The notes under the pieces were generated by a model. It was not told where the DNA came from and did not search any database. It saw only the letters and a list, made by a program, of their open reading frames with translations. The position numbers and the translations under genes were made by a program. Shown here one piece after another: positions 1-64,000 of a stretch of 64,000 nucleotides of DNA. The DNA lies in assembly GCA_025677605.1 (NCBI GenBank), contig GCA_025677605.1_4110.1, one strand, 5' to 3'. This DNA comes from a phage. How positions within the stretch are numbered: position 1 is the stretch's first letter; each line of letters opens with the position of its first letter.

Positions 1-40
1 ATATGGTTATAACATCGAACTAGGTAATTATAATTACTAT

Positions 41-3000
41 ATGTACGAAAACTTCCTACAAAGTGTTCGTTATACATATGATCATTTGGGTGTTGAAACT
101 GAAATTTCTGGATTGTACTACTATAACGTAGTTGGTAAAGATAATGAACTACACCTTAAGACCGATTGGGTTCGTTCTAAGGAAGATTCAAAGCAATTCG
201 TTAAACAAACGCCACAAATCGAACACACTGATATGTATCGTGTATTCAATACCGTATTCGAAATGGAAAACTTTAAAAATCCATTAGAAGGTATGTATGC
301 ATATGTTACTGAAGTGGATCGTACCTATCAATATTACAAAGAAGAACGTCAAACCTATATGGATTGGCATGTAATTAGTGGTGAAGGTATTCAAAGTGAA
401 CGTTTCAATCGCACATTTGAATTAGCCCAGAAAATTATTGATGGTAAGAGTACTGAAATCATTGAAATTCAAGTTGATGGTGTGGATGTAACCGATTATA
501 CACGTCATGTATATAATAACAAGGTTCAAAGCATCACTTTAGGTGAAGATGTAGCTCTTAAAGATGAATCAGTGATTCAAATTAGAACATACAGCAGTAC
601 TGAAGTACCAAATAAAGAGTTGGGTGCATATGAAATCCCAATCAACTTACAAAATAACCCATACAACGATAATATTCTTTATATCAACCAAAGTAATTTT
701 ACATTACATTTTAAAGATATCATTCAAAAGAATATCACCAGTGGTTCCGTTGATGATTTCAACGACTACGAAGATCGTTTGTCTAAAGGTTTAGTGGATA
801 ACTCCGTTGGTACTAAGATTATTCAAAACGAAGCATCAATGCTACCGTTAATGGCACATTCTGCAAATGAAGATATTGACCTATTTGAATCTGTATTGTT
901 TATGCAATCCGAATATTTCCGTTTCGTAAACAAGTTCAATACACAAATGATCCGTTTGTACAATGAGAACCCAGCAAACTTCTTAGCTAATAATGCTTCT
1001 AATATTGTTGATGAAATTCTAACAATTATTAATATGGGTCATGATAATACTTTCCCATTCTATTATGATAACGTAGCAAGTACTTCTGGCTTCATTCGTG
1101 CGTTTGTACCACCAACTCCACAGTTTTTGGGTATTTTGAAAGCACACGTTCCAGAAAAAGCAACATTTTTGAATGCTGGTAGTAAGCAAAGCTGTTATAA
1201 CATCAGTCATACAGGTGCAATCACTAAAGCATACCGTGTAATAAACGGTGTTGATAAAATGGATGACGTTATATATGAGTTAGAAAATAGAATTTTCAAT
1301 AGTATTGATGTTATTTTCAAAGATGAAGATTACCAACCTAAGCTAGATGCTTCTGATCTTTTCCCAACTCCGTATTACAGAGATACAGAGTATAATGACG
1401 AAGAGAAAAAGAACTTACTACTACGTGGTTATATTAATTTCATCGCAACCAATGGTATCAGTAACAGTTCACATGATTATGATCCAAATAACTGGATGAC
1501 TTGGAACTATACTGGAACACATTATATGGTTAATGGTCAACAAACACAAATAGCAGCCCGTGGTTCATGGCGAGCAATCTACACTGACCAATTTGGTACA
1601 TATCGCCCAGCAACCCATCCGTGGGAAATGTTTGGTTTCTCCCAACGTCCAGTTTGGTGGAACCAGGAATATGAACCTACCGCAGTTCAAGTTGGCGAAC
1701 GTGATGGTGATGTTGTTTATGTATATGAGGCATTAGTTATCAACGAACAAGGTAACATGGTTCCTAGTGGGTTATGGGACGTTGGTAACGAGAAAGGTGA
1801 TAGCTCAACGGGTACTATCTTGTTTGGTGCACGTAAAGGTCAATATGACAAGTACAAACGTTTTGGTACACAACCATTTAAGATCACTAAAACAGGCAAG
1901 CAGACAGCATCTGGTGTTGATATTTGCGTCATTGAGTACATTGCTCCTGAAGTTTTAGGTCTTGTATATGGTAGTCTAAATCATCGTGCTGAACCGTGGA
2001 CTTATGGTGATATGGGTGATATGGAATTCACTTATATGAACACAGCAATGTTTGCATATGATGAATTATTGATGTTATTCAAAGCTAAACCTGCACAGTT
2101 CACAAACTATTTCTGGGATACCCGAAATAATACATTAAAAACTGTATCTGGTAATGAACCACAGTTTTTATATGGTGATACTCGTTTACGTTTGAACTTT
2201 AATAGTGATACAATCGTACATGGTGAGAATAGTACTCGCGTTATTGGTTATCAAATGATTGTTAGTGATTATTTGATGTATCAAAACAAAAATATTACAA
2301 CTAAGTACGGTGAAATTGTTCGTTCTTCTCATATTAATGTGGGTCATAAACTAGGTGGATTCACTAAAGCTGACCAATTAACATTTACATCAGAAGCAAC
2401 TGGTCTAATTTCACAAGAAAACCAATCTATCGGTTTAGTTCGTTCTAATAATATTAGAAATGAGCAAATGAGTGCAATTAAAATTACTTGGACTGGTAGT
2501 GCTTACCAAATTGATGGTTATGATTTAGTTTCTGCAACATTCAATTATAAATTGCCTGTTAAAAACGGTCATAAAGTATCTTTGAAAGTTGATAATCGTA
2601 ATGTTGTTCATTATAATGAGTGGAAAAATGATGCATCCATTCCTTACGGAACTTTGATGAATACCTTCCAGGAAGTTTACACATTTATTTGTGGTTATGG
2701 TGAGTATCTAAAGCAACATGGTTGGATTTTTGAAGAAGTTGATGAATCTGGTATCCAACAGGACTGGAATACAATTGCAAAAGACTTTTTAATCTGGAGT
2801 CAACAACAATTGAGTACTGGTGAATTCATTTCTTGTACCCCATCAGCAATTAATGCTAAATTTGGTACAGATTTTGGTTCAGTTCAGTCAATTGCACAAA
2901 ATAGTGGTGGTGTTTGGTCATTATTAGATGATTCAAACCAAGGTATACGTCAATTTGAGATTGAAACATCTCGTATTGGTAACATATTCACGGTAAGAAC

Positions 3001-6000
3001 TACTGAAGAATCAAATAAACGCATGGCACTTATTCGTTTAAGTATCAGTTCTTATGAACATGCTGTTATTTTTGATGATCAGACTATTTTCGGTGATTAT
3101 ATCTATGAACCAACCTATGGTGCAGTTCAAGAATTGATTAAATTGTATGGATATATCACTGGTTCATGGTCTGGACGTTTACAAGCTCCTGGATTTATCA
3201 TCCTAGAAGCTGGGACATTACCATCATTTGAAACTTTGGTGTCTAATTTCCAACATTATTATGATAATGAAACCCCAGTTAGTGATGTTCAATTAAATGA
3301 ACTTTCAAACCACTTAATTGGCTATCAGTCTCGTGATTACTTACAACGTATGATCACTAATGAGCCTGGTCGAATTGATTTCTATAAAGGTTTTATTCAT
3401 GATAAAGGCACTAACCAAGTACTAGAAAAAGTATTACGTGTATCTAAATCATATAATACTGATGAGTATAAAGCATTACAAGAATGGGCATTCCGTGTTG
3501 GTTCTTATGGTAACATTGATGGTGTTAAAAATCTTCAATTTAAACTAATTAATAATGAGTTTAAACAACAACCACAAATGATTACGTTCGACCGTTATTC
3601 CGATAAGGTTGAATCTGAGAATGAAATTGTATATTATGGTGAAATTGGTGAAGATTCACGCTGGATTAGTCGTCCAAAAGGTAAATTCTCATTCCCTATG
3701 CGTAATGGGAGAAGTGAGAATATCCAATTACCTAATATTGGACCAGTAACCCTAGATGAAATTGATTATACCACATTAAATTACGAAACTGCAAATCAAG
3801 ACCGCATTAGTTATATGAATAATTCTGGTAAAATCCCAACATCTGTTTGGATGTTCCAAGATATCAATAACGAATGGAATGTGTATGATTTAGTAGATAC
3901 TGGTATTACAATGGTTTCTATTACACCAATTGAAAGTGAAGATCCATATGCTGAGCAATATTGTAAAGTACTATTGTCTGATGATATCCCACTCAATGAT
4001 GGTGATTATTATTATTTTGTTGATGAAACAAACTTTATGCCTGATGCCCTACGTGATGAATGCCAATACTACACTTCTGGACTAGATCCAAAAGTTATGG
4101 TAGTGCCATTTGACACTTCCATTACTATTGACTTTTCAACAGTAGAATCAGCACCACGTTTGTATCGTTATGTTAGTAGATTTAGTACTCAACAAGAACG
4201 CGATGAATATATTGCTAAAAAATATAGTTACAGTGCACCTGAAAGCACTTTGTTTGACCGTCCTACTACGTATGATGAAAGAACAAACATTACTGCATTG
4301 TATTTGAATGTGTTTGACCCAATTAACGGTGTTATTCCTGGGGTTGCAATGCAAGATGTTGATTTCATCTCTCCAGTGGACCCAGCACAGTATAGCAGTA
4401 ACGGTGAACTATTACAAGCATGGGGTGCTGAAAAGGTAGGTAAAGTGTGGTGGAACACTAGCACTGCATTCTATCTGGATTATACCCGTCCAATCTTTGA
4501 TGAGGATGGTAACGTTGATGTAAAAGCAACTAATGAATATAAGCGTTATAATTGGGGTAAATTATTACCACACAGTGTTATTGATGTTCTAGAATGGGTT
4601 AGTTCACCAGTAGAACCATACAACTGGGAAAAATATTGTGCAGAACAAGCCAATAAAAATAAAAACAATACTATGTATCTCCCAAGTGGGATTGCAATGG
4701 ATGAGAACTACAGTTCATCTATGGAATATGATCCAATCACTGATACATATGTAGTTCGTTATTATTTCTGGGTTCGTAATACCATTTATGTTCCACCAAT
4801 GACTACTCGTAGTAAGTCTTGTACTGATATTGCACGTATTATTCAAGATCCAACACAATTGAATGTTCCTTGGTTTGCACCTATTAATGAAAATAGTTTC
4901 ATTCTAAGTAATATGCAATTTGAAGTTAATGATGATACAAGCATTTTGACAATTTCATATAGAAATGACAATATCGAAGTACTGAAGCATGATCAATATC
5001 AACTTTGTAAAGAAGGTGATAGTTATGACTTTAACCCAGATATTTGGAATTCACTATGGAACTCACTAATTGGTCAAGAAACTACTTCAACTGGTGTTGT
5101 AAATGAAATAATTTATCCTAAAGTTGAAACTGGTTTAGGTTCTAATAAAACTTGGTTCCAGAATGTCATTGAAGCTCGTCGTGCGTTTGTTGAAAGTGCA
5201 AATAACTTTTACCGTTCACAGAACATCACAACTAACAGTGTTGTTATGAATGATGTGTTTAATGTGAAAACATTAAAAATGAACCCAAATGATATTACAT
5301 TCCGTGTTCTATCATTTAACAATGAATTGGTAATTGCACCAGAAGATAACCGCTTTAAAGAGAATGATGCAGTATTTGTAAGTTCCATCGGAACTCTACC
5401 AGCACCATTATCTTCTAGTTCAGTATATTTTGTTCACATTGATCCAAATGGATACATTCAATTGATGAACAGCCCAAGTACAGTTGGTAGTACTGTTACA
5501 ATCACTCTAGAAAATAGAGGTGAAGGTCAACACAAGATGATTAAACAAGCTGACTTCATAGAATCACTTGGTACATCTTTGGATATGACCCAGTACTGGA
5601 ATCTGGCTGATTGGTACGATACTGGATACGATAGCAACACTGAATATACACAAGAAGTTAGTTTAGATGACGCAAACACTAAAAATTACCAAATTGGTGA
5701 TATTATCCGTGTAACTGATAGTGATGGTGTTTGGACATTATACATCAAGACTGCATCTCGTAATAATATATACTGGAAAGCTATTGGACGTGAGAATAGT
5801 ACAGTTGAATTGAATTCAATGTTATATTCTGGGTACAATGTTTACAATGATGATGGTTCTTTGAATTCTCATGAGGTTAACGTTCGTAATGCGTTAGCGT
5901 TGTTGAAAAATTCATTCAACTTATATCAAAGTAATATTGTTTTTGATATGGTTAAGTACGTACACACTGAACAAAGTGTTGTTGACTGGGTATTCAAAAC

Positions 6001-8800
6001 CTCATATATCTATATTGTAGGTTTAGAACAATCTCTCGTACAAAACTACTCAAATGACAACTTGATTAATCAAATTGTTGAGTACTTCGAAGAAGTTAAA
6101 CCATACAGAACCAAAATCCGTTCTCAAATAGAACAGAAAACTTCTGATGATGATTTGATTAATGGTATCAGTAATGACCTTGACCCAGATGGCTATATTT
6201 TAGTTGATGGTGTGTGGGTTAAGACTGAAAAAGACATTTGGGATTTAGAATATGCACAATTTAATGACGTAACCCAACGTTGGGAAAAGATTGGTTCACT
6301 ACCAAGTGACTTTATCACACCTAACAGACGATTCCAAGAAATCGACGTTATTATGCATTATGATAATATTCAATGTGACCCGTATGATAGTAATTATACA
6401 ATTGATGAGTTGAAATCAACCAATAGTAAGTATCAATCTAATGCTTCGGATATAGGAAATGATTATGAGTTACAGAGATATGTTTATACATTCCCTGAAT
6501 ATGATAATAATACCTTAATTTCACAGATTGGTATTGAAATGACTACCAAATATTCAGATTTGGATATTAGTAATGGTGTCATTAAAGGAATTGATGCATG
6601 GTATAAAGCCCATTCAACTGATATTGCAATGACTGACCAATTTACTGCTGATTTGGAGCAGGTAACTGCTGATACAAACAACAGTAACATTTTAGAAGAC
6701 GTTAAGAAATATATTCAATACAATACATTGGCAACTCGTGTGAAAATGTTTAAGAATATATCTGATGACATGGTTTCTAATGAGATTGGTTGTCCATTTA
6801 AGGGTACGAACTATAATGATAATCCTAATACTCGCCTACCTTTTGGGTTCAGTGCAAGTAGTGATTACAACTATGGTTATTTTGAGATTAGTATTGAACT
6901 ATATGAAAAATATGTCGATATGATCAAGAAAAATCACCCTGAGTTTACTAATGAAGACCAAGTTCGTAATATACTAGAGATAGAATATGGTGTTTATTGC
7001 TACAAGTATGATACCACATTAAATGACCGTTATTATTCTGATACCGTTCATGTGTTATCTGCAATGCGACAAACATTTAATAAGAATATTCTAGATCATT
7101 ATTATGTTGCTAGAGAAATCTTAAGTAATCGTGCAGTTGATAAGTATGCTTTTGTTATGATGCCAAGGAAATATGTGTATGTTGTGAATGCGGCAGGTGA
7201 ATATCTACCGATTCCTGAAAGTTACAGCATATCTGATTTCATGGAAGACTTATTCATAACAACCGGAGAATCAGTTGTATTGGCTGAAATTGATTTAAAT
7301 GATTTACCACAAGACCAGAATAATCCAATGTATTCTGCATATGTTGAAGTACTGGAAAGTATCAATACTGCAAAATATTTCAATGATATGAATGCATTCG
7401 ATAACTTGGCATTGGAATCACAAACCAAATCCATTAAATGGGAAGTTAAAGATAGTGAGATTGATCCTTATATCATCGACATTTCTGAACTAAACCCATC
7501 AGGAAGAACAATGGCACAATTACGTTTCACTGTTGATGGTTACGGTTTCGATGAAGTTGCTCAAGAGCAATTAAAAGACACAAGTAGATTCCAGATTGAG
7601 GGTATGATCGTACAAAACCCTTACAATATGTCAGAAGCAGTTGTAAGTATTCCATCATATGATATTGTCATTGAGAATATGGGTAAAGATGTGTTCAAAG
7701 AATCTGAAAAATACTTCTTCCCAATTTCAGAAATTAAAACAATTACTGAAATCAAAGTTCACGATGAAGGTTTGAAAGATGGTGATAAGGTTATGATTTT
7801 CACGCCAGATGGTGAAGATTATGTACGATTCCAAGACGGTAACTGGGTAACTATATTAAGTGCTAGTAAAATCCAATCCTCTAAAAAACCAAAACTATAC
7901 ACAGTACGTGTATTGGGTAATGGTAACGTAGAGTTGGTTGATAGTAATGGTGTAGTGTTAATGTTTGATAGTATAACTAAGCGTGAAAGTAATGAGCGTT
8001 TTTATACATTATCAATGAACTTAGTTAGAATCCGCACTTTCCAAGACCCTGAGTTTGATGACAATGGACTTAAACTATATGAAAATAATCGTCATTACAG
8101 TATACATGCATTGAACTATGAAGTATTCTATGACGAAACATTATATGGTGGTAAATTCAATGATGGTATCACACCTGATGAAATTGATTTGTGGTTAGTT
8201 TCCAATGAGATTTTTGAAGTTGATGGTATTACAATTGATAATGGTTACAATCAGCCAATCTCTGGTAAAGGTGTCCTGGGTGAACTAGTACGAGCTAAAA
8301 TGACTGATGGTATTGAAATCACTGTATTTGAATACGATGTTGATGTTATTCAACCAGTACTAAGTTATGATCGCGTGTGGCAGTATGCACAACCTGTGGT
8401 CAATAACACGTTCATCAAAGAAGTAGGATGTAGTGTAATTAACATTACAACCGTTGAAGATGAGGCAATCACTTATGTTGCTAAACCTCGTTCAATAAGC
8501 CCATATATCATTACTGATTCAGTACTGTCAGGTGCTGCGGCACAGAATGATGATATTATTGTGGTTGGATATGAGAAGGTTCAGGTAAGAAACACTGACC
8601 GTCTATTACGTGGTGTCATGTATAGTGCGGAACATAATTTTACTAAAGGAACGTCTTATAGCTTTAATGGATTGAACTTGGGGAGCATTGATAAGTTTAC
8701 TCAATATCAAAACTTCTATCCACCAATTCCATTAGATACATTCAGAAATGGATTGTCAATTACTGGAACTGATATCGAAAATCTATTGAATATTCAATAA
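41..8800 (+). CDS. Giant protein (2919 aa), function unknown; possibly virion-associated
   Basis: Single uninterrupted 8.76-kb ORF; overlapping antisense ORFs are short. No catalytic motif recognised by eye. Followed by a bidirectional terminator. Confidence 0.85.
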   Translation: MYENFLQSVRYTYDHLGVETEISGLYYYNVVGKDNELHLKTDWVRSKEDSKQFVKQTPQIEHTDMYRVFNTVFEMENFKNPLEGMYAYVTEVDRTYQYYKEERQTYMDWHVISGEGIQSERFNRTFELAQKIIDGKSTEIIEIQVDGVDVTDYTRHVYNNKVQSITLGEDVALKDESVIQIRTYSSTEVPNKELGAYEIPINLQNNPYNDNILYINQSNFTLHFKDIIQKNITSGSVDDFNDYEDRLSKGLVDNSVGTKIIQNEASMLPLMAHSANEDIDLFESVLFMQSEYFRFVNKFNTQMIRLYNENPANFLANNASNIVDEILTIINMGHDNTFPFYYDNVASTSGFIRAFVPPTPQFLGILKAHVPEKATFLNAGSKQSCYNISHTGAITKAYRVINGVDKMDDVIYELENRIFNSIDVIFKDEDYQPKLDASDLFPTPYYRDTEYNDEEKKNLLLRGYINFIATNGISNSSHDYDPNNWMTWNYTGTHYMVNGQQTQIAARGSWRAIYTDQFGTYRPATHPWEMFGFSQRPVWWNQEYEPTAVQVGERDGDVVYVYEALVINEQGNMVPSGLWDVGNEKGDSSTGTILFGARKGQYDKYKRFGTQPFKITKTGKQTASGVDICVIEYIAPEVLGLVYGSLNHRAEPWTYGDMGDMEFTYMNTAMFAYDELLMLFKAKPAQFTNYFWDTRNNTLKTVSGNEPQFLYGDTRLRLNFNSDTIVHGENSTRVIGYQMIVSDYLMYQNKNITTKYGEIVRSSHINVGHKLGGFTKADQLTFTSEATGLISQENQSIGLVRSNNIRNEQMSAIKITWTGSAYQIDGYDLVSATFNYKLPVKNGHKVSLKVDNRNVVHYNEWKNDASIPYGTLMNTFQEVYTFICGYGEYLKQHGWIFEEVDESGIQQDWNTIAKDFLIWSQQQLSTGEFISCTPSAINAKFGTDFGSVQSIAQNSGGVWSLLDDSNQGIRQFEIETSRIGNIFTVRTTEESNKRMALIRLSISSYEHAVIFDDQTIFGDYIYEPTYGAVQELIKLYGYITGSWSGRLQAPGFIILEAGTLPSFETLVSNFQHYYDNETPVSDVQLNELSNHLIGYQSRDYLQRMITNEPGRIDFYKGFIHDKGTNQVLEKVLRVSKSYNTDEYKALQEWAFRVGSYGNIDGVKNLQFKLINNEFKQQPQMITFDRYSDKVESENEIVYYGEIGEDSRWISRPKGKFSFPMRNGRSENIQLPNIGPVTLDEIDYTTLNYETANQDRISYMNNSGKIPTSVWMFQDINNEWNVYDLVDTGITMVSITPIESEDPYAEQYCKVLLSDDIPLNDGDYYYFVDETNFMPDALRDECQYYTSGLDPKVMVVPFDTSITIDFSTVESAPRLYRYVSRFSTQQERDEYIAKKYSYSAPESTLFDRPTTYDERTNITALYLNVFDPINGVIPGVAMQDVDFISPVDPAQYSSNGELLQAWGAEKVGKVWWNTSTAFYLDYTRPIFDEDGNVDVKATNEYKRYNWGKLLPHSVIDVLEWVSSPVEPYNWEKYCAEQANKNKNNTMYLPSGIAMDENYSSSMEYDPITDTYVVRYYFWVRNTIYVPPMTTRSKSCTDIARIIQDPTQLNVPWFAPINENSFILSNMQFEVNDDTSILTISYRNDNIEVLKHDQYQLCKEGDSYDFNPDIWNSLWNSLIGQETTSTGVVNEIIYPKVETGLGSNKTWFQNVIEARRAFVESANNFYRSQNITTNSVVMNDVFNVKTLKMNPNDITFRVLSFNNELVIAPEDNRFKENDAVFVSSIGTLPAPLSSSSVYFVHIDPNGYIQLMNSPSTVGSTVTITLENRGEGQHKMIKQADFIESLGTSLDMTQYWNLADWYDTGYDSNTEYTQEVSLDDANTKNYQIGDIIRVTDSDGVWTLYIKTASRNNIYWKAIGRENSTVELNSMLYSGYNVYNDDGSLNSHEVNVRNALALLKNSFNLYQSNIVFDMVKYVHTEQSVVDWVFKTSYIYIVGLEQSLVQNYSNDNLINQIVEYFEEVKPYRTKIRSQIEQKTSDDDLINGISNDLDPDGYILVDGVWVKTEKDIWDLEYAQFNDVTQRWEKIGSLPSDFITPNRRFQEIDVIMHYDNIQCDPYDSNYTIDELKSTNSKYQSNASDIGNDYELQRYVYTFPEYDNNTLISQIGIEMTTKYSDLDISNGVIKGIDAWYKAHSTDIAMTDQFTADLEQVTADTNNSNILEDVKKYIQYNTLATRVKMFKNISDDMVSNEIGCPFKGTNYNDNPNTRLPFGFSASSDYNYGYFEISIELYEKYVDMIKKNHPEFTNEDQVRNILEIEYGVYCYKYDTTLNDRYYSDTVHVLSAMRQTFNKNILDHYYVAREILSNRAVDKYAFVMMPRKYVYVVNAAGEYLPIPESYSISDFMEDLFITTGESVVLAEIDLNDLPQDQNNPMYSAYVEVLESINTAKYFNDMNAFDNLALESQTKSIKWEVKDSEIDPYIIDISELNPSGRTMAQLRFTVDGYGFDEVAQEQLKDTSRFQIEGMIVQNPYNMSEAVVSIPSYDIVIENMGKDVFKESEKYFFPISEIKTITEIKVHDEGLKDGDKVMIFTPDGEDYVRFQDGNWVTILSASKIQSSKKPKLYTVRVLGNGNVELVDSNGVVLMFDSITKRESNERFYTLSMNLVRIRTFQDPEFDDNGLKLYENNRHYSIHALNYEVFYDETLYGGKFNDGITPDEIDLWLVSNEIFEVDGITIDNGYNQPISGKGVLGELVRAKMTDGIEITVFEYDVDVIQPVLSYDRVWQYAQPVVNNTFIKEVGCSVINITTVEDEAITYVAKPRSISPYIITDSVLSGAAAQNDDIIVVGYEKVQVRNTDRLLRGVMYSAEHNFTKGTSYSFNGLNLGSIDKFTQYQNFYPPIPLDTFRNGLSITGTDIENLLNIQ

Positions 8801-8801
8801 C

Positions 8802-8833
8802 AAAAAAGGAGAGCCAATGGCTCTCCTTTTCTT
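8802..8833. terminator. Bidirectional intrinsic terminator between convergent genes
   Basis: A-run, then perfect hairpin GGAGAGCC-AAT-GGCTCTCC (about 8808-8826), then T-run; reads as hairpin plus U-tract on both strands. Confidence 0.8.
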
Positions 8834-8834
8834 T

Positions 8835-11120
8835 TTACACTACAGATGGGGTTTTAACTTGACGTTTTGGTTTGATACCCAACTTTCCGTTAATCACATC
8901 AAATGTTACGTTACCACCATTTACCAGTGAACCGCATAGCATTTCTTTAGCCAGAGGAACACGGATGTTCTGCTCGATTGTACGTTTCATTGGACGTGCA
9001 CCCATTCCAGGCTGAACACCATTTGCTTCTAACCATTCACGAGCCGCTTTAGTCAGTGTTACTTTCACGCCACGCTCTTTGATTTGCTCATTTAGACCAG
9101 CCATGAACTTATCAATAACGCTCTGGATAGCTTCACTGGATAGCTCATTAAACTTCACGATGCTATCGATACGGTTTAGGAATTCAGGTGGTAGGAAAGC
9201 TTTCACTGCCTTCTCCTGTGCTGTTTCACCACCACTCAAACCCAGACTACGTTTATTTGCATCTGCTGCACCCAAGTTGGTTGTCATAATAACTGTTACG
9301 TTGTTAAAGTATACAGTTTTACCCTGTGAACCAGTTAGGTGACCTTCATCCAGAACCTGTAGGAAGGTTAGCAGTACTTTAGGGTGTGCTTTTTCAATTT
9401 CGTCCAGCAGTAGAACTGCATTCGGGAATTGCTCAATTTTGTCGAGTAGCAGACCATTACCAGTATCGTGACCAACATAGCCAGGAGGTGAACCAATTAG
9501 TTTTGCAACGGTATGTTCTTGTGAAAATTCAGACATATCGAAGCGAATCAGTTCAGAACCCATTGCATCGGCTAGTGCTTTAGTGATTTCAGTTTTACCA
9601 GTACCAGACGGACCGACAAACATGAATGCACCCTGAACACTTGCTTTCTCACGAAGTCCTGCACGTGCAACCATTACGTTATCAACCAATTTCTCCACTG
9701 CTTCTTCTTGACCGAATACACGACTACGAAGTGCTGCTGGTAGTGACTTCATACGTTCAGTTTCAGTACAAGCTACTACGTTGATATCCAAGTTTGCAAT
9801 TCCCGCAACAACTTCTTGAATTGTGCGTAGTGAAATCACATTATCAGATTCATCGCGTGAACGTTTCTTAGCTGCTGCTGCATCCATAATGTCGATTGCT
9901 TTGTCTGGGAAGTGTTTGTTCTTCAGGAACTTATCACTCAAAGACACAATCGCATCCATTGCTTCAGTACTGAAAGTTACGTTATGGAATTTCTCATATG
10001 TACCTTGCAGACCATTTACAATCGCACGAGTTTCTTCAATAGTTGGCTCAACTACGTCAATTTTCATGAAACGACGAGTCAATGCACTATCTTTCTCGAT
10101 GTTTTTACGATATTCATCATAAGTAGTTGCACCGATTACACGAATCTCACCACGAGATAGTGCTGGTTTCAACATGTTACTCATATCCATTGAACCGTTG
10201 CTTGCAGAACCTGCACCTACCATGATATGGATTTCGTCAATGAACACGATTGTATTTTCACGTTTCTTCAGTTCTTTGAGAAGATTATCAATACGTTCTT
10301 CGAATTCACCACGATACTTAGTACCAGCGGTTAGTGCACCAACGTTAAGAGATAAAATCTCAATGTTTTGTAGATGTTCTGGTACATTACCATCAACAAT
10401 GGCTTGTGCTAGACCGTCAACAATCTGAGTTTTACCAACACCAGCTTCACCAGTAAGAATAGCATTCTTCTTAGTTTTACGAGCCAGAGTTTCAATTAGT
10501 GCATCCAGTTCTTTTTGACGACCAATCATTGGGTCCAGTTTACCATCTTTAGCCAACTGTGTTAGGTTGGTCGTGTAATCTTCGATTGATTTCTGTTTTG
10601 ATGCAGGTTGTTGTTGAGCCACCTTTTTCTCCCCAGTAGGTTCATCAGCGATGCTTTGTAGGTTAATTTCAGAATCAAGAGATTCTACATATTTCTGAAG
10701 AGTGCGGGCCGCTTCAGTACGAGTTACACCCTCTTCCAACAATGCTGCTTCTAATGCAGTGTTTGGGAATGACAAACATTCAAACAGTACAAAGAATGCA
10801 TCAATTGAGAAATCGTCACGTTTGAGTTGTTCGATGACAGATTTCTTAGATAGTTCTTGCATTACACGATTGACGATTAGTGTAGTGCGATTAACTTCTT
10901 CCCCCATAGTGCTGCGTGGTGCGTGTGGAACATTGGTATTTTTCAGATATTCAATCAAGCGGTCACGCACTTTCGTTGCGTCAACGTTCATTGTACCAAA
11001 TACATCAATAATGCTATCCACTGTCAGTACTGTAGCACTGATGTGATCGATTGTCAAGAAAGTATGACCCATAGAGGTTGCAAGGTCGTCGCTGCTTTTG
11101 AATAGCTGTGTTAAATTCAT
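8835..11120 (-). CDS. ClpA/ClpB-family double-AAA+ unfoldase
   Basis: N-terminal Clp_N-like repeats; D1 Walker A GEAGVGKT and Walker B FIDEIH; D2 Walker A GPSGTGKT with LLLDEIEKAHP; SLGL loop at the position of the ClpA IGL ClpP-docking tripeptide. Confidence 0.9.
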   Translation of the reverse strand: MNLTQLFKSSDDLATSMGHTFLTIDHISATVLTVDSIIDVFGTMNVDATKVRDRLIEYLKNTNVPHAPRSTMGEEVNRTTLIVNRVMQELSKKSVIEQLKRDDFSIDAFFVLFECLSFPNTALEAALLEEGVTRTEAARTLQKYVESLDSEINLQSIADEPTGEKKVAQQQPASKQKSIEDYTTNLTQLAKDGKLDPMIGRQKELDALIETLARKTKKNAILTGEAGVGKTQIVDGLAQAIVDGNVPEHLQNIEILSLNVGALTAGTKYRGEFEERIDNLLKELKKRENTIVFIDEIHIMVGAGSASNGSMDMSNMLKPALSRGEIRVIGATTYDEYRKNIEKDSALTRRFMKIDVVEPTIEETRAIVNGLQGTYEKFHNVTFSTEAMDAIVSLSDKFLKNKHFPDKAIDIMDAAAAKKRSRDESDNVISLRTIQEVVAGIANLDINVVACTETERMKSLPAALRSRVFGQEEAVEKLVDNVMVARAGLREKASVQGAFMFVGPSGTGKTEITKALADAMGSELIRFDMSEFSQEHTVAKLIGSPPGYVGHDTGNGLLLDKIEQFPNAVLLLDEIEKAHPKVLLTFLQVLDEGHLTGSQGKTVYFNNVTVIMTTNLGAADANKRSLGLSGGETAQEKAVKAFLPPEFLNRIDSIVKFNELSSEAIQSVIDKFMAGLNEQIKERGVKVTLTKAAREWLEANGVQPGMGARPMKRTIEQNIRVPLAKEMLCGSLVNGGNVTFDVINGKLGIKPKRQVKTPSVV

Positions 11121-11159
11121 GTTCTCTCCTATGTGATTCTTCTCACTGTCATTAAAATC

Positions 11160-11187
11160 ATTATATCACATTCTTTCAGTTTGTCTA
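11160..11187 (-). promoter_or_regulatory. Sigma70-type promoter (extended -10 TGaTATAAT, -35 TAGACA, 16-nt spacer) upstream of the ClpA-like gene
   Basis: Minus strand reads TAGACA-16nt-TATAAT with TG upstream of the -10; about 35 nt upstream of the start codon at 11120. Confidence 0.6.
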
Positions 11188-11216
11188 CCTAGTAAATACA
11201 GATATACCGATTTATT

Positions 11217-12725
11217 TTGGAGAACAAAATGGCATACAGAATGTGGAAAAAAGGTAGAACCAATGATTATAAATTCATAGATTCTGCCATTGCTGAACAA
11301 TACAATATTGGTGGCGTAGACATGTGGCTTTATGCCTTTGTCGGTGCTAAACCATCAACAACTCCTAACGACTATTCTTACGGTGGTGATTATATCACTG
11401 ATGGTTCCGCTGCGTCAAGTATTGGTGACCTAATTTTTGGTGAAACCTCAAATCGTAGTTACAATCTAGAGGCTATCACACTTAGTTGTGTTTATCAAGT
11501 ACAAGAAGCAACACCTGATTTAAAAATTCCTGGGTTGTTCTTTAACTTCAACACAATGGACATTACAGTTCATTATAACACAATGATGCAGCGATTGGGA
11601 AGAAAAATTATGCCTGGTGATGTAATTGAACTTCCAAACCTTCGTGATTTCGATGTTGTTGGTAAAGATTCAGGTTTAAACCGTTTTTACGTAGTTCAGG
11701 ACGGATTTAGAACATCTGAAGGTTACTCTGCAACATGGCAACATCACATTTACAAAATTCGTGTCAAACCTATTACCGATTCACCTGAGTACGCGGACTT
11801 ACTTACTAATAATGATTATCCAGACAACCCAGATGACCCAAATAATGGTAATGGTAACAGTGGTTCCAATGGTTCTTCACCAAACAGCAGTTATGATAAC
11901 GAAATGGATATCATGAACCGTATTATAATGCAAGCTGATGATGAAGTCCCTTATATCCACTTCACAAATGAACATATATACGATGATAGACTAGATACAA
12001 CCGATTTGTCAAAGTTTGTTCTTAATGGATATGACTTCCCAGAAGAACCAGCTAACAAAATGTACTTCTTGAAGAAAACTTTACCAGTACTGAAAGAGAA
12101 AGTCAACAATTCATGGGAAAATGTTTCAGTACCGTATGGAACAACGTTTCCACGTAAACCATCTGATGGTGATTTCTTCTATAAAGAGAATGATTCAGAT
12201 GTTACTGGATATTCCCTGTATCAATATGACAAATCTCTCAAAAAGTGGCTCAATTGTGACGTTGAATACTCAACTGGTGACGTTCCACCTAATAATGCTG
12301 AGGATTTTTACATTCAATATGAAAAACCAACAATGTACCAGTACTTAGATGGTACATGGCAAGTTCCACCAGATACACATGTTAACTTACCTTTCAGTTC
12401 GAACAGCGTGTATGGTAACATAGACTCACAACAAGATTCAAGACCTAAAATTCCACCCGCTCGTGGTACTGTGCAAGAAGGAAATACTTTCCCATCTGAT
12501 CCAACTGATGGTGAATACTTCTATCGCACTGATTACAACCCTGTAACTCTTTGGGAATACAGTGAAGTTAAAAAGTCTTGGGTAATCTTTGATTATGGTG
12601 GACGTAAACCGTGGGAAGGTGCAGATTTAGCCCTAACCGAGTTCGTTAACAGTCCTAATCGTGTCCCATTACACGACGCGGCAAAACCAAACACTCTATA
12701 CCGTGCAAAAGGGGATAAAGAATGA
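11217..12725 (+). CDS. Hypothetical protein, possibly baseplate/tail
   Basis: 502-aa ORF with GGAG RBS; stop overlaps next start (ATGA), suggesting translational coupling. No motif recognised. Confidence 0.75.
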   Translation: MENKMAYRMWKKGRTNDYKFIDSAIAEQYNIGGVDMWLYAFVGAKPSTTPNDYSYGGDYITDGSAASSIGDLIFGETSNRSYNLEAITLSCVYQVQEATPDLKIPGLFFNFNTMDITVHYNTMMQRLGRKIMPGDVIELPNLRDFDVVGKDSGLNRFYVVQDGFRTSEGYSATWQHHIYKIRVKPITDSPEYADLLTNNDYPDNPDDPNNGNGNSGSNGSSPNSSYDNEMDIMNRIIMQADDEVPYIHFTNEHIYDDRLDTTDLSKFVLNGYDFPEEPANKMYFLKKTLPVLKEKVNNSWENVSVPYGTTFPRKPSDGDFFYKENDSDVTGYSLYQYDKSLKKWLNCDVEYSTGDVPPNNAEDFYIQYEKPTMYQYLDGTWQVPPDTHVNLPFSSNSVYGNIDSQQDSRPKIPPARGTVQEGNTFPSDPTDGEYFYRTDYNPVTLWEYSEVKKSWVIFDYGGRKPWEGADLALTEFVNSPNRVPLHDAAKPNTLYRAKGDKE

Positions 12726-14065
12726 AAGTAGAATACTACTATGATGGTCAATTTCGTCGAGTACTGAAACATCTTATCAGGATTTTTGGTGGGTTTCAAG
12801 TACAAAATGGAGTTGATGACGAAGGTAAACCAAGATACAAGCAAGTTCCATGTAGATATGCAGATATTTCACGTTTGGCTGCTGCTGTTATCAATGGTAA
12901 CAGTGAGAACGTAATGCCTACTGCACCGATCATGACTATTAGTGTGAATCAATTGAAATTGGATCGTAAAAGTATTCGTTCAAATGCGAACGAAACTATT
13001 ATTATGGGGACAAATAAGTCCCCTGCACCAAATGAATTCACTCCTGAGTTGGATAAGCAGTATAAAATAACAAGACATAACCCTGTACCTTGGACATTTA
13101 CATTTGATTTAAACATATGGGTTACACAACTGCAAACAAAAATGGAATTATATGAGCAAATCAGTACATTGTTTGCTCCAAGTGTTCAATTGCAACTATC
13201 TGATAACCCATTAGACTGGACGGCACAAAGTGATGTGGAATTAATTGACTGTCAATTCAGTACTCGTGGATTTCCACAAGGAACTGATACTGAACTTGAT
13301 ATTATGGTTCTTACATTTGAAACAACTATATGGTTATCATTACCTGCTATCGTTGAAAAGCCAAAGCTTATACAACAGATAACAACTAATATAGAAAGTG
13401 GTCGTGATGAATTGGATTTTGAAATAGGAAACTATCAGGATATAATTACTGATGTATTCACTCCTAAAAATTTATGCATCAAAGTTGAAGAAATAACAGA
13501 AGCATCGGATAAAAACGCAGATACTTATGTCCTTACATTGGTAAGTCAAAGTATGAGTGAGAGAACATCCAACGGTGGTATATATTCTTGGGAGAAATAT
13601 ATTCAGTACTTAGAGCCTGAATACAAAGATAAGAAACTCGGTATTAAATTCCAACAAGCAATCGAAGAAAGTAATCCTTTGCGTGGAACTATAATATCAA
13701 TGGGACACGAAGATAAGGCAAACAAGATTGTTGTTCAATTGGATAGTAGTAATTATGTTGTCGATTACTCTATCATAGCGTTGATATCTAAAGATGCAGA
13801 ATTGTATTCAGCTATACCTGAACAATATTATGTAAATAATAGTGCAAGAGATTTAATTTACAAAGACACAGTTATTCCACCAAATTATTTGTTCAAAATA
13901 ACGAATGAAGGTGCTGAACTAATTGAACCGTCTTCAGTACTTAATTATGTTTACAATCGTCAAGATAGTCACTATTATAGATACAATGAAAAATTCAAAT
14001 GGCATAAGAGTATTATGTCGCAATACCGTCAGGGATATTGGAAGATATCATTCACTGACAAATAA
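12722..14065 (+). CDS. Hypothetical protein, possibly baseplate/tail
   Basis: 447-aa ORF overlapping the upstream gene by 4 nt. No motif recognised. Confidence 0.75.
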   Translation: MKVEYYYDGQFRRVLKHLIRIFGGFQVQNGVDDEGKPRYKQVPCRYADISRLAAAVINGNSENVMPTAPIMTISVNQLKLDRKSIRSNANETIIMGTNKSPAPNEFTPELDKQYKITRHNPVPWTFTFDLNIWVTQLQTKMELYEQISTLFAPSVQLQLSDNPLDWTAQSDVELIDCQFSTRGFPQGTDTELDIMVLTFETTIWLSLPAIVEKPKLIQQITTNIESGRDELDFEIGNYQDIITDVFTPKNLCIKVEEITEASDKNADTYVLTLVSQSMSERTSNGGIYSWEKYIQYLEPEYKDKKLGIKFQQAIEESNPLRGTIISMGHEDKANKIVVQLDSSNYVVDYSIIALISKDAELYSAIPEQYYVNNSARDLIYKDTVIPPNYLFKITNEGAELIEPSSVLNYVYNRQDSHYYRYNEKFKWHKSIMSQYRQGYWKISFTDK

Positions 14066-14074
14066 GGAGGATGT

Positions 14075-14539
14075 ATGAATGAGGCAGTAGGAGCAATATT
14101 TTTATCTAAAAGTACTGGTCATATGATGCTCAATCTTAGATCTGAAAGCAGTACCTATTCAAACAACTGGGCTTTTGTTGGTGGAAAACTCGAATACAAC
14201 GAATCCCCTTTGCAAGCTTTGCATCGTGAAATACGAGAAGAATTGGGAGATTCGTTACCTGATATAATTGATATTATACCCTTTGATGTATTTTGTACTA
14301 AGAATGGTAAGTTCAAATATTATTCTTTCGTTGTTGTTGTTGAAAATGAGTTTGTTCCTATTCTCAATAAGGAAAGCTCTGGATATGCTTGGGTTAAAAT
14401 TGGCTCATGGCCTAAACCTCTTCACCCTGGAGCTAAAAATACATTATTAAATGTCAATTTGATGAAAGATTTTTATTCTTTATGGGAAAGTATAAACGCT
14501 GGTACACAATTTGTCAATAGTCTACCATATAGATATTAA
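14075..14539 (+). CDS. Nudix hydrolase
   Basis: Nudix box GGKLEYNESPLQALHREIREELG; AGGA RBS upstream. Confidence 0.8.
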   Translation: MNEAVGAIFLSKSTGHMMLNLRSESSTYSNNWAFVGGKLEYNESPLQALHREIREELGDSLPDIIDIIPFDVFCTKNGKFKYYSFVVVVENEFVPILNKESSGYAWVKIGSWPKPLHPGAKNTLLNVNLMKDFYSLWESINAGTQFVNSLPYRY

Positions 14540-14540
14540 A

Positions 14541-14567
14541 AAAAGGAGCCAATGGCTCCTTTTTCTT
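14541..14567. terminator. Bidirectional intrinsic terminator
   Basis: A-run, GGAGCC-AAT-GGCTCC hairpin, T-run, between convergent genes. Confidence 0.75.
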
Positions 14568-14572
14568 TTGTA

Positions 14573-15670
14573 TTACACACCAATAATAGGAATACCAGTT
14601 ATATTAAGCAGTACTGAAGCCTGAAGCTTAACACTTTGACCAGTTCCTAAACCGGAAATTGAACCATCAACACGGAAACCTAAATGTTTATTAGTATTGA
14701 GTGAGTTGATAACCCATGCTTCATAATCAGTCTTCGTCATTCCACCTGGATTTGGAATTGTTGGGTCCACACCATTAACTACCATATTAACATCCCAAGT
14801 TGGTTGTGAACTGGTAATAACATCTTTAATAACTTCCAGACTTGTAATTCTACGTGGATCTGGAATCTCACTACATGGGATAGAACCAGGAACAAAAGCA
14901 CCTTCATTGTCAATATAGAATTGACCTTTAATGATAAATGTCTTGGAGTTGAATGGTAAAGAAACAACTTCACCAGTACTATCCTGTACTTCACGAATCA
15001 TAATCTTCAAATCATAGAAATAGTTACTTCCGAATTGGAAAACACCATTACCATTACTAAATGATGTCCAGTTGTCTGGATCTACCTTAGAACCACCACC
15101 TAAGTTGAAATATGCAAGTGTCTTAGTACTTTCAGTTTGGGTAAATTCAATATATTTTTTACCTAAATCATAGTTTATATCCAATAGTGATGAATATTCT
15201 TTGTTTTCAGGACGAGATGTTTGAATTTCACGCCATTCTTTGTTTTTCATCAAAACACGGAGTGAATCACCGTTATTTGTCAAAACCATACGACCCATAA
15301 CACTACTTTCGCCATCTGGGATGGTGTTGAAAATTGTGATCATTGGGATTGATGCCCAATCTGCTTCAGAAGCAGTATCTATTGGTTGACGAGCGTTATC
15401 TACTAGAGAAATAAGTAGTTCACCTATGTTACCAGTGTTTTTATACCAAATTTGTCCTTTAACACTACCACGTGGTGCAGATGGACCACTAAAATGCTCA
15501 ACTAAGTGTAGAAAGTTTTCGTTCCATGCTTGACCATAACCAACCTTATTACGCCCAACTAAGTTAATAGGAACTGGGTTAGTACCTGGTTGGTTAGGAC
15601 CAAGGATAACGTTGTTTGGAATGGAAGCATAAACGCTTCCATCACTGCGATATATAGTATAATTATTCAT
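14573..15670 (-). CDS. Putative tail fiber/baseplate protein
   Basis: 365-aa ORF in the fiber module; G/N/T-rich N-terminus typical of fiber proteins. Function inferred from context. Confidence 0.7.
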   Translation of the reverse strand: MNNYTIYRSDGSVYASIPNNVILGPNQPGTNPVPINLVGRNKVGYGQAWNENFLHLVEHFSGPSAPRGSVKGQIWYKNTGNIGELLISLVDNARQPIDTASEADWASIPMITIFNTIPDGESSVMGRMVLTNNGDSLRVLMKNKEWREIQTSRPENKEYSSLLDINYDLGKKYIEFTQTESTKTLAYFNLGGGSKVDPDNWTSFSNGNGVFQFGSNYFYDLKIMIREVQDSTGEVVSLPFNSKTFIIKGQFYIDNEGAFVPGSIPCSEIPDPRRITSLEVIKDVITSSQPTWDVNMVVNGVDPTIPNPGGMTKTDYEAWVINSLNTNKHLGFRVDGSISGLGTGQSVKLQASVLLNITGIPIIGV

Positions 15671-15680
15671 TTACCACTCC

Positions 15681-16295
15681 TTACTGTAGTTGTACACGAA
15701 CAGTATATTTTATTTGTAAAACACGGTTCGCACTTTTCTCTACTGGGTGGAAAATAATATGAGATAACGGCATACCATTATCACCATCAGTATATAAACC
15801 CAATTCATCAAACACGTAAGTACCGTCCATGTTAGTACTTGAACTTGTATTCTGGTCTACTGGTTCACCTAGTCCCAAAGTACAAATACAAACGATATCG
15901 GTGTATGCTTGACCTGGAATATGAACAGTTGTGATGTTATTATATTGTGAATCAATGCTACTTGAGATTCGTGGGTTTATTTTCTTCAAATATGTTTGTG
16001 AATATAGACCACCAAATGAAGTTACACGTGGTTTTTTGTATGTTACACGCCCAGTACTCAATACTACAGTACCACCGTTACCAAAACGCATTTCTGATAT
16101 TGAACCAACTGGGATACCAGAACTATCTTGGTTATATGCTAGTGCGTTAGCGATTGCAGTACTCATGTTTTCTGGGTGAATTGCGTTCGATTTATCGAGC
16201 ACAATTTTTTCATTCGCAGGATCAGTAACGTCAGTAATTAGTACATGACCCTTAACGAACAGTTTTGGTTGTTCTGTTTCTAATTTCATTTCCAA
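15681..16295 (-). CDS. Hypothetical structural protein
   Basis: 204-aa ORF tightly packed with neighbours. Confidence 0.7.
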   Translation of the reverse strand: MEMKLETEQPKLFVKGHVLITDVTDPANEKIVLDKSNAIHPENMSTAIANALAYNQDSSGIPVGSISEMRFGNGGTVVLSTGRVTYKKPRVTSFGGLYSQTYLKKINPRISSSIDSQYNNITTVHIPGQAYTDIVCICTLGLGEPVDQNTSSSTNMDGTYVFDELGLYTDGDNGMPLSHIIFHPVEKSANRVLQIKYTVRVQLQ

Positions 16296-16298
16296 TCC

Positions 16299-16796
16299 TT
16301 AAAAGTTTATTAAAATTTCTTCAATTTTTCCAGCCATACTCTTTTGAATATCAGTTGGATTCTGACTAATGTAATTACGGTCGATGCCAACTTTCAAATA
16401 TGTAAAATTACCAGTTAGTGTTTCTGCAAATGTGCCAGTTGTACCATGCTCAAGCATACTATCGCCATTATTTGGGTTGTAAATTCTGGTATCAGTAAAT
16501 TCCAGATAATAATTACATGATTCGGTAAATTTAATCGGGAACCAATCATCATCAGTTGGGTTACTAGCTAATGTTGCTAACACATAAATTCTTCCAATAA
16601 ATTCACGTAATGTGAAGGAAATTGTATGTAGACCAGTTGTACTACCATAGTAGCCACCGCTTGCCATTGGTAATGTCACTTCGTTCCAGTGATAATCGTC
16701 ATTTGATGGATACCAACTATCAGAATCTGGAAAATCCTGAATAGCTCCATCTTTTCCTTTGCGTTTGAAAAGAAAATTCTTTGATCTTAAAGCCAT
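16299..16796 (-). CDS. Hypothetical structural protein
   Basis: 165-aa ORF; ATAAATA-like late-promoter motif upstream on the minus strand. Confidence 0.65.
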   Translation of the reverse strand: MALRSKNFLFKRKGKDGAIQDFPDSDSWYPSNDDYHWNEVTLPMASGGYYGSTTGLHTISFTLREFIGRIYVLATLASNPTDDDWFPIKFTESCNYYLEFTDTRIYNPNNGDSMLEHGTTGTFAETLTGNFTYLKVGIDRNYISQNPTDIQKSMAGKIEEILINF

Positions 16797-16905
16797 TGTT
16801 AAGCCCTTTTGTGTAGTGAACTTTCATTTATTTATTATTGGTCTTCGTTGCTGCATTGAACAGATAAATATTCCTATATGATAACAATTCATAAAGGGAA
16901 TAATT

Positions 16906-18033
16906 ATGACAATTTCATTCAACAATGGGTCTGGCGGTTCATGTAACAATTCTGGTATTAAGAGTTTAGTAATTAACTCTGCTGGTCATTTGATTGTAAC
17001 ATTCGCTGATAATACAATACAAGATTTGGGTCTAGTCGTTGGACATGACGGTACTAATGGTAAAAATTTCTATCCTGATGATGTTGGTATGGAAATACCA
17101 GACGGTACATTTGCAGTTGATAAACCAGAAGGTTGGTGTTATTTAAGTCTAGCAAATGGAACTGCAAAACTATATTTTAAAACAAATGATGCTGGTGTAG
17201 CACCAAGTACTTGGAACACAGTAGAATTTGGTAAAGGTGATACTGGTGCACCAGGTAAATCATTTAAAATTGATTCTTCTGGTCCTGTTTTCCCAACCAC
17301 TGGTCTATTTGACCAATATACTTTCTATAATACTTCCGATGGTAAAGTGTATTTTTATAATCAAAAAGCTGGTTCATGGAGTAATGGTATTGATTTCCGT
17401 GGTGAACAAGGTCCACGTGGTCGTTTCCATATTGACAGTGATGGTCCTGCTTTCCCAAGTATTGATAACTTACCAGAAGATTATTGCTTCTATAACACGA
17501 CTGATGGAAAACTATATTACGTAGATATTAATAAGCAAACCACCCCTCCAACAAAAGAATGGAGTGAAGGTATTGAGTTCCGTGGTAAAGATGGTGAACC
17601 TGGTCCAGAAGGTAAGCAAGGTGATCCGGGTCAGAATGGTAAAGATTCAATTATCGTTGTAAACACGATTGATCATTCATGGACCAACGCAGTATTGGTG
17701 ATCGGTACATGCCCAGCAGGTTATGTAGTAACTAATATTGAAGTTGATATCACCCAAGCTTATATTGACCCTGTAACTGAAATGCACATTCGTGTAGGTG
17801 GGGAAGCACAAGAAGATATCGGTGGTACTATTATTGCACCAGTTGATTATTTTGATATCAACCGTGCACTACGCTTTATCGTTAATGAAACAAACCATGA
17901 ACCGTCAGCAGAAGATGAAATCATTGCTTGTGTTTTTAATGAATCAGTTAATAACAGTAATTATGGTCAAATGAAAGTAATTTGTACTCTAGCATGGCAA
18001 GCACCAATCCAACCAATTGAAAACAACATCTAA
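16906..18033 (+). CDS. Tail fiber protein with short collagen-like Gly-X-Y runs
   Basis: GKGDTGAPGKSF, GEQGPRGRF, GKDGEPGPEGKQGDPGQNGKD triplet runs; GATAAATA motif about 45 nt upstream. Confidence 0.75.
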   Translation: MTISFNNGSGGSCNNSGIKSLVINSAGHLIVTFADNTIQDLGLVVGHDGTNGKNFYPDDVGMEIPDGTFAVDKPEGWCYLSLANGTAKLYFKTNDAGVAPSTWNTVEFGKGDTGAPGKSFKIDSSGPVFPTTGLFDQYTFYNTSDGKVYFYNQKAGSWSNGIDFRGEQGPRGRFHIDSDGPAFPSIDNLPEDYCFYNTTDGKLYYVDINKQTTPPTKEWSEGIEFRGKDGEPGPEGKQGDPGQNGKDSIIVVNTIDHSWTNAVLVIGTCPAGYVVTNIEVDITQAYIDPVTEMHIRVGGEAQEDIGGTIIAPVDYFDINRALRFIVNETNHEPSAEDEIIACVFNESVNNSNYGQMKVICTLAWQAPIQPIENNI

Positions 18034-18046
18034 GGGGGATTGATTA

Positions 18047-20218
18047 ATGGCAGTTTTTTCTAACTTTGAAGGGACAATGAAAACCAAGTTTATACTTGGT
18101 AAAAATGGGGCATTAATTAATTATGCTAACAATTCCCTGTCTATTACAGATAGTTTCGGAAGCATCTTATTGCCCGTACAAGTTGGTGAACCGATTAATG
18201 ATAATTCAGCGATTACTGCAAAGTATCTCGCTGACCACCCAACTGTATTATTTGGGAATGAAATCCCAGATAATAGTCTTGGTAAGGATAATTATACTTA
18301 TTTGCAATTAGACCAAGAAAGTGGTGGTATCCTAGATATTTTCGCTAAGAAGAATGGTGCATGGATAAAATCAATGTATGTTAATACTAAAGTATTATCC
18401 AGTACTAATGGTTCTGATTATATTGGTTTGGTTTCTGGTGGAACACTACAACAAGCTTTGTATTATATAACACCTGAAGAATTTGGTGCTATCGGTGATG
18501 GTATTGCTGATGATACTGACGCAGTTCAAGCTTGTGCTGATTACGCTAAAGCTCATGATATCCAAATACAAGGTAAAGGTGTTTATCGTTTATCCAAAGC
18601 AATATATTTTGAAAATATTGAATGGTATGGTGGAACATTAACTGGCACTGGTAAAACAATGATATCAGCAACCAACTGTAAAATACAAGGGGCAAACATT
18701 GCTCGTAGTTATATTCAGTTTTCTGGTGGTAATGGTAAGTTCTATTTCAACCGCTTTTATGGTACAACATTCACCTGTGCATTCTTTATGCGTGATTTAA
18801 CTTCAGAAGGTATTCTCGACTTTTGTTTCAATGAAATGTACGATGTTAACTTTGGTGTTCTACAGCAAGGTGGTAGTGGTGAAATAGTAAAATATGCTCG
18901 CTATGCATATAACCATATTCACGATATCTATGGTGATGGTATTGAATTAAACGTAGTTTCAAGACACTTCACTGATGGTCTAATCATTGAAGGAAACCAT
19001 ATTGAAAACGTTGATGGTACTAACGCTCCAATCCCACTATCAAACTGGGGTATCGGTATCGGTGTTGCTGGTAAAGGTCCATATGGAGTTGATATTCCAG
19101 ATAGTCAATATGTTAAAAACTTCACTATTGCTCGAAATAGAGTATATAACTGTCGTCAATGTATACACGTTGAAGTCGGTAAGAATTTTAATATAATAGA
19201 TAATGAGACATTTCCATCAACCACAATATCAACTGGAACTGGCTTAACTGCCGCAGGTATCATCACTTATGGATGTCAAGATTTTGTTGTTGACGGATTA
19301 ACTGGTCGCTATTTGGATGATCCAGCAACTGCACCAACAAACAGAATGATTAAATTTACATGGGGTGTTAACCCTGCTGATGCAACACACCAATATGCAT
19401 GGTATGCAGGTCCACCAAAAGATTTTAAAGTTCAAAACGTTTTCATTCCTGAATCTAGTATAGAAATATACACATCCGGTGCAAACGCATGGACTAACGA
19501 AACTGATATGCACAATATAACTTGTGAAAAATTATATTGGCGTGGATTACCATCATCATCAAAATTCAGTAAAATTTATACAAAAAATTTAGATGTAATT
19601 GGTCAATATCAAGATGGTGAAGGTGGTGGCGTTTATACCAGAACTAATTATACATATACCAGTTGGATTGGTAATATAGTTCAAGATGACGCTAATATAT
19701 CAAATTATTCATTCTCACGAATGTATGTTGATAGAATAGATCAATCTGGTAATAACTTCACGGTAACAACTGAAATAGATGGAACTGGTCACCGTGGCCC
19801 AGTACTGATACCAGTCACGGAGCAATATTATCTACCTTATGATGAATTCCCAGGTGGTAGATATTTCCCCAAAGGAACAATTTTACACAAACAATCTGGG
19901 GGTAAATATGTAGTAACAGTAGCTGGTGCATTCGTAGGAAAATATGAACAGCTTAAAGCAGCAGTAGTTGGTGCTAAAACTATTAGAACACATAACACTG
20001 CATGGGGTACAAACCAATATGCTAAAGCAGCAGGTACAAGAATTGTAATTCCTGGTGCTGGTGAAAATGGAACTGATCTCCACACTCATATAACACGAGC
20101 TACATACGTGGTCAACTCGGTATTTTGCATTGATATAGCAGATGAAATAAAAACTGCTTTCCCTGATGGGACTCCATTGTTAGCCGAATCCCCAATTACA
20201 TACATTACACTTCCATAA
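18047..20218 (+). CDS. Tailspike with pectate-lyase-fold polysaccharide depolymerase domain
   Basis: FGAIGDGIADDTDAVQACADYA motif typical of beta-helix depolymerase tailspikes; N-terminal ~60 aa shared with the next gene. Confidence 0.85.
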   Translation: MAVFSNFEGTMKTKFILGKNGALINYANNSLSITDSFGSILLPVQVGEPINDNSAITAKYLADHPTVLFGNEIPDNSLGKDNYTYLQLDQESGGILDIFAKKNGAWIKSMYVNTKVLSSTNGSDYIGLVSGGTLQQALYYITPEEFGAIGDGIADDTDAVQACADYAKAHDIQIQGKGVYRLSKAIYFENIEWYGGTLTGTGKTMISATNCKIQGANIARSYIQFSGGNGKFYFNRFYGTTFTCAFFMRDLTSEGILDFCFNEMYDVNFGVLQQGGSGEIVKYARYAYNHIHDIYGDGIELNVVSRHFTDGLIIEGNHIENVDGTNAPIPLSNWGIGIGVAGKGPYGVDIPDSQYVKNFTIARNRVYNCRQCIHVEVGKNFNIIDNETFPSTTISTGTGLTAAGIITYGCQDFVVDGLTGRYLDDPATAPTNRMIKFTWGVNPADATHQYAWYAGPPKDFKVQNVFIPESSIEIYTSGANAWTNETDMHNITCEKLYWRGLPSSSKFSKIYTKNLDVIGQYQDGEGGGVYTRTNYTYTSWIGNIVQDDANISNYSFSRMYVDRIDQSGNNFTVTTEIDGTGHRGPVLIPVTEQYYLPYDEFPGGRYFPKGTILHKQSGGKYVVTVAGAFVGKYEQLKAAVVGAKTIRTHNTAWGTNQYAKAAGTRIVIPGAGENGTDLHTHITRATYVVNSVFCIDIADEIKTAFPDGTPLLAESPITYITLP

Positions 20219-20235
20219 TAAGGAGATATTTCAAA

Positions 20236-21138
20236 ATGGCAGTTTTTTCTAATTTAGAAGGAACTTTGAAGAAGAAATTTATTCTAGGTAAAAATGGTGC
20301 ACAATTCACAACAAATGGTGATATTGTGCAAATCCAAGATTATTCTGGAACACGACTTCTTCCGGTTTCTGCTGGTGACCCAACCGCAAACACACACCTA
20401 GTAACCTTAGCATATTTTAATGCTCATGGTGGTAGTGGTGCAAGTGGTATTTTGCGTGGTGATATCGCTCCTGCTGATACACTAGGAACTGATGGTGATG
20501 TTTATTTTATGGTTGATGCAACCAACATCGTTCAAATATATATTAAAGACCTTGGGATTTGGAAACCATTTAATGGTGGTGGTCCAGTAACCGATAGTCC
20601 TTATGTAACTTCATTCTCTGTCCCTGTTGCAGCATTTGTTCTTATTCCTGGAACAGTCGATGAATATACATATACCATTCCTGAATCACAACATGACCGT
20701 GGTCGTGACATTTTAGTTCAAATGGAAGATACACCAACAGACGGTAATCCAAATATTCGTAGTGTGGTTAATTCCGAAATTACAGTGTCTGGATTTGGGG
20801 ATATTACAATTAAAATGCTTGGCCTCCCAGATGGTATTACTGAGGTTAAAGTTAATATTATAGGAGCAACCGCTATGACTACCCCATACGGAAAATTGAT
20901 TAACAAAGCAGACTGGATTGCTGCTGCTGATAAATTCACTTACACTGTCACTGCTGATACACATAAACAAAGTCCTGATTCTTTGTACGTGGCAATCTAT
21001 GGTAATGATGTACCTGGTTCAACAGCATCTGCACCGTTTGATTTGGTATTCGTGGATACACAAATTGATACAGATGGTAATGTTACTTTTGTATCTGATG
21101 AACAATTCAGTGGTAAGATTGTTATCGCTGGGAAATAA
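20236..21138 (+). CDS. Second receptor-binding protein sharing the N-terminal adaptor domain
   Basis: N-terminus MAVFSNLEGTLKKKFILGKNGA nearly identical to the start of 18047-20218; C-terminal part unrelated. Confidence 0.75.
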   Translation: MAVFSNLEGTLKKKFILGKNGAQFTTNGDIVQIQDYSGTRLLPVSAGDPTANTHLVTLAYFNAHGGSGASGILRGDIAPADTLGTDGDVYFMVDATNIVQIYIKDLGIWKPFNGGGPVTDSPYVTSFSVPVAAFVLIPGTVDEYTYTIPESQHDRGRDILVQMEDTPTDGNPNIRSVVNSEITVSGFGDITIKMLGLPDGITEVKVNIIGATAMTTPYGKLINKADWIAAADKFTYTVTADTHKQSPDSLYVAIYGNDVPGSTASAPFDLVFVDTQIDTDGNVTFVSDEQFSGKIVIAGK

Positions 21139-21145
21139 GATATAT

Positions 21146-21177
21146 GCCAGGTATGATGTCTTAGTGCCTGGCTTTTT
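21146..21177 (+). terminator. Putative intrinsic terminator
   Basis: GCCAGG...CCTGGC stem with a long loop, then TTTTT. Confidence 0.45.
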
Positions 21178-21252
21178 CATATATACAAATAAATAATTAC
21201 ATATTAACACAGTTAATAAGTATTTTAATTTTACCCAAATGGAGGGAAATGA

Positions 21253-24200
21253 ATGTACTCGATAAAAACAGATCTAGCAGTAACTGGTAATACTAATGTT
21301 GGTAAAGAATTATCAGTTAAAGGTAATGCGGTCTTCGATAAAAACGTAACCATTAAGGGGACCGTTAGTTTCGCTGATGCTACCTTCACTGCAATTACAG
21401 TAGATCAAGCAACAATCAACACAACACTCGATGTTACAGGCAAAGCGTCACTTAAGGGTGGAATGGATGTACTTGGCAATACAGTTATTGGTAATACTAC
21501 TGCTGGTTCCGATACAGCAACTATTAATTCCAATGCTACTTTTAATGGCACTTCTACTTTTGCCAAAGATATTACACAAACATCAGGAAAAGCAATTTTT
21601 CAAGATACCACCACTTCTGCATTAGAAGTTAATGGTACAACAACATTAAATGGTAACCTCACTGCTGCGGCAGCAACCACTGCAAGCTTTGATAAATTAA
21701 CTGCTAATGAAGCAACCATTGCAACTGTATCAGCAACTGATATTACTGCAACTGGTGCAACCGTTGAGAATCTAACTGTAACTGGTAAATTAGATGGTGA
21801 TTTCACATTAGGGGATGTTAATACCGATAATTTAGTTGTTGAAAAACTATCTACATTAAAAGGTGCTGTAACCCTAGAATCAAACATCATTGGTACTAAT
21901 ACTGTAGCAAACCTAAAAGCTGTATCTTTGGGTTCTAATGCAGCGGATTCGACTGCACGCCTAGGCTTTGCATATACTGCTCCTGGTTTACGCCCAACTG
22001 TAATTCTACAAAACGAAGTACAGTCCGAGCTAATGACACCAGCAAATCTAACAGTACTTAAAACTGCTACATTTGGTGATGTATCAGCAGCAACCAATGG
22101 TATTACCGCAAAAGGTTTGAACCTATTTGATTACCTAACACTTTCTGGTAACTCAATACAAGATCCAACCACACCAATTCTACGTGTAACTAAAGGTAAA
22201 ACACAATTAACTGACCTACAAGTTGATGGAACTACTAATATTACTGGTAAAACTACTGTTGGTGATTTGGATATTACTGGAACACTATCAGGTAACTTTG
22301 TACTAAGTGATATTACTGCGGATAATTTAGTTGTTGAAAAACTAACTACACTAAAAGGTGCATTAAACCTAGAATCTAATATTGTTGGTTCAACTGCGAA
22401 TGCTAATTTAAAATCTGTCACTTTAGGTGGAAACGTAGCAGACACGAATGCTAAAGTTAACTTTACATATACTGCTCCTGGTTTACGTCCAACTGTAATT
22501 CTACAAAACGAAGTACAGTCCGAATTAATGACCCCAGCAAATCTAACAGTGCTGAAAACTGCTACATTTGGTGATGTATCTGCATCTACCTACGGTATTA
22601 CAGCAAAAGGTTTGAACCTATTTGATTATTTGAAAATAACTGGTAATGCGGTACAAGATCCAAATACATTAACTCTAGATGTGGATGGTAAGGCTCAATT
22701 CAAAGACGTTAATTTCACTGGTACAGTTACTGGTTTTGTTCCTGACATTTCTGGTCAAGATATTACACCTAAAGATGTAACTGCTTCTGGTAATATTAGT
22801 GGTGTTAATCTAGATGCTTCTGGTACACTAACAGTTGATGGGGATTCCGTTCTAAAAGGCACAACTATAACTGATTTGACTGTTACTGGAACTACAACTG
22901 GTATTACACTAGCTGGTCAAGACATTACTCCTAAAGATGTAACTGCATCTGGTAATGTTAAAGGTGTTGACGTAACTGCATCTGGAAACCTAACAGTTGA
23001 CGGTACTACCACATTGGTTGGTAACACGGTAGTTGATGGTTTATTTGAAGTTGTTGGTCAAACAACCACTGTTAAAGATTTGAACGTTACTGGTACACTA
23101 TCTGGTGCTGCAATTAAAGCAAACGTTGATGGTCTAGACATTCTACCTAATTCTGTAACCACAACTGAAGAAGTTGCAGTGGGGACTAATCTAAGTGTTG
23201 GTGGAAACGCACTCTTTAGTGGCTTGAAAGTTGAAGTTACTGGTAAAGTTACTGGTGTTGGTTCTGATGCATTAGAAACTGGTTCAATTGAATCTGACGG
23301 TACTATCACTGCCCCAAATATCACAGCAACTACTAAAGTGACCGCAGCTTCCGCACAAATTACCGGAACCGGAACTGGTCTAAGTGTAGATCATAATGCA
23401 TCAGTTGGTGGTGATTTAAATGTTACTGGAACTTTAACGGCTGGTGTTATTGACCTAAGTGCGGCTGATGTAACTGTTAAAACACTTGATGTATCTGAAA
23501 GTGCACATGTAGGTGGAAACCTAACTGTTGATGGTACTGTAGATTTAAGTGCAGCAGATGTAAGTGTTAAATCTTTAACTAGTGCTGGTCCTGTGATTAG
23601 TAATGATGCTACTGGAACTAACATTCTACCAAAATTACAAAGTACTGATATTACTACAACTAACAGTACAACTGGTACAGCAACAGTAACTACAGCAAAC
23701 ATTTCTACATTAAATGTTACTGGTGAAAGTACATTGGCTGCTGTTTCTGCTGTTTCTGTAACTACTCCTTCTATTGTTAATACCGATGGTATTAATTTAG
23801 AAAATGATACAGTTGCACATGGTGACCTAACTGTTAAAGGTACATTTACACCTGAAGGTGGATTAGATTTAAGCCCAGTTGATATCAGTTCTAAATCATT
23901 AACAACAACTGAAGGTGCAACCATTGGTGGAAGCTTAACTGTTGATGGTGCAATTAATGCTGCTGCGGCAGATCTAACTGTTAAATCACTAACTTCTTCT
24001 GGTGTTATTACTGTTACTGAAAATACTGAACCAAGTATTCTACCAAAACTAACAAGTACTGAAGCAACCGCTGGTAAATTGAATGTTACTGGTGATGCAA
24101 CAGTCGGTGGTAAAGCGACCGTTTCTGGTGCACTTGAAGTTACTGGTGCTTCAACATTTGGTAACGCAGTAACTGTAAACGTCGGTGGTATTACTGCTAA

Positions 24201-26796
24201 AGGTGGCTTGACTGTTGCTTCTGGAAACTTGAAAGTTGCTGCTGCGGCAGTGGTTGATGGTTCAGTAAGTGCTGGTTCATACACAAGTGCTGGAGATAAA
24301 ATAACACTAGCTAAACCAACAGATGTTACTGGTGATTTGCACGTTGAAGGTGCTTTCACTGCAACTTCCGTTGATTTTAGTACAACTGATTTAACTGTTA
24401 AATCACTACAAGTTGATAATGACGTTACTATCGATGGTAACTTGACTATCACAAATGCTGATTTGGAAACTAACTCATTAGCAAGTACTACAAGTACTAC
24501 TGTTGGTACTGACCTAATTCTAACTACTGGTACAATTACTGGTGCTCCAACAATTTCTGGTGCAACTACACTAAGTTCAACCCTACATACTGTAGGTGCT
24601 GCAACTTTTGATGGTACTGTTGATGTTGGTGGTAAAATTACTTCTAAATCAATCCAAGTAAGTGCTACTGGTGTTGGTGTAGCTGTTGATAATGATGCAA
24701 CTGTTGGTGGTTATTTGACAATTGGTGAAACATTAGGTGTTACTGGACTAAGTACTCTGTCTGGTGGGGTTGATGCAGGTTCTGCATTAATCAAAACTAC
24801 TGGTGAAGTTCAATCAGCAACTCTACAAACTTCTGGTAAAGCAACACTAGCAAGTGTTGATGTTTCAGGTGATGCAGTTGTTACTGGTGACCTAACTGTT
24901 AAAGGTGCATTTACACCTGAAGGTAGCCTAAACTTAGGTTCTGCTGTTCTAAACGTTGAAGGTGTTGATGCAAGTGCTAACTTAACTGCACTCGGTTCTG
25001 TAACTGCTGGTACTACACTAACTGTTACTGGTGTTTCAACTCTAAATGGTGGTACTAACACTACTACTCTTTCAACAAGTGGTAAAGCTACATTAAGTAG
25101 TGCGGAAGTTACTGGTGCTCTAAGTGCTGGTGGTGCTTTGGCTGTTACTGGTACTACAAATCTAACTGGAAAACTAACCGCTGGTGAAGCTGCTCTCAGT
25201 TCACTAACAGTTTCTGGTGATGTTACCATTAATGGAACACTAAACCCTGGAACATTGGATCTATCTACTACTCCAGTTGATGCGAAAAGCTTGAAATCTA
25301 GAGAAACACTAGAAGTTACTGGTCTAAGCACTCTAACTGGTGGTTTGGCTGTTAGTGCAAATACCGCAATCACTGCTGCTGGTGACATTACTGGTACTAC
25401 AATTACCACAACTGGTAAAGGTACATTTGGTAGTGCAGCGGTAACTACTGGTTTGACTGTTGGTGGTGCTTTGGTTGTTAATGGTGCATCCGTGAACATC
25501 TCTGATGCTTCTACTGTGACTATGCCTAAAGCTGATATTTCTGCGAAAGGTATTATCATCGGTCCTAAAGTTAGTTCAAGACCGGAAACTATCCAATTTG
25601 TTGGTGATACTTATATTGGTAGTAACCTATTTGTTGCTGGTAATATTAACGGTTCAGTAGATTTGGCTGGTCAGGATATTTCCCTGAACTCATTAACTTC
25701 TAATACCACAATTCACGCAGTTGAGGATATTACTACTGATGAAGATATGCACGCACGTGCTGCAACATTCGGTGCACAAGGTTCAACAGCTAACAGCCTA
25801 ACTGTTAATGGTAACGCAGTAACTACTGGCGACTTTACTGTTAGTGGTAAGATTATTGGTACACTGGACCAATCTGCAAGTGCAGTCGAAGTTAAATCTC
25901 TAACTTCTACAACCTTTATCGCTGCTGGTACAACCCTAACAGTTGGTTCAACAATCACTGCTGAAGGTTTGAGTACTTTGAAAGGTGGTATTGCAACTAA
26001 TGGTGCTACAATCAACGCTGGTGATGGTGCAATCACTACAACTGGTGATGTGTCTGGTGCAAACGTTAGTGCGTCTGGTGCAGTAACTACTGCAACTATT
26101 ACAACTTCTGGCCTAGCAACTATGGCAAGTGCTAAGATTAACACTACTCTAGCAGTTACTGGTGCAACTACACTATCTGATGTTGTTACTATCGGTAAGA
26201 AACTAACTGTTAGTACTGGTGGTATCGAAATCACTGCGGGTGGCTTCAATGTAGTTGCGGGTGGTGCAGCAATTACTGGTGCTACTAACCTTAAAGGTGC
26301 TGTAACACTAGGTTCTGCGTCTGCTGATGCAATCACAGTTACTGGTACATCTTCATTTGCTGAAAATGCAACATTTGCTAAAGATGTGACTATTGAAGGC
26401 ACACTACATACAGATATTGCTGATTTAGTAACTGAAAGTGTAACTACTAAAAAGTATGCTGTTACACCTGCTGCTAAAGTACAGGCATCTGTTGCTGCTC
26501 CAAGTGAAGGAACATGGTCACCTGATGGTGAGTCTAATGTGTACTATATTACACTAGACCAAGCATCAACTACACTAGGTCCAATTAACGGATTGATTGG
26601 AAGTGGTAAGGCTGGTTCTTACTATATCTACGTACAACAAGATGCAACTGGTGGACGTGAACTTATCACTGATGGTACTTATGCAGTAGTAGGTGGTGAG
26701 ATTAACAAAACACAAAATACAGTTAGTATCATTCAGTTGATTTATGATGGATACAGCCCAGTAGTAGATATGTTTATTGCACAACGTACTGCTTAA
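21253..26796 (+). CDS. Long tail fiber (1847 aa), highly repetitive T/G/A/V-rich
   Basis: Recurrent LTV(D/T)G and TVKSL motifs, internal tandem duplications; GGAGGG RBS. Antisense ORFs here are compositional artefacts. Confidence 0.85.
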   Translation: MYSIKTDLAVTGNTNVGKELSVKGNAVFDKNVTIKGTVSFADATFTAITVDQATINTTLDVTGKASLKGGMDVLGNTVIGNTTAGSDTATINSNATFNGTSTFAKDITQTSGKAIFQDTTTSALEVNGTTTLNGNLTAAAATTASFDKLTANEATIATVSATDITATGATVENLTVTGKLDGDFTLGDVNTDNLVVEKLSTLKGAVTLESNIIGTNTVANLKAVSLGSNAADSTARLGFAYTAPGLRPTVILQNEVQSELMTPANLTVLKTATFGDVSAATNGITAKGLNLFDYLTLSGNSIQDPTTPILRVTKGKTQLTDLQVDGTTNITGKTTVGDLDITGTLSGNFVLSDITADNLVVEKLTTLKGALNLESNIVGSTANANLKSVTLGGNVADTNAKVNFTYTAPGLRPTVILQNEVQSELMTPANLTVLKTATFGDVSASTYGITAKGLNLFDYLKITGNAVQDPNTLTLDVDGKAQFKDVNFTGTVTGFVPDISGQDITPKDVTASGNISGVNLDASGTLTVDGDSVLKGTTITDLTVTGTTTGITLAGQDITPKDVTASGNVKGVDVTASGNLTVDGTTTLVGNTVVDGLFEVVGQTTTVKDLNVTGTLSGAAIKANVDGLDILPNSVTTTEEVAVGTNLSVGGNALFSGLKVEVTGKVTGVGSDALETGSIESDGTITAPNITATTKVTAASAQITGTGTGLSVDHNASVGGDLNVTGTLTAGVIDLSAADVTVKTLDVSESAHVGGNLTVDGTVDLSAADVSVKSLTSAGPVISNDATGTNILPKLQSTDITTTNSTTGTATVTTANISTLNVTGESTLAAVSAVSVTTPSIVNTDGINLENDTVAHGDLTVKGTFTPEGGLDLSPVDISSKSLTTTEGATIGGSLTVDGAINAAAADLTVKSLTSSGVITVTENTEPSILPKLTSTEATAGKLNVTGDATVGGKATVSGALEVTGASTFGNAVTVNVGGITAKGGLTVASGNLKVAAAAVVDGSVSAGSYTSAGDKITLAKPTDVTGDLHVEGAFTATSVDFSTTDLTVKSLQVDNDVTIDGNLTITNADLETNSLASTTSTTVGTDLILTTGTITGAPTISGATTLSSTLHTVGAATFDGTVDVGGKITSKSIQVSATGVGVAVDNDATVGGYLTIGETLGVTGLSTLSGGVDAGSALIKTTGEVQSATLQTSGKATLASVDVSGDAVVTGDLTVKGAFTPEGSLNLGSAVLNVEGVDASANLTALGSVTAGTTLTVTGVSTLNGGTNTTTLSTSGKATLSSAEVTGALSAGGALAVTGTTNLTGKLTAGEAALSSLTVSGDVTINGTLNPGTLDLSTTPVDAKSLKSRETLEVTGLSTLTGGLAVSANTAITAAGDITGTTITTTGKGTFGSAAVTTGLTVGGALVVNGASVNISDASTVTMPKADISAKGIIIGPKVSSRPETIQFVGDTYIGSNLFVAGNINGSVDLAGQDISLNSLTSNTTIHAVEDITTDEDMHARAATFGAQGSTANSLTVNGNAVTTGDFTVSGKIIGTLDQSASAVEVKSLTSTTFIAAGTTLTVGSTITAEGLSTLKGGIATNGATINAGDGAITTTGDVSGANVSASGAVTTATITTSGLATMASAKINTTLAVTGATTLSDVVTIGKKLTVSTGGIEITAGGFNVVAGGAAITGATNLKGAVTLGSASADAITVTGTSSFAENATFAKDVTIEGTLHTDIADLVTESVTTKKYAVTPAAKVQASVAAPSEGTWSPDGESNVYYITLDQASTTLGPINGLIGSGKAGSYYIYVQQDATGGRELITDGTYAVVGGEINKTQNTVSIIQLIYDGYSPVVDMFIAQRTA
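21784..22700 (+). repeat. In-frame tandem duplication (period 495 bp) inside the fiber gene
   Basis: 21979-22133 and 22474-22628 are near-identical, both encoding APGLRPTVILQNEVQSELMTPANLTVLKTATFGDVS; a further 165-bp repeat encodes GQDITPKDVTASGN at about 22753 and 22918. Confidence 0.85.
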
Positions 26797-26804
26797 TATA
26801 AATG

Positions 26805-26830
26805 GTGCGGGGTTTTCCCCGCACTGTATT
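26805..26830 (+). terminator. Putative terminator or stable 5' hairpin
   Basis: Perfect hairpin GTGCGGGG-TTTT-CCCCGCAC after the fiber stop; only a weak T-tract follows. Confidence 0.5.
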
Positions 26831-26862
26831 GTAAATAATTTAATTTTAAATGAGGAAATATT

Positions 26863-27651
26863 ATGGCTCAATTTACATATGTGAGTGGTAGTTCAGCGGC
26901 AGATTACAAACTAGGTAAAATAATTTCTAATCCTAGAGGTGTTAAAGGTCAATCACGTAGTCCACAACCACCCAATGATCCTAGTGGTGAGTATTTTTAT
27001 ACATACGACGATGTTCGTCCATTCTATGGTATTAAACTAAATCCAAATGCAGAAATACCAAAAGCTGCTGATGAAATTCGCAAGAGAGAAGGCTTCTGGT
27101 GGTTAGAATATGTATCTGTTGGCGATAGAAATTCAAAGGGTGAATACCTTGAATATCGCAAAATTGAAGGTGATGCAGTAGTTACATTTAACGAAACCGA
27201 AGTAGCACCATATGCAGCATTAACCGCAGTAAAAACACAAACCTACATTGATATGGATTTGGCTGATGTTAAAGCTGATTTGAAGCAAAGAACCGCATAT
27301 GAACGAGATAATTTAATTAATAGTGGTTATCATTATAAAAATGCTGACGGAACAGTTGATGTAACATTCCCTAGTGATGTTAATGGTCGTCAGATGTTAA
27401 ACAACTATTATACACAAGCGATTAATGGTTCCCAAACTATTAATATCTATCTAGATAGTGGTGAGATTGTAACAGTTGATGGTGATGAGATGGTTGAAAT
27501 TTTCAATGGTCTATTGGCACAAATCGACGGATACTTTAATGACGCAATTGCACAACAAACTGCAATTGATGCAGCAACTACCATTTTTGATGCACAAAAA
27601 GCAGCAACTTTTGTATATCCAGATCAATCTAAGATCCCAGTACGTAATTAA
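26863..27651 (+). CDS. Hypothetical protein, possibly fiber-associated
   Basis: 262-aa ORF with GAGGA RBS between two fiber genes. Confidence 0.7.
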   Translation: MAQFTYVSGSSAADYKLGKIISNPRGVKGQSRSPQPPNDPSGEYFYTYDDVRPFYGIKLNPNAEIPKAADEIRKREGFWWLEYVSVGDRNSKGEYLEYRKIEGDAVVTFNETEVAPYAALTAVKTQTYIDMDLADVKADLKQRTAYERDNLINSGYHYKNADGTVDVTFPSDVNGRQMLNNYYTQAINGSQTINIYLDSGEIVTVDGDEMVEIFNGLLAQIDGYFNDAIAQQTAIDAATTIFDAQKAATFVYPDQSKIPVRN

Positions 27652-27660
27652 TAAACACTA

Positions 27661-27691
27661 AGGTCAACTATGGTTGGCCTTTTCTTTTTCT
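27661..27691 (+). terminator. Intrinsic terminator
   Basis: AGGTCAAC-TATG-GTTGGCCT stem (one G-U wobble) followed by TTTCTTTTTCTT. Confidence 0.65.
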
Positions 27692-27704
27692 TAAAATAAA
27701 TACT

Positions 27705-27713
27705 TGATATAAT
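27705..27713 (+). promoter_or_regulatory. Extended -10 element TGATATAAT, with AATAAATA just upstream
   Basis: TGaTATAAT about 20 nt upstream of the 27733 start; no clear -35. Confidence 0.4.
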
Positions 27714-27732
27714 TGTATGAGGATAGTCAATA

Positions 27733-29706
27733 ATGTCAATTAATAGAATTCGTGGTGATGGTGGTGTTATCATAGATAGCAAAGCATTCCTTGAACTACC
27801 AAAAGCCCCAACGATAGTAACAGCAGACCAAATGCGTACAGGTATGATTCGATACAACACTGAATGGAAAGCATTCGAAGGTGTTCTTGAATTTGAAGAT
27901 GGTTCAGTTGCGTATAGACGTTTTGCGAACCTAGATGCAAATGGTAAACTATTGTCATCTCAATTACCAGATTCTGTAACAAGTGGATTGCAATTCCTTG
28001 GTACATATGATGCTATTGAAGATGATACTAACCCACCCGCATCCTATGCAGCATTACCTGCACCATCTGTTTCCTTAAATGGTGATTATTATGTAGTTCG
28101 TGGTATTATGGATGCCGCACAAGAGCACTATACACAAAATACCCCTACAACAAGTCCAGTTAAATTCACACCAGTGAACCCAACTGGTCAAGGTGATTGG
28201 ATTGAAATTCTATATTATATAGATCAAAACCCAATTGAACCAACTAAAAAATTGGTAAGTTATGCATTTGCTCGTATTGTAACAACTGCAATCCCAGCAA
28301 GTGGTCATGAAGGTCTTGTGGATTTGGCACAAGATGAATCGATCACTACACCGTTTGATACATCTTTAACACCACAAGGTCAGACTGCATTAGCTGACAG
28401 TGATTGGATTATAATCACAGAAACGAAAAACATTCGCCTACGTCAGTCAAGAGCTAGTATTTCAGCTTCTTCAGTACTGTATGATAACACTATCATGGTT
28501 GGTAGTCAACGTCAATTTAGTACCAACGCAGGTACAGTTCAAACTACCTTAGATAACCTCGTATTAGAGGGCTTACGCCGCACTGGTGACTCTATGGTTG
28601 ATGATGGACTGATAGGCAAAGGAAGACTAGGGGTAACTTATGGTAGTGCTACAGAGCCAGCTATAGGCTTTAATAACGCTCCATATGACCCAAATACTAA
28701 CCCAGGAAACGATCCAAGTAAATGGACTGACACAAAAACTGGTATTTTCCACCCAGCAGATGCCGCTATTGGTTTAACCACAGCAGGTGTTGAACGTGTG
28801 AGAGTAACAAATGGTTCTTTGAATTTATATCAAAGCACTACTACTCCCGCATCTGCACCAACATTACGTTTTGCTAATGCTTCCAACACAAACGTAGGCA
28901 TTAGTGGTGAAAATAATATTTTGTCATTTAGTTCTATGAACAAAGTACAAGTTGAAATACAAAATGGTGTAACCAAATTACATGGAAACTTAGAAGTTGA
29001 TGGTATTAGTACTTTAACGGGTGATGTTACGGCGGTTTCAAATGTTACAACTAATGGTAATTTGAACGTTAAAGGGAATACTATATTAGGAACTGGTATT
29101 TCAACTAATTTATTAACAGTTAACTCGGTGTCCACGTTTAATAAAGAAACTAATTTTAACAATGCTAATAATAATTTTAATGGAATCCTGCTAACCAGTG
29201 GTAATTCATTTAGATTTGCACACGTTACCAACGATATTAATATGAAACTACTAAACGGTGAATTGCGTATGGATGTTCGTGGTTATGCGGATTTATCTGT
29301 ATATGACAGTAATGTGTTGCGTACACGTATTAACCGTTATGGTATCCAATTACCAGTACTAACAACTGTTAATGACAGTGAAGGTGTTGATGGTATGATT
29401 GCGTACTCTGAACAGAATAGAACATCAATGCAGAAAGTTGATGGTAAATGGGTTCCGATTGGTTCTGGTACAGTAAGAACTACATTATTCACTGTTGATA
29501 ATTGGGTACTTGATGGTGCATATTACAGACTGACAGTTCCAGAAACTGATATAGTTAATGCTGAAATTCAAGAACAAGTAGCAACTGATGAATTTGTTAA
29601 AGTTGATGTTGATAGTGTTAAGTTTACATTAACTGGTGTAGTTTATAGTATTCCTTCTTCTCCTGATGTTCGTTTTGCAGGAAGAACATTAGTAACAGTG
29701 AAATAA
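27733..29706 (+). CDS. Tail fiber protein
   Basis: 657-aa ORF rich in T/G/N/S with fiber-like composition. Function inferred from composition and context. Confidence 0.75.
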   Translation: MSINRIRGDGGVIIDSKAFLELPKAPTIVTADQMRTGMIRYNTEWKAFEGVLEFEDGSVAYRRFANLDANGKLLSSQLPDSVTSGLQFLGTYDAIEDDTNPPASYAALPAPSVSLNGDYYVVRGIMDAAQEHYTQNTPTTSPVKFTPVNPTGQGDWIEILYYIDQNPIEPTKKLVSYAFARIVTTAIPASGHEGLVDLAQDESITTPFDTSLTPQGQTALADSDWIIITETKNIRLRQSRASISASSVLYDNTIMVGSQRQFSTNAGTVQTTLDNLVLEGLRRTGDSMVDDGLIGKGRLGVTYGSATEPAIGFNNAPYDPNTNPGNDPSKWTDTKTGIFHPADAAIGLTTAGVERVRVTNGSLNLYQSTTTPASAPTLRFANASNTNVGISGENNILSFSSMNKVQVEIQNGVTKLHGNLEVDGISTLTGDVTAVSNVTTNGNLNVKGNTILGTGISTNLLTVNSVSTFNKETNFNNANNNFNGILLTSGNSFRFAHVTNDINMKLLNGELRMDVRGYADLSVYDSNVLRTRINRYGIQLPVLTTVNDSEGVDGMIAYSEQNRTSMQKVDGKWVPIGSGTVRTTLFTVDNWVLDGAYYRLTVPETDIVNAEIQEQVATDEFVKVDVDSVKFTLTGVVYSIPSSPDVRFAGRTLVTVK

Positions 29707-29709
29707 AAA

Positions 29710-29736
29710 AAAAGGGAGACAAATGTCTCCCTTTTC
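29710..29736. terminator. Bidirectional intrinsic terminator
   Basis: A-run, GGGAGACA-AA-TGTCTCCC hairpin, T-run, between convergent fiber and thyA genes. Confidence 0.8.
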
Positions 29737-29738
29737 TA

Positions 29739-30668
29739 TTATACAGCCATTGGTGCTTTGATTGTTGGCATTGGATTGTAATTCAAAAGTTTGAAAGAAT
29801 CCATTGTAAAATCTTCAATATCGGTAATTGAAGGATCTAGCCATAATTCTGGTAAATCACGCGGTTCACGTTGAAGTTGTTCTTTAACTTGTTCTACGTG
29901 GTTTTTGTAAATGTGACAATCACCACCATTCCAAATAAACTCACCAACCTCAAGTCCAGTGATTTGTGCAATCATATGGGTTAGTAGTGAATAGCTACTA
30001 ATATTAAATGGTACTCCCAAAAATAGATCCGCACTGCGTTGATGTAGAATACAGCTTAGCTTACCCTGTACGACACAAAACTGTACGAAGCTATGGCAGG
30101 GTGGTAAAGTCATATCATCAAGCTCACCAACGTTCCAGGCACTTAGAATGTGACGACGACCGTATGGATCTGCTTTGATACCTTCAATGACTTGTTTTAG
30201 TTGGTCAGTAACACGACGCATAACAACACCATGTGAACCAGTATAATCAATTACTTTATAACCTTTATCTTTTAATTCTTGAATTTCTGCTGTACTGGCA
30301 CTGAATTTATAATCTTCCCATTCACGCCATTGCTTACCATAAACTGGTCCAAGCTCACCATTAGAATATCCAAGAGCTACACCTTGATTAAGGTAGTTGT
30401 CTGTCCAAATTGTTTTCTTTTCCCAATCACGAGTGCCGTGTAGAATTTCACACAAGCGACGCTCATCATGAGAACCTTCAATGAACCATAATAATTCTGA
30501 AGTCATTGCTTTCCAAGCTAAACGTTTGGTTGTCACTGCTGGAAAGCCTTGTTGAAGGTCAAAACGCATTTGTTGACCGATTAGTTTGATAGTACCTACA
30601 CCTGTACGATCAGTACTTTCTACGCCTTCATCCAGAATTTTTTGATATAGTTCTTGTAGTTGTTTCAT
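29739..30668 (-). CDS. thyA: Thymidylate synthase
   Basis: Colinear with E. coli ThyA: DRTGVGT, GPVYGKQWR, SAWNVGELD, catalytic LPPCH, QRSADLFLGVPFNI, IKAPMAV C-terminus. Continuous ORF, no intron. Confidence 0.93.
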   Translation of the reverse strand: MKQLQELYQKILDEGVESTDRTGVGTIKLIGQQMRFDLQQGFPAVTTKRLAWKAMTSELLWFIEGSHDERRLCEILHGTRDWEKKTIWTDNYLNQGVALGYSNGELGPVYGKQWREWEDYKFSASTAEIQELKDKGYKVIDYTGSHGVVMRRVTDQLKQVIEGIKADPYGRRHILSAWNVGELDDMTLPPCHSFVQFCVVQGKLSCILHQRSADLFLGVPFNISSYSLLTHMIAQITGLEVGEFIWNGGDCHIYKNHVEQVKEQLQREPRDLPELWLDPSITDIEDFTMDSFKLLNYNPMPTIKAPMAV

Positions 30669-30671
30669 TGT

Positions 30672-31262
30672 TCATCCTTGAAAAAATGTTGTAAAGTGCA
30701 TCATATGCTTTTCTTGTGCATTTCTTGAGCCTATTCCCGTCCAATTTCCATGCGGCTTAGGTACTGATGCGGTTTCTTCGAATTCTTTTAGTACTGGATT
30801 ATATGAATATACTTTTCTGTCATTAATGTCATAGCAGTATATTTCAGGATTATCAGTACTGTCAATATACATTTGTACAGCCCATGCAGTACCACCACTA
30901 ACTTGAGTAGGTGAAACCAGTGATGCCATACAATAAACTCTCTCTGTGTTTAAAATTTGATATCTATTACGAGCTAATAGATTATAAACATACGAGCCAG
31001 GTTTAGGTACACGGCGTTGTAATGAATAACATGCCATGTTTAGTTGATGTAGAATAGAACTATCATTCAAAATATAAGATGGGATTTCTAATATAGTACT
31101 TTCATCAACACTATGATTATGATTTTTGAATGAAAAGTTAATTACATTAAAACCATTTTCCATAGCATATAAAGTGAAAAAGCGGTCTGCACCTTGTGCA
31201 CCACCGCTATAAAATGTATTAGTTAATCCCTTGATTGCTTCATCAAGTTCATTTATCGTCAT
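30672..31262 (-). CDS. SLOG/DprA-like Rossmann-fold protein
   Basis: SGGAQGADRFF glycine-rich loop and later SGGTAWAV resemble SLOG-superfamily (DprA/LOG/YpsA) motifs. Weak, motif-only call. Confidence 0.55.
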   Translation of the reverse strand: MTINELDEAIKGLTNTFYSGGAQGADRFFTLYAMENGFNVINFSFKNHNHSVDESTILEIPSYILNDSSILHQLNMACYSLQRRVPKPGSYVYNLLARNRYQILNTERVYCMASLVSPTQVSGGTAWAVQMYIDSTDNPEIYCYDINDRKVYSYNPVLKEFEETASVPKPHGNWTGIGSRNAQEKHMMHFTTFFQG

Positions 31263-31575
31263 TCTTATGTTCCAAAGCAGACATTAATTCTTGTAATTTC
31301 TCATCCTCTAATGCGAAACTGGTTTCAAGGGCTGCCAAAATGACAGCACCAGCTTTGATTAAGGACTCTCTAAATTCATCGAATGATACATGCTTATCGG
31401 GGCGAGTTGCCCCTTCGAAGAGATAATAGGCACATAAGGAAGCCCAATCATTCTTTGTTTTAAGTGTATCAGATAATGTATTTGGATTATCTATTTGTTT
31501 CTGTCTTTCTTCAGTTATTTTGAGAATGATATCTTCTCTAGTAACTTTAGCCATTCTTACGCTCTGCAAAAACAA
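31249..31575 (-). CDS. Hypothetical small protein (start uncertain)
   Basis: 108-aa ORF overlapping the upstream gene by 29 nt; an internal Met (MAKVTRED) is a likelier start. Confidence 0.5.
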   Translation of the reverse strand: MFLQSVRMAKVTREDIILKITEERQKQIDNPNTLSDTLKTKNDWASLCAYYLFEGATRPDKHVSFDEFRESLIKAGAVILAALETSFALEDEKLQELMSALEHKNDDK

Positions 31576-32203
31576 GTTTTAGTTTCTCAATTGCTTTGGT
31601 TTGAGAAATACCTTCTGGAAGTTCAATGTAAAAAACTTTCTTATCAGAATCAGTTTTCACATTCGTTTCGTTGGGACGAAGAGAAGGTTCTAGGTTATAA
31701 GCACGCTCATAATGCTCTTTAGCTAGTTGATCATATTTTGCAGCAGTTTTTAGTAGTTCATCAACAATAGTTTCATCTTCGACTTTTGTATCTTGAACTT
31801 GTGGATTGAATGGGTTGTAATCTTTTACTTTACCATCTTCATGTTTTTTACTTTCATTACCGTCGATTGCATCATTCAGTACATCAAGTGAAATCTTGTT
31901 GTTACCGCCAGTGTGCATGTCAATATCACAAGTACGGACTTTACGTAGATATTGTAGATTGTGAAGAACATCTAGCATTTTACGACCATCGAGATAACCT
32001 ACTTGATGCATAACTTCCCAAAGTTCAACAGAAGCTTGTCCACGACCCATAACTAAATCGGTTACAGCAGATACATATGCTTCTGGAAGTGAGTCACGAT
32101 ACACAACAAGACAATGATCATGATCATCTGGAAGTGAACGCCAAACAACGAAAACACGAGAACCAGTATTACGAATTACACCTGTGTGACGAATAGCAGC
32201 CAT
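31547..32203 (-). CDS. Hypothetical protein
   Basis: 218-aa ORF; stop overlaps the upstream start region. Confidence 0.6.
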   Translation of the reverse strand: MAAIRHTGVIRNTGSRVFVVWRSLPDDHDHCLVVYRDSLPEAYVSAVTDLVMGRGQASVELWEVMHQVGYLDGRKMLDVLHNLQYLRKVRTCDIDMHTGGNNKISLDVLNDAIDGNESKKHEDGKVKDYNPFNPQVQDTKVEDETIVDELLKTAAKYDQLAKEHYERAYNLEPSLRPNETNVKTDSDKKVFYIELPEGISQTKAIEKLKLVFAERKNG

Positions 32204-32445
32204 TATTCTTCCCCTTCTGTACCAGCGGTATCTTGTGCTTGAGCAGCAGCTTCTTCACGTTCTTTGATATCAGCAAGTGCTTTATCAGCAAATTTAACGA
32301 ACTTGGAAACAATTGGTGCTACGTTCACTAGTTCATCAACTTGAAACGCATTACGTGCAACCGCAGATTCCATAATACGAGCAGCGTTGATTAGGTCAAC
32401 TAGGTCTAGGATTACTTCGTCTTGTGCATTGTTTTCAGTACTCAT
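32203..32445 (-). CDS. Hypothetical small acidic protein
   Basis: 80-aa ORF packed in the operon. Confidence 0.5.
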   Translation of the reverse strand: MSTENNAQDEVILDLVDLINAARIMESAVARNAFQVDELVNVAPIVSKFVKFADKALADIKEREEAAAQAQDTAGTEGEE

Positions 32446-32552
32446 ATATTACTCTCCATGTATGTTATTACAATTTCCATTATATCATAGTTAATTGGGT
32501 TGTCCCAATTATAAAATAAAAGAGAACGACGAATCGTTCTCTATATTTATTT

Positions 32553-34019
32553 TTACGAACGTTGGCGTTTTTTGTCCGCTTCATATTCGTAGTGAACAGT
32601 TTCACCAAATGGTGCTACTTTGTTCGGGTTACTGTGAATCACAAACAGTGTTTTACAGTAGTTAGGATCACCCCATGACTGCCACGGTTCACCATCGGTA
32701 AACATGATAAGCTGTTTAGGCTTATAATTGTCATGCTTCATGTGAACCCAAACTGCTTCAAAGTCAGTACCGCCACCACCTTTTACTGGATATTCAAGAA
32801 TCTTACGTTCTTCACCAGTTTTATAATCCATCACAGTATAAACTTCAGTATCAAATGTCATGATACGAATTTTAAACTGCTTGAATTGTTTAGTGATGCC
32901 TAGTACTTCACTGATGAAATCACGAAGCATATCTTCACTGATAGAGCCTGATGCATCGAGTGCAATTGCAATATCAATATCGTCATCTGGTTTCATGCCT
33001 GGGAAGATTGGATTCCCGTAGAATGAACCGTTAGAACCAAAACCAGCACCCCACGAACGGCGGCTTGGGCTTTGATAGGTCGCATCGGACTTCAACCAGC
33101 TACGAAGAGTACGTTGAAGTTTAGAACGCCAGTCAATTTTTGGTTCTTTAAAGTTATTGATCATACGAGCGATTTCAGCAGGAGTACCACCTGCACGAGC
33201 AGCATTCATCATTGCTGTTTTGAAATCGTCCATGTATTCACGTTTTTGTGCTTCAGATGCACCACCTTCACCATCTTGTGGTACATCGTGTTGGTCAATG
33301 GTAGTGCCTTTGCCTTTACCATTTTGGATATCACCAAAAGTACCGCGTGATTTACCTTCACCTTCACCACTACCAGATTGTGGTTGTCCTTCACCTTCAC
33401 CTTGTTCTTGTTTATCTTCTTCTTCTAGAAGAATATAAATCTCTTCTGCGGTCATACCATCATACTTCTTATCATACAACCATTGACTTTGAATCTTACC
33501 AATTTTTTCACGAACAATAATTTGGTTGATTGCATAGTCTGCTGCACGGTTGTATCGTTGTGGATCACGCATCCCACGACGAAGGAAGTGATCGTATGCA
33601 CAGTGAAGAATTTCATGACAGATAACTGCAATCAGGTTTTCATCAGTCAAACCTTCGGTCATTTCTTTCAATTGTTCTTCAGTTACTTCAGGATGCTTCT
33701 CACGAATTGCTTCTTCGTATGCTTCTTTCTTGCTTGGGTCTTGAATACCCATGATAAATTCTACGTTATAGAATAAATGTTTACCATCTACTGCTAAGGT
33801 ACGACACCATGTATTGTTTGCAACTGGACGCAGACGTGAAGCCAGTACACCAAAGAATGGAGCAGTTAACATCAGAGAAGTACGAGCAAGAATCAAACGG
33901 TCTTGGCATTCTTTCTGGAGTTGTGGTGTTACGTCGCTAAATTTCTTATCGGACATGATATTTCCTCGTTTAGTTAAGATAAAAGAAGGATACCATGTGG
34001 CATCCTTCTTGTCAAACAT
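32553..34019 (-). CDS. VWA-domain protein with N-terminal HExxH metallopeptidase-like motif
   Basis: HExxH in AVICHEILHCAYDH; Gly/Glu-rich linker; VWA MIDAS motif DASGS in IALDASGSISEDM. Confidence 0.85.
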   Translation of the reverse strand: MFDKKDATWYPSFILTKRGNIMSDKKFSDVTPQLQKECQDRLILARTSLMLTAPFFGVLASRLRPVANNTWCRTLAVDGKHLFYNVEFIMGIQDPSKKEAYEEAIREKHPEVTEEQLKEMTEGLTDENLIAVICHEILHCAYDHFLRRGMRDPQRYNRAADYAINQIIVREKIGKIQSQWLYDKKYDGMTAEEIYILLEEEDKQEQGEGEGQPQSGSGEGEGKSRGTFGDIQNGKGKGTTIDQHDVPQDGEGGASEAQKREYMDDFKTAMMNAARAGGTPAEIARMINNFKEPKIDWRSKLQRTLRSWLKSDATYQSPSRRSWGAGFGSNGSFYGNPIFPGMKPDDDIDIAIALDASGSISEDMLRDFISEVLGITKQFKQFKIRIMTFDTEVYTVMDYKTGEERKILEYPVKGGGGTDFEAVWVHMKHDNYKPKQLIMFTDGEPWQSWGDPNYCKTLFVIHSNPNKVAPFGETVHYEYEADKKRQRS

Positions 34020-34030
34020 TCTTTTAGTTA

Positions 34031-35356
34031 TTAACCAAGAGAACGTGCTTTGCGTACTAGGTCAGAGTACTTCATAACGAAGTCTTTGAACGCTGGAACA
34101 TCTTTGTACGCAATCGCTACCTTATGTTGAGTGATGGTACGAATTGCTAGTACTGCCAGTTCTGCCTGAGTTTCGGAGAAGTTACGGTCCAGGAAGGTGA
34201 TGAAGTTGTTGCACAGCTTGCCCCACTCTTCAACTGGAAGACGTTGTTCTTGCTTCTCATTGTACAGGTCGATAATTTTATAAACCAGATTCAGAGAGAT
34301 GAAGTAGTTCGCAGAAATATCCAGCGTTGCATCAATCTCTTTAATCTCACCCTGTAGGATGGACATAGTATCTGGTAGTTTAGATACGTTTTCTACGTAT
34401 TCGATATATTCAGTTGCTACACCTTCACCAACACGACCAGCGATTAGAGCACGGAACACTTCTTTATCAATGTTGTTGCCTTTCTTCAGGTCTTCGTAGC
34501 GTGCTACTGCTTCCCATGAACGTGGAGAAGTACCACCACTGTGAGAAGGATCTTGTGGGCTAAGGGTGTTGAAGTACTTAGCACCAGTGTTGTTGATGAA
34601 CGCAACAGTACCTGGGTTCAAACGCTTAGCAATCGCGTAATCGTCAATCCAATCTTGATGGTAAGGAACCATTTCGATGTGGGTCATACGGTCACGTAGT
34701 GGCGTTGCCAGAGAGAACGTTACGCCGCCATCAGTTTCACGGTTACCTGCTGCGAGAATCAGTGCAGTCTTAGGTAGCTTCATCTCACCAACACAACGGT
34801 CGAGGATTAGCTGATAAGACGCTGCCTGTACAATCGGCATAGCAGAGTTAATTTCGTCAAACAGGATAACACCTTTCCAATCTGGAGACAGTTTCAGTAC
34901 TTTAGGTGCTGCCCATACAACTGCTGTTTCAGCGATATAATCTTTAGCTGTTTCCAGTTCAGATTCAATCAGTTGTTTGCCATCCATATCCAGGAACACT
35001 TTTTCAGGGACTGGGATACCACGTAGGTCACTTGGTTCAATCTGTGACAAACGGAAGTCGATGAAGTTAGTGTCTTGGTCAATCAGTTTTGCTTCAAACG
35101 CTGCCAGTTCGCGGCGAAGTGCATCAGCATTTTCAGTATCAACTTCAATTTGTTGTTTCATGAACTCGATTTTAGCCAAGTTATCCTTACGAAGAGGATA
35201 GTTCTCGTCAGCGTATTGACGTGCAATCGCAGACTTACCGATACCAGGGCTACCCCAAATCATCAGACTATCCTGAATTTTATCTGCCAGAGCCATAGCC
35301 ATTTTTGCTTTCTTAGGAGTCAGTTTTACGTTCAGGATATCTTGTTGTTCGCTCAT
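34031..35356 (-). CDS. MoxR-like AAA+ ATPase
   Basis: Walker A GSPGIGKS, Walker B ILFDEIN, ~100-aa insertion between them; immediately upstream of the VWA gene; AAGGA RBS. Confidence 0.85.
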   Translation of the reverse strand: MSEQQDILNVKLTPKKAKMAMALADKIQDSLMIWGSPGIGKSAIARQYADENYPLRKDNLAKIEFMKQQIEVDTENADALRRELAAFEAKLIDQDTNFIDFRLSQIEPSDLRGIPVPEKVFLDMDGKQLIESELETAKDYIAETAVVWAAPKVLKLSPDWKGVILFDEINSAMPIVQAASYQLILDRCVGEMKLPKTALILAAGNRETDGGVTFSLATPLRDRMTHIEMVPYHQDWIDDYAIAKRLNPGTVAFINNTGAKYFNTLSPQDPSHSGGTSPRSWEAVARYEDLKKGNNIDKEVFRALIAGRVGEGVATEYIEYVENVSKLPDTMSILQGEIKEIDATLDISANYFISLNLVYKIIDLYNEKQEQRLPVEEWGKLCNNFITFLDRNFSETQAELAVLAIRTITQHKVAIAYKDVPAFKDFVMKYSDLVRKARSLG

Positions 35357-35421
35357 GTGTATTTTCCTTTTGTTGGATAAAAAACTAGGTTTATATTATA
35401 ACCAATCCGTTGGCAAAAGTA

Positions 35422-35461
35422 AAGGAACTGTGTTAAAAGTATTTTAACTTATCAGTTCCTT
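35422..35461 (-). promoter_or_regulatory. Nested inverted repeat in the 5' leader of the MoxR-like gene
   Basis: AAGGAACTG...CAGTTCCTT outer arms (9 bp) enclosing GTTAAAA-GTA-TTTTAAC. Confidence 0.45.
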
Positions 35462-35523
35462 ATCTTCAGTGAATCATCCGTGTGTTTAAAAAGGTCAATC
35501 TTGTTTGCCGTCTTGATGTGGTC

Positions 35524-35551
35524 ATTATATCACATCGTTCAGGCTTGTCAA
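35524..35551 (-). promoter_or_regulatory. Consensus sigma70-type promoter P1 (TTGACA-16nt-TGaTATAAT)
   Basis: Minus strand reads TTGACA, 16-nt spacer, TATAAT preceded by TG; perfect -35 and -10 hexamers. Confidence 0.75.
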
Positions 35552-35616
35552 CAACTTTTTTTCTTTCTTTTTCAATCTCACATCTTGTGATTTTGAAATC
35601 TTGCTTCGTGACGTTC

Positions 35617-35644
35617 ATTATATCACGTTAATCTGTACTGTCAA
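35617..35644 (-). promoter_or_regulatory. Consensus sigma70-type promoter P2, tandem copy of P1
   Basis: Second TTGACA-16nt-TGaTATAAT about 93 bp upstream of P1, same orientation; flanks also similar. Confidence 0.75.
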
Positions 35645-35708
35645 CATCTTTTTCATTTTTATTTTCGAAGCGTTCTACATATGCATCGAAAATAACTGCT
35701 TGAAATCA

Positions 35709-36053
35709 TCACCGACACAATGTTAATTCAGTAACTACCATTGCGTCGGAGAGATATATGTAGTAGCCATCAACATAATAAGGACTTCTACATATTCTAT
35801 CAAGCGATGTAAATATTATAGAGCTTTTGAACTCTCTTAGCAAGGGGATTTTTGTAAATTCATAAAGATTATTTTCTTCACAAATCATAAATCCATACTT
35901 ACTAAGCCTCAAACCACCACCAGTTCTGAAGTTTTCAAAAATAGACATCAGAAGCATTCTGTCAGTGATTTCAGCGTCCGATTCATGTACTTCTTTAACT
36001 TTTATAAGTACTTCATTTTGAAATTCAGTGCTGTTAGTGGGTTGTGGTATCAT
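35709..36053 (-). CDS. Hypothetical protein
   Basis: 114-aa ORF. Confidence 0.55.
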   Translation of the reverse strand: MIPQPTNSTEFQNEVLIKVKEVHESDAEITDRMLLMSIFENFRTGGGLRLSKYGFMICEENNLYEFTKIPLLREFKSSIIFTSLDRICRSPYYVDGYYIYLSDAMVVTELTLCR

Positions 36054-36055
36054 AA

Positions 36056-36457
36056 TTACATCCCCACAAAACCTTGTCTGGCAGCATAAGAAGGAGCATC
36101 TTTAACTTTATAGCTACGATGACCTTCACTGTCAACTTTAGGAGCCATATCTTCAGTACCGAAATCTTCTTCAATTTCTTTAGTACTGTCTTTTGCTTCT
36201 AAGTCATCATTATATTCCACATCTGCCAAAATGTCACATGCTTTTTTAAGTTTTTCTGCGATTTCTTTATGGTCAGAACCTTCTTCTTTTGCTTTATCAA
36301 CTAAAGCAACTAAAGATGTAGTGATTTCCTTTAGTAAATCAACGATAACGTTGTCCGAATCTTCTTGGACAACGATACCATTTTCTTCTTGAGGAACTTC
36401 TTCTTCTGCCATAATCGCATCTAGTGATTCCACTAGTTCACGATAGTTGTATGACAT
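36056..36457 (-). CDS. Acidic hypothetical protein
   Basis: 133-aa ORF, strongly E/D-rich. Confidence 0.6.
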   Translation of the reverse strand: MSYNYRELVESLDAIMAEEEVPQEENGIVVQEDSDNVIVDLLKEITTSLVALVDKAKEEGSDHKEIAEKLKKACDILADVEYNDDLEAKDSTKEIEEDFGTEDMAPKVDSEGHRSYKVKDAPSYAARQGFVGM

Positions 36458-36458
36458 A

Positions 36459-37409
36459 TTACTTATCTCCTAGAAACTTATTGTACTTACTTTGGAGACT
36501 TTCAAAAATGTCTTCTACAGATTCGTCTTCTTCAGACTCTTCTTCTTCAGCTTCGTAAACATTAAGTGGGTTATCACCTAGAGCAGTACCAGGTGCTTTT
36601 GGCTTGAATTCATGTACACGATGTACATTGCCTTCATTATCATATTCTTCTGGATTTGGAACATTGTCAAGTTCTTCTTGAACAACACGTCTCCAGTAGA
36701 ATTGGTTTCCTTTAGGAACTACGATGAAGTTATCACCTTCAACACCATTGGTTTTAGCTTGACCATCTTGAACAGCATCGTATTCAGAACGGAAAGGACC
36801 AAAATCAGTTGTGTCAAGTGCTGGACTCTCTTCTTCTAGACTTAGGTCAGGAAGGATTTGAGATTCAGTAACTTCTTCTTCAATTTCTTCTTCATCTTCA
36901 TCTACTGCTTCAGTAACAGGAAGACCAGCTAGAGACATCATACGACCGAAATCGAATTCTTCTTCAATAACTTCTTCGTCTTCATCTGATAGAGTAGATT
37001 CTAGCTTAGGTTGACCACTCATGTCAAGAGAAAGTTCATCTTCTTCACCAGGAGCTTCAACATCGATAACTGGAATGTCAGCTTCACCTTCTGCATCAGC
37101 ACCGAAATCAGTTACTGAACCAGATAGATCATCAACAGCTTGTGCTAGTGGGTCTTCTTCACCAATTTCTGGAACAGGTGCTACATCAGCACCCATTTCT
37201 GGAGCAACAACTTCTGGTTCTTCCGCTGAACCACCAAAAGAACCGAAGTCAAGTGGAGCGATTGGAGAAACAGTAGGTGCTACGGATGATTGCTTTTCAG
37301 CTTGACCAGCTAGTGCAAGCATACGGGATAGTGCTTCTAGATCATCAGATTCTAGACCAGCAATATCAATTTTAACCTGTGCTTCATTAATTTTTTTTGC
37401 CATTTTCAA
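36459..37409 (-). CDS. Highly acidic low-complexity protein (scaffold or internal-protein-like)
   Basis: 316-aa ORF with long E/D runs; AAGGA RBS. Confidence 0.65.
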   Translation of the reverse strand: MKMAKKINEAQVKIDIAGLESDDLEALSRMLALAGQAEKQSSVAPTVSPIAPLDFGSFGGSAEEPEVVAPEMGADVAPVPEIGEEDPLAQAVDDLSGSVTDFGADAEGEADIPVIDVEAPGEEDELSLDMSGQPKLESTLSDEDEEVIEEEFDFGRMMSLAGLPVTEAVDEDEEEIEEEVTESQILPDLSLEEESPALDTTDFGPFRSEYDAVQDGQAKTNGVEGDNFIVVPKGNQFYWRRVVQEELDNVPNPEEYDNEGNVHRVHEFKPKAPGTALGDNPLNVYEAEEEESEEDESVEDIFESLQSKYNKFLGDK

Positions 37410-37422
37410 TAAATCCTTTTAG

Positions 37423-38895
37423 TTATTCATCATTATTATTTAATGATTTTAAAATCTGCACTACTTCATCTTTATTACCAGCTAATAGAATGTCAGCGGC
37501 TAGTAAAGAAACCTTATCACCACGGGTTAGCAGTACTGTAATCTTTTTCGCATAAGGAGAAGATTTAATTTGTGATGCAAGTGCTTCCATACCATTCCCT
37601 TGCTCAACTTCTGGTTCAGGGGTCGGTTCTGGTTTAGGCTCTTCCTTTGGTTCTTCTTTCGGTTCAGCCTGTGCTTCAGGTTTAGGTTCTTCTTGTGCTT
37701 TTGGTTCTTCTTGTGGTGCGTCATTTGGTTTAGGTTCATTCTCTGATTTAGAAGATTCAAAACGATCCAGAATAGCTTGTGCAGCACTTTTTGGAATCAT
37801 TTTACCATCTGGACCAATGAATCGATCACCACCAACGTATACATATTCTTTACCTTTCTTAGAAGTAACTTTTGTTCCGATTTTCATTGCACCGGATTCG
37901 TTATGTTTAAGAATAGCTTGTTGTGCAGCACGCTCAATACTTTGTGCAGCACCTGAATTTAATTGTTTTTTAGTTTCAACATCAAACCAAGCACCACGTT
38001 GTTTAGCATAAGTTTTGTTTTTACCAGAAGTAAAACGGTATCCATCTGGTACACCAACTGCTGGTTCATCTTCAGCTTCGGTAACTTTTTCTGGCTTCTG
38101 TACAGAACCAAAACGTTGTTCTTCACCAGTACTAGCACCAGTTAAAGAAGGGAAATCTTCAGGATTTGCCTTAACGAACTGTGAATATGCTTGGAAAATA
38201 GCTTTCGAGCCTTGTTCAGATACTACCACATTACCGTCATTATCGCAAAATTCTTTACCGTTCCATTCAGAACGAACATTACCTTGAATCAATACAGATT
38301 TCAATGGGATTAGCTTATTGTTTGTAGATAATTGGCGAGCAATGCGAAGACCTTCTTCACTTAGCTTACGTGTCATTTCTGGGCTTACAGGGCGACCGCT
38401 TTTTAGTTCAACAAAGCGATGACTGTTAGGAATAAACTTATATCCTTGAACTACCATACCTGCTGGGATAGAAATATCTTGTGCATGTGGGGGTAGAATA
38501 TAAAATTTCAAAGTACTCCACTCTTTTTGTAGAGTTTCTTTGGAAACTTGATATACACGTTGTTCATCACCCATTAGTTCTGTAATCACTTCACTTTCAG
38601 AAAGAATAGTACCGTCATCACTATGGAAGCGGCTTTCACCGATGAACGTACACTCTTTTCCATTGTGAAGATAGTTTTCGCCAATTTTAAATGCAGTGTT
38701 TGATTTATTGTTGTGCTCAACAATTTGTTGTCGAGCACAAGCATACATATTTGGATATTTTTGTGGATCAACCATCATCATATTACTATCATTGAACCAC
38801 ATACCTTCTAAGAAGACATATTTTGCTCCAGTATGGGAAGTATAGATATACCCATTAGGAACTACCGTACTTTCAGTACTGAATAATTTAAGCAT
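37423..38895 (-). CDS. Hypothetical protein with Pro/Glu/Lys-rich repeat linker
   Basis: 490-aa ORF; central EPKPEAQAEPKEEPKEEPKPEPTPEPE low-complexity stretch. Confidence 0.7.
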   Translation of the reverse strand: MLKLFSTESTVVPNGYIYTSHTGAKYVFLEGMWFNDSNMMMVDPQKYPNMYACARQQIVEHNNKSNTAFKIGENYLHNGKECTFIGESRFHSDDGTILSESEVITELMGDEQRVYQVSKETLQKEWSTLKFYILPPHAQDISIPAGMVVQGYKFIPNSHRFVELKSGRPVSPEMTRKLSEEGLRIARQLSTNNKLIPLKSVLIQGNVRSEWNGKEFCDNDGNVVVSEQGSKAIFQAYSQFVKANPEDFPSLTGASTGEEQRFGSVQKPEKVTEAEDEPAVGVPDGYRFTSGKNKTYAKQRGAWFDVETKKQLNSGAAQSIERAAQQAILKHNESGAMKIGTKVTSKKGKEYVYVGGDRFIGPDGKMIPKSAAQAILDRFESSKSENEPKPNDAPQEEPKAQEEPKPEAQAEPKEEPKEEPKPEPTPEPEVEQGNGMEALASQIKSSPYAKKITVLLTRGDKVSLLAADILLAGNKDEVVQILKSLNNNDE

Positions 38896-38907
38896 TGTAT
38901 TATCCCC

Positions 38908-39459
38908 TTACGAAATCATTCGAAGTAGTTGCTCACGTTCAGCAGGACTTAGACCTTGTAGAATACCAGCAATACCTTGTGATTGGGTAGATGGATTCGC
39001 CGCTGGTTGTGGTGGTTCATTTGAAGCTTGTGGTGCTGCTGCTGGTTCACTTTGTGGTTTAGCTGGTGCTGGCTCTTCTTGATCACGATATGTGTTCATG
39101 TATTCACGAGCAGCCTGTAATAGAGCGTTACCAACATCTTTTGGTGTAAAAGAACGGCGTTGATTATTACCGAGGAATTTCACATCCAATTGATTACCTT
39201 TGAAGAATTGTGCAACATCAGCATATGGAACAGAGCTTTGTGCTTTGCCATATTTTTTACCAATATATCGTTTAAATTCAGCCCATAGGCGGTTAGCTTC
39301 TGCACCAACTTCCTGTGCACCTTGCTCAATCTGCCCACTACCGAACATACCTTTTACTTTCCCTTTAGCACTATCAATAGCACTTTGAGAACGACTATAA
39401 GGACGAGCTTCATTCAGTTCATTGTCCTCATACTCAAACATTTCATTAAGTATACTCAT
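38908..39459 (-). CDS. Hypothetical protein
   Basis: 183-aa ORF with Pro/Ala/Gln-rich C-terminal region. Confidence 0.65.
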   Translation of the reverse strand: MSILNEMFEYEDNELNEARPYSRSQSAIDSAKGKVKGMFGSGQIEQGAQEVGAEANRLWAEFKRYIGKKYGKAQSSVPYADVAQFFKGNQLDVKFLGNNQRRSFTPKDVGNALLQAAREYMNTYRDQEEPAPAKPQSEPAAAPQASNEPPQPAANPSTQSQGIAGILQGLSPAEREQLLRMIS

Positions 39460-39462
39460 CGT

Positions 39463-39993
39463 TTATTCCTTTTTACCAAAACCAGCACTCATATATTGAG
39501 AGTATTTATTATCACGTTTAATCTCTTCTTTTGCGTCTTCAACTGCTTTATCAGCACGTTCTTGACCAGAAATACCAGTACTATCTACTGCATCACCGAA
39601 ATCTTTTCCGATAACACGAATTTCGTCAAAATCAACGTCATCTTCACTGATTGACATTTCGATTTGACGTGGTTCATCTTTACCGCGAACACGAATAAGT
39701 GCTTCAGTAACAGATAGAAGGTTTCCAATTTCATACATTAGTACATTAGACTGTACACCACGATTACATTTGAAATCAAACATCCAGATTTCACCACAAT
39801 CTAGTTCATAAAAGTCTAGTGGTTTTTCCATGAAAATAGTTTTCTTCAGAGCACCAACTTCGAAAGCATCATAGCGATCTACTAGACGTTGGGTAACTTT
39901 ACTCAATTGTTCAGTACTAGGTTCAAATGCAAATTTGACACGATATTCATATACAGGTTTATTTTCTGTTAGAATTTGTTGTAGTTTGTTCAT
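39463..39993 (-). CDS. Hypothetical protein
   Basis: 176-aa ORF. Confidence 0.65.
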   Translation of the reverse strand: MNKLQQILTENKPVYEYRVKFAFEPSTEQLSKVTQRLVDRYDAFEVGALKKTIFMEKPLDFYELDCGEIWMFDFKCNRGVQSNVLMYEIGNLLSVTEALIRVRGKDEPRQIEMSISEDDVDFDEIRVIGKDFGDAVDSTGISGQERADKAVEDAKEEIKRDNKYSQYMSAGFGKKE

Positions 39994-40021
39994 TTAATAA
40001 CTCCATTAATGGTCGTTTAAG

Positions 40022-42135
<2,114 letters not shown>

Positions 42136-42146
42136 AGTACTTCTCC

Positions 42147-42923
42147 TTAAAATCCTATATTACCGAATACACGGTCAATGATATCTAGTCCTTGATTAAC
42201 TTTTTCTGGTAGTAATGAATTAATGCGAGTACTATACATTTCTTCAATATTATCAAATTGAATACAATTATCAGGCTTAATTGTAATATCCATAGTTACT
42301 GGTGCACTAGAGCTATATTCCAATGTATCGTAACTGATATTGGTGATGATACACCCTGTAAGAACAAAGTATTCCATTACACCAGCACTGTTATAGTTTG
42401 AGCCACCAATGAACTGATCTACTGCATTAACTAACCCACCATTATTTGTCACAGCGGTTGCAGCAGAAACAGCCGTATTTCTTGCCAAATCTTCAATACT
42501 ATCATCTGTGTTACGTCCATTTAGCATTTGAATAACCATACCAAATTTATACGAACCATAGTCTTGTTCACTTCTGGAGGTAATACGTCTTTGAAAATCT
42601 AATTGTTTTTGTAACTGTCTAGACAATGCTTTAGCACTTTCATTGCCAATTGAATCACGAATTGTTAGTGTGATGGGTTCCCAGTTATGATTACCAATAT
42701 ATGTAGTATTGGTAGTAAAATGGTTCAATTTATGAGTACTGAATGTTACTGTTGGTCTATCAACTTTATCAACATCTAATGCGATGTGATCACGCTCATC
42801 AATATCAGTACCGAAATTATAAACAATAACTCTAAATTTGTACTTCGCTTTAGGTTGTAGCATTGTTTTATTTCTTCCTGATGGTAATGGAACGCCATAT
42901 TTACTAATCATGTTTTTTGCCAT
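42147..42923 (-). CDS. Tail tube-like protein, paralog B
   Basis: Shares N-terminal block with 43011-43694 (YGVPL...KAKYKFRVI, SIGNESAKAL); downstream of sheath gene. Tube function inferred from synteny. Confidence 0.7.
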   Translation of the reverse strand: MAKNMISKYGVPLPSGRNKTMLQPKAKYKFRVIVYNFGTDIDERDHIALDVDKVDRPTVTFSTHKLNHFTTNTTYIGNHNWEPITLTIRDSIGNESAKALSRQLQKQLDFQRRITSRSEQDYGSYKFGMVIQMLNGRNTDDSIEDLARNTAVSAATAVTNNGGLVNAVDQFIGGSNYNSAGVMEYFVLTGCIITNISYDTLEYSSSAPVTMDITIKPDNCIQFDNIEEMYSTRINSLLPEKVNQGLDIIDRVFGNIGF

Positions 42924-42964
42924 AGCAACCTCTTTTAATTTAAGGTATTATACTTTATTTAGCA

Positions 42965-42996
42965 TAAAAAAAGCCCCGAAATAGTTTCGAGGCTTT
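42965..42996 (-). terminator. Intrinsic terminator between the two tube paralogs
   Basis: Minus-strand RNA forms AGCCUCGAAA...UUUCGGGGCU hairpin (one G-U) followed by UUUUUUU. Confidence 0.65.
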
Positions 42997-43010
42997 AGAA
43001 GTATCTTTAA

Positions 43011-43694
43011 TTAATCAAAGAAGTTTGTATCAGGTAGTGTAGTACTACTAATGTTGGTTTGTGCACCACTAATAGAAGATGCAGTACTTGGATTACCGAA
43101 ACCAGTAACTTCATCACCGAATGCTTCACCGTTTGGACCCAACTTAGCACAACCATCTGGTTGAACAGTCATAGTAATAACTTGTGCTTCGCTTGAAGAA
43201 TAATCCCAATCACCAAAGTTGCTGGATTCAATAAAGCAACCCTGACAAACCCAAGTACTTAGAGTACCTTCAAAAAGGTTTGTTGCATTTTCGCTATTAG
43301 AACCATCTAGTTCTTGAATCCACATTTCAAATTTAAACTGGGAATCAGTCATACGTGATTCTTGACTATAGTAGTTGAATTCTTTACGCATTTGGTTGTA
43401 AAGTGCTTTTGCTGAAGCATTACCAACTGAATCACGGAAAGCAACTTCAATCGCATCCCAAGTATATTTGCCTTTATAGTGTGCGGAACTGTTATAACTA
43501 TGAACAGTTACGTTTTCATGCGATACAGATACTGCACCAACAGTGTTTGTATCTAGTGTAATCATGTTGCCATCATCATTGGCACCAAAACCAAAGAAAA
43601 TTACACGGAATTTATATTTTGCTTTTGGTTGTTTCATTGAAATACGACCACCACCAGCAAGCGGAACGCCATATCGATCTAGCATAGTAGCCAT
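43011..43694 (-). CDS. Tail tube-like protein, paralog A
   Basis: 227-aa ORF directly downstream of sheath; paralogous to 42147-42923; perfect TATAAATA about 40 nt upstream. Confidence 0.7.
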   Translation of the reverse strand: MATMLDRYGVPLAGGGRISMKQPKAKYKFRVIFFGFGANDDGNMITLDTNTVGAVSVSHENVTVHSYNSSAHYKGKYTWDAIEVAFRDSVGNASAKALYNQMRKEFNYYSQESRMTDSQFKFEMWIQELDGSNSENATNLFEGTLSTWVCQGCFIESSNFGDWDYSSSEAQVITMTVQPDGCAKLGPNGEAFGDEVTGFGNPSTASSISGAQTNISSTTLPDTNFFD

Positions 43695-43731
43695 TAATTA
43701 ATTCTCCTATTAGGAAATGAGATCTTTATAT

Positions 43732-43739
43732 TATTTATA
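43732..43739 (-). promoter_or_regulatory. T4-type late-promoter-like box TATAAATA
   Basis: Perfect TATAAATA on the minus strand about 40 nt upstream of the tube-like start codon. Confidence 0.45.
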
Positions 43740-43840
43740 AAAATTAACATACTTTATGTAGTACTTAATGATATGTTTTATCTATAGGGAACCAATCCAT
43801 ATTAATACAATATGTGTACTGGAATTCACCAGTATATAGC

Positions 43841-44011
43841 TTAAACCTTACACCGAACTGACCATCTGCCATTTGTATAAGCAGAAAAATCACTCACAAT
43901 ACCCACATCTTTTAATACTTCCATTAAGGCTTCTATAAGATTTTGGGCTTCTTCTTGTGATTCTGAATTAAAGGCCAATTCTTGCAGGATACTTTTAATT
44001 ATTTCGTCCAT
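43841..44011 (-). CDS. Small hypothetical ORF (56 aa), not in the supplied track
   Basis: ATG at 44011 with AGGTGAGAGGG RBS; translates MDEIIKSILQELAFNSES...; between sheath terminator and tube promoter. Confidence 0.35.
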   Translation of the reverse strand: MDEIIKSILQELAFNSESQEEAQNLIEALMEVLKDVGIVSDFSAYTNGRWSVRCKV

Positions 44012-44057
44012 ATATCCCTCTCACCTTACTGAATATATGGTATTTAATTTAAACAAT

Positions 44058-44084
44058 AAAAAAGGGAACCATATGGTTCCCTTA
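44058..44084 (-). terminator. Intrinsic terminator downstream of the sheath gene
   Basis: GGGAACC-ATAT-GGTTCCC hairpin followed by U6 on the minus-strand transcript. Confidence 0.75.
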
Positions 44085-44089
44085 GTGTG

Positions 44090-46753
44090 TTATTGAGTCT
44101 TTTCAATACGAATCGGTACGTAAATGAAGTTGATAGACTTAGTAGGTTGGATTGCGATATCCATCCAAAGTTCGTTACGGTCAATACGCTCGGAGGTGTT
44201 GTTACTTTCATCACAAACAACTGCGAAGTTATATAGACCTTGTTGTTGAACGATTTCAGCTAGGAAGCTATTAACTACACCACTGAATTCCTGACGAGTA
44301 CTTGGAGTATTCAAACGGAATAGGAATGGTTCAGAAATAATTTCTAGTTGACGACGAATATAAACAACTAAACGTGCAACGTTAACACGGCTTAATGCGG
44401 AAGTTTGGTTAGGAGATAGTGTTTTATCACCATATACTAGCAAACCACGATTTGGACGCATTGCAATTGGGTTAATGTTGTTGGTGTACATTACATCACG
44501 TTGACCTTGGTTATAAACTACTGGCTGATATTCACCTTCATCATTGATGAAGCCAACAGATGCAGCGTTTGTTACAACACCACGAGTAGTACCAGCAGGT
44601 GGATACCATACATAACTTACGCTGTCGCTGTATGCATAGGTACGCATTGCAATAGTACTGCCAGGAACTGCAACTTCTTCACCATCAACGTTAGTACTTA
44701 AGCACCAGCCCATATATTGAGCAGCATAATCATATGCAGTAGTACGACCAACATCACCATTACTTGGTGCGTTATTTGCGTTAGTTGCCCATTGTTGAAC
44801 AGCATTACCGTTACCAGTTGGGTTCAAACGTGCTGGAACATCAGTTACGATGAAAGCAGTTTCTTTACGGTCGGTGTTTAGGGTCACACACTCATCTAAA
44901 CATTCAACATAACCAGGAACAGAAATTAGGTTAAAGTCAATGAATTCAGAACGGATATCATCGTTTCCAACGATAACTGCATTTAGTGCTTCTACAACCA
45001 ATTGGCGTTGAGCAGCACGACCAAACAAGCCATTCCCATCAAGACCAACACCACTGACAACATGCCAAAATCCATCGATCATTTTCTTAACCACACCTTC
45101 AGTATTTCCAAGGTCGATTGCGAGCATACCGTTTTGGTATAGAGCAGCCGCTGGAACTTGTTCAGGGAAGTTAAAGTCTTTGAAGATCATACCGTTTAGT
45201 GTACTTTGATCAGTACTGTCAAGTTTAACCCACTCACCATTAACATTACGATAGAAATCGTAGCCATCAATACCTTGTGATTTAGGAGAAACCCAGATTG
45301 TACGGTCAGCAGCAGGTTCGTCAACTTGCACATATTTGTTAGCTTCGTCAACTTCAACCCATTTGTCATTAGCAACATCAGCTAGATACATGGTAACATT
45401 TAGATTATCAGAATTACTGAAATCATACCATAGAGTACCTTCTTTAGCGATACTACGTGGAACGTTACTATCAACACGGAAATTGTTAACGTTAATCAAA
45501 GCATAGTTATTACTATCAACAGTTAGTTTTGCAAATTCATCTTCATCAAATAGTACACTACCACTTTGTGCAGTTTTGAAACTATAACCTTTAGAACTAT
45601 TAATTACTAGGCCACCATTACTTTCTCTTTTAAATTTAAAGCCATCATTGATTAGTTCAGATGAAGCATTTAGATTGTCAAGAATAGTTTGGGTGTTGAT
45701 AACACCACCTAGTGCAACTGCTAGTACTTTAACAGTTTTGGTCAAATAAGAGAAAGTCAAGTAAGAATCTTGGTCTGCTTGAACAACTACAGTTTCACCA
45801 ACTGGAATCGCTGGAGCACTTAGTGCTGGTAGTTTTGCACTTTGAATATAGAAAGAGAAACTCTTACTATCCCAGTCAAAACGAGTAGCGATGAAGCTGT
45901 TATTTAGAACACCACTTTTGGATTCAATTTCTTGGAAACTGTTACCAGTGAATGCTTGTACTTGATTCCAAACTTGAGTTAGGGATGCATAACGTTTAAT
46001 AACAAAACGAGTACCGAAGTAATTAGCACCATTTTGAGTGTAACCATCACGAATCCAGATATTACCTTTCTCAACTGTATTACCTACTGGTACTTTGTTG
46101 ATTGGTGAAAGGTAAGTTTCAACTTGAACTAGACCAGATGCTGCACGTTTGTACATTAGCATTTGACCATTGCTTGGCTTATAACGTAGTACTAGATCGT
46201 CAACGTTAATACCAACTAGGCTAACATCACTAACTTCTTCAGCACTAACAATAGTTACTGGTTTTAGTTGCCAGTCATAGAAACTGGTTGGTGAATCCAC
46301 TTTAGAAACATATGCTTCAACTTGTGATTGAGCAACATCTAGCCACAATGTACCGTTTGGTACTGGACCAGTTGGAGCAGTAGCAGAAGGTGATAGTTGT
46401 GCCAAGTCGATATCTGCACGTACAACATAAGCACGGTTAGTAATACCAAGGTAAGAATAAGCAGCATGTAGGCCGTATTCGTTTAGTTCGTCACCTTGAA
46501 CAACTGAACCATTACTTGATTGAAAAATCGGTGTGCCGTAAGTGTCTAGTGAACTTTTCTGAGAAGTTAGAAGTTGCAACTTACCAGCATTTGCTTTTGT
46601 GGTTCCAGCAGCGATTGTGTTGCTACCTGGTACTAATTTATCTTCTGCGGTAGCAATGATGAATAGTGGTACTGTTCCAGGTGCGGAAGCAGTGCTCATA
46701 CTTTCATCAGTAACTGAAATGGAAACGCCAGGCGATAGGAGTTCTCCTGCCAT
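44090..46753 (-). CDS. Tail sheath protein
   Basis: 887-aa ORF; N-terminal LLSPGV and NRAYVVRADID blocks and hydrophobic C-terminal region as in contractile sheath proteins; AATAAATA about 50 nt upstream. Confidence 0.88.
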   Translation of the reverse strand: MAGELLSPGVSISVTDESMSTASAPGTVPLFIIATAEDKLVPGSNTIAAGTTKANAGKLQLLTSQKSSLDTYGTPIFQSSNGSVVQGDELNEYGLHAAYSYLGITNRAYVVRADIDLAQLSPSATAPTGPVPNGTLWLDVAQSQVEAYVSKVDSPTSFYDWQLKPVTIVSAEEVSDVSLVGINVDDLVLRYKPSNGQMLMYKRAASGLVQVETYLSPINKVPVGNTVEKGNIWIRDGYTQNGANYFGTRFVIKRYASLTQVWNQVQAFTGNSFQEIESKSGVLNNSFIATRFDWDSKSFSFYIQSAKLPALSAPAIPVGETVVVQADQDSYLTFSYLTKTVKVLAVALGGVINTQTILDNLNASSELINDGFKFKRESNGGLVINSSKGYSFKTAQSGSVLFDEDEFAKLTVDSNNYALINVNNFRVDSNVPRSIAKEGTLWYDFSNSDNLNVTMYLADVANDKWVEVDEANKYVQVDEPAADRTIWVSPKSQGIDGYDFYRNVNGEWVKLDSTDQSTLNGMIFKDFNFPEQVPAAALYQNGMLAIDLGNTEGVVKKMIDGFWHVVSGVGLDGNGLFGRAAQRQLVVEALNAVIVGNDDIRSEFIDFNLISVPGYVECLDECVTLNTDRKETAFIVTDVPARLNPTGNGNAVQQWATNANNAPSNGDVGRTTAYDYAAQYMGWCLSTNVDGEEVAVPGSTIAMRTYAYSDSVSYVWYPPAGTTRGVVTNAASVGFINDEGEYQPVVYNQGQRDVMYTNNINPIAMRPNRGLLVYGDKTLSPNQTSALSRVNVARLVVYIRRQLEIISEPFLFRLNTPSTRQEFSGVVNSFLAEIVQQQGLYNFAVVCDESNNTSERIDRNELWMDIAIQPTKSINFIYVPIRIEKTQ

Positions 46754-46847
46754 ATTAAATCCTCCAAAAATAATTGGTTATTCGAATATATTTCGTATAG
46801 TCTTATTTATTGGTGGATTTAATTGACTTGAGCTAATTGATTTTTTA

Positions 46848-47474
46848 TCAGTTTTTCGTATAAATAATATCCAGTGCTTTGTTTTCTAGGTCTTTTATAG
46901 TTCCATTATTCTTGATAATATAATGTGGGTTGTTAATACCAATCCATGCCCATTCAGATTCATGTACTGATTCCAGTTCAACTGGTTTCATTTGGATATC
47001 ACCTTTATTGTATGATGCTGCTAGACCATACCAGAATGGTAAATTGCGTTGAACTTCAATGATGATACCGTTATTTTCACGAATCATTTTCAATTCATTT
47101 GGAAAACGACAATCAGTAATGATAATGTTACCTTCTATGTCCATCATAGAACGTTCTAAACTGAATACCCAAATGTCATTATGCAAATAACGACGAACTA
47201 CATTAGTACCGTAATTTTGCAGTACCCAACGTGGTGAAACATCATCACGTCCTAATTTATTACACCAGTACTGATCCGGTTGTTCACGAATAGCACGACC
47301 TTCTTTAGTAGTTCCTTCTAGCATTTCCCTGTCCCAGCCAAAAATAGCTGCAACTGAATCTTTCAGGTTCTTTGCAAACGACATACGGGTATATCCATTA
47401 TCGATGAATGTTTTAGCGTATGTATCTTTACCACTTCCTATTGAGCCATTGATGGCTACGATTTTTCTTTCCAT
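46848..47474 (-). CDS. Deoxynucleoside monophosphate kinase-like protein
   Basis: P-loop INGSIGSGKDT resembling the T4 gp1 N-terminus; ~200 aa. Confidence 0.7.
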   Translation of the reverse strand: MERKIVAINGSIGSGKDTYAKTFIDNGYTRMSFAKNLKDSVAAIFGWDREMLEGTTKEGRAIREQPDQYWCNKLGRDDVSPRWVLQNYGTNVVRRYLHNDIWVFSLERSMMDIEGNIIITDCRFPNELKMIRENNGIIIEVQRNLPFWYGLAASYNKGDIQMKPVELESVHESEWAWIGINNPHYIIKNNGTIKDLENKALDIIYTKN

Positions 47475-47476
47475 AG

Positions 47477-47791
47477 TTACACTTCCTTCATATATTCATC
47501 ACCAACTAAGCTTCTAACTATATCAATAATAGTTTCATTACCGTTGTATACTGACACATATACAACATAAAATGTTTTTCCATTATCATCCCTGCATATA
47601 CTTGCCCATGCGTTAATTACATCCCTGGTGAATACATCAACTAATGCATTTTTGATAAATCGCCAGTACTGTTCTGATTCGAAATAATTGTCGCTTAATT
47701 TTCCACATCTGAATTTTGCATATTCAATTGTCATTATATCACCGTATATGAAAAAAGACCCCAACATGGAGTCTTTTTTTATTTTAACCAA
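47477..47791 (-). CDS. Hypothetical protein, start uncertain
   Basis: The annotated 5' end contains a terminator-like hairpin (about 47755-47776) and a GTGATATAATGA element overlapping an internal Met codon (47734-47732); true start probably internal. Confidence 0.45.
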   Translation of the reverse strand: MVKIKKDSMLGSFFIYGDIMTIEYAKFRCGKLSDNYFESEQYWRFIKNALVDVFTRDVINAWASICRDDNGKTFYVVYVSVYNGNETIIDIVRSLVGDEYMKEV

Positions 47792-48575
47792 TAATCATAC
47801 CAAGTGGTTCACCACCATCTTTGTATCTCTTCAACTGTTCTTTAAGTTGTTCCTGGAGTTGCATACCTTCATTACGAAGTGTATCACCATCCATTGAAAA
47901 TGTTCCTTGTGGTCCTGGTAAAGAAGCAAACTTAGCACGGTTGCGACCTAACATAATCATCGCTTCCGATAAAGCCCAATCACGAAGCCACGGATAACTC
48001 ATTTGACGTTGGAATAGTAGTGGTTCTGGGATGTTATGATACACATGAACCAGTACTTCTTCTGTGCCGCGAATATCACGGTCAATAACCAGTTTCTTAG
48101 TCATAGGGTTAAACTGGAAAATAATCTCACGTCCAAACATACGTCCTACTAATTCCTGAAACTGGAAACTGAAGTCATAGGTTGTTAAATCATAACCACC
48201 AGCGTTGCGAGCAGACGTTAGTAGATATGTGTTTGTAAATGCAATTGAAAATGGATCAACTGAGTTACCACTACCAGAACTCAAATAACCATTACCATAA
48301 CGATAAATTTTCTTAACAATTTCCACTTCAGTTGGTAACATGTAAACTGATTGAGAATCATAGAATTTCATGCTTAAAAAAGCTTCTTCTTTTGATGCAG
48401 AACTCCATGCTCTGTAGTTTGATACCGCATTATCGATTGCGATTTCTAATTGTCCATCAGTAATTTCAACTTCAACAGCACCAGCACCCAACATTTGTGT
48501 AATCACATCTTTTAATTTTTCACGGTGATCGTAATTTGGGGCATCTGGATTTCCACCCATATAGTCATATGACAT
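47784..48575 (-). CDS. Hypothetical protein
   Basis: 263-aa ORF. Confidence 0.7.
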   Translation of the reverse strand: MSYDYMGGNPDAPNYDHREKLKDVITQMLGAGAVEVEITDGQLEIAIDNAVSNYRAWSSASKEEAFLSMKFYDSQSVYMLPTEVEIVKKIYRYGNGYLSSGSGNSVDPFSIAFTNTYLLTSARNAGGYDLTTYDFSFQFQELVGRMFGREIIFQFNPMTKKLVIDRDIRGTEEVLVHVYHNIPEPLLFQRQMSYPWLRDWALSEAMIMLGRNRAKFASLPGPQGTFSMDGDTLRNEGMQLQEQLKEQLKRYKDGGEPLGMIIG

Positions 48576-48626
48576 AAAAAAGCACCTCTTTAATGTTTAT
48601 ATACATTATTTAGAGGTGCTATTGAT

Positions 48627-48839
48627 TTAGCTTAGTCTATCGTACCAACAACGCAAATAAACTAAGTTAACAAAGTGTTCAGTATCTATCATATCAAGGA
48701 AACCAAATATACTAACTGAATATATATGTTTCCCATCATGATAGTATATTATATAGTCTTGATTTGGCTCAATCCAGTAATGAGTATTTCCGACTATTAA
48801 TTTATGATTATAAACACCTGTTAAAAGATGATCGCTCAT
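48627..48839 (-). CDS. Hypothetical small protein
   Basis: 70-aa ORF. Confidence 0.45.
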   Translation of the reverse strand: MSDHLLTGVYNHKLIVGNTHYWIEPNQDYIIYYHDGKHIYSVSIFGFLDMIDTEHFVNLVYLRCWYDRLS

Positions 48840-49216
48840 TAACTTATCTTTGTACAGTTAGTGACAATGTGTTCAATATCTTTTTTAGTGAAGGGGCCGA
48901 GTACTAGAACCTCTTCCCCATTACCAAACATACTTAGTGGTACTGACTGCTGATTCGCAAGATATTCAATCTGCATCATTTCATCCATGTCATCTGCTTC
49001 ATAGACAACTTGTTCCAGTTCATTGTCTTTAATCCATGAATCCCAATGAGCTTTAAACTGTTTGGCTTCATATTCTTGAACATAGTTAGGGGATGCTGGG
49101 TTGTACTGATGTAGCATAGTCATGCCAGCCATAACCAATTCTTTTGGTGATGGGGTTTTACCTTTCAGTACTACGATAGCTTGAATAGTTTTTGCTTTCA
49201 CTTCATTAGCAGCCAT
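48839..49216 (-). CDS. Hypothetical protein, weak PTH2-like peptidyl-tRNA hydrolase resemblance
   Basis: IQAIVVLKGK N-terminus and VLVLGPFTKKDIEHIV C-terminus loosely resemble PTH2; weak. Confidence 0.55.
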   Translation of the reverse strand: MAANEVKAKTIQAIVVLKGKTPSPKELVMAGMTMLHQYNPASPNYVQEYEAKQFKAHWDSWIKDNELEQVVYEADDMDEMMQIEYLANQQSVPLSMFGNGEEVLVLGPFTKKDIEHIVTNCTKIS

Positions 49217-49228
49217 TTTATACCTCTA

Positions 49229-49537
49229 TTATAGGATGATTTTGTTGTCAGGGACAATCAACGCTGGCTTATCTTCTAGAGTCTTAATTGCTTCAACATA
49301 AGCATCAACCAGTGCAGGGTTTGCATCACTGATACTGATGATGTTAGATTTGAAGAAAATAACACCTTTTTCTGAACTAATAAATTCTAGATAATCACGT
49401 AGAATGATTTCACCTTTTTCGTCAGTACCTAGCTGTGCTGGGTAGTTAACTACTACTGCTTCTGGAGCATCGGTTTGTAGAACTGCTAGTACTGGGCCAA
49501 CGTTGTTGATGTTTAGTAGTTTAACGGTAATAGTCAT
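49229..49537 (-). CDS. Hypothetical protein (start trimmed to internal ATG)
   Basis: Track ORF 49229-49687 overlaps the upstream gene by 130 nt; ATG at 49537 (MTITVKLL) has an AAGGA RBS just after the upstream stop. Confidence 0.5.
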   Translation of the reverse strand: MTITVKLLNINNVGPVLAVLQTDAPEAVVVNYPAQLGTDEKGEIILRDYLEFISSEKGVIFFKSNIISISDANPALVDAYVEAIKTLEDKPALIVPDNKIIL

Positions 49538-49556
49538 TTTTGTCAAGTCCTTTTGT

Positions 49557-50069
49557 TTATTTGAGAATATATAAATGTTTTTCAGCATTAACCAGCCTGT
49601 GGTCAATGATTTCTTTGATAACGTTCCAGTTACCACCGCCCAAATCGGCTCCAATTTTCGGAAAGTGTACATGAACATTTCGTTCAATTTTACAGAAAAA
49701 ATTCAAATGCATGAAAACGTCATCAATGGCATCATAGCTTACGTATTTTGCACCATCAGTTCCGTACCATTTTTGAGTAATGCAGTTTGCGATAATCAAA
49801 TCATCATTAATTGCTGAATATGCAATTTGTCCGGTTCTTAGAAAACCCATTCTCTTTTCATATTCTTTATAATCATCATATGCCTTTGGGTACTGCATTC
49901 TGAGTTCTTTTGCAAAACCAGAACCCATTTTACCTTGAGCATTACAACCATGAGCTATAATATGTAATGCAGTATGATCATCAGTTACAGTACTGAATAA
50001 TTCAAACAGATTACCGTGATGTTCATGTATCATGTGTTCTCCGAAAAGAAAAGGACTCGAATATATCAA
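49557..50069 (-). CDS. Putative macro-domain (ADP-ribose binding/processing) protein
   Basis: HIIAHGCNAQGKMGSGFAKEL and FPKIGADLGGGNW resemble the two glycine-rich macro-domain loops; motif-only call. Confidence 0.5.
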   Translation of the reverse strand: MIYSSPFLFGEHMIHEHHGNLFELFSTVTDDHTALHIIAHGCNAQGKMGSGFAKELRMQYPKAYDDYKEYEKRMGFLRTGQIAYSAINDDLIIANCITQKWYGTDGAKYVSYDAIDDVFMHLNFFCKIERNVHVHFPKIGADLGGGNWNVIKEIIDHRLVNAEKHLYILK

Positions 50070-50087
50070 GTCCTTTATATTATTAGG

Positions 50088-50345
50088 TTATTCTTCTTCA
50101 CCGAAACGAATTTTCTTCAATTCTTTTCGATGCTTTCTTGCTATTGTACTTTTGTGAAGTCTATTACTACGTTTTGTGTCTTTTTCAATATACCAGCTAT
50201 CTTCTGGTGGATTGAAGTCACAATAACCATCTTCCGTAATTGTTCCTAAGAATGCAGATTTTTTAGGAATATTTGTTTGAGCTTTAGTCTGAAATTGACC
50301 TTTTGCTAATTGTTCACGAAAACTGAGCATAATAGTATCTCCCAA
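50088..50345 (-). CDS. Hypothetical small basic protein
   Basis: 85-aa ORF. Confidence 0.45.
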   Translation of the reverse strand: MGDTIMLSFREQLAKGQFQTKAQTNIPKKSAFLGTITEDGYCDFNPPEDSWYIEKDTKRSNRLHKSTIARKHRKELKKIRFGEEE

Positions 50346-50380
50346 ATTGTTAAGAAGAACTTGTTGTTCTTCAATATTAT

Positions 50381-50620
50381 TTAGGGGTTTTTTACAACCT
50401 CATGTGAAGCAATAAATGCTAAAATATCATCTTTACTAAACACTTCAATAATGTGAGAAATAGCAGCATCGTATTCTTCACGTCTTGATGTGTATTCTTT
50501 CATTTCATGAATTTTCTTTTGAGCTTTTTGTTTTGATTGGTTGATATCTGGAGTTTCAAATTTAACTCCCAAACTGTCAGCCAATGCACGTGCTCGTGAT
50601 GATACCTTATCGATATTCAT
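50381..50620 (-). CDS. Hypothetical small protein
   Basis: 79-aa ORF. Confidence 0.45.
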   Translation of the reverse strand: MNIDKVSSRARALADSLGVKFETPDINQSKQKAQKKIHEMKEYTSRREEYDAAISHIIEVFSKDDILAFIASHEVVKNP

Positions 50621-50868
50621 TAGTTCCAGCGACCTTCTTTTAGCCCGTTAACAAAACCAGTACATCCACCAGGAACATACTCATCATTTACGAAAATTTG
50701 TGGAACTTGACGAACTGGCTCACCGCAAATTTCTGATAGTTTAGCACCATCAATACCTTCAGAAACCACATCGATAAAATCCATTTCAAATGAATTGTTC
50801 TCACAAATTGCTTTTGCTGTATCACAGAAATTACAACCAGTCGTGCGACCATAAATTTTCACTTTCAT
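50620..50868 (-). CDS. Glutaredoxin/NrdH-like redoxin
   Basis: 82 aa with CxxC (CNFC) near the N-terminus and thioredoxin-fold pattern. Confidence 0.75.
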   Translation of the reverse strand: MKVKIYGRTTGCNFCDTAKAICENNSFEMDFIDVVSEGIDGAKLSEICGEPVRQVPQIFVNDEYVPGGCTGFVNGLKEGRWN

Positions 50869-50872
50869 ATAA

Positions 50873-51289
50873 CTATCCTTTATTTTTTTGAAACAATTTA
50901 ACAGCTTTAATTATACTGTTACACATTCGTTCGGTCAAATACTTTTGACAATCTTGAACATCAATGTACATGAATTTATCCAATTCTGGATGGCTTTTAC
51001 CATATCGATTGGTATAAGTACTGTTACACTTCAGTTCATCCGGTTCGGGTTTGTATTTAGCTGTATAGAAAAATAAAACTAATCTTTTCCCTTTCCTGTA
51101 TGATACATCACCTAATAAGAGAAGATCCTTTTCATCAATCTCAAATCCTGTTTCTTCATAGCACTCACGAACAGCAGCTTCAGCAAATGTTTCATTGCCC
51201 TCGGTTTTACCTTTTGGTAAATCCCAATGCTTCTGTCCGTGTTGTGTGTCCAACAAGTATCTGACCATCACGATAAAATATAATGCCAC
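50873..51289 (-). CDS. Nudix hydrolase
   Basis: Nudix box GKTEGNETFAEAAVRECYEETGFEI. Confidence 0.8.
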   Translation of the reverse strand: MALYFIVMVRYLLDTQHGQKHWDLPKGKTEGNETFAEAAVRECYEETGFEIDEKDLLLLGDVSYRKGKRLVLFFYTAKYKPEPDELKCNSTYTNRYGKSHPELDKFMYIDVQDCQKYLTERMCNSIIKAVKLFQKNKG

Positions 51290-51375
51290 AACTATAACGC
51301 ATAATCTTATCTCTTAATAGCAATGATGCCCAGATACAATTATTATATCAGAAGTCGTTCTCTTTTCCCAGAGTT

Positions 51376-52509
51376 TTAAAACATTTGTTGAATTGCTTCA
51401 CAACGTAAAACTGAAACAAAATCACGGATTTCAGATGCTTCTAACTCACCGTCTTTTACCAGTTGTTGAATATCTGGAAGTACTACATCAGTGTAACGAT
51501 CATATACCTTAATGATTAAATCTTCAAGGTCTAAATCAATCTCTTTACGTAGAATAAAATATTCCAGTACTTTGTAAAGGAATTCTTCACCGCCGTTATT
51601 CTTGATATTCATATCCAGTAATAATTGTCCCATTTCATTTGGGGTCTTTTTACGGAATGCCTTGATATCATCACGGAAACGTTTGATGTAATTACTGAAT
51701 TTAACGTACTTAACGGGCATTTTAATAGCACCATTCAGTACTGAATCCTCACCAATTTCTTCTTTCTCAAGAAGCACAGACCATAAGAAATATGGCTTAT
51801 ATGCTTCAGTACAATTATCAGAGATATGATCAATGAGTTCCAATGACTTTTTGGTTAATGTAGCATTAAATGCTTTTTCATAGTAACCAAACTTACTTAG
51901 TGTTTTAAGGAACTTAGCTGGCTTTTCTTCTGACAGTGCTTTTTCAAATTCAACATAAACACGGTCTGGAACAAGGTGATTTAGCTCACCAGACGCTACC
52001 ATATCGATTGCAAGTGCTTCAGTAGTCTCGTGTATAGAGAAATCAGAATAACGCGTAGCAAAGCGAGCTAGACGTAATACACGCAATGGATCTTCTTTGA
52101 AGTGTTCGGATACATGACGTAGTACTTTATTCTTGATATCAGCTTTACCACCGTATGGGTCGATGTGAATTTGCAGTACTGGATCATACGCGATTGCATT
52201 AATTGTAAGATCACGACGATACAAATCTTGTTCCAGTGTTACACCTTTTGTATCCACTTCGAAGCCACCGTATCCAGTACCAGTTTTTCGTTCAGTACGG
52301 GCTAATGCGTGTTCGTTACCTTCTGGGCTTAGATAAACTGGAAAATCTTTACCAACCTGTTTATATCCAATACTTTCTAAGTATTTGATATCAGATTCAG
52401 TTGCACCAACAATGACATAATCTTTGTCCTTTGCACGAATGCCCATTAGACGGTCGCGGCAGTATCCACCAACAAGGTATTTTTTCATTCTTATTCTCCC
52501 ATCAACCAA
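51376..52509 (-). CDS. tRNA nucleotidyltransferase (CCA-adding enzyme family)
   Basis: Head-domain motifs GGYCRDRLMG...DKDYV, RRDLTINA, EDPLRVLRLARFA; likely true start MKKYLVGG. Confidence 0.85.
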   Translation of the reverse strand: MVDGRIRMKKYLVGGYCRDRLMGIRAKDKDYVIVGATESDIKYLESIGYKQVGKDFPVYLSPEGNEHALARTERKTGTGYGGFEVDTKGVTLEQDLYRRDLTINAIAYDPVLQIHIDPYGGKADIKNKVLRHVSEHFKEDPLRVLRLARFATRYSDFSIHETTEALAIDMVASGELNHLVPDRVYVEFEKALSEEKPAKFLKTLSKFGYYEKAFNATLTKKSLELIDHISDNCTEAYKPYFLWSVLLEKEEIGEDSVLNGAIKMPVKYVKFSNYIKRFRDDIKAFRKKTPNEMGQLLLDMNIKNNGGEEFLYKVLEYFILRKEIDLDLEDLIIKVYDRYTDVVLPDIQQLVKDGELEASEIRDFVSVLRCEAIQQMF

Positions 52510-52624
52510 TCACGCAGACTTTCCCAGAAGCCTTTTGGCTTGTATTCTGGAACTTGATATTCGTCGGTTCCTTGTTCAGAAACACCCCAATCTTCTTCTA
52601 ACATTGCAATCATAAAGCCTCCAA

Positions 52625-53047
52625 TTAAATTAATCTGTCACGCAAGCGGGATTCATATTGTTTATGTATAGATAGTATATACTGAAATGAAGAATAGTCA
52701 ATACCAAATGTGTCATCAATGAACATATACTGGGCCAGTACTTCAGGTCCATCATCAACTACAGGCAATGAACCTGCTTTTTTTTCTAACACATTCCATG
52801 CAAACTCATCGGAAGTATCAAATCTATGGTATTGTAGTTCTATCTTACTTTTTCTTAGTATAATTAATAATTCATCACCATCATCATATGCATTACGGAT
52901 TTTAATACGTACTGTTCCTTGTAACTGGTTAGTATACATTACGCGATATTGGTTGTATGTGACTAAACCACGTCTTTCAGTACTGAACTCTTGTTCAGAA
53001 AAGTACTTTAACGTTTCGTTGAATTTGGGTATTTTAGTAACGTCCAA
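52625..53047 (-). CDS. Hypothetical protein, tandem paralog 1
   Basis: C-terminus AQYMFIDDTFGIDYSSFQYILSIHKQYE matches paralog 2. Confidence 0.6.
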   Translation of the reverse strand: MDVTKIPKFNETLKYFSEQEFSTERRGLVTYNQYRVMYTNQLQGTVRIKIRNAYDDGDELLIILRKSKIELQYHRFDTSDEFAWNVLEKKAGSLPVVDDGPEVLAQYMFIDDTFGIDYSSFQYILSIHKQYESRLRDRLI

Positions 53048-53450
53048 TTACGTAATCCTCATACTGTTCGTATACACGCATTATACTCTGATATGTCACA
53101 AAGTCAATACCAAAGGTATCATCAATGAACTGATATTGCATAAACTCTTCCTCGGTAGCACCAATAGGAAGTGTGCCGTTTCGTTGATCGTTTGATTGAA
53201 CATCTTCAATGTACATCAAACCTATACTTTCATCTAAAGTGATATCTATCATAAAAACATCTTCACTATAAAACATGTTATATGAACGGATGAAAAGATT
53301 ACCAGTTCTATCAAAACTTGATACATGTGTTTCAACGTAGGTTCTATCTAAACTAAAGAATAAACCAGTACCATCGGGTTTTCGTTGGTCTTTCAATTTA
53401 ATTTCGATAGCATCAAATATCGGTTTAATATTAAACTTTTTCATAAGCAA
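53034..53450 (-). CDS. Hypothetical protein, tandem paralog 2
   Basis: C-terminus MQYQFIDDTFGIDFVTYQSIMRVYEQYE matches paralog 1. Confidence 0.6.
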   Translation of the reverse strand: MLMKKFNIKPIFDAIEIKLKDQRKPDGTGLFFSLDRTYVETHVSSFDRTGNLFIRSYNMFYSEDVFMIDITLDESIGLMYIEDVQSNDQRNGTLPIGATEEEFMQYQFIDDTFGIDFVTYQSIMRVYEQYEDYVIGRY

Positions 53451-53629
53451 ATCACATACTTATTACTATGTGGATCGTAACAGTAAGAGTCGTTCACCTT
53501 AATGCCAGGTTTGAGTTCCAGGGTTGTACCCATTTCAGTACTGGGTTCTGCATCAAAGTAAATCATCACACCAATGCCACCGAGTAAGGCTATGATACAT
53601 ATAACTGCACCTATTGTATATTCCATCAC
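53441..53629 (-). CDS. Small predicted membrane protein
   Basis: 62 aa with hydrophobic span GAVICIIALLGGIGVMIYF. Confidence 0.5.
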   Translation of the reverse strand: MMEYTIGAVICIIALLGGIGVMIYFDAEPSTEMGTTLELKPGIKVNDSYCYDPHSNKYVICL

Positions 53630-53642
53630 TATACCTCTGTTA

Positions 53643-53729
53643 TAAAAAGTAATTATACATTTTATTGTACAATATAAAAAGGTCTTAAAAAGTAATTATA
53701 CATTTTATTGTACAATATAAAAAGGTCTT
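53643..53729. repeat. Perfect 43-bp tandem direct repeat (2 copies), each with palindrome TATTGTACAATA
   Basis: 53644-53686 and 53687-53729 are identical; overlaps the stop of gene 53662-54075 and the intergenic space before 53441-53629. Confidence 0.9.
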
Positions 53730-54075
53730 TCACATTATCATAAGTAATGTTAGATAGATCATAAATCAATGATAACTGAAAAAATGAAGCTTCGTCTATA
53801 TCTACTGGGATTATAACATCATCATCTTCTGCCATTTTATTATCGTAGTATTTTATGTGGTCTTCATTAAACTCAATAGAGATTGATACTGCGTTGGATT
53901 TCATATCTTCAATTAATCCAATCAAATTAGATTTATCATTAATAAAAAATCCAATTCCAACCCTACGGTCCTCTGGATATGGATAGTACCATCTATTAAA
54001 TACTAGACTATCTGGTAAATCAACATCATGTGTTGATACGAGAGATTTTACAATTTCCATCCAAGCATAATTCAT
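53662..54075 (-). CDS. Hypothetical protein
   Basis: 137-aa ORF whose last ~20 codons are encoded by the 43-bp repeat. Confidence 0.6.
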   Translation of the reverse strand: MNYAWMEIVKSLVSTHDVDLPDSLVFNRWYYPYPEDRRVGIGFFINDKSNLIGLIEDMKSNAVSISIEFNEDHIKYYDNKMAEDDDVIIPVDIDEASFFQLSLIYDLSNITYDNVKDLFILYNKMYNYFLRPFYIVQ

Positions 54076-54094
54076 AATTAAAACTCCATAAGAA

Positions 54095-54122
54095 AAGGGA
54101 CAGAATTAATCTGTCCCTTTAT
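54095..54122 (-). terminator. Intrinsic terminator
   Basis: GGGACAG-AATTAAT-CTGTCCC hairpin followed by a U-tract on the minus-strand transcript. Confidence 0.65.
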
Positions 54123-54126
54123 TATA

Positions 54127-54459
54127 TTACTCTTCTTCGTCAGTTACATCAACTACAACTGGACGGTCTGGATGGTTTCGGCGGTGCAATTTAATGCTTT
54201 TGTCTTTACTGAATACAGTTTCCATTTTTTCGAATGAATCGACAATCGCCTTGTATAAATCTGCATCATCGGCAGTAACAGACTTACCACCTGATGTTAA
54301 AGTTACTGCGTACTGTGTCTTATGCTCTTTTTTCACATGAACACCAATATTCAGTACTGAAGAATCACTAAATTTATTTAGAGTGTTTGCTTCTTGATGA
54401 ATTGCGTCATGGATTGCTGGAGTAATATCAACATTACCTTGAATAACTAGATTTAGCAT
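54127..54459 (-). CDS. Ribosome hibernation promoting factor-like protein (HPF/YfiA/RaiA family)
   Basis: 110 aa colinear with bacterial HPF: MLNLVIQGNVDITPAIHDAI vs MQLNITGNNVEITEALREFV, then VHVKKEH...TLTSGGKSV...DLYKAIVDSFEKME. Confidence 0.8.
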   Translation of the reverse strand: MLNLVIQGNVDITPAIHDAIHQEANTLNKFSDSSVLNIGVHVKKEHKTQYAVTLTSGGKSVTADDADLYKAIVDSFEKMETVFSKDKSIKLHRRNHPDRPVVVDVTDEEE

Positions 54460-54473
54460 ACTTCACCTTCCTT

Positions 54474-55400
54474 TTAGATTGAGCTTAACAAAGTATCCGC
54501 TCTGTTTGTTACTTGCCTATACCATAAGGAATTTTTGATTTCTCTTTTAAACTTCTTATGATTTTCAGCTTCAGCACTTCTCCATAGTTTATTAAATGAG
54601 GCCAACTTATCAACACCCATCGTGTAAGCCATGTCAAAGAGAATACGTTGTTGGTCTTTTGTAAGATTTACTGCATTTTTTTTCTTCATTAGAGTTGTAA
54701 AGTCATTATATGTCCTTTTCAAATCTTGAAGTAATAGTTTATGTGCTTGTGCGTTGGTAATACCGTTTCTGTACTTAATTGCATCAGATTCTTTCTTACC
54801 TAAGTAATGTCCATAACCTATTGTATAATTACCTTTCATATCCTTATAAGGATGAAATTTTGAATTGTAGAAAGGAACTCCAACTTTTCCCCCAAGTAAA
54901 CGTCTTTTGTTCTTGGACTGAAATTCAATTGAACCTTCAGCTTCTTTGATGTGTGCTACTATTTCAGGATCATTATAATCGAAAAGTACTACCACATCAG
55001 GTAACAGTACGTCTTTCAAATCCTCTTTTGTTGGGATAAAGATACCCTGCGATGTATGAAGTTTAGCATTAAGATTGATATTCTTCAATACTGTAACGTA
55101 ATCTTCAAACAACACATTATGCGGTTTAAACTTCTTAGCTATCGAATGATAACTATCACCGTATTCAACAGTATAATGTTTCTCGCTGCCTGGAACTACT
55201 TTAGGTGTATACCCTTTAGGTAATTCCTGCTTTTGAATTTGTGTAACTTGCGGTTTTAAATTGTGCACCTGACTTTCGCCCGATGATGATGCACGATCAT
55301 GTTGAGAAAAACCATAAAATCCAAACGCAGCGATGATAACAAGTGAAACTAATAAGCCTATAGCTGTCTTAGTTTTAGGTGTTTGTATCGCTATTGTCAA
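54474..55400 (-). CDS. Endolysin: N-terminal signal-anchor, LysM, T4-lysozyme-like (GH24) domain
   Basis: Hydrophobic anchor GLLVSLVIIAAFGFYGF; LysM-like HYTVEYGDSYHSIAKKF; GNYTIGYGH and LWYRQVTNRADTLL match T4 lysozyme YYTIGIGH and RWYNQTPNRAKRVI. Confidence 0.85.
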   Translation of the reverse strand: MTIAIQTPKTKTAIGLLVSLVIIAAFGFYGFSQHDRASSSGESQVHNLKPQVTQIQKQELPKGYTPKVVPGSEKHYTVEYGDSYHSIAKKFKPHNVLFEDYVTVLKNINLNAKLHTSQGIFIPTKEDLKDVLLPDVVVLFDYNDPEIVAHIKEAEGSIEFQSKNKRRLLGGKVGVPFYNSKFHPYKDMKGNYTIGYGHYLGKKESDAIKYRNGITNAQAHKLLLQDLKRTYNDFTTLMKKKNAVNLTKDQQRILFDMAYTMGVDKLASFNKLWRSAEAENHKKFKREIKNSLWYRQVTNRADTLLSSI

Positions 55401-55533
55401 AAACGCCTCCTTTGTTTGCGTGTTATGATGAGCAATTACAAAGAGGGCTTATGAGGCCATTTGCAAAAGCCTCATCGGACTTTCTACAATACTTTCAGTA
55501 CTGAAAAGGTAACTTTCATTCTGTACATGTAAG

Positions 55534-55562
55534 TAGTATAGCATCTTTCAATTTCATATCAA
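55534..55562 (-). promoter_or_regulatory. Putative sigma70-type promoter (TTGATA-16nt-TATACT)
   Basis: Minus strand reads TTGATA, 16-nt spacer, TATACT; the 14-bp palindrome TTTCAGTACTGAAA (55493-55506) lies in the predicted leader. Confidence 0.4.
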
Positions 55563-55647
55563 GTAAAATCTTGATATTTCTTTTGGTTATAATTATGGGT
55601 ATATTAATACCCATTTTATTTAGCCAATTGTATGACAAACCTATAGG

Positions 55648-56058
55648 TTAGTCGTAGTACGTTCTCCCTACTGTGAGGTGATAACGTAAGTACTTTGATT
55701 GTAATCCTAGTTCATTGCGAATGTGTCCAATGAATTCATCATCGAACTCTATGATAAAGAACGAGCCTGGTTTCTTTTTATCTTTCACTTGAACAATATC
55801 AGGATTGAATTTTATTTTAATTTTTTGACCATCGTACTTTTTCCAGTACTCTGGATTTGGTGGCACTTCACCTCGAACAATACTGACGTGTGCTCCCCAT
55901 TGTGGGTCTTTAACATCAATGTGTAGATCAGTTCTGATGAAGTACTGGTAGTATCTAACCAACTGTAATGGAAGTTGCAGTACTAACCAGAAGTCCTTCT
56001 TCTTTTTCATAGTGCCACGGTCTGGATCATACACCAGAGTTCCTTCCATTTCAATCAT
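55648..56058 (-). CDS. Hypothetical protein
   Basis: 136-aa ORF. Confidence 0.6.
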   Translation of the reverse strand: MIEMEGTLVYDPDRGTMKKKKDFWLVLQLPLQLVRYYQYFIRTDLHIDVKDPQWGAHVSIVRGEVPPNPEYWKKYDGQKIKIKFNPDIVQVKDKKKPGSFFIIEFDDEFIGHIRNELGLQSKYLRYHLTVGRTYYD

Positions 56059-56065
56059 ATTTTAC

Positions 56066-56269
56066 CTATAAATGTACATATATGTTTTTATTTTCAATAC
56101 GAACATATGTTTCCAAAACATCTTTTGGAATTTTATTACTTGTTTTGTACCATGTAGTATTATCTACTAAAACAAAAGTTTCACCGTCAGTTTCACCAAA
56201 TGTACTCAATGCATAAATGAAGTAATTTGGTGCTGCACTACAATAGATATCAGCATTAATTTCAATCAT
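56066..56269 (-). CDS. Hypothetical small protein
   Basis: 67-aa ORF. Confidence 0.5.
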   Translation of the reverse strand: MIEINADIYCSAAPNYFIYALSTFGETDGETFVLVDNTTWYKTSNKIPKDVLETYVRIENKNIYVHL

Positions 56270-56272
56270 ATT

Positions 56273-56407
56273 TTACACCACTACAAAGCTTAACACAACT
56301 AATGTAATAAACACACCGACAATGGCGGTCATTTCTGGATTTGCATCATAAGTGTAGCGAATACACTTAACAAAATCCGATCCAAATTTCTTTAATCCTT
56401 TCATCAT
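56273..56407 (-). CDS. Small hydrophobic ORF (44 aa), not in the supplied track
   Basis: ATG at 56407 after AAGGAAAAAA; encodes MMKGLKKFGSDFVKCIRYTYDANPEMTAIVGVFITLVVLSFVVV; stop 3 nt before the next start. Confidence 0.3.
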   Translation of the reverse strand: MMKGLKKFGSDFVKCIRYTYDANPEMTAIVGVFITLVVLSFVVV

Positions 56408-56456
56408 TTTTTTCCTTTTTTAACATCAAACATAAAGACTTCTACGTATACCACGG

Positions 56457-56843
56457 TCAATTCCCCAAATCTGATAAGATATCTAAGATTATATCATGAA
56501 TTTCGAAATCTGTGTAAGAAAAGTTTCGTGTGAGCTTATCATTAACTTCATCAATGGACAACATTTGATATCCGACTAGTACACCCTGAACACGACTGCG
56601 TTTAACTCTTGAGTACAGGTAAGAAGGTACTGAAATACGAGTCCCAAGAAATGTAGTACCTTCCCCATATAACTCTACTGTATATCGGTTCTTACTTTTG
56701 TTTCTTACATTAACATAGCATTGTGGATAACGTCTAGGTGTAATACTTTCATACAACATAGATGCAAAACTATCTTTAGAATTATAATACTTTTTGACGA
56801 TCTCAGTAAATCGTTTAGTATGTCTTTTTTTCCATCTCATCAT
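56457..56843 (-). CDS. Hypothetical protein
   Basis: 128-aa ORF. Confidence 0.55.
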   Translation of the reverse strand: MMRWKKRHTKRFTEIVKKYYNSKDSFASMLYESITPRRYPQCYVNVRNKSKNRYTVELYGEGTTFLGTRISVPSYLYSRVKRSRVQGVLVGYQMLSIDEVNDKLTRNFSYTDFEIHDIILDILSDLGN

Positions 56844-57301
56844 TTAGATCCTATAAAAACTAATGGAAAATATATCTCATCATAAGTTGAGAGTGATTTA
56901 CATTTCTGAATCATCTCATAATGGATAATTTCAGATTCAATATTAGGATATGGAACAGGTGTAGGTGTGGATGGTTGTAATGCATAAAATGTATCTAATC
57001 TATTATATTCACCCATTGGTGTATTACTCCCATCTGGATATCTAACTTCGATCATAACCTGACAATTCGTTGTGTCATCCCACACATAAAATAACTCTTG
57101 TGCTACGCATTGGACTGAATAATTACCATCAAATGCACTAAACATCGCACCGTCATAGTATCGGAATTGAGGATTTGTATATCCAAGAATTTCAGCTAAT
57201 ATATTAGCTTTGTGTTCATAAAAATCCATTTTCAATAGATTAGTATCTTTACAAACATCAACCAAACGATACAAGCATTGCAATATTTCACGATTAATCA
57301 T
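56840..57301 (-). CDS. Hypothetical protein
   Basis: 153-aa ORF overlapping the downstream gene by 4 nt. Confidence 0.6.
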   Translation of the reverse strand: MINREILQCLYRLVDVCKDTNLLKMDFYEHKANILAEILGYTNPQFRYYDGAMFSAFDGNYSVQCVAQELFYVWDDTTNCQVMIEVRYPDGSNTPMGEYNRLDTFYALQPSTPTPVPYPNIESEIIHYEMIQKCKSLSTYDEIYFPLVFIGSK

Positions 57302-57347
57302 AATATTACCTTAAAAATATTCCCCACATAGTGAGGAATATAAAGTT

Positions 57348-57581
57348 TTAGTCATCTTTATCAAGCAACTCTTGCAATTCTTCACGATATGTGAAATACG
57401 AGATGATGATAAGTAGAACGACAATTGCAGTAATTACAATCCATACTGGTACAAAATGTAATACTAATGCGAACATCAATATTACTAAAATGCTCATTGC
57501 AGTACTGAATAGTAGTTTCACTGTATCAACAAAACCATCCAACAAGCGTACTGCAATATTTTTAAGTAGTTTATCAACCAT
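57348..57581 (-). CDS. Small predicted membrane protein
   Basis: 77 aa with two hydrophobic spans. Confidence 0.5.
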   Translation of the reverse strand: MVDKLLKNIAVRLLDGFVDTVKLLFSTAMSILVILMFALVLHFVPVWIVITAIVVLLIIISYFTYREELQELLDKDD

Positions 57582-58164
57582 TTTTATTCCTCATATAGTT
57601 TTTATAACATTTTCTACACAGGCTCTTATATGATTCATCACCACCAATAAACACTTTATCAGTACTATCTACGATGCGAGCATTCATTATGGCATTTCTT
57701 CCGCACTTTTGATTTTCACATACGTTCTTTAATTCATGGATCTCATCTGCTATTTCAAATAACCTTTGAGAACCTTCAAATGTATTTGATTCAAAATCGG
57801 TTTTAATACCATAACAATATACATCAACCATATGCTCATCAGCAATATCGGCTAATAAATCAATTTGTTTTCGATTTAAAAACTGACATTCATCAACGTA
57901 GATACTATTATAATCATTGTCAACCTGTAATAGTTTTATTACGTCATGAATAACGCTTAGGTCATCTTTTGGAATAACTTGAGCTTCAGATTCTATACCG
58001 ATTCTCGATGTTATTTTACCAGTACCATAACGATCATCTAATGCACTCGTTAAGTAGATGACTTTCATCCCGTTCTTCTTGTGGTTATATGCGTTCTGTA
58101 AAAGATGTGTACTCTTTCCTGATGACATACTCCCACTAAAGAAAATAAGTTTACCCATAACCAA
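57574..58164 (-). CDS. tdk: Thymidine kinase
   Basis: P-loop FFSGSMSSGKST, YVDECQF Walker B-like, C-terminal zinc ribbon CENQKCGRNA...CRKCY. Confidence 0.9.
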   Translation of the reverse strand: MVMGKLIFFSGSMSSGKSTHLLQNAYNHKKNGMKVIYLTSALDDRYGTGKITSRIGIESEAQVIPKDDLSVIHDVIKLLQVDNDYNSIYVDECQFLNRKQIDLLADIADEHMVDVYCYGIKTDFESNTFEGSQRLFEIADEIHELKNVCENQKCGRNAIMNARIVDSTDKVFIGGDESYKSLCRKCYKNYMRNKNG

Positions 58165-58172
58165 TCCTTAGT

Positions 58173-58343
58173 TTATAAACTTGTTTCTGTTGTACTAATT
58201 ACACTACCTCCGTATAGTAATTTTACAGTAATGCGTTTATGTGGTGAAGTACTACCATCACTATTCCACAGTTCTACATCTTCTGATTCTATTTCTACAC
58301 TAAGATTATTTCGAATTAGTAATTCTATATCTGTTTCATCCAT
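58173..58343 (-). CDS. Small hypothetical ORF (56 aa), not in the supplied track
   Basis: ATG at 58343 just after the upstream stop; encodes MDETDIELLIRNNLSVEIESEDVELWNSDG...; stop 8 nt before the tdk start. Confidence 0.3.
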   Translation of the reverse strand: MDETDIELLIRNNLSVEIESEDVELWNSDGSTSPHKRITVKLLYGGSVISTTETSL

Positions 58344-58671
58344 TTTTAATTCTCAAAAAAGTATGTTTACATTTTACTCTTTGTCCGTAATAAGAAACAC
58401 CTTCATTGAACATTTCAATCTTACCTTCTTTAAGAAGACGTAAGATATCAGGGTCATTCTTCGTTTGAACACAATGTTTTCCATTAACCTGTAATTCTGC
58501 ACCGCTTTTCAGAATTTCATAAATCAATTTGCGGCGTTTCCCGCCATAAGGTGCATCACGCACTGTATCAAGTAATACCTTACATTCAGGCTTTAAATCT
58601 CGGTGTAGTTTTCCATCTTTCGAAACGTATGTTTCAAAAGCATTATAGTTCTTACTACCTCTAAGTGCCAT
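58336..58671 (-). CDS. Hypothetical basic protein
   Basis: 111-aa ORF. Confidence 0.55.
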   Translation of the reverse strand: MALRGSKNYNAFETYVSKDGKLHRDLKPECKVLLDTVRDAPYGGKRRKLIYEILKSGAELQVNGKHCVQTKNDPDILRLLKEGKIEMFNEGVSYYGQRVKCKHTFLRIKNG

Positions 58672-59158
58672 AATTTTTCACCATATCAGGATACTTTTCC
58701 ATTAGTTCAGTAAGACGTTTACGTTCTTGTTCTTCAAGTAAGCTATTAGAATATAGTGTTTTTAACTTTATACCTAATACATTTTCTTCGTTTTTAATTC
58801 GCTCACAGAAAACATAATTTTTTGAGAATTTCTTACTTTCTGATAACATTATATCACCAACATCGAAAATGTACTTTTCTTCTTCAGTACTGAATTCTGG
58901 TGCTTCAGCAACTATATAGATATCTTCAGAATATTGTGGGTACGTACTAAAAACTTTACCATTATACAAGGCAGTGATTGCAATATCAGCAAATACATTC
59001 GTTGGTTCAGAACGTACACGGTAATGTTCAGTTCGTACAATCTCTTTAATGGTATCAATCGCATCTGATGTACTATGTGCGTAATCAAAACTCATTATAC
59101 CATCAGTTGCACAATCAGATTCACCATATGAACTACGCAATAATATAATTGTATACAT
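58661..59158 (-). CDS. Hypothetical protein
   Basis: 165-aa ORF. Confidence 0.6.
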   Translation of the reverse strand: MYTIILLRSSYGESDCATDGIMSFDYAHSTSDAIDTIKEIVRTEHYRVRSEPTNVFADIAITALYNGKVFSTYPQYSEDIYIVAEAPEFSTEEEKYIFDVGDIMLSESKKFSKNYVFCERIKNEENVLGIKLKTLYSNSLLEEQERKRLTELMEKYPDMVKNYGT

Positions 59159-59165
59159 AAAACCT

Positions 59166-59447
59166 CTACATTGCTGGTACTGTACTCAACATTAGAAGTA
59201 CTGCATTTTCATCAAGGGACTCTGCTGAATCCATAATTACAGAGTTAAACAAATCAGAATCATACTCAAATGCTTCGTAGTCTGTGTCATTAGGGATAAG
59301 CTGGTACGTATAGACGATATCGAATGTATCATCGTCAGTGGTTTTCTTGAAATGCTTTAAATCATTTACATTTTCAAGGATTGCATATTCTTCAAAGCCT
59401 TTAGTACCATCATTCATCAACATCCATGCTACGCCAACAATTTTCAT
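59166..59447 (-). CDS. Hypothetical small acidic protein
   Basis: 93-aa ORF. Confidence 0.5.
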   Translation of the reverse strand: MKIVGVAWMLMNDGTKGFEEYAILENVNDLKHFKKTTDDDTFDIVYTYQLIPNDTDYEAFEYDSDLFNSVIMDSAESLDENAVLLMLSTVPAM

Positions 59448-59462
59448 ATATTTGAATCCTTA

Positions 59463-60032
59463 TTATTTGTTTACAAAGAAATTACGTGCTTCTTCAAAGG
59501 TCATTGAAGTATATACTGGATTCCACGCATCGTCAACAGAAGTCAGTACTTTAACTTCCATTACATCTTGTGGTGTATAGAATTGCCATGTATTGTGATC
59601 TGGCTCATAGTTAGGGTCCAGAACAAAAACTGTTCCATCCTGACCATAAACTTGACCATCCTCGAATAGCTCACGGAAGAAGTCTTCCCCAGTAGTTGGG
59701 TCTTCGTATGCATTATAAAAACGAAAAACAACATTCTCAACATCAGTTCTGGTAGTACCATCGTCTTCATCATATTCTACCAAACGGTCCTGATGAAATA
59801 CGAGGTCAATAGCACCAATGCGAGGTTTATTATGTGGAGTTTTGATTTCTTGCTGGGAATTGAAATCAACACGTTCAGTACTGATGAATACACCACTTGG
59901 AGTAATTTCAATACCAGTGACATTTTCAGCAGAATAGTAAACCTCACACATATCATCAATGTGCATGTGCTCATGATACACTTCCATTTCAGGATTCTGC
60001 ATCAACAGTGCTGCTAAGTCTTTTGCTTTCAA
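59463..60032 (-). CDS. Hypothetical protein
   Basis: 189-aa ORF. Confidence 0.6.
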   Translation of the reverse strand: MKAKDLAALLMQNPEMEVYHEHMHIDDMCEVYYSAENVTGIEITPSGVFISTERVDFNSQQEIKTPHNKPRIGAIDLVFHQDRLVEYDEDDGTTRTDVENVVFRFYNAYEDPTTGEDFFRELFEDGQVYGQDGTVFVLDPNYEPDHNTWQFYTPQDVMEVKVLTSVDDAWNPVYTSMTFEEARNFFVNK

Positions 60033-60421
60033 TCTTCAATCTCCATAGAATTATCATCATCATAATCGTCACTTGTGTACTTAGTTTTTACCTCAATACC
60101 ATTCTCGTGAAGGTATGTGATAAAACCATTACCATAAACGAATTGATTATAGTAAATGTTTTCTTCCACATGAGTGTCATATTCATCTTCATAATATGTG
60201 GGCATTGTAACATCATGCCCTGCACTTTGCAAGTACTGGAACAACTCTTTCAGTACTACTTCAATATCACCTTCTTCTGTACCATAACAATACGCAGGTT
60301 CACCATGTGTGAATTTGAATCCTTTACAGGAAACTGTAAAAATATCACTCATACACATACCACAGTCATCACATTCATGAATTGAGCAATGCTGATGGAA
60401 TTTAATTTTTTTGATTTGCAT
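60029..60421 (-). CDS. Hypothetical Cys-rich protein (possible zinc-binding N-terminus)
   Basis: N-terminal HQHCSIHECDDCGMC cluster; acidic C-terminus. Confidence 0.55.
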   Translation of the reverse strand: MQIKKIKFHQHCSIHECDDCGMCMSDIFTVSCKGFKFTHGEPAYCYGTEEGDIEVVLKELFQYLQSAGHDVTMPTYYEDEYDTHVEENIYYNQFVYGNGFITYLHENGIEVKTKYTSDDYDDDNSMEIED

Positions 60422-60761
60422 TCAGGAAATCACCGATTTCAGTAGTTGACATTGGACTATCAGCACCATCATACCATAAAGATACATAAGGCTTAATAGA
60501 AGAAGTATCAATGCAAAGACCTTCTCGTTCACATTTAGTACTGAATTCTGTACTGTCACTTGGTTCTCCAATGAGAATATCAAACTCGTACATTGTAACA
60601 TCTTTATCAGTACTGTACACTAGCATACCATCATAAGAAATATGAAGGTTTACATCTGCTTGAAACAGACGGTCAGTGATAGATTCCCAATCTTCTCGTG
60701 GTACTGGATCTACTAAACGTGCAATAAGACCTGCTGTTATGCGATAATCACTCATAGTCAA
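60402..60761 (-). CDS. Hypothetical protein
   Basis: 119-aa ORF. Confidence 0.55.
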   Translation of the reverse strand: MTMSDYRITAGLIARLVDPVPREDWESITDRLFQADVNLHISYDGMLVYSTDKDVTMYEFDILIGEPSDSTEFSTKCEREGLCIDTSSIKPYVSLWYDGADSPMSTTEIGDFLNANQKN

Positions 60762-60784
60762 CCTCTTTTTTATAGTAAAAGAAA

Positions 60785-60812
60785 AGGAGAGTCAAAATGA
60801 CTCTCCATGTTT
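60785..60812 (-). terminator. Intrinsic terminator
   Basis: GGAGAGTCA-AAA-TGACTCTCC hairpin followed by UUUUCUUUU on the minus-strand transcript. Confidence 0.7.
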
Positions 60813-60815
60813 ATA

Positions 60816-61277
60816 TTATTCAAGATACTTAAGTTTATATAAAGTACCCTCAATGAAACTCATTATATCTTCAAGGGTATTAGTACTGCCATAGTCTTCA
60901 GCTTCTTCAAGCATAGCATGAACGTACTTACATTGTTCACAGTATTCTTCAAGAATCGGAATACACTGTTCAATTGGTGTGAACTTATAACTGTGTCCAG
61001 TACCAATTTGTAAAGCACCACGAGTGTTCATAATTCCTTCAATGAACGCATCGACATATTCTGGTAACTCTTTATACAACTCATCTAATTGTAGATGTTT
61101 TGTGTAGTGTTTACTTTGTAAATGCCAGCTATGTGCAATTGCTGGTAGTATAATGCTGTTTTCAATAAATGTCAATAGTACTTCATCATAAGCACTGTCT
61201 TCTTCAGTACAGCCAATGAAGTCCATAACATGTCGCAAGTCGTTAATATTTTCCATAAAATCTCTCCAGGGAGTCAT
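60816..61277 (-). CDS. Hypothetical protein
   Basis: 153-aa ORF. Confidence 0.6.
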   Translation of the reverse strand: MTPWRDFMENINDLRHVMDFIGCTEEDSAYDEVLLTFIENSIILPAIAHSWHLQSKHYTKHLQLDELYKELPEYVDAFIEGIMNTRGALQIGTGHSYKFTPIEQCIPILEEYCEQCKYVHAMLEEAEDYGSTNTLEDIMSFIEGTLYKLKYLE

Positions 61278-61288
61278 TCTATGTCTAT

Positions 61289-61705
61289 TTATTTGATCAG
61301 AAATGTAAATTCGGGATTCATATCTCTTATTACTGAATTACGTCTTCTATCCCATACAACTTTACTAAAATACTCGGAGTCATCACATACTATCAGTATA
61401 CAATTCCTAAGAGAACTCGTTGTGTAAGTACTTAAATCATTTTCTGTAATGAAATGAACATTCCTGTTGACTTGTACTGGATAATCTCGTTTAAAAAACA
61501 AAACTACTATAGGTCTTTCAGTACTCAATGCATTAATAAATTCAATTACACTATCATAGATTTCAGTACGGATATTATTAGTTTTTATTGTACTTATGTA
61601 ATTCTGTTTAATTCCGTACTCTTCATTGATTTGATACTCAAAAAACTTTTTAAACAATTCTTTGGTTAAATCAGATGAATTTTTAATATTCGTTGCGTTA
61701 CTCAT
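61289..61705 (-). CDS. Hypothetical protein
   Basis: 138-aa ORF directly downstream of the non-coding island. Confidence 0.6.
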   Translation of the reverse strand: MSNATNIKNSSDLTKELFKKFFEYQINEEYGIKQNYISTIKTNNIRTEIYDSVIEFINALSTERPIVVLFFKRDYPVQVNRNVHFITENDLSTYTTSSLRNCILIVCDDSEYFSKVVWDRRRNSVIRDMNPEFTFLIK

Positions 61706-62425
61706 TCACTTCGTTCTCTCGTAACTCAAGAATTCGTTTCGTTATCTACGATAACTCACTCATTCATATTAATTAATATTGTATTGTACTTTTAAAGATT
61801 GACGGGATTTGTTGAGGACATTTTCATCCCCCCGCAGGGGAATGATATTAAAAAAGAACCAATGAAGGTTCTTGATTTTGACGCTGATGGCATCGGAATT
61901 TATCGAATTGCGAATTTCTCCATATTTTGGACGGATCAAGGGTGTCCAATTTTTGGAGAACGAAAGCGGGTTGCTCTGTTTCTCTCTATCGCAGTCATAT
62001 GCAACGGTCGCAGGTATTTTCATCCCCTGCACTAAAGTACTGGAACTATTCGATCAATTCAGTACTCGTTTTACTCAAATTTTGGGTGCAACTTTCCCGT
62101 AGAAAAATTGACCGCTTGTTTTAAGTAAAACTCCCTTAGCAAATCTGGTAAGGTGCGATCCTTATACATCTATCGAGGAACTCTCTGTATGCTTATCGGA
62201 GTTCTTTATTGAGCCGTGTCGCCGTGTGATCCGTGTCTTATTTCGCGTTTGTATGAATGCACTTGGATGGTACTAACGGGTTTCTTTTGCTCATCGCCTC
62301 AGTGGGAAGGCTCATCTATCCTTTACATTTTCAAGAGAAGTAGGTTCTTCTTGTCCGTTGTTAAAACGTCCACTGACATTTTCCATTACAATATAATTAT
62401 AGCACAATATAAAGTATTGTCCCAA
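61706..62425. other. GC-richer non-coding island (~720 bp), candidate structured RNA or origin-like element
   Basis: No convincing ORF (track ORFs overlap each other, lack RBS); about 45-48% GC in sampled 60-nt stretches; three CCGTGT iterons at 62213-62240; duplicated TTTTCATCCCC..GCAGGGG motif at ~61822 and ~62013. Confidence 0.5.
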
Positions 62426-62839
62426 TTACATATAAACTTTTTTCAATTCTTTGCTGCTTCGTTCAAATACTGTTTCAATGAACTCAATATCCTGAAGAAG
62501 CTGAAGAGTACTGGCATCTGTCTCATTGCGTGACACATTTCTGTACTTTTGTTCAGGGTGATTGAATACCACCTTGACTACACTATTTAGGTCTACAAAA
62601 TTTGACGTTTTTTTCGTATAGGAAGCCTGAAGCTTAATATACTTCCCATTATCTTGTAGATTAGTTTTATGAATTAGTTCTTCAATACCTGTAAGATGTA
62701 AATAACTATCTTCTTCTTTGACAAATGTAATAGTTAACAGTACTGTCTTTTCGTCTCCCATGTCAGAGATATTTTTCACAGCACTAACAATTTCTAAGTT
62801 TGAAAAATCTAAATCTTTAAGCATTACACATATTTCCAC
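62426..62839 (-). CDS. Hypothetical protein
   Basis: 137-aa ORF. Confidence 0.55.
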   Translation of the reverse strand: MEICVMLKDLDFSNLEIVSAVKNISDMGDEKTVLLTITFVKEEDSYLHLTGIEELIHKTNLQDNGKYIKLQASYTKKTSNFVDLNSVVKVVFNHPEQKYRNVSRNETDASTLQLLQDIEFIETVFERSSKELKKVYM

Positions 62840-63180
62840 AAAGTTCTATAAGTGATAATTTCTTCTCTGGTAACAGAAACTTCATTGCACTTAACACCAT
62901 CCGTTTCATACTCGAATGGTCGTTGTGGTCGATATTCTGTTAAACCTCGTTCATACGTACAATGATAATACTTGTTCTCGTTCATGTCAAGAAAAACAAG
63001 ATCAAATTCTTCAGTAAATCGTCTATGCCCTTTACTTTCATTGCAAATGATTTTGTACTGCACATCTGGACCAAAGGTTTCAGTACTGTCATCCCATGTA
63101 CCATAGTCAGTATACACATCATCTTCATCTAACTCTGCAAGATGCCACATTAACTGTGGTAAAAAGATTTTTGATTTCAT
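62824..63180 (-). CDS. Hypothetical protein
   Basis: 118-aa ORF. Confidence 0.55.
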   Translation of the reverse strand: MKSKIFLPQLMWHLAELDEDDVYTDYGTWDDSTETFGPDVQYKIICNESKGHRRFTEEFDLVFLDMNENKYYHCTYERGLTEYRPQRPFEYETDGVKCNEVSVTREEIITYRTLWKYV

Positions 63181-63200
63181 TTATTTTCTCCATTAAAAAA

Positions 63201-63228
63201 GGACTTGATTTCTCAAGTCCCTATTATA
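63201..63228 (-). terminator. Intrinsic terminator downstream of the HNH gene
   Basis: GGACTTGA-TTTC-TCAAGTCC hairpin followed by U6 on the minus-strand transcript. Confidence 0.7.
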
Positions 63229-63233
63229 ACATA

Positions 63234-63845
63234 TTACTCATGTTTATCCAACAGCTTTTGTGCCTTTTTTAATGCTTTCATGTGTCGCCCGTACTCACGA
63301 ACATGCCACAGATGATCGTTATCCCATAGCTCTTGACGCAATCTACGTTCTTCGAGCATTTCTGGTGTAGGACGTTTACTTTCCTTCTCAATCTTATTGA
63401 AATAACGATTCATATGTTCTTCAAGAAGATTACGTCCCTTCACTTTATCAAGAAATTCATCAACTGTTTCAGTTTTATTTGAACGCAACTGATTACATCT
63501 CGCACACATAGTATTGAAGTTTGACTCCAAATCAGCACCACCTTTAGATGCAAGATGATTATGATCTACAGTCATCATAACTTCATAAAGACCACATACT
63601 GCATACACATTTAAATGCGGTTTACCATATACCGGATCACTACAGTTAGAACGTTCGATTCGAACTTCTGTAGCCTCGATGCCACAAGCAACGCACTTAC
63701 AATTCTTAACGAATGTTAGTACTTTTTGTGGAAAGTATCTGAAAGTAATACCATTATAAGTATAACGTTTCATTTTGGTACTAGTATGATTGAGTTCATC
63801 TAGTAAACTCAATTTGGTTACATAATAAACATGATATTTAGACAT
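63234..63845 (-). CDS. HNH family endonuclease
   Basis: Cys-rich CKCVACG, DHNH (MMTVDHNHLASKGG) and downstream CARCNQLRSN as in HNH homing endonucleases. Confidence 0.8.
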   Translation of the reverse strand: MSKYHVYYVTKLSLLDELNHTSTKMKRYTYNGITFRYFPQKVLTFVKNCKCVACGIEATEVRIERSNCSDPVYGKPHLNVYAVCGLYEVMMTVDHNHLASKGGADLESNFNTMCARCNQLRSNKTETVDEFLDKVKGRNLLEEHMNRYFNKIEKESKRPTPEMLEERRLRQELWDNDHLWHVREYGRHMKALKKAQKLLDKHE

Positions 63846-63846
63846 A

Positions 63847-64000
63847 CTATTCCTTAACTTTTATGTTAACACGAATATTTTGGTCTTGGAGTTTGCGAAT
63901 TGTATCAATTAGTGCATCATATCTCAGTGCACATTCATTGTACATGGAATCCCAACGCGTCAGAACGTTAAGAATTTCATCACCAGCATATCCTCTATTA
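63847..64000 (-). CDS. Partial CDS (C-terminal ~50 codons; continues beyond window)
   Basis: Open minus-strand frame from the window edge to TAG at 63849-63847, just upstream of the HNH start. Confidence 0.4.
   Translation of the reverse strand, partial: NRGYAGDEILNVLTRWDSMYNECALRYDALIDTIRKLQDQNIRVNIKVKE

Follow-up and report, generated by a model that had tools for sequence, protein, structure and literature searches.

Published comparative genomics has set out a framework of RNA repair and NAD-ADP-ribose metabolism for jumbo phages in general (PMC7824862, PMC9503650). Relatives of several proteins considered here have been studied directly: in vitro, the T4 Nudix hydrolase NudE.1 has ADP-ribose, Ap3A, FAD and NAD as substrates of hydrolysis and also decaps NAD-RNA, and LC-MS/MS of a lysate of phage fENko-Kae01 detected its HPF-like, CCA-adding and Nudix proteins. 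The window, a stretch of 64,000 nucleotides, derives from an Asteriusvirus jumbo coliphage with 98.5% identity to phage A4 across the aligned 57% of the region. Both its genes and their interpretation in terms of RNA repair and NAD-ADP-ribose metabolism are already known for this group of phages; the sole novelty is a +1 frame break in the Nudix gene. The reading favoured here, with a probability of about 0.55, is that the genes form an island of accessory genes, conserved among Rak2-like jumbo phages, that keeps translation running during infection.

Content, order and division of the island

Between 48839 and 55400 there are 15 ORFs, every one of them on the minus strand, as are all features described below, in agreement with a preliminary description of this region as a single-strand cluster. 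The observed grouping of genes for tRNA ends, ADP-ribose or NAD and ribosome binding is confirmed as real, and three members can be added to it: a 2H phosphoesterase, an Sm-like protein and an unannotated 70-aa ORF. The island is positioned with nucleotide-metabolism genes on one side and neck and tail-sheath genes on the other, its flanks including genes for dNMP kinase, thymidine kinase, NrdD and thymidylate synthase.

Gene order is retained across the Rak2-like genera at protein identities of 30-60%. The common order, lysozyme-HPF-(paralogues)-CCA-Nudix-Grx-x-x-macro-x-PTH2 fold-neck-dNMP kinase-sheath, is retained in fENko-Kae01 (identities to the window of 34% for HPF, 38% for the PTH2-fold protein and 59% for CCA), GAP32 and Hallingskeid, while in K64-1 the CCA, Nudix and PTH2-fold genes have the same relative order. 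This conservation in other genera is a stronger argument for clustering than a random-placement simulation, in which at least six genes fell within an 18-gene stretch with P ~1e-4; this speaks against chance, with the proviso that the input of ~15 RNA, translation and NAD genes among ~670 was chosen post hoc from subjective categories.

Descent by itself could explain the conserved order, which counts against a role in maintaining translation. The corresponding alternative, that unrelated accessory genes act singly and have been kept in place by common ancestry in one lineage, is nonetheless judged unlikely. It is favoured by the fact that the order-sharing phages form one clade, with genomes of 310-386 kb, and by the great frequency of Nudix and macro homologues among the accessory genes of phages (1264 phage records for Nudix, 1788 for macro); 7-8 of the ~18 island genes have no predicted function, and further RNA and translation genes are scattered elsewhere in Asteriusvirus genomes (PNK and RNA ligase ~50 kb away, tRNA genes, IF3, TadA, SIR2 and a second Nudix). 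On the T4 map nudE.1 adjoins lysozyme e and the tRNA cluster, and tk.4 lies near tk; on that basis the island would be an old T4-like arrangement. Mere descent sits less easily with retention of the order despite divergence of the proteins to 30-40% identity, with the near contiguity of the macro, Sm-like and PTH2-fold genes, or with the gain of RNA-related genes at the GAP32 locus (an RNA ligase, a DUF2828/DUF7788 protein annotated as RNA-binding, and YqeY). Furthermore, a CCA gene and a Nudix gene again occur within 3 kb in the distant Vibrio phage 2.275.O.

Rather than forming a single operon, the island breaks up into a minimum of three or four transcription units, because three terminator-like hairpins divide it, a division that also suits genes acting singly. 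One follows the HPF gene (54094..54120; AAAGGGACAG-attaatt-CTGTCCCTTT then TCTT), at a position matching a terminator in the UE-S1 annotation. Another lies in the interval between an 85-aa ORF and the macro gene (50050..50076; 11-bp stem then TCTTTTC). The third, read from the sequence, follows the 70-aa ORF directly before the neck-protein gene (48581..48620) and consists of a 9-bp stem, a 21-nt loop and a T5 run (AGCACCTCT ... AGAGGTGCT TTTTT ATG). The functional module proposed in the preliminary description is supported in part, by its domains, by the 2H and Sm-like proteins and by the RNA genes of GAP32, but the hairpins split the stretch and the endolysin falls outside the theme.

Several conserved genes separate the recognisable ones. 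A 137-aa protein (53662..54075; phrog_36582, E 9e-62) has no match in a Pfam search, and next to it a small 62-aa protein with a hydrophobic N-terminal stretch belongs to phrog_4189 (53441..53629). Two overlapping paralogous genes of 138 and 140 aa (52625..53450) match phrog_20693 at E 1e-58 and 2e-44, and a similarly sized gene pair occupies their position in fENko-Kae01. A 40-aa ORF (52491..52613; phrog_34272, E 7e-30) is annotated in A4 and UE-S1. Two further small ORFs, of 79 and ~80-85 aa (50088..50620), correspond to phrog_34640 and phrog_15319; the 79-aa protein gives a weak, sub-threshold Glutaredoxin match and has no CxxC.

The CCA-adding enzyme and the Nudix-glutaredoxin pair

Pfam gathering cut-offs are exceeded by the CCA enzyme, Nudix, glutaredoxin, HPF-like and lysozyme proteins alike, in accordance with their earlier assignment. 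The first is a class II tRNA nucleotidyltransferase of the CCA-adding type, 370 aa long and without an HD phosphohydrolase domain (51376..52488); its start is probably at 52488, correcting the listed ORF 51376-52509. It matches the PolyA_pol head (65.6 bits, cut-off 23) and PolyA_pol_RNAbd (31.3 bits, cut-off 22), the E. coli-type Cca model PRK10885 of NCBIfam (272 bits, over model positions 1-201 of 409 only), and solved CCA- and A-adding enzymes (E 1e-22 to 1e-15), and its translation contains the motifs GGxxRD..DxD, RRDxTINA and EDPLR. The suggested theme of tRNA 3'-end repair fits this enzyme but is weakened by the location elsewhere of the canonical tRNA-repair pair, PNK and RNA ligase, and of the tRNA genes. 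A simpler task exists for it, completing phage tRNAs that have no encoded CCA; such tRNAs make up two of six in A4 and three of six in fEgEco12.

The Nudix gene follows the CCA gene directly in all relatives, and in the window it occupies two frames (50873..51302). The previously listed ORF, 50873-51289, covers only what lies downstream of a 1-nt break in the frame: the whole gene opens with an ATG at 51302 and 21 conserved codons, succeeded by one extra base and then by 121 codons in the +1 frame. The extra base is the C at 51239, inside ACA ACA C GGA, and the insertion is conserved. Purifying selection acts on both halves, and the zero-frame codon at the break, CGG, is extremely rare; judged from the sequence, this suggests programmed +1 frameshifting. 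The downstream ORF reaches 47.6 bits against Pfam NUDIX (cut-off 21.1), frame correction moves the start of the alignment from profile position 24 to 7, and the Nudix box G-x5-E-x7-REUxEExGU is intact. T4-like nudE homologues share 37-44% identity with the protein. Four nucleotides past the Nudix stop begins a GrxA-like glutaredoxin of 82 aa with a C-N-F-C motif (50620..50868; Pfam 36.9 bits, cut-off 22.9; NCBIfam GrxA E 1.9e-18, under cut-off), and in EJP2 and Hallingskeid the two are a single fused gene, at least one true functional pair within the island.

Such a fusion is no better a pointer to ADP-ribose than to the metabolism of nucleotides or redox compounds. Ribonucleotide reductase has GrxA as its classical reductant, and the pair could sanitise or balance (d)NTPs beside the ribonucleotide reductase, thymidine kinase, dNMP kinase and thymidylate synthase encoded next to the island, rather than serve ADP-ribose- or NAD-based counter-defence. 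This remains a somewhat doubtful possibility: the Nudix protein does match MutT models, but weakly and far under their cut-offs, whereas T4 NudE.1, its closest characterised homologue, prefers ADP-ribose, Ap3A, FAD, NAD and NAD-RNA, and the constant position behind the CCA gene likewise argues against it. The ADP-ribose and NAD theme of the preliminary description draws on the macro and Nudix genes, but the glutaredoxin fusion fits nucleotide or redox metabolism equally well.

The macro trio and the lysozyme-HPF end

Domain searches, on which the preliminary description had staked its macro, PTH2 and HPF assignments, did not fail for any of the three. The 158-aa macro domain protein (49557..50033, its start probably at 50033) is sub-threshold in Pfam (17.2 bits, cut-off 22), yet phmmer matches it to solved macro structures, namely BT1257 (1e-13), SCO6735 (1.4e-9) and the yeast Appr-1''-p phosphatase (7.5e-8). 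It also matches phrog_335 'phosphatase' (E 7e-44), and its homologues include the annotated tk.4 of Aeromonas phage 65, placing both in the same family. A TARG1-type Lys/Asp pair is absent from the domain when read by eye. No KptA/Tpt1 was found within the island, and therefore any source of Appr>p would have to be the host.

An Sm/LSm-like beta-barrel protein of 102 aa, whose Sm-like fold is confirmed (49229..49537), begins 19 nt past the macro stop and is followed after 12 nt by the 125-aa PTH2-fold protein (48839..49216; Pfam PTH2 20.6 bits, cut-off 23). The fold proposed for the latter stands, but the catalytic loop is missing: D-[A/R]-G-x-T, shared by the four solved Pth2 enzymes of the alignment, is replaced by FGNGEE with an 8-residue deletion, and hydrolase activity predicted from the fold is consequently unproven. 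The family is confined to Rak2-like jumbo phages (71 records). The start of the 70-aa ORF (48627..48839) overlaps the PTH2-fold stop (TAATG); its frame is also open in A4, UE-S1 and Turkey3, free of stop codons, with protein-level similarities of 98.6%, 34% and 29%, respectively, though the ORF is absent from the annotation of all three.

At the other end, just beyond the limits of the preliminary description, is a 136-aa 2H 'Swiss Army Knife' phosphoesterase (55648..56058), in which H57-x-S59 and H127-x-T129 are invariant across 17 homologues. Pfam PF22547 (2H-SAK) is matched by 16 of 17 family members (best E 3.9e-10), with no reported match for the window's own copy; the orthologue in the GAP32 island scores 32 bits (cut-off 27). 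The RNA and ADP-ribose theme is strengthened by this adjacent phosphoesterase and by the Sm-like protein.

The neighbouring 308-aa lysozyme (54474..55400) has an N-terminal hydrophobic helix indicative of membrane anchoring, a weak LysM (15.1 bits, under the Pfam cut-off) and a GH24 domain (Phage_lysozyme 47.6 bits, cut-off 22.3). It is probably the endolysin, and as such probably lies outside the RNA theme; its placement mid-island again suits an assemblage of unrelated genes. Of two predicted lysozymes in phAPEC6, Gp293, presumably its counterpart, was not detected in purified virions. Fourteen nucleotides past its stop begins a short, 110-aa HPF/RaiA-like ribosome-binding factor whose C-terminal tail is acidic (54127..54459; Ribosomal_S30AE 40.8 bits, cut-off 23.7; solved HPFs E 5e-7 to 1e-5; TIGR00741 34.8, under its cut-off of 40.9). 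This spacing and the hairpin behind the HPF gene suggest that the two are co-transcribed.

Co-transcription with the endolysin gene would also speak for a reading in which the island serves host takeover instead of repair or evasion of defences, with the HPF-like factor parking or silencing host ribosomes, the Nudix enzyme stripping NAD caps and so affecting RNA stability, and the Sm-like protein remodelling RNA. The confirmed HPF and Sm-like folds and the decapping of NAD-RNA by NudE.1 are compatible with this, and phage HPF homologues have been proposed as competitors of host hibernation factors, but no HPF of phage rV5 was found on ribosomes (PMC6375957), a result that also weighs against the preferred reading. 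As host and phage mRNA are indistinguishable to an HPF-type factor, and helix 1 is, by eye, less rich in basic residues in the window's protein than in HPF or RaiA of E. coli, takeover appears decidedly improbable.

Proposed role in maintaining translation

On the preferred reading, of an island that keeps translation running, the genes would fall into four groups: the CCA enzyme; three enzymes of RNA-end and NAD/ADP-ribose processing, namely the 2H protein, the tk.4-family macro domain and the NudE.1-like Nudix coupled to a glutaredoxin; the tight macro, Sm-like and PTH2-fold trio; and the HPF-like factor. The CCA enzyme may complete phage tRNAs lacking an encoded CCA and restore damaged 3' ends, while idle ribosomes would carry the HPF-like protein in their decoding site. 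Removal of ADP-ribose, NAD, NAD caps and phosphates that are 2',3'-cyclic or linked to ADP-ribose could fall to the 2H, macro and Nudix enzymes, these substrates, like any cooperation between the genes, being predicted from the domains and their arrangement. The compounds removed would be products of RNA repair or of NAD-based immunity in the host, and a role in countering such defences would be in line with published comparative genomics of jumbo phages (PMC7824862, PMC9503650).

A reading-frame break in the Nudix hydrolase gene

The Nudix hydrolase gene (50873-51302, minus strand) is divided between two reading frames by one extra base. The Nudix ORF listed by the ORF finder covers only the downstream portion of the gene; further upstream, at 51302, an ATG that follows a GAGA-rich sequence resembling a ribosome-binding site opens MRYSCGIIFYRDGQILVGHTT, which is the N-terminus of the intact Nudix orthologues in the Rak2-like phages fENko-Kae01, GAP32 and K64-1, while the remainder of the protein (GQKHWDLPKGK...) lies in the +1 frame relative to this ATG. 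The frame break (51236-51302, minus strand) contains an extra C at 51239, in the context CAC ACA ACA C GGA CAG. In the Nudix profile alignment, the frame-corrected protein aligns from position 7 and the listed ORF only from position 24. The seven core Asteriusvirus genomes (the window, A4, UE-S1, Turkey3, 121Q, SD-15_S21 and JNE01) all have the extra base, and the break site is invariant within this clade; the reading frame is continuous in 11 relatives, a count in which GAP32 and RaK2/K64-1 each appear twice. As seven independently sequenced genomes carry the identical base, sequencing error can be rejected.

Both parts of the gene are under purifying selection. Within the frame-broken clade the downstream part has a dN/dS of 0.05-0.08, with pS reaching 0.67, and the 21 upstream codons have a pS of 0.15-0.44 against a pN of 0-0.02. 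Decay of the gene as a pseudogene is unlikely. In the other frame, interrupted by a stop codon in four of the five genomes, these upstream substitutions are non-synonymous. Internal initiation is disfavoured as the explanation for the split gene: in the stretch from the internal ATG to the break, substitutions are silent in the upstream frame but change the amino acid in the downstream frame, whose stop codon lies further upstream. The break is explained most economically by a programmed +1 frameshift, the alternative being a Nudix protein made in two pieces. The codon in the zero frame at this point, CGG, is the rarest of the arginine codons (2 of 17,193 codons in the window's long ORFs), and A4 encodes a tRNA-Thr(UGU) and an unannotated tRNA-Gly(UCC), matching ACA and GGA respectively. 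The specific proposal, to which a probability of a little under one half is attached, is that ribosomes would pause on CGG at ACA-ACA-C-GGA and resume with GGA read by the phage tRNA-Gly(UCC), such that Nudix output would track the tRNA pool as infection proceeds.

Rare-codon ('hungry codon') +1 sites are known from yeast Ty1 (CUU-AGG-C) and Ty3 (GCG-AGU-U), and from E. coli prfB. The Nudix break resembles them in having one base to be skipped and a rare zero-frame codon, CGG, in the A site. It differs in that no stop codon, conserved Shine-Dalgarno-like stimulator or conserved downstream structure was found at the break, RNAalifold applied to five genomes giving a weak fold that lacks covariation support. 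In addition, P-site re-pairing of tRNA-Thr from ACA to CAC would be poor, and the frameshift is, unlike those at the known sites, predicted from sequence. Decoding by a quadruplet-reading tRNA was also considered and rejected, since the anticodon loops of the phage tRNA-Thr genes are of the normal size, 7 nt. The public records looked at annotate only the downstream Nudix ORF or, in SD-15_S21 and JNE01, an ORF of similar size as 'hypothetical'.

The Nudix box (G-x5-E-x7-R-E-U-x-E-E-x-G-U) is intact in the translation (GKTEGNETFAEAAVRECYEETGF), and the downstream ORF scores 47.6 bits against PF00293. Homologues of the T4 nudE type, with 37-44% identity over most of the protein, are present in 1264 records. 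T4 NudE.1 (gene e.1) hydrolyses ADP-ribose, Ap3A, FAD and NAD in vitro, and decaps NAD-RNA. The window protein shares homology and an intact Nudix box with this enzyme, but the full Asteriusvirus protein needs a +1 frame change and is coupled to a glutaredoxin, to which the Nudix domain is fused in EJP2 and Hallingskeid. The glutaredoxin (50620-50868; PF00462, 36.9 bits) has a thioredoxin fold with a CxxC motif, C-N-F-C at residues 12-15, and its gene is 4 nt from that of the Nudix protein. The fusions are single proteins of 225-227 aa (266-943 of the EJP2 region, 2475-3158 of the Hallingskeid region), and the EJP2 record names its copy 'glutaredoxin 1'. In A4 the labels are swapped, with a 79-aa ORF called 'glutaredoxin' and the real glutaredoxin 'hypothetical'.

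Conservation and organisation of the island

The Nudix gene lies within an island of minus-strand genes (approximately 48627-56058), bordered by genes for thymidine kinase and NrdD on one side and for the neck protein, a dNMP kinase and the tail sheath on the other; all ORFs between 48839 and 55400 are on the minus strand. The interval 48600-55500 matches 41 phage records by megablast, every one from an enterobacterial jumbo phage. Escherichia phage A4 comes nearest, with 98.5% identity across 57% of the query, and the 121Q/PBECO4/slurp01 group matches at approximately 83% identity over 96%. The gene content and order of A4 are those of the window, apart from one additional ORF of 1068 bp, which separates the CCA gene from a 40-aa ORF. 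This 355-aa ORF, A4_535 (7886-8953 of the A4 region), contains a treble-clef zinc-finger domain (DUF4379), overlaps the start of the CCA gene and is absent from the window (at ~52490); it is probably a mobile insertion. An Rfam scan of 47000-58500 returned no match at E<=0.1.

The domain calls made in a preliminary description of 48839-55400 hold. The CCA-type nucleotidyltransferase, Nudix, glutaredoxin, S30AE/HPF and phage lysozyme assignments exceed the Pfam gathering scores, and the macro domain is upheld through solved structures and phrog_335. The PTH2-like call holds for the fold: the Pth2 fold is there, but the conserved Pth2 loop is gone and the Pfam score falls under the cut-off. The same description had grouped these genes as a module for repairing tRNA ends, processing NAD or ADP-ribose products and modulating ribosomes. 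In this respect the island is thematically coherent and conserved, but it consists of several transcription units rather than a single operon. Terminator-like hairpins follow the HPF-like gene, an 85-aa ORF and a 70-aa ORF, the first of which is annotated in UE-S1, and seven or eight of the island's genes lack a functional assignment. Credible tight sub-units number at least two, Nudix-glutaredoxin and macro/Sm-like/PTH2-fold.

The order lysozyme, HPF-like, paralogue pair, CCA, Nudix, glutaredoxin, two small ORFs, macro, Sm-like, PTH2-fold and neck protein is kept in fENko-Kae01, GAP32 and Hallingskeid, with identities between fENko-Kae01 and the window of 34% for the HPF-like, 38% for the PTH2-fold and 59% for the CCA protein. 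The GAP32 island also holds an RNA ligase, a DUF2828/DUF7788 protein annotated as RNA-binding, a 2H-SAK protein and YqeY. A random-placement simulation gave P ~1e-4, calculated post hoc, for finding 6 of approximately 15 such genes within 18 consecutive genes. Since this order is shared only by phages of one clade, common descent could be enough to maintain it. Related functions are also found elsewhere: tRNA genes, IF3, TadA, SIR2 and a second Nudix lie outside the island, and in fEgEco12 PNK and RNA ligase are approximately 50 kb away.

In the published scheme (PMC7824862, PMC9503650), which these enzymes match, the 2H protein would open 2',3'-cyclic or 1'',2''-cyclic phosphates, the macro protein would remove the 1''-phosphate or other ADP-ribose adducts, and the Nudix hydrolase would split ADP-ribose, NAD or NAD caps. 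As no KptA is seen within the island, a chain of this kind would have to draw on the host's KptA or on products of host immunity; RNA ligase and PNK are likewise absent from the Asteriusvirus island. In fENko-Kae01 lysate, LC-MS/MS detected three of the proteins: the HPF-like, CCA and Nudix ones. Packaging of island proteins into virions was considered and rejected on two grounds: these detections come from ultrafiltered lysate, and the phAPEC6 virion proteome lists none between the neck protein gp280 and gp306.

Individual members of the island

The HPF-like protein (54127-54459) scores 40.8 bits against a Pfam cut-off of 23.7 for S30AE (PF02482) and is matched by solved HPFs at an E value of 5e-7, but reaches only 34.8 against the TIGR00741 cut-off of 40.9. 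It resembles HPF/RaiA (YfiA) in having a single S30AE domain and the size of a short HPF, and its acidic C-terminal tail is, in our reading, reminiscent of RaiA. It differs from the bacterial proteins in its scores of approximately 20-35 bits to their models, under the TIGR00741 cut-off, and from long HPFs in lacking the C-terminal dimerisation domain. The GAP32 orthologue is already among the phage HPFs reported by Mizuno et al. 2019 (PMC6375957), and the only experimental datum on a phage HPF is that the rV5 protein did not co-purify with ribosomes (PMC6375957). Ribosome binding by the window protein is putative. GenBank records of relatives label the gene 'putative sigma factor'.

The lysozyme (54474-55400) has an N-terminal hydrophobic helix. 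Its presumed counterpart in phAPEC6, Gp293, one of two predicted lysozymes, went undetected in purified virions, which makes the role of endolysin, as given in the preliminary description, likely. Upstream of the gene is an unusually long non-coding gap of approximately 250 bp (55401-55647), which contains a promoter-like site (TTGATA-16-TATACT, TG-extended) as well as two hairpins; a lysozyme-HPF transcription unit may begin here. The neighbouring gene on the upstream side (55648-56058) encodes a 2H phosphoesterase with invariant H-x-S/T motifs, HVS and HLT. The 2H-SAK model PF22547 is matched by 16 of its 17 homologues, the window copy having no reported match, and the GAP32 orthologue exceeds the Pfam cut-off. 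With regard to an Acb1-like identity, a sequence search with the 2H-SAK profile against chains of solved structures returned no relative. Between the HPF-like and CCA genes lie two overlapping paralogues of 138 and 140 aa (52625-53450, minus strand; phrog_20693), and a gene pair of similar size occupies this position in fENko-Kae01.

The product of the CCA gene (51376-52488) is a class II tRNA nucleotidyltransferase, predicted to be of the CCA-adding type. It scores 65.6 bits for PolyA_pol, the class II head motifs A-E (GGxxRD..DxD, RRD, EDxxR) can be read in its translation, and its matches among solved structures include A-adding, CCA-adding and poly(A) enzymes; it misses every NCBIfam equivalog cut-off. 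It shares catalytic motifs with E. coli Cca and aligns with the head and neck of that family (PRK10885, positions 1-201 of 409, 272 bits), but its C-terminal half is unrelated and lacks the HD domain of the multifunctional enzyme; Pfam detected no HD phosphohydrolase domain in the protein, and none was found elsewhere in the island. As the match ends at 201 of 409 and there is no HD domain, the 'multifunctional ... phosphatase' label given in A4 and other GenBank records is unsupported. In Vibrio phage 2.275.O and Aeromonas phage 65 a small stand-alone gene for an HD-domain protein or 'metal-dependent phosphohydrolase' lies within 1-2 kb past the CCA gene, and it looks as if these phages encode the HD half of bacterial Cca separately; the window yielded no gene of this type. 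CCA genes are contained in 417 phage records, with matches mislabelled 'Appr-1-p processing domain protein' in CRJP21 and 'phosphatase' in 121Q.

No tRNA genes were found in the 64-kb window, so the CCA gene is not adjacent to tRNAs. Two of the six tRNAs of A4 (Asn and Thr) and three of the six in fEgEco12 have no encoded CCA; completing these would be the simplest job for the enzyme, with repair of trimmed 3' ends second. An encoded CCA is present in the A4 tRNA-Gly(UCC), identified by ARAGORN at 304999-305074 of the A4 record and absent from its GenBank annotation.

The genes for the macro (49557-50033), Sm-like (49229-49537) and PTH2-fold (48839-49216) proteins are separated by 19 and 12 nt, and their order is kept in fENko-Kae01, GAP32, Hallingskeid and K64-1. 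The macro domain (PF01661) scores 17.2 bits against a cut-off of 22, but phmmer matches solved macro domains (BT1257, 1e-13; SCO6735, 1.4e-9; yeast ADP-ribose-1''-phosphate (Appr-1''-p) phosphatase, 7.5e-8), and phrog_335 is matched at an E value of 7e-44. Members of the family, tk.4 of Aeromonas phage 65 among them, occur in 1788 phage records. With regard to the catalytic Lys (and Asp) by which TARG1/DarG-type enzymes take ADP-ribose off macromolecules, the phage protein, compared by eye with human TARG1, has ITQK in place of ITKK and IGADLGGG in place of IGCGLD. The match to DarG is at domain level only (30.8 bits against a cut-off of 250 in NCBIfam). The Sm-like protein has the five-stranded bent beta-barrel of the Sm type.

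The fold of the PTH2-fold protein is that of Pth2, with its alpha/beta arrangement, although the score against PF01981 is 20.6 bits (cut-off 23, E 5e-4), six of 21 family members match that model at E<=0.01 (best 3.2e-8), and Atu0240, a protein of unknown function, is an equally good structural match. In profile alignments, four solved Pth2 enzymes all carry D-[A/R]-G-x-T-x-x-x-P-G-T before a conserved G-P. The proposed catalytic Asp of Pth2 lies in this D-[A/R]-G-x-T loop. Relative to archaeal and eukaryotic Pth2 (1wn2, 2zv3, 1xty), the phage family has a deletion of eight residues at the loop, where the window protein reads FGNGEE, and the N-terminal Lys position is variable rather than conserved. 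The protein is therefore at most a putative hydrolase. A search of 5.8 billion proteins found only eight close homologues, and an exhaustive profile search of 1.84 billion representatives only 19 relatives, with no bridge to canonical Pth2 beyond weak Pfam matches. The family is confined to Rak2-like jumbo phages, with 71 records of 310-386 kb and one fragment, and its genes lie near the CCA gene wherever both positions were seen. A 70-aa ORF (48627-48839, minus strand) has an ATG overlapping the PTH2-fold stop codon (TAATG). It is open, with protein-level similarity of 29-99%, in A4, UE-S1 and Turkey3, where it is unannotated, and is absent from fENko-Kae01 and GAP32, in which the gap is approximately 50 bp.

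Relation to earlier work and significance

The individual genes, and their reading as an RNA-repair and NAD/ADP-ribose set in jumbo phages, are already known. Such sets were published by Iyer, Burroughs, Aravind et al. (PMC7824862, PMC9503650), the excerpts of which give the same rationale of tRNA repair, clearing of ADP-ribose derivatives and countering of NAD depletion, and cite QAY00582.1 (SIR2) and QAY00367.1 (NADAR) as jumbo-phage examples. These accessions carry the prefix of proteins of the Asteriusvirus Ecwhy_1, and QAY00582.1 is given as an Ecwhy_1 match in the fEgEco12 gene table. An Asteriusvirus paper lists the HPF-like and CCA genes among translation genes (PMC11895373), and public records annotate macro, Nudix, glutaredoxin, CCA tRNA nucleotidyltransferase and HPF/RaiA, some also a peptidyl-tRNA or aminoacyl-tRNA hydrolase. 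By contrast, the excerpts of PMC7824862 and PMC9503650 list families per genome, and describe neither the syntenic island and the macro/Sm-like/PTH2-fold trio nor the Pth2 loop loss, the Nudix-glutaredoxin fusion or the frame break. New in this analysis are the recognition of a 2H and an Sm-like member, the missing Pth2 loop, the fusion of Nudix and glutaredoxin in relatives and the conserved frame break.

The gene cluster mainly confirms published comparative genomics, in which large phages are equipped with genes of their own for tRNA ends, RNA-end chemistry and NAD/ADP-ribose turnover. In practice it offers a conserved target, compact at 7.5 kb, in a coliphage that can be cultured. With it one can ask whether phage CCA enzymes act on those phage tRNAs that have no encoded CCA or mend damage done by defences, what role phage HPF homologues play, and whether a new activity resides in a Pth2 fold that lacks its catalytic loop and is accompanied by a macro domain and an Sm-like protein. 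If the programmed +1 frameshift is real, current Nudix annotations are wrong across the genus; it would be a recoding event in a phage accessory enzyme, of which no earlier report was found, and would add a rare type of recoding to phage biology.

What the first reader, a model, noticed from the sequence alone, without database searches (positions are those of the whole stretch)
49557..50069. Candidate macro-domain protein among early genes
Two glycine-rich loops resemble macro-domain ADP-ribose-binding motifs. A phage macro domain could reverse ADP-ribosylation imposed by host toxins or process tRNA-repair by-products. The call is motif-based and weak.
Basis: inference. Interest (0 to 1): 0.5.

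Follow-up and report, generated by a model that had tools for sequence, protein, structure and literature searches.

The report
Phage macrodomain ADP-ribose hydrolase gene
This is a real macro-domain (ADP-ribose-removing) gene of a jumbo E. coli phage; public records already annotate it as such, and it is related to phage enzymes recently shown to defeat the DarTG2 DNA-ADP-ribosylating defence, so it is real but ordinary.

Summary
The minus-strand ORF encodes a 158-aa protein. Its real start is the ATG at 50033, not the TTG at 50069. The two glycine-rich loops are the two ADP-ribose-binding loops of a macro domain.

Evidence for the fold:
- Sequence matches to solved macrodomains: BT1257 8e-27, SCO6735 9e-21, Poa1p 1e-15, DarG 6e-14, TARG1 5e-11.
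- An AlphaFold model with pLDDT 94 whose best structural matches are those same proteins.

The window is an Asteriusvirus jumbo coliphage, 98.5% identical to phage A4. A4 carries the identical protein, already annotated "macro domain-containing protein".

The protein belongs to the TARG1/DarG/SCO6735 class. It is of the "Gln type": invariant H28, N31 and Q87 correspond to SCO6735 H24, N27 and Q85. It shares PHROG 335 with T4 Tk.4 and PhiKZ gp104, both named AdfM and both reported to protect phage from DarTG2. It is the only macro gene in the A4 genome. No ADP-ribosyltransferase gene lies next to it.

Most likely function, by homology only: an orphan antitoxin-like hydrolase that removes ADP-ribose from thymine in phage DNA. 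Processing of soluble ADP-ribose derivatives or of ADP-ribosylated RNA is not excluded. "Early gene" is unproven. Novelty and interest are low.

The parts
49557..50033 (-). Macro-domain CDS (158 aa plus TAA stop), ATG start at 50033
   Evidence: ORF. 100% identical to A4_541 'macro domain-containing protein'. PDB matches BT1257, SCO6735, Poa1p, DarG, TARG1. AF2 pLDDT 94.2. Foldseek top hits are macrodomains. PHROG 335 at 1.6e-43.
50037..50042 (-). Shine-Dalgarno-like GGAGAA, 3 nt upstream of the ATG
   Evidence: Read directly from the sequence.
50040..50076 (-). Terminator-like hairpin (11-bp stem, 4 GC pairs, 5-nt loop) plus T-rich tail, between the upstream 80-aa ORF and the macro gene
   Evidence: Consensus scan and sequence. 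Function not shown.
49941..49952 (-). H28-G-C-N31 motif. H28 and N31 are invariant and correspond to SCO6735 H24 and N27.
   Evidence: SCO6735 mutagenesis is in PMC9411070.
49911..49943 (-). Glycine-rich loop 1, NAQGKMGSGFA (aa 31-41), the substrate/distal-ribose loop
49773..49775 (-). Gln87, invariant in 55 of 55 members. It occupies the position of SCO6735 Gln85, DarG Lys80 and TARG1 Lys84.
   Evidence: Alignments, counts. The residue equivalence is stated in PMC9411070.
49626..49661 (-). Glycine-rich loop 2, PKIGADLGGGNW (aa 125-136), the diphosphate-binding loop

Best explanation
The gene encodes a single-domain ('orphan') macrodomain ADP-ribosyl glycohydrolase of the TARG1/DarG/SCO6735 (ALC1-like) class, in the subtype that has Gln rather than Lys at the catalytic position. 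The most likely role is AdfM-type counter-defence. When a host DarT2 toxin ADP-ribosylates thymine in single-stranded phage DNA and blocks replication, the phage enzyme binds the ADP-ribose through its two glycine-rich loops. It positions the distal ribose with Gln87, which is held by Asn31, and hydrolyses the base-ribose bond, restoring the DNA and releasing free ADP-ribose. Shown here: the fold, the class, conservation of the catalytic-core residues, homology to T4 Tk.4/AdfM, and the absence of a partner transferase gene. Inferred: catalytic activity, DNA-thymine as substrate, and protection against DarTG2.
For: Fold and class. Single-sequence phmmer against PDB gives BT1257 8.5e-14, SCO6735 1.4e-9 and Poa1p 6e-8. 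The family profile gives BT1257 8e-27, SCO6735 9e-21, Poa1p 1e-15, M. tuberculosis DarG 6e-14, T. aquaticus DarG 1.5e-13 and TARG1 5e-11. The AF2 model has pLDDT 94.2 and pTM 0.90. Foldseek top PDB hits are 2FG1, 6LFR, 5E3B, 5M3E and 4J5S. The only NCBIfam and PADLOC hits are DarG, at 1.4e-7 and 1.8e-10. Catalytic core. H28, N31, Q87 and G133 are invariant in 55 homologues. They align with SCO6735 H24, N27 and Q85; Q85A and N27S abolish or nearly abolish thymidine-ADPr hydrolysis (PMC9411070). Link to tested phage proteins. The protein shares PHROG 335 with T4 Tk.4 and PhiKZ gp104. BLASTP to T4 Tk.4 gives 31% identity and E 1e-12; hhalign gives 99.6% probability and E 5e-24. T4 Tk.4 also has HGCN, TQ and GxGNW. 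The best viral structural match is a tk.4 protein. A tk.4 knockout sensitises T4 to DarTG2 (preprint 10.1101/2025.11.20.689424). PhiKZ AdfM removes DarT2 marks from DNA in vitro (PMC13309987). Orphan status. It is the only macro gene in the 355-kb A4 genome. No DarT or other ADP-ribosyltransferase was found in the neighbours or in the A4 annotation. A distant homologue in a T5-like contig lies near the anti-defence gene Gad2.
Against: Identity to T4 Tk.4 is only 31%. The T4 evidence is genetic, from a preprint, with no biochemistry for a Gln-type phage enzyme. The two SCO6735 lysines that hold the DNA are not conserved: K34 corresponds to S38 (Ser in 50 of 55 members), and K89 falls in a loop that differs. 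T4 Tk.4 has the same Ser, so this is not disqualifying. The protein is near-neutral, pI 6.4. Enzymes of this class are promiscuous: they act on Glu/Asp-linked protein ADPr and on uracil-ADPr in RNA. In this phage lineage the conserved neighbours relate to translation, tRNA and nucleotides, not to DNA or known anti-defence genes: CCA enzyme, NUDIX, glutaredoxin, a PTH2-like protein, plus S30AE and YqeY in relatives. Expression timing is unknown.
Confidence: 0.55

Rival explanations
1. The protein processes soluble ADP-ribose derivatives. It would act as a Poa1p-like ADP-ribose-1''-phosphate phosphatase or an O-acyl-ADP-ribose deacylase, or it would degrade ADP-ribose-based immune signals or toxic metabolites. 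The neighbouring NUDIX hydrolase would then break down the released ADP-ribose.
For: Yeast Poa1p is a clear sequence and structure match. PHROG 335 and the T4 annotation call the family 'phosphatase'. A NUDIX gene lies about 0.8 kb upstream, and this arrangement is conserved out to Xanthomonas phage XaC1. The A4 genome encodes a Sir2-like protein, a possible source of O-acyl-ADPr. [quoted passage not shown]
Against: Matches to BT1257 and SCO6735 are much stronger than to Poa1p (8e-27 against 1e-15). The invariant Gln87 is the SCO6735 catalytic residue; in the HMMER alignment Poa1p shows 'lfts' where the family has 'itQ'. No KptA/Tpt1 or 2H phosphodiesterase is annotated in the A4 genome, and its RNA repair genes are of the Rnl + Pnkp type, which produce no Appr>p. 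The NUDIX neighbour scores best against RNA-pyrophosphohydrolase and MutT-type models, not ADP-ribose pyrophosphatase models. The synteny is lineage-wide and may only reflect common descent.
Confidence: 0.2
2. The protein removes ADP-ribose from RNA or from proteins of the translation apparatus. Substrates could be uracil-ADPr, ADPr on phosphorylated RNA ends, or Glu/Asp-ADPr. It would form part of a conserved module that keeps tRNA and ribosomes working during infection.
For: The module is conserved across Rak2/121Q-like jumbo phages: S30AE hibernation factor, CCA-adding enzyme, NUDIX, glutaredoxin, YqeY, macro, PTH2-like. SCO6735, DarG and TARG1 also hydrolyse uracil-ADPr in RNA (PMC13036486). 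SCO6735 also acts on Glu/Asp-modified PARP1.
Against: No bacterial defence that makes a reversible RNA-base ADP-ribosylation of this kind appears in the papers I read; CmdT adenine modification is described as irreversible. Gene adjacency within one phage lineage is weak evidence. The only genetic data for a close homologue point to DarTG2.
Confidence: 0.15
3. The protein is a non-catalytic ADP-ribose binder, that is, a sponge or reader for ADPr-containing molecules.
For: Some macro domains only bind. Phage sponges for nucleotide signals exist (general knowledge, not tested here).
Against: All residues needed for catalysis in SCO6735 (H, N, Q and the glycine loops) are invariant in 55 homologues down to 40% identity. 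That pattern is expected for an enzyme.
Confidence: 0.05
4. It is not a macro domain at all, and the glycine motifs occur by chance.
For: The Pfam Macro hit for the single sequence is below the gathering cut-off (17.5 bits against 22).
Against: all identify a macrodomain with high significance.
Confidence: 0.01

Closest known systems
T4 Tk.4 = AdfM (anti-DarT factor, macrodomain), PHROG 335
   Same: Single-domain phage macrodomain of about 155 aa with the same HGCN, TQ and PxIGAG-G-GNW motifs. It has Gln at the catalytic position and Ser at the SCO6735 K34 position, and no adjacent toxin gene. It is in the same PHROG. hhalign gives 99.6% probability. The best viral fold match to the window protein is a tk.4 protein.
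   Different: Only 31% identical. The loop after the Gln is much longer and strongly conserved in the window family (QxxYGxDGxKYVSYDA against QFQPGPNFEYSA). The genomic neighbourhood differs. The window protein is untested.
Streptomyces coelicolor SCO6735 and Bacteroides BT1257 (PDB 5E3B, 2FG1): Gln-type ALC1-like macrodomains
   Same: These are the best sequence and structure matches among solved proteins. H24, N27, Q85 and the GGx loop are conserved. SCO6735 hydrolyses thymidine-linked ADPr on DNA and neutralises DarT.
   Different: They are cellular, not phage, proteins, at about 25% identity. The SCO6735 DNA-positioning lysines K34 and K89 are not conserved (S38 and a different loop).
DarG2 antitoxin macrodomain and PhiKZ gp104 AdfM
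   Same: Same fold and class. DarG is the only PADLOC and NCBIfam hit. PhiKZ gp104 is in the same PHROG. They remove DarT2 marks from DNA.
   Different: They are Lys-type: a 'TK' motif sits at or next to the alignment column where the window protein has TQ. DarG has a C-terminal DarT-binding domain and sits beside darT, and neither feature is present here. The score against the DarG model is far below the family cut-off (31 bits against 250). PhiKZ gp104 scores 133 bits against PADLOC DarG, against 39 bits for the window protein.
Yeast Poa1p (ADP-ribose-1''-phosphate phosphatase, PDB 6LFQ-6LFU)
   Same: Same fold, with an HxCN motif and glycine loops. E 1e-15 with the family profile. Third-best Foldseek hit.
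   Different: No Gln at the catalytic position. It has a long insertion before loop 2. Poa1p S30 corresponds to K35 here. Its substrate is a soluble metabolite of tRNA splicing.
Human TARG1/OARD1
   Same: Same class. Removes thymine- and uracil-linked ADPr.
   Different: It uses a Lys84/Asp125 dyad, where the window protein has Q87 and G132. The Lys/Gln equivalence is stated in PMC9411070.

Membership tests
Macro domain superfamily | Three-layer alpha/beta/alpha macro fold | tested here: met
   AF2 pLDDT 94.2. Foldseek probability 1.00 to more than 50 solved macrodomains, TM 0.75-0.83 to 2FG1, 5E3B and 5M3E.
Macro domain superfamily | Two glycine-rich ADP-ribose-binding loops | tested here: met
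   Loops at aa 31-41 and aa 125-136. G39, G128 and G133 are invariant and align to the loops of solved macrodomains.
Macro domain superfamily | Pfam PF01661 at gathering score | tested here: not met
   17.5 bits against a cut-off of 22 for this sequence. Many homologues do pass. PF01661 is centred on MacroD-type sequences, so this reflects model bias, not absence of the fold.
Macro domain superfamily | Binds ADP-ribose | not testable with these tools
   Needs ITC, thermal shift or co-crystallisation.
TARG1/DarG/SCO6735 (ALC1-like) class, Gln subtype | Closest relatives are BT1257 and SCO6735; Gln replaces the TARG1 K84 / DarG K80 lysine | tested here: met
   Ranking. Q87 is invariant in 55 of 55 members and aligned to SCO6735 Q85. 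The equivalence is stated in PMC9411070.
TARG1/DarG/SCO6735 (ALC1-like) class, Gln subtype | Asn that locks the Gln (SCO6735 N27) and the preceding His (H24) | tested here: met
   N31 and H28 are invariant.
TARG1/DarG/SCO6735 (ALC1-like) class, Gln subtype | DNA-positioning lysines (SCO6735 K34, K89) | tested here: not met
   K34 corresponds to S38 (Ser in 50 of 55 members). K89 lies in a loop segment absent here. T4 Tk.4 also has Ser at this position.
Phage AdfM (anti-DarT factor, macrodomain) | Homology to T4 Tk.4 and/or PhiKZ gp104 | tested here: met
   PHROG 335 for all three proteins. BLASTP 1e-12 and hhalign 5e-24 to Tk.4. Similarity to gp104 is weak: 5e-6 over 44 aa.
Phage AdfM (anti-DarT factor, macrodomain) | Orphan: single domain with no cognate DarT next to it | tested here: met
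   158 aa, one domain. Neighbours have no ART or DarT hits. None is annotated in the A4 genome.
Phage AdfM (anti-DarT factor, macrodomain) | Removes DarT2-made thymine-ADPr from DNA and protects phage from DarTG2 | not testable with these tools
   Needs enzyme assays and plaque assays.
DarG2 antitoxin (NCBIfam NF048014) | Full-length match including the C-terminal DarT-binding domain; catalytic Lys; adjacent darT | tested here: not met
   31 bits against a cut-off of 250, macro part only. Gln rather than Lys. No darT gene present.
Poa1p-type ADP-ribose-1''-phosphate phosphatase | Closest to Poa1p, and genomic association with the KptA/2H RNA-repair pathway | tested here: not met
   Poa1p ranks below BT1257 and SCO6735. 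No KptA or 2H is annotated in the A4 genome; this rests on annotation only. Phosphatase activity itself is not testable here.

The most novel reading that the evidence does not exclude
The macro gene has kept the same place in this jumbo-phage lineage, inside a block with a ribosome hibernation factor, a CCA-adding enzyme, NUDIX, glutaredoxin, YqeY and a PTH2-like protein. It may therefore not be a DNA-directed AdfM. It could instead be an RNA- or translation-directed de-ADP-ribosylase that removes ADP-ribose from tRNA, mRNA or rRNA (uracil-linked or end-phosphate-linked) or from translation factors. That would imply an as yet undescribed host defence that reversibly ADP-ribosylates the translation apparatus.
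Probability: 0.1. Interest if true: 0.6.

Novelty: already known. Interest (0 to 1): 0.2.

Why it matters
For annotation, the result gives this gene and its roughly 50 close Asteriusvirus/Rak2-like orthologues a more precise label: an orphan Gln-type TARG1/SCO6735-class macrodomain, the same family as T4 Tk.4/AdfM. It also gives a concrete prediction, protection against DarTG2. Two smaller points follow. First, the two phage proteins independently named AdfM belong to different catalytic subtypes: PhiKZ gp104 is Lys-type and DarG-like, while T4 Tk.4 is Gln-type and SCO6735-like, and this gene is Gln-type. Second, macro domains occur in about 56% of jumbo phages, so finding one here is not surprising.

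Tried and rejected
1. TTG start at 50069. Rejected in favour of the ATG at 50033, on the RBS, the homologue N-termini, the A4 annotation and the overlap with the hairpin.
2. MacroD/YmdB-type macrodomain. Rejected: the Pfam Macro hit is sub-threshold, YmdB ranks only 19th by Foldseek, and the motifs are of the HxCN/TQ type.
3. Toxin-antitoxin pair inside the phage (macro plus ART or sirtuin). Rejected: the flanking ORFs have no ART or SIR2 hits, and the only Sir2-like gene of A4 lies about 40 kb away.
4. Second macro paralogue, for example a Lys-type DarG-like copy. None was found in the whole A4 genome or the window, using tblastn with three queries and an HMM of the family against all six-frame ORFs.
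5. Virion-packaged enzyme. The phAPEC6 orthologue gp283c is not among the virion proteins in the part of the published mass-spectrometry table I retrieved, whereas the neck protein gp280c three genes away is listed. I did not read the whole table.
6. Expression timing. The T4 late-promoter motif TATAAATA is depleted in the window (2 found against 8.5 expected). The sigma-70-like scan gave fewer hits than shuffled sequence (24 against 28.8). Neither assigns a class, so 'early' stays undecided.
7. tRNA link. There are no tRNA genes in the window.
8. Papers on Sharanji and on NAD+ in jumbo phages say nothing about this gene.

Full report
WHAT IS THERE. The window is a stretch of an Asteriusvirus jumbo coliphage. 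A 4.1-kb segment around the finding is 98.5% identical to Escherichia phage A4 (ON286972) and about 83% identical to 121Q, PBECO4, phAPEC6, Sharanji and others. The likely start, however, is the ATG at 50033, giving 158 aa. GGAGAA lies 3 nt upstream. All homologues start at the equivalent Met. The identical A4 gene, A4_541, is annotated as 477 bp. The 12 upstream codons would run through a terminator-like hairpin at 50076-50050.

IS IT A MACRO DOMAIN? Yes.
- The Pfam Macro hit for the single sequence is sub-threshold (17.5 bits against 22).
- The sequence alone nevertheless matches solved macrodomains: BT1257 (2FG1/2AFC) 8.5e-14, SCO6735 (5E3B) 1.4e-9 and yeast Poa1p 6e-8.
- A profile of 55 homologues gives BT1257 8e-27, SCO6735 9e-21, Poa1p 1e-15, M. 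tuberculosis and T. aquaticus DarG 6e-14 and 1.5e-13, TARG1 5e-11, and ALC1 about 2e-3.
- An AlphaFold2 model built on that alignment has mean pLDDT 94.2 and pTM 0.90.
- Its best Foldseek matches in the PDB are those same proteins, followed by viral and MacroD-type macrodomains.
- Its best match among predicted viral structures is the tk.4 protein of the T4-like Acinetobacter phage 133.
- The identical protein in A4 is already annotated 'macro domain-containing protein', and 121Q gp544 is 'Appr-1-p processing domain protein'.
- tblastn finds homologues in 1,788 phage records. A published survey found macro domains in about 56% of jumbo phages (PMC9503650).

WHICH KIND OF MACRO DOMAIN? The family has invariant H28, N31, G39, N83, Q87, G91, Y100, P125, G128 and G133. 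In the alignment with reference proteins, Q87 falls on Gln85 of SCO6735. The SCO6735 study states that Gln85 is the structural equivalent of the catalytic Lys80 of DarG and Lys84 of TARG1. In that study Q85A abolishes, and N27S nearly abolishes, hydrolysis of thymidine-linked ADP-ribose on DNA (PMC9411070). N27 and H24 correspond to the invariant N31 and H28 here. The window protein is therefore a Gln-type member of the TARG1/DarG/SCO6735 (ALC1-like) class. Two SCO6735 lysines proposed to hold the DNA are not conserved: K34 corresponds to S38, and K89 lies in a loop that differs here. The family instead has its own long conserved loop after the Gln, QxxYGxDGxKYVSYDA.

LINK TO TESTED PHAGE PROTEINS. 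Two recent studies each named a phage macrodomain AdfM.
- T4 Tk.4 was the single hit in a transposon screen on a DarTG2 host, and its deletion sensitises T4 to DarTG2 (preprint 10.1101/2025.11.20.689424).
- PhiKZ gp104 removes DarT2 marks from DNA in vitro and protects chimalliviruses (PMC13309987).

I fetched both genes. All three proteins fall in PHROG 335, at 1.6e-43, 1.3e-65 and 8.2e-43. The window protein aligns with Tk.4 at 31% identity, E 1e-12, and hhalign of the family against Tk.4 gives 99.6% probability, E 5e-24. Tk.4 shares HGCN, TQ, the Ser at the K34 position and GxGNW. PhiKZ gp104 is different: it has a 'TK' motif at or next to the catalytic column and scores 133 bits on the PADLOC DarG model, against 36-39 bits for Tk.4 and the window protein. 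So the shared name AdfM covers a Lys-type (DarG-like) lineage and a Gln-type (SCO6735-like) lineage, and this gene belongs to the Gln-type lineage.

CONTEXT. On the minus strand the order is:
- CCA-adding enzyme (51376-52509)
- NUDIX (50873-51289)
- glutaredoxin (50620-50868)
- a 79-aa ORF
- an 80-aa ORF
- hairpin
- macro gene
- a 102-aa phrog_527 protein
- a 125-aa weak PTH2-like protein
- a 70-aa ORF
- gp13-like neck protein (47784-48575)

In A4 the dNMP kinase and tail sheath genes follow. The same order, with an S30AE hibernation factor and YqeY added, is kept in Xanthomonas phage XaC1 and in a 349-kb metagenomic phage whose macro proteins are only 45% and 42% identical. This is an old syntenic block of the lineage. 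It is suggestive of a translation/tRNA theme but does not prove a functional link.

None of the neighbours is an ADP-ribosyltransferase. The whole A4 genome has a single macro gene and no annotated DarT, Alt/Mod-type ART, KptA or NADAR. It does have RNA ligase plus Pnkp, a Sir2-like protein and a DUF4326 protein elsewhere. The window has no tRNA genes. The phAPEC6 orthologue gp283c does not appear in the portion of the virion mass-spectrometry table that my search returned, whereas the nearby neck protein gp280c does. In an unrelated T5-like contig a 46%-identical homologue lies near Gad2 (anti-Gabija), a cpYpsA/SLOG gene and an HD gene, a setting typical of counter-defence genes. I found no evidence on expression timing, so 'early gene' remains open.

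MOST LIKELY MECHANISM. The protein is most likely an orphan, antitoxin-like ADP-ribosyl glycohydrolase. DarT2 toxins ADP-ribosylate thymine in ssDNA and block phage replication. The phage enzyme would bind the ADP-ribose with its two glycine loops, position the distal ribose with Q87 (held by N31), cleave the base-ribose bond and release ADP-ribose. Shown here: fold, class, conserved catalytic core, homology to Tk.4 and orphan status. Inferred: activity, substrate and the defence countered. I put about 0.95 on 'catalytically competent TARG1/SCO6735-class macrodomain' and about 0.55 on the AdfM/anti-DarTG2 role.

RIVALS.
- Processing of soluble ADPr derivatives (Poa1p-like phosphatase, OAADPr deacylase, or degradation of immune signals), about 0.2. 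It is supported by the Poa1p match, the conserved NUDIX neighbour and the Sir2-like gene. It is weakened by the stronger SCO6735 signature and the absence of an annotated KptA/2H pathway.
- De-ADP-ribosylation of RNA or of the translation apparatus, about 0.15. It is supported by the conserved neighbourhood and by the uracil-ADPr activity of this enzyme class (PMC13036486).
- A non-catalytic binder, about 0.05.

VERDICT. The gene is a correctly spotted but ordinary phage macrodomain. It is already annotated as such in public records, and it belongs to a family whose counter-defence role has recently been described. Interest is low.

Noticed in passing
window ~52491-52509 (junction); L001 12986-14053 (A4_535): Phage A4 carries an extra 1,068-bp gene (355 aa, Pfam DUF4379 treble-clef zinc finger) between the CCA-enzyme gene and a 40-aa ORF. 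It is absent from the window and from phAPEC6. This looks like a mobile-gene insertion or deletion polymorphism.
   Followed up: partly
window 47784-52509 (minus strand); L006, L007: The block CCA enzyme, NUDIX, glutaredoxin, (YqeY), macro, phrog_527, PTH2-like, gp13 neck, dNMP kinase, sheath is syntenic out to Xanthomonas phage XaC1 and a 349-kb metagenomic phage. In those relatives lysozyme and an S30AE hibernation factor precede it. A translation/tRNA-flavoured module sits directly beside the neck and tail genes.
   Followed up: partly
window 50040-50076 (minus strand): A terminator-like hairpin (11-bp stem) with a T-rich tail lies immediately upstream of the macro gene's ribosome-binding site. 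If it works as a terminator, the macro gene needs read-through or its own promoter. Not tested.
   Followed up: no
window 50381-50620 and 50620-50868: The A4 record labels the 79-aa ORF 'glutaredoxin' and the 82-aa ORF 'hypothetical'. The strong Pfam glutaredoxin hit (4e-9) is the 82-aa ORF, and the 79-aa ORF has only a weak sub-threshold hit (0.004). The labels look swapped.
   Followed up: partly
window 48839-49216 (minus strand): This 125-aa protein (phrog_14786) has a weak, sub-threshold PTH2 peptidyl-tRNA hydrolase hit (5e-4). The same weak hit recurs in the syntenic genes of distant relatives. A4 also annotates a separate peptidyl-tRNA hydrolase elsewhere (A4_114).
   Followed up: no
window 49229-49687 (minus strand): The mechanical ORF of 152 aa (TTG start) overlaps the 3' end of the macro gene. 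The annotated and conserved product is the 102-aa phrog_527 protein starting at the ATG at 49537, of unknown function. It is always immediately downstream of the macro gene in this lineage.
   Followed up: partly
whole window: The T4 late-promoter consensus TATAAATA is depleted: 2 matches against 8.5 expected from shuffles. This phage also encodes a gp55-like late sigma factor elsewhere. Its late promoters probably differ from those of T4.
   Followed up: no
L009 3186-6500 (127-kb T5-like metagenomic contig): A 46%-identical macro homologue sits among cpYpsA (SLOG), HD_4, Gad2 (anti-Gabija) and a T5 A2-like gene. This looks like a counter-defence island.
   Followed up: no
A4 genome outside the window: L013 47099-47851; L014 9197-9529; L013 24706-27857: The nearest complete genome encodes a Sir2-like protein (Pfam SIR2 2e-19), a DUF4326 protein embedded in the anaerobic ribonucleotide reductase cluster, and RNA ligase plus Pnkp. 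These are other NAD/ADPr- or RNA-repair-related genes that might interact functionally with the macro domain.
   Followed up: partly

Follow-up and report, generated by a model that had tools for sequence, protein, structure and literature searches.

A frame-shifting 43-bp tandem duplication at the 3' end of a protein-coding gene in Asteriusvirus jumbo coliphages

We analysed a 64,000-nucleotide stretch of phage DNA (GenBank assembly GCA_025677605.1, contig GCA_025677605.1_4110.1), hereafter called the window. By megablast, the window belongs to the genus Asteriusvirus (121Q/PBECO4-type jumbo coliphages, ~350 kb), and the closest record was Escherichia phage A4, with 98.5% identity over 1.9 kb. 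The genes of the region studied here are all located on the minus strand and are tightly packed, with overlaps or gaps of at most 13 nt. In minus-strand order, we found a lysozyme gene, an HPF/RaiA-like gene, a terminator-like hairpin, an open reading frame that we call ORF-X, a 61-aa gene, two ~140-aa paralogues, a 40-aa ORF and a gene for CCA tRNA nucleotidyltransferase. The features around the repeat are as follows.

54127-54459, minus strand: gene for the HPF/RaiA-like protein
54094-54120, minus strand: intrinsic-terminator-like hairpin between the HPF/RaiA-like gene and ORF-X; the hairpin is palindromic and is listed on the plus strand
53662-54075, minus strand: ORF-X, 137 aa, phrog_36582; its stop codon (53662-53664) lies inside the lower-coordinate copy of the repeat
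53441-53626, minus strand: gene for a 61-aa protein, phrog_4189, with a single hydrophobic segment predicted at the N-terminus; the stop codon overlaps the next gene's start (ATGA)
52491-52613, minus strand: 40-aa ORF

Annotations of phages G17 and UE-S1 list a terminator on the gene strand for the hairpin at 54094-54120, and this hairpin forms the upstream limit of the packed gene run that holds the repeat. ORF-X is mostly 130-131 aa long in relatives with a single copy of the repeat unit, and 126 aa in the short form carried by fEgEco12 and Ecwhy_1. The two ~140-aa genes downstream (phrog_20693) are distant paralogues of ORF-X, and the similarity reaches their C-termini. We found neither a Pfam hit nor a PDB sequence hit for ORF-X, and its PHROG entry reads 'unknown function'. 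Its AlphaFold2 model (mean pLDDT 60.4) gave no Foldseek match at E <= 0.001. In this low-confidence model, the residues encoded by the repeat unit and the extension described below form one C-terminal helix (residues 112-136). For the 61-aa gene, which encodes the small membrane protein of the run, the conserved start is the ATG at 53626 and not the GTG at 53629, and its ribosome-binding site is the GAGG at 53634-53637.

Tandem Repeats Finder, run on the whole 64-kb window, reported an array at 53643-53729 with a period of 43, 2.0 copies, 100% matches and a score of 174, which is by far the top score among its 26 rows. Direct string comparison showed that 53643-53685 equals 53686-53728 base for base. 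The two copies are arranged head-to-tail without a spacer, and the periodicity continues for only 1 base, so that the repeat boundary can be drawn on either side of one 'A'. An 86-bp tandem array that is perfect in this way lies far outside what chance would give. Read on the minus strand, each unit is AGACCTTTTTATATTGTACAATAAAATGTATAATTACTTTTTA and contains an exact TATAAT. The palindrome TATTGTACAATA has only two exact occurrences in the window, at 53663-53674 and 53706-53717, and a fuzzy search detected no further match to the 43-bp unit in the window at up to 12 mismatches. The parts of the array are listed below.

53686-53728, minus strand: copy 1 in the direction of transcription (copy B of the sequence-only reading); the native 3' end of ORF-X, in the native frame ...(K)DLFILYNKMYNYFL
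53643-53685, minus strand: copy 2, the extra copy; one base off the native frame and read as RPFYIVQ-stop, with the stop at 53662-53664
53685-53686, minus strand: duplication junction, where ...TACTTTTTA is joined to AGACC...; the microhomology at the ends of the duplicated segment is 1 nt ('A')
53663-53674, no strand assigned: 12-bp palindrome TATTGTACAATA of copy 2, overlapped by the stop codon of the extended ORF
53706-53717, no strand assigned: 12-bp palindrome TATTGTACAATA of copy 1, spanning ORF-X codons I-L-Y-N
53652-53657, minus strand: TATAAT of copy 2, in non-coding sequence, 25 nt before the ATG of the membrane-protein gene
53695-53700, minus strand: TATAAT of copy 1, spanning ORF-X codons (M)-Y-N, 68 nt upstream of the membrane-protein ATG

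The final 19 bases of copy 2 are non-coding spacer. The sequence that spans the junction of the two-copy allele is TACTTTTTAAGACCTTTTT, and the junction 31-mer is GTATAATTACTTTTTAAGACCTTTTTATATT. An earlier reading made from the sequence only had described two identical 43-bp units, each with an internal palindrome, read in different frames, with the upstream ORF ending inside the lower-coordinate copy and its C-terminus changed, and with a TATAAT-like element on the minus strand. Tandem Repeats Finder and the string comparison bear out the two units and their palindromes, the stop at 53662-53664 agrees with the described change of the C-terminus, and the TATAAT proved to be exact in each unit.

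To interpret the duplication, we compared the locus with relatives that carry the unit once. Copy 1 is the one that aligns with the unit in G17, UE-S1, 121Q and others; in these genomes the unit is single and runs straight into a TAA. In these single-copy relatives (G17, UE-S1, 121Q, PBECO4, slurp01 and most others), the unit makes up the final 14 codons of ORF-X. The gene ends there with ...AAA GAC CTT TTT ATA TTG TAC AAT AAA (A/C)TG TAT AAT TAC TTT TTA TAA, which translates to ...KDLFILYNK(M/L)YNYFL-stop, the stop standing directly after the unit. Since the unit is the end of ORF-X in these phages, the palindrome encodes I-L-Y-N and the TATAAT spans the Y-N codons. After the ORF-X stop comes the ribosome-binding site, and the small membrane-protein gene begins with its ATG 13 nt past that stop.

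The window has two runs of the 43 nt that begin with AGACC... and end with ...TTTTTA. Because 43 = 3x14+1, translation that runs from copy 1 into copy 2 is one base out of register. The product of the two-copy gene thus ends ...YNYFL-RPFYIVQ-stop and has 137 aa, whereas most relatives make one of 130-131 aa. Between the ORF-X stop and the next ATG there are 35 nt with two copies and 13 nt with one (+22 bases), and the ribosome-binding site and coding sequence of the next gene are unaltered. The phrog_36582 profile match stops at residue 130 and the paralogues end at the equivalent position, indicating that the extension is foreign to the family. As a practical consequence, gene callers give two protein lengths (130/131 vs 137/138 aa) for one gene.

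To determine the distribution of the duplication, a 116-nt segment was searched with blastn against 50,697 phage records. We identified 35 matching records (33 distinct phages), with the segment at one place per genome except in one low-quality relative record. Two copies (a span of ~115 nt) were found in A4, BF17, vB_Ec-M-J, WPEC5 and EC.P1, and one copy (63-73 nt) in the rest; these calls from blastn spans were confirmed on the fetched loci. The single-copy group comprises about 28 GenBank Asteriusvirus genomes and one metagenome contig. The sequence-only reading had proposed a comparison with related phages, and both one-copy and two-copy genomes are indeed present among them.

A protein search of 5.8 billion proteins, clustered at 90% identity, matched 13 clusters. 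The ending RPFYI(V/G)Q is present in 8 of these and in 27 of their 75 member sequences. The contigs behind the clusters add six two-copy alleles, from three NCBI E. coli assemblies, two ENA metagenome contigs and one Logan contig. In the E. coli assemblies (GCA_011911785.2, GCA_973721985.1 and GCA_036253495.1), the two copies lie on phage-sized contigs. Wider sampling returned only 121Q itself from IMG/VR and one single-copy contig from the JGI metagenomes, and the unit had no match in GTDB genomes, RefSeq E. coli complete genomes or PLSDB plasmids. The two-copy carriers came from different countries and sources on several continents.

All two-copy alleles, 12 of 12 with the window included, share the identical junction of TACTTTTTA to AGACC. 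A duplication of 43 nt that was shifted along the gene would leave a different sequence, so we infer one event and not recurrence. In a neighbour-joining tree of the 5' part of ORF-X that took in six carriers (the window, A4, BF17, vB_Ec-M-J, WPEC5 and EC.P1), all six formed one clade, with two sub-clades ~12.5% apart. In a column-by-column alignment, the window and BF17 agree at every position over ~160 nt around the repeat. The flanking patches on either side of the repeat diverge by up to ~30% and group with different relatives.

In many relatives, megablast homology stops exactly at the edge of the unit, at window positions 53642 and 53686/53687 (query positions 1043 and 1087/1088). Homology is lost there because some relatives carry an extra module between ORF-X and the membrane-protein gene. 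When window 52491-53626 was compared with loci L006, L007, L008, L014, L018 and L019, this module was seen to consist of a 123-aa gene (TTG start) and a 41-aa gene, the product of the latter being a paralogue of the window's 40-aa ORF at 52491-52613. JNE01 and Turkey5 are without the two ~140-aa paralogues. On this comparison of gene content, the locus is an apparent small hot spot of accessory-gene gain and loss. We also considered that the repeat might be the scar of a deleted gene module, and rejected this since no unit-like sequence precedes the membrane-protein gene in phages with the 123-aa and 41-aa genes.

In WPEC5 and EC.P1, copy 1 ends ...TACTTTTTA ('TTTTTA') as in the window, and copy 2 ends ...TACTTTATATGA. 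This 'TTTATATGA' end of copy 2 belongs with the alternative downstream module, which indicates a crossover within copy 2. Furthermore, the metagenome allele L022 has the duplication together with an ORF-X that is TH47-like and a downstream gene that is 121Q-like. The mosaic flanks, the crossover in copy 2 and the mixed allele L022 together suggest that the two-copy allele was carried between backgrounds by homologous recombination. The duplication can thus serve as a lineage and recombination marker for a small allele that crosses mosaic Asteriusvirus genomes.

Taken together, these data suggest that the 3' end of a protein-coding gene was duplicated in tandem and that the repeat is probably a heritable variant which the phages tolerate, rather than a regulatory switch. 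It would have arisen once in an Asteriusvirus lineage, by replication slippage or by illegitimate or unequal recombination. The microhomology of 1 nt ('A') at the segment ends fits illegitimate joining and is not diagnostic of the mechanism. As read from the alleles, the frame shift swaps the native stop for RPFYIVQ-stop and lengthens the protein from ~130-131 to 137 aa, and the comparison of flanks supports a later move of the allele onto other backgrounds, presumably by homologous recombination. The extra copy itself would be near-neutral, with no demonstrable function of its own, and would decay slowly. The sequence-only reading had offered a recent slippage event as one explanation. The kind of event stands, and its recency does not, as the same junction occurs in 12 assemblies with mosaic backgrounds.

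The changes seen among two-copy alleles, although small in number, fall almost all in copy 2. They comprise a T>G in the palindrome (L022), an additional T in the T-run (vB_Ec-M-J), the alternative 3' end of WPEC5 and EC.P1, and a 12-nt deletion in L025 that takes out the TATAAT. Copy 1 has one A>G (EC.P1). This bias points to relaxed constraint on the extra copy. Synonymous variants were found in 27% of the codon columns of the unit, compared with 36-40% upstream, and hence no overlapping constraint at the DNA level is visible. Against a neutral reading, most carriers retain two copies that are 100% identical, and phages from several continents have kept the allele. A 43-bp direct repeat should be readily lost in a recombination-proficient phage, and weak positive selection or frequent homogenisation of the copies may also have played a part. 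The carrier clade is also shallow around the repeat, as seen in the ~160 nt shared by the window and BF17, leaving little time for visible decay. The locus offers a clean natural case of a frame-shifting tandem duplication that would be tolerated because it lies at a gene end.

Alternatively, the unit could be a weak promoter (-10 TATAAT) and/or a palindromic operator whose doubling alters the expression of 53441-53626 and the later genes, as the sequence-only reading had suggested with a regulatory operator pair. We consider this unlikely. It would explain the exact TATAAT at two distances before the membrane-protein ATG, and the retention of ...ATGTATAATTACTTT... in the most divergent relatives and before both alternative downstream modules. 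The junction also creates TTAAGA-18-TAAAAT, which matches the sigma-70 consensus at 9/12 positions; strong sigma-70-like sites are present in the 3' ends of both downstream paralogues, so promoters in gene ends may be a habit of the locus; and with an intrinsic terminator just upstream of ORF-X, the downstream genes might need a promoter of their own. However, a sigma-70 scan (-35 and -10 hexamers spaced by 16-18 nt, at least 4/6 each) listed no site with the unit's TATAAT, for which the best -35 at 17 nt is TTTTTA (3/6), and the repeat yielded only weak 9/12 sites on other hexamers. Promoter-like hits in the region numbered 15, compared with 15.6 +/- 3.4 in shuffles. The palindrome is coding (I-L-Y-N) and is broken in the most distant relatives, JNE01 and Turkey5 (AAATTGTACGAT / AAATTGTATGAT). 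At up to 2 mismatches it occurs 9 times in the window against 11.2 expected, and a 12-bp palindrome alone is unremarkable given that the window holds 35 perfect ones (21.6 +/- 4.3 in Markov-1 simulations). The unit is confined to one locus by both the fuzzy search of the window and blastn, apart from the low-quality record, its synonymous sites are not extra-conserved, the natural variant L025 is without the TATAAT of copy 2, and one copy suffices for most of the genus. Neither the proposed operator pair nor a promoter pair found support.

A different possibility is that the variant was kept for its 7-residue C-terminal tail, or for looser coupling between the genes (stop 35 instead of 13 nt before the ATG) that alters membrane-protein synthesis. 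The tight packing of the genes is consistent with translational coupling, RPFYIVQ is constant in 11 of 12 carriers, and the extended form makes up a sizeable share of the public member sequences. Still, RPFYIVQ is a frame-shifted reading of ORF-X's own 3' end with no homologue in the family or the paralogues, one carrier already has V>G within it, the low-confidence model of ORF-X (pLDDT 60) offers no functional handle, and the next gene's ribosome-binding site is intact in both alleles, which leaves independent initiation possible. We regard this explanation as quite improbable. We likewise give little weight to a broader version, in which selection keeps the two-copy state to tune the membrane-protein operon through a doubled weak promoter or operator or through translational uncoupling, with the unit perhaps a preferred crossover point that shuffles accessory genes. 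Least of all do we expect a sequencing or assembly artefact with a true one-copy genome. One observation in its favour is the one-copy Logan contig L023 (SRR9693738), which shows no mismatch along 4 kb when set against the two-copy NCBI assembly L024 in the region equivalent to window 51373-56786, so copy number may be misreported in at least one of the two. But perfect short tandem repeats get collapsed by assemblers and are not invented, and the same junction is present in 12 independent assemblies from different groups and pipelines, some with private mutations in copy 2. In light of these assemblies and mutations, an artefact is effectively excluded. A resequenced genome with a single copy, which the sequence-only reading had named as grounds for discarding the duplication, is likewise very unlikely given so many independent two-copy assemblies.

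Logan contigs are built with k=31, which is shorter than the 43-bp unit, and the single copy of L023 may be a collapsed repeat and not a revertant. The sole Logan contig that keeps a second copy has copy 2 truncated to 25 repeated bases, consistent with k-mer collapse. Because the repeat is longer than the k of some large assembly resources, its copy number may be under-reported there.

We also examined other possible roles of the repeat at the level of RNA and transcription. The RNA fold z-score of the repeat was -1.45, with no G+C-rich hairpin, no stem-loop and no significant RNA structure in it; in the DNA fold the two palindromes pair with each other, and this alone accounts for the z-score of -2.88. 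No intrinsic terminator was reported in the repeat, the nearest being that at 54094-54120, and Rfam gave no match with E < 0.1 in 52400-55600. A -1 frameshift fusion of ORF-X and the membrane protein was set aside: although the third frame is open, it comes without a canonical slippery heptamer, and vB_Ec-M-J does not keep the frame relation. A literature search limited to promoter motifs and the genus yielded no transcription-start data, only predicted motifs for the related phage CBB. The promoter classes predicted there for Rak2-like phages are RpoD-like, TGAAACG...TATA and ATAAATA (PMC5259590). We set these CBB-type motifs aside, as TGAAACG is not tied to intergenic regions in the window and the unit fits only a loose pattern.

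Replication slippage or illegitimate recombination can generate short tandem duplications, and the rII genes of phage T4 supply the classical cases, along with deletions between short repeats. The duplication in the window resembles them in several ways: its identical copies stand head to tail, microhomology at its ends is minimal, a length not divisible by 3 shifts the frame, close relatives are polymorphic for its presence, and recombination between the copies could remove it. Unlike the classical cases, it lies at the very end of a gene, where the frame shift costs only a 7-residue tail and does not inactivate the gene, and it has persisted and spread across mosaic genomes. Judged by its sequence features, the event behaves like a further instance of this known kind.

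Two regulatory systems offer partial parallels. The PeSL (promoter-early stem-loop) elements, reportedly described by Arbiol et al. in 2010, are said to be mobile regulatory cassettes of T4-type phages. Like them, the unit is a conserved short sequence at the boundary of an exchangeable module, with the copy-2 crossover of WPEC5 and EC.P1 as an example; unlike them, it is not dispersed, has neither a stem-loop nor a promoter that passes the scan, and is mostly coding. The two identical 12-bp palindromes lie upstream of a gene at a spacing of 43 bp, or about four helical turns, and in this recall the paired palindromic operators of phage repressors, such as the OR and OL sites of lambda. In contrast to these, the spacing is simply the period of the duplication, the palindrome is coding in relatives and not conserved in distant ones, and there are no further copies.

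Several observations were made beside the duplication. Two sigma-70-like sites were found downstream on the minus strand, TTGACT-16-TATAAT (11/12) at 53080-53107 and TTGACT-16-TATACT (10/12) at 52674-52701. They occupy homologous positions in the 3' ends of the ~140-aa paralogues, each just upstream of the next gene. For the site at 53080-53107, the only one within the alignment, both hexamers are constant in seven aligned relatives while neighbouring positions vary. These two sites are possible internal promoters embedded in coding sequence.

A recurrent layout was noted in minus-strand intergenic regions near 54094-54125, 62830-62880, 50040-50085, 60760-60815 and 32450-32550. A stop is followed by an A+T-rich TAATATAA(T/A)-like sequence that leads directly into a G+C-rich terminator hairpin, after which come a T-run and the next ribosome-binding site. 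The TATAA(T/A) 5' of these intergenic hairpins resembles a -10 or late-promoter element, and if so, transcripts would start inside the hairpin. Separately, an indel of ~211 nt near window 55400-55650 distinguishes the window from L023, L025 and apparently L024. Its position is ~2 kb transcriptionally upstream of the repeat, where it separates the lysozyme gene from the gene before it.

Finally, we found that AGTACT is strongly enriched in the window, an enrichment for which a limited literature search returned no description. Of its 127 occurrences, 121 are in coding sequence, compared with 35.9 +/- 5.6 under synonymous-codon shuffling (z about 15), and they are spread over the three reading frames (62/16/43). 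The longer CAGTACTG occurs 28 times vs 2.8. The 12-bp palindrome TTCAGTACTGAA has 7 exact occurrences (9963, 38872, 51734, 52976, 54350, 55494 and 58883) and 16 at up to 1 mismatch vs 0.39 expected, and it sits in unrelated genes in two frames (F-S-T-E and S-V-L-N). The density of AGTACT is similar in relatives (8-17 per ~5 kb), although their homologous sites often carry an imperfect 12-mer. The palindrome of the 43-bp repeat has a TGTACA core and does not share in this enrichment. The enrichment suggests a site of protein binding, modification or nicking. The opposite trend was seen for GGTACC (a KpnI/Acc65I-type site), with 0 in coding sequence vs 17.2 +/- 3.1 under synonymous shuffling (z = -5.5); CGTACG also occurs 0 times vs 3.4 expected. 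The absence of GGTACC looks like restriction-site avoidance, and together with the AGTACT enrichment it may be a more interesting lead than the duplication.

Follow-up and report, generated by a model that had tools for sequence, protein, structure and literature searches.

Does a jumbo phage of Escherichia coli carry a ribosome hibernation factor of its own, and if so, what would such a protein do to the ribosomes of its host? The question is raised by an open reading frame at positions 54127–54459 of a 64,000-nucleotide stretch of phage DNA (hereafter the window). Escherichia phage A4 (ON286972.1) matches the window at 99.3% identity; it is a jumbo phage of the genus Asteriusvirus with a genome of 355,528 bp, was isolated on E. 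coli LF82, and lends its name to the protein here. The A4 record lists the gene as A4_529, "putative sigma factor / putative sigma 54". A first-pass annotation of the window, made from the sequence alone, had instead proposed a ribosome hibernation factor of the HPF/YfiA family. The 110-residue reading frame on which that proposal rested is indeed present, and can be placed on the minus strand, which the annotation had not given. The features of the locus are listed below.

54127..54459, minus strand: HPF/RaiA-like coding sequence, 110 aa plus stop, with an ATG start at 54459..54457 and a TAA stop at 54129..54127 (evidence: reading frame, Pfam PF02482, AlphaFold2, Foldseek, orthologue alignment, dN/dS)
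About 54463..54473, minus strand: Shine-Dalgarno sequence AAGGAAGGTGA of the HPF/RaiA-like gene, read directly and strong
54085..54123, minus strand: intrinsic-terminator-like hairpin GGGACAGA-TTAAT-TCTGTCCC followed by TTTTCTT, directly after the HPF/RaiA-like stop codon
54474..55400, minus strand: lysozyme gene, 308 aa, N-terminal membrane anchor, TTG start (Pfam PF00959, E 2.5e-12; PHROG endolysin/tail-lysozyme families)
55535..55562, minus strand: candidate sigma-70-type promoter with an extended -10 element (TTGATA-16-TGcTATACT), from a consensus scan

The Shine-Dalgarno sequence is located within the 14-nt gap separating the lysozyme stop codon (54474..54476) from the HPF/RaiA-like start codon, and is also kept in slurp01 and SD-15_S21. 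On the other side of the gene, a scan for GC-rich hairpins followed by a T-run returned a match at 54094..54120. The stem of this hairpin has undergone compensatory changes, reading GGGACAGA/TCTGTCCC in A4, GGAAGCC/GGCTTCC in EJP2 and GGGCAGCC/GGCTGTCC in Hallingskeid. It is also maintained in Munch, where the deposited record annotates a terminator at this place, and the T-run is invariant. The predicted terminator closes a transcription unit comprising the lysozyme and HPF/RaiA-like genes, which are probably co-transcribed. The candidate promoter upstream would presumably serve this unit, and five Asteriusvirus genomes share its -10 box. The motif is not a repeated phage motif within the window, hence the promoters assign the unit to neither an early nor a late class. 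An Rfam scan of 53900..55700 gave no significant match.

The family assignment was approached through sequence profiles and a predicted structure. The protein matches Pfam PF02482 (Ribosomal_S30AE) with 40.8 bits (E 3.8e-10), well above the gathering score of 23.7 bits, with residues 8–87 aligned to positions 5–84 of the 88-position profile. A precomputed match to the same family exists for all 13 close homologues (13/13) found in a word-indexed homologue search. Sequence searches of the PDB returned HPF, RaiA/YfiA and protein Y exclusively at E <= 0.01, the best E-value being 5e-7 for a single-sequence phmmer search and 9e-9 for a profile built from 11 orthologues. The AlphaFold2 model (mean pLDDT 74.7; 77–90 in the core) consists of a four-stranded sheet packed on two helices, with the core domain spanning residues 1–94. 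Its topology is beta-alpha-beta-beta-beta-alpha (beta1 2–8, alpha1 14–30, beta2 36–44, beta3 50–56, beta4 59–65, alpha2 68–93), while residues 88–110 are of low confidence and predicted to be disordered. When the model was compared to the PDB with Foldseek, the 38 best matches were all HPF, RaiA or pY, mostly taken from ribosome complexes, with E-values down to 5.7e-7 and a target-normalised TM score of up to 0.79 (E. coli HPF, 6h4n). Because Pfam, the PDB sequence searches, the AlphaFold2 fold and Foldseek agree, membership of the HPF/RaiA superfamily is as secure as sequence and a predicted structure can make it. The assignment made in the first-pass annotation is thereby upheld: the resemblance to HPF/RaiA is much too strong to be due to chance, and the predicted fold matches.

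The deposited name is wrong by the same evidence. Searches of Pfam and NCBIfam gave no sigma-factor domain and no RNA-polymerase-binding region, and the predicted fold is that of HPF/RaiA. The name "sigma-54 modulation" is a legacy of gene position in the rpoN operon and not of a demonstrated activity. The sigma-related role implied by the A4 GenBank entry could appeal only to the historical name of PF02482 ("Sigma 54 modulation protein"); it is effectively refuted by the Pfam, NCBIfam and Foldseek results, and we give it practically no credence. The label of A4_529 is a legacy misnomer, for which "HPF/RaiA family" is the correct replacement. Dodecin (PF07311) was also considered and rejected, with a score of 20.5 bits against a cut-off of 22.5 over residues 9–55 only, and with NCBIfam dodecin equivalogs scoring 14–15 bits against cut-offs of 75–100.

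Within the superfamily, the protein is remote from the proteins of its host. BLASTP aligns it to E. coli RaiA with 24% identity over 79 residues and yields no meaningful alignment with E. coli HPF (both host sequences were verified against PDB chains). NCBIfam TIGR00741 (HPF/YfiA family) gives 34.8 bits, below its cut-off of 40.9. For the HPF equivalog NF007780 the score is 20.1 bits (cut-off 125), and for the RaiA equivalog NF007654 it is 17.3 bits (cut-off 158); the phage protein is thus not an orthologue of enterobacterial RaiA. With 20 and 17 bits, both far under cut-off, the equivalog scores do not discriminate between the subtypes. PHROGs places the protein in phrog_34864 ("unknown function", E 3.5e-52), with a weaker match to phrog_8990 ("sigma 54 modulation protein/ribosomal protein S30EA"), the family for phage S30EA proteins.

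Only 64 proteins at E <= 1e-3 emerged when 1.84 billion cluster representatives were searched exhaustively with HMMER. The nearest outside the protein's own cluster are four representatives of ~105 aa (P0016–P0019, E 7e-14 to 2e-9); contigs of 258–351 kb, a jumbo-phage size, occur in at least two of their clusters. P0016 and P0019 are 73% and 56% identical, respectively, to the proteins of Munch, 7t3, SE_PL and fENko-Kae01, and these Munch-clade relatives do pass TIGR00741 (57.2 and 50.8 bits). The A4 clade is a divergent member of the HPF/RaiA superfamily. A further hit of the exhaustive search, P0015 (1605 aa), was discarded as a tandem-repeat artefact with 29 partial matches. The word-indexed search had yielded close orthologues only, and the wider relatives came from the exhaustive search of representatives.

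The divergence leaves the question of which member of the family the phage protein resembles in its architecture. It had been claimed to align with bacterial HPF along its length. Profile alignments do cover approximately residues 3–97, while the last ~16 residues form a tail of the kind seen in RaiA that is absent from the 95-aa E. coli HPF. In multiple alignments R93-R94, invariant in the clade, align with R95-R96 of RaiA at the end of helix 2. They are followed in the phage protein by 16 residues that carry a net charge of -5 and end in DVTDEEE; the corresponding stretch of RaiA has 17 residues, likewise a net charge of -5, and the end FVEEVEEE, whereas E. coli HPF finishes with helix 2 and has no tail. 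Within the phage clade the linker (95–103) is variable and contains indels, and the acidic end (104–110) is conserved, with D104, E109 and E110 invariant and L105 and T106 nearly so. An end motif of hydrophobic-Asp-hydrophobic-Thr/Gly-Glu recurs as IDLTESDE in Munch, FDLTEDNE in Hallingskeid and IDFGE in the rV5 type. Followed by Glu-Glu, the form with Thr is seen in Asteriusvirus, Munch-like phages and Hallingskeid, and the rV5-type proteins have a shorter form. A net acidic C-terminus was found in 23 of 42 short (<=125 aa) homologues, a biased sample in that the query profile contained the tail.

These properties, together with a length of 110 aa compared to 113 aa, liken the phage protein to E. 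coli RaiA (YfiA, protein Y; 1N3G, 4V8I). The best sequence and structure matches are the N-terminal domains of long HPFs (T. thermophilus 6GZX/2YWQ; Listeria 8UU7; B. subtilis 5NJT), and the T. thermophilus protein shares the sequence DADLY-AI...[KR][LM]ET at the start of helix 2. Long HPFs, however, have about 180–190 residues and a C-terminal dimerisation domain that gives 100S particles unaided; the phage protein has no such second domain. The short HPF of E. coli (YhbH; 2RQL, 6H4N) resembles it in the core fold and in core net charge (0 in A4 and -1 in HPF, compared to +3 in RaiA), but has about 95 residues ending at helix 2, and forms 100S ribosomes with RMF. The predicted architecture, a single domain followed by Arg-Arg and an acidic tail, is therefore of the RaiA type and not of the HPF type, which makes promotion of 100S dimers the less likely outcome.

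Cryo-EM structures in a 2025 preprint indicate which residues of the bacterial proteins are recurrently engaged on the ribosome. The aromatic residue 30 of HPF/YfiA stacks on A790, Thr53 and beta4 residues are located at m2G966, and a basic track along helix 2 comprises positions 80, 83, 87, 91 and 95, with Arg83 at m4C1402 (bioRxiv 10.1101/2025.10.07.680626). YfiA R95/R96 contact 16S rRNA and uS7, and its tail heads towards the RMF site, with the last 12 residues not resolved (bioRxiv 10.1101/2025.10.07.680626). At these positions A4 has F30 (W30 in RaiA, Y30 in HPF), T53, K78 (equivalent to 80), K85 (87) and R93/R94 (95/96), whereas T81 stands in the place of R83 and I89 in that of K91; K87 and K90 lie close by. 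At ~25% identity this register is uncertain by a residue or two. In this register, an aromatic residue at 30, threonine at 53 and part of the basic track along helix 2 would be shared with RaiA. Several basic residues common to E. coli HPF and RaiA are replaced in A4 (R17 by H, K26 by T, R83 by T and K91 by I). The loss of Arg83 is not disqualifying, as the T. thermophilus HPF, solved on ribosomes (6GZX), also has threonine at this position (DRLETQ vs EKMETV in the HMMER alignment).

The gene is under purifying selection. Pairwise Nei-Gojobori estimates for six Asteriusvirus orthologues give a dN/dS of 0.12–0.27, compared to 0.11–0.21 for the adjacent lysozyme. In an alignment of 11 orthologues (60–83% identical to the A4 protein), 11 of the 12 core Lys/Arg positions are invariant, as opposed to 24 of the 82 other core positions (Fisher p = 5e-5, a value for which kinship among the sequences overstates independence). 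Acidic core residues display no enrichment for invariance in the same alignment. The pattern of invariant Lys/Arg is the one expected of a conserved nucleic-acid-binding surface, and would fit such a surface here. Four Salmonella-propagated Asteriusvirus records (SD-15_S21, SD-1_S14, SD-2_S15 and SD-6_S16) contain only part of the gene, in SD-15_S21 through a clean in-frame deletion of 108 bp that removes approximately residues 22–57. In view of these deletions, the gene is dispensable for laboratory growth.

Gene order places the protein among the long-standing genes of jumbo phages. The order lysozyme, HPF/RaiA-like gene, terminator, small ORFs, CCA-adding tRNA nucleotidyltransferase, Nudix hydrolase and glutaredoxin/thioredoxin is kept in 121Q, EJP2, slurp01, vB_Ec-M-J, Turkey5, Erwinia phage Hallingskeid and Salmonella phage Munch, the last two encoding proteins with only 44.5% and 33.6% identity, respectively, to that of A4. 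The lysozyme gene directly adjoins the HPF/RaiA-like gene in all of these except Munch, in which one extra gene, preceded by a terminator, lies between the two. The small ORFs following the terminator are paralogous, and their number varies between phages. With this order conserved across divergent jumbo phages, the gene is an old jumbo-phage gene that has been carried for long and not a recent capture. The neighbourhood contains the CCA-adding enzyme, two Nudix genes, a macro-domain protein and a candidate 2H-phosphoesterase, and in Hallingskeid an RNA ligase lies upstream. These neighbours are weak circumstantial evidence for a role in keeping the translation apparatus intact. The window contains no homologue of IF3 or RMF and no tRNA genes; the genome paper on Sharanji, of the same genus, counts the orthologue as a translation factor alongside IF3 and a tRNA deaminase (PMC11895373).

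The family assignment is correct, but annotations of related phages had already made it. In RefSeq, the orthologues of 121Q and PBECO4 appear as "HPF/RaiA family ribosome-associated protein", UniProt has the PBECO4 copy as "Ribosomal subunit interface protein", and other depositors have used "ribosome-associated inhibitor A", "ribosome hibernation promoting factor" and "S30EA". In 2019 Mizuno et al. (Nat Commun, PMC6375957) described that rV5-like phages and the jumbo phage GAP32 encode homologues of HPF, and proposed that phage HPFs compete with cellular HPF; the question of function is not new either. Of 50,697 phage records searched with tblastn, 43 contain a protein of the A4 type and 130 one of the E. 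coli HPF type, a few of the latter being bacterial contigs or fragments misfiled as phage. At least 170 of these records carry a member of the family. The argument for novelty, that few phages are known to encode ribosome-binding factors, was overstated.

Two of the previously described phage proteins invite direct comparison. The 111-aa protein of the Cronobacter jumbo phage GAP32 matches the A4 model with a TM score of 0.8 at 18% identity. The HPF of rV5-like Vequintavirinae (105–106 aa) belongs to the same superfamily and has a C-terminal extension ending in I-D-F-G-E. It differs from the A4 type in its unrelated gene context and in being ~44% identical to E. coli HPF, where the A4 type has at most 24% identity to host proteins. 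Given that ~44% identity, the rV5-type HPF looks like a recent capture from the host. When expressed in E. coli, rV5 HPF was absent from 70S and 100S ribosomes purified at high salt, and the level of 100S was unchanged (PMC6375957). A literature search found no functional tests of phage HPFs beyond this study and no transcriptome study of an Asteriusvirus. The text on the phAPEC6 virion proteome mentions no ribosome-associated protein, and Gp293, of the neighbouring lysozyme type, was not detected in it.

We infer, with somewhat better than even confidence, that the A4 protein acts as a RaiA-like factor that binds vacant host 30S or 70S ribosomes at the decoding site and gives inactive, protected 70S monosomes without 100S dimers. 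The core would dock in the head-body cleft of the vacant ribosome through its conserved basic surface, formed by K29/F30, the beta2-beta3 loop KKEHK, T53 and the alpha2 track of K78, K85, K87, R93 and R94. So docked, it would overlap the positions of A- and P-site tRNA and of mRNA, and these sites would be blocked. The C-terminal extension would run, as in RaiA, to the RMF site near the anti-Shine-Dalgarno sequence, and from its architecture would be predicted to disfavour RMF-dependent 100S formation. The outcome would be nuclease-protected, inactive 70S monosomes rather than RMF/HPF-driven 100S dimers. The likely benefit to the phage would be a host ribosome pool that stays intact and re-usable throughout a prolonged infection of gut E. 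coli that grow slowly or are in stationary phase. Unlike that of host RaiA, the gene follows a lysozyme gene in a phage genome, and is presumably free of the host's stationary-phase and cold-shock control. Several observations weigh against this mechanism: the TIGR00741 cut-off is missed, several basic residues of HPF/RaiA are replaced, core net charge is 0 where RaiA has +3, and the gene is deleted in part in the four Salmonella-propagated records. In addition, the HPF of rV5, which comes from another lineage closer to the host proteins, was not recovered with ribosomes at high salt (PMC6375957).

A rival reading is a decoy that opposes hibernation. The protein would occupy the HPF/RaiA site, or its tail alone would block RMF, such that host 100S formation is prevented or reversed; weak binding, easily displaced for instance by a phage IF3, would free stationary-phase ribosomes for phage mRNAs and stimulate phage translation. 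This idea was put forward for phage HPFs by Mizuno et al., whose rV5 HPF was lost from ribosomes in high-salt washes (PMC6375957). A RaiA-type tail fits antagonism of RMF and of 100S, the replacements of R83 by T and of K91 by I would fit weaker, reversible binding, and the genus encodes its own IF3, as seen in Sharanji (PMC11895373). However, the T. thermophilus HPF binds stably with threonine in place of R83, and IF3 is absent from the window. We regard a decoy as rather unlikely. It is also conceivable that the HPF/RaiA fold has been kept for another target, be it phage mRNA, tRNA or a host defence factor. Such a change of function would agree with the score below the TIGR00741 cut-off, the identity of at most 24% to host proteins, and the recovery of only 64 proteins at E <= 1e-3 among 1.8 billion representatives, the nearest all from contigs of jumbo-phage size. 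It would also agree with the failure to find rV5 HPF on ribosomes (PMC6375957) and with the weak, sub-threshold similarity to dodecin. On the other hand, all significant sequence and structure matches are ribosome-binding HPF/RaiA proteins, constraint is strongest on basic residues of those elements that contact 16S rRNA in the bacterial homologues, and the Arg-Arg motif and acidic tail are maintained as in RaiA, which leaves a new target unlikely.

A very improbable reading is that the protein shuts off the host, being made early and in excess to block initiation on free 30S and 70S ribosomes while phage messages escape through some feature of their own. The sigma-70-like extended -10 promoter upstream of the unit would allow transcription by unmodified host RNA polymerase, and HPF/RaiA proteins do occlude the A and P sites (bioRxiv 10.1101/2025.10.07.680626). 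They bind vacant ribosomes only, however, and do not tell host from phage mRNAs; no feature for selective escape was found, the promoter is a consensus match only, and the gene is dispensable.

A bolder extension of the RaiA-like reading, which we hold to be distinctly improbable, would treat the phage proteins as a RaiA-like class of their own. The conserved end motif would then be a docking peptide that blocks RMF, and the resulting 70S monosomes would be re-opened selectively by phage factors such as IF3. If true, the protein would let the phage control the licensing of the host's ribosomes in stationary-phase cells, as opposed to simple hibernation.

The A4-type clade is older and more strongly adapted to phages than the host-like rV5 HPF, and is therefore the better candidate for functional work. 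If the protein does bind host ribosomes, it would represent a second route by which jumbo phages enter the translation machinery, besides the ribosome-associated proteins of the PhiKZ type. Furthermore, such binding could help to account for the replication of large, slow phages in gut E. coli that are short of nutrients and whose ribosomes are hibernating or being degraded.

Several side observations concern the HPF/RaiA-like gene of Escherichia phage A4, its neighbourhood and its counterparts in related phages. Between slurp01 and 121Q, the lysozyme gene is almost identical (dS 0.011), whereas the adjoining HPF/RaiA-like gene is strongly divergent (dS 0.55, dN 0.08). The low lysozyme dS and high HPF/RaiA-like dS imply a putative recombination breakpoint between the two genes, across which HPF/RaiA-like alleles would have been exchanged among Asteriusvirus lineages.

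Deletions in the HPF/RaiA-like gene occur in the Salmonella-propagated Asteriusvirus isolates SD-15_S21, SD-1_S14, SD-2_S15 and SD-6_S16, and the genomes of such isolates are smaller (310-326 kb). In SD-15_S21 (locus L009, 2501..2725) the gene lacks 108 bp, lost cleanly and in frame; the lysozyme beside it is annotated as split ORFs. The deletions reflect either natural gene loss or a problem of assembly quality.

An exhaustive profile search also returned P0015, a metagenomic protein of 1605 aa, with an E-value of 2.7e-32 that arose through many weak partial matches. This protein consists of a 54-aa unit repeated ~29 times in tandem; its score is a repeat artefact, and P0015 is no homologue.

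Features on the downstream side of the HPF/RaiA-like gene are as follows.
54120..54127, minus strand: TATAAT-like box TAATATAATA, directly after the HPF/RaiA-like stop codon and before the terminator hairpin
53662..54075, minus strand: small ORF 3, phrog_36582
53034..53450, minus strand: small ORF 2, phrog_20693
52625..53047, minus strand: small ORF 1, phrog_20693
51376..52509, minus strand: CCA-adding tRNA nucleotidyltransferase, with PolyA_pol head and RNA-binding domains

The TATAAT-like box is conserved from A4 to Munch; it may serve the small ORFs downstream as a promoter element, or may be just AT-rich sequence flanking the terminator. The three small ORFs (137-140 aa) occupy the slot from the HPF/RaiA-like gene to the CCA-adding enzyme gene. 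Small ORFs 1 and 2 are clear paralogues that share both their PHROG and an F-I-D-D-T-F-G-I-D motif. Related phages differ in how many small ORFs they carry here, so the slot looks like a gene array that expands and contracts. The CCA-adding gene is kept beside the HPF/RaiA-like block in all related jumbo phages; despite its presence, the 64-kb window contains no tRNA genes.

Two further features are located upstream of the lysozyme gene.
55401..55647, minus strand: conserved leader of the lysozyme gene
55648..56058, minus strand: ORF of 136 aa with two H-x-[ST]-x motifs

The leader, for which an Rfam search found no match, begins at 55562..55535 (minus strand) with a predicted promoter that is sigma-70-like and has an extended -10. 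Next come a GTAGAAAGTCC box, which is invariant, and a hairpin, GAGGC...GCCTC. The fold predicted for the leader (z = -2.45) allows the segment GCCCTCTTTGT to pair with the lysozyme Shine-Dalgarno sequence (ACAAAGGAGGC), a model in which the leader may gate lysozyme translation.

Two H-x-[ST]-x motifs, present in the 136-aa ORF as GAHVSIVRG and RYHLTVGR, form the signature by which 2H phosphoesterases are recognised, a group of LigT-like enzymes that act in RNA repair or as cyclic phosphodiesterases. A Pfam search with this ORF gave no match, and its PHROG (phrog_12204) is labelled 'unknown function'. A macro-domain gene and the gene of the CCA-adding enzyme lie nearby, so this candidate 2H phosphoesterase may be a member of an RNA-repair set.
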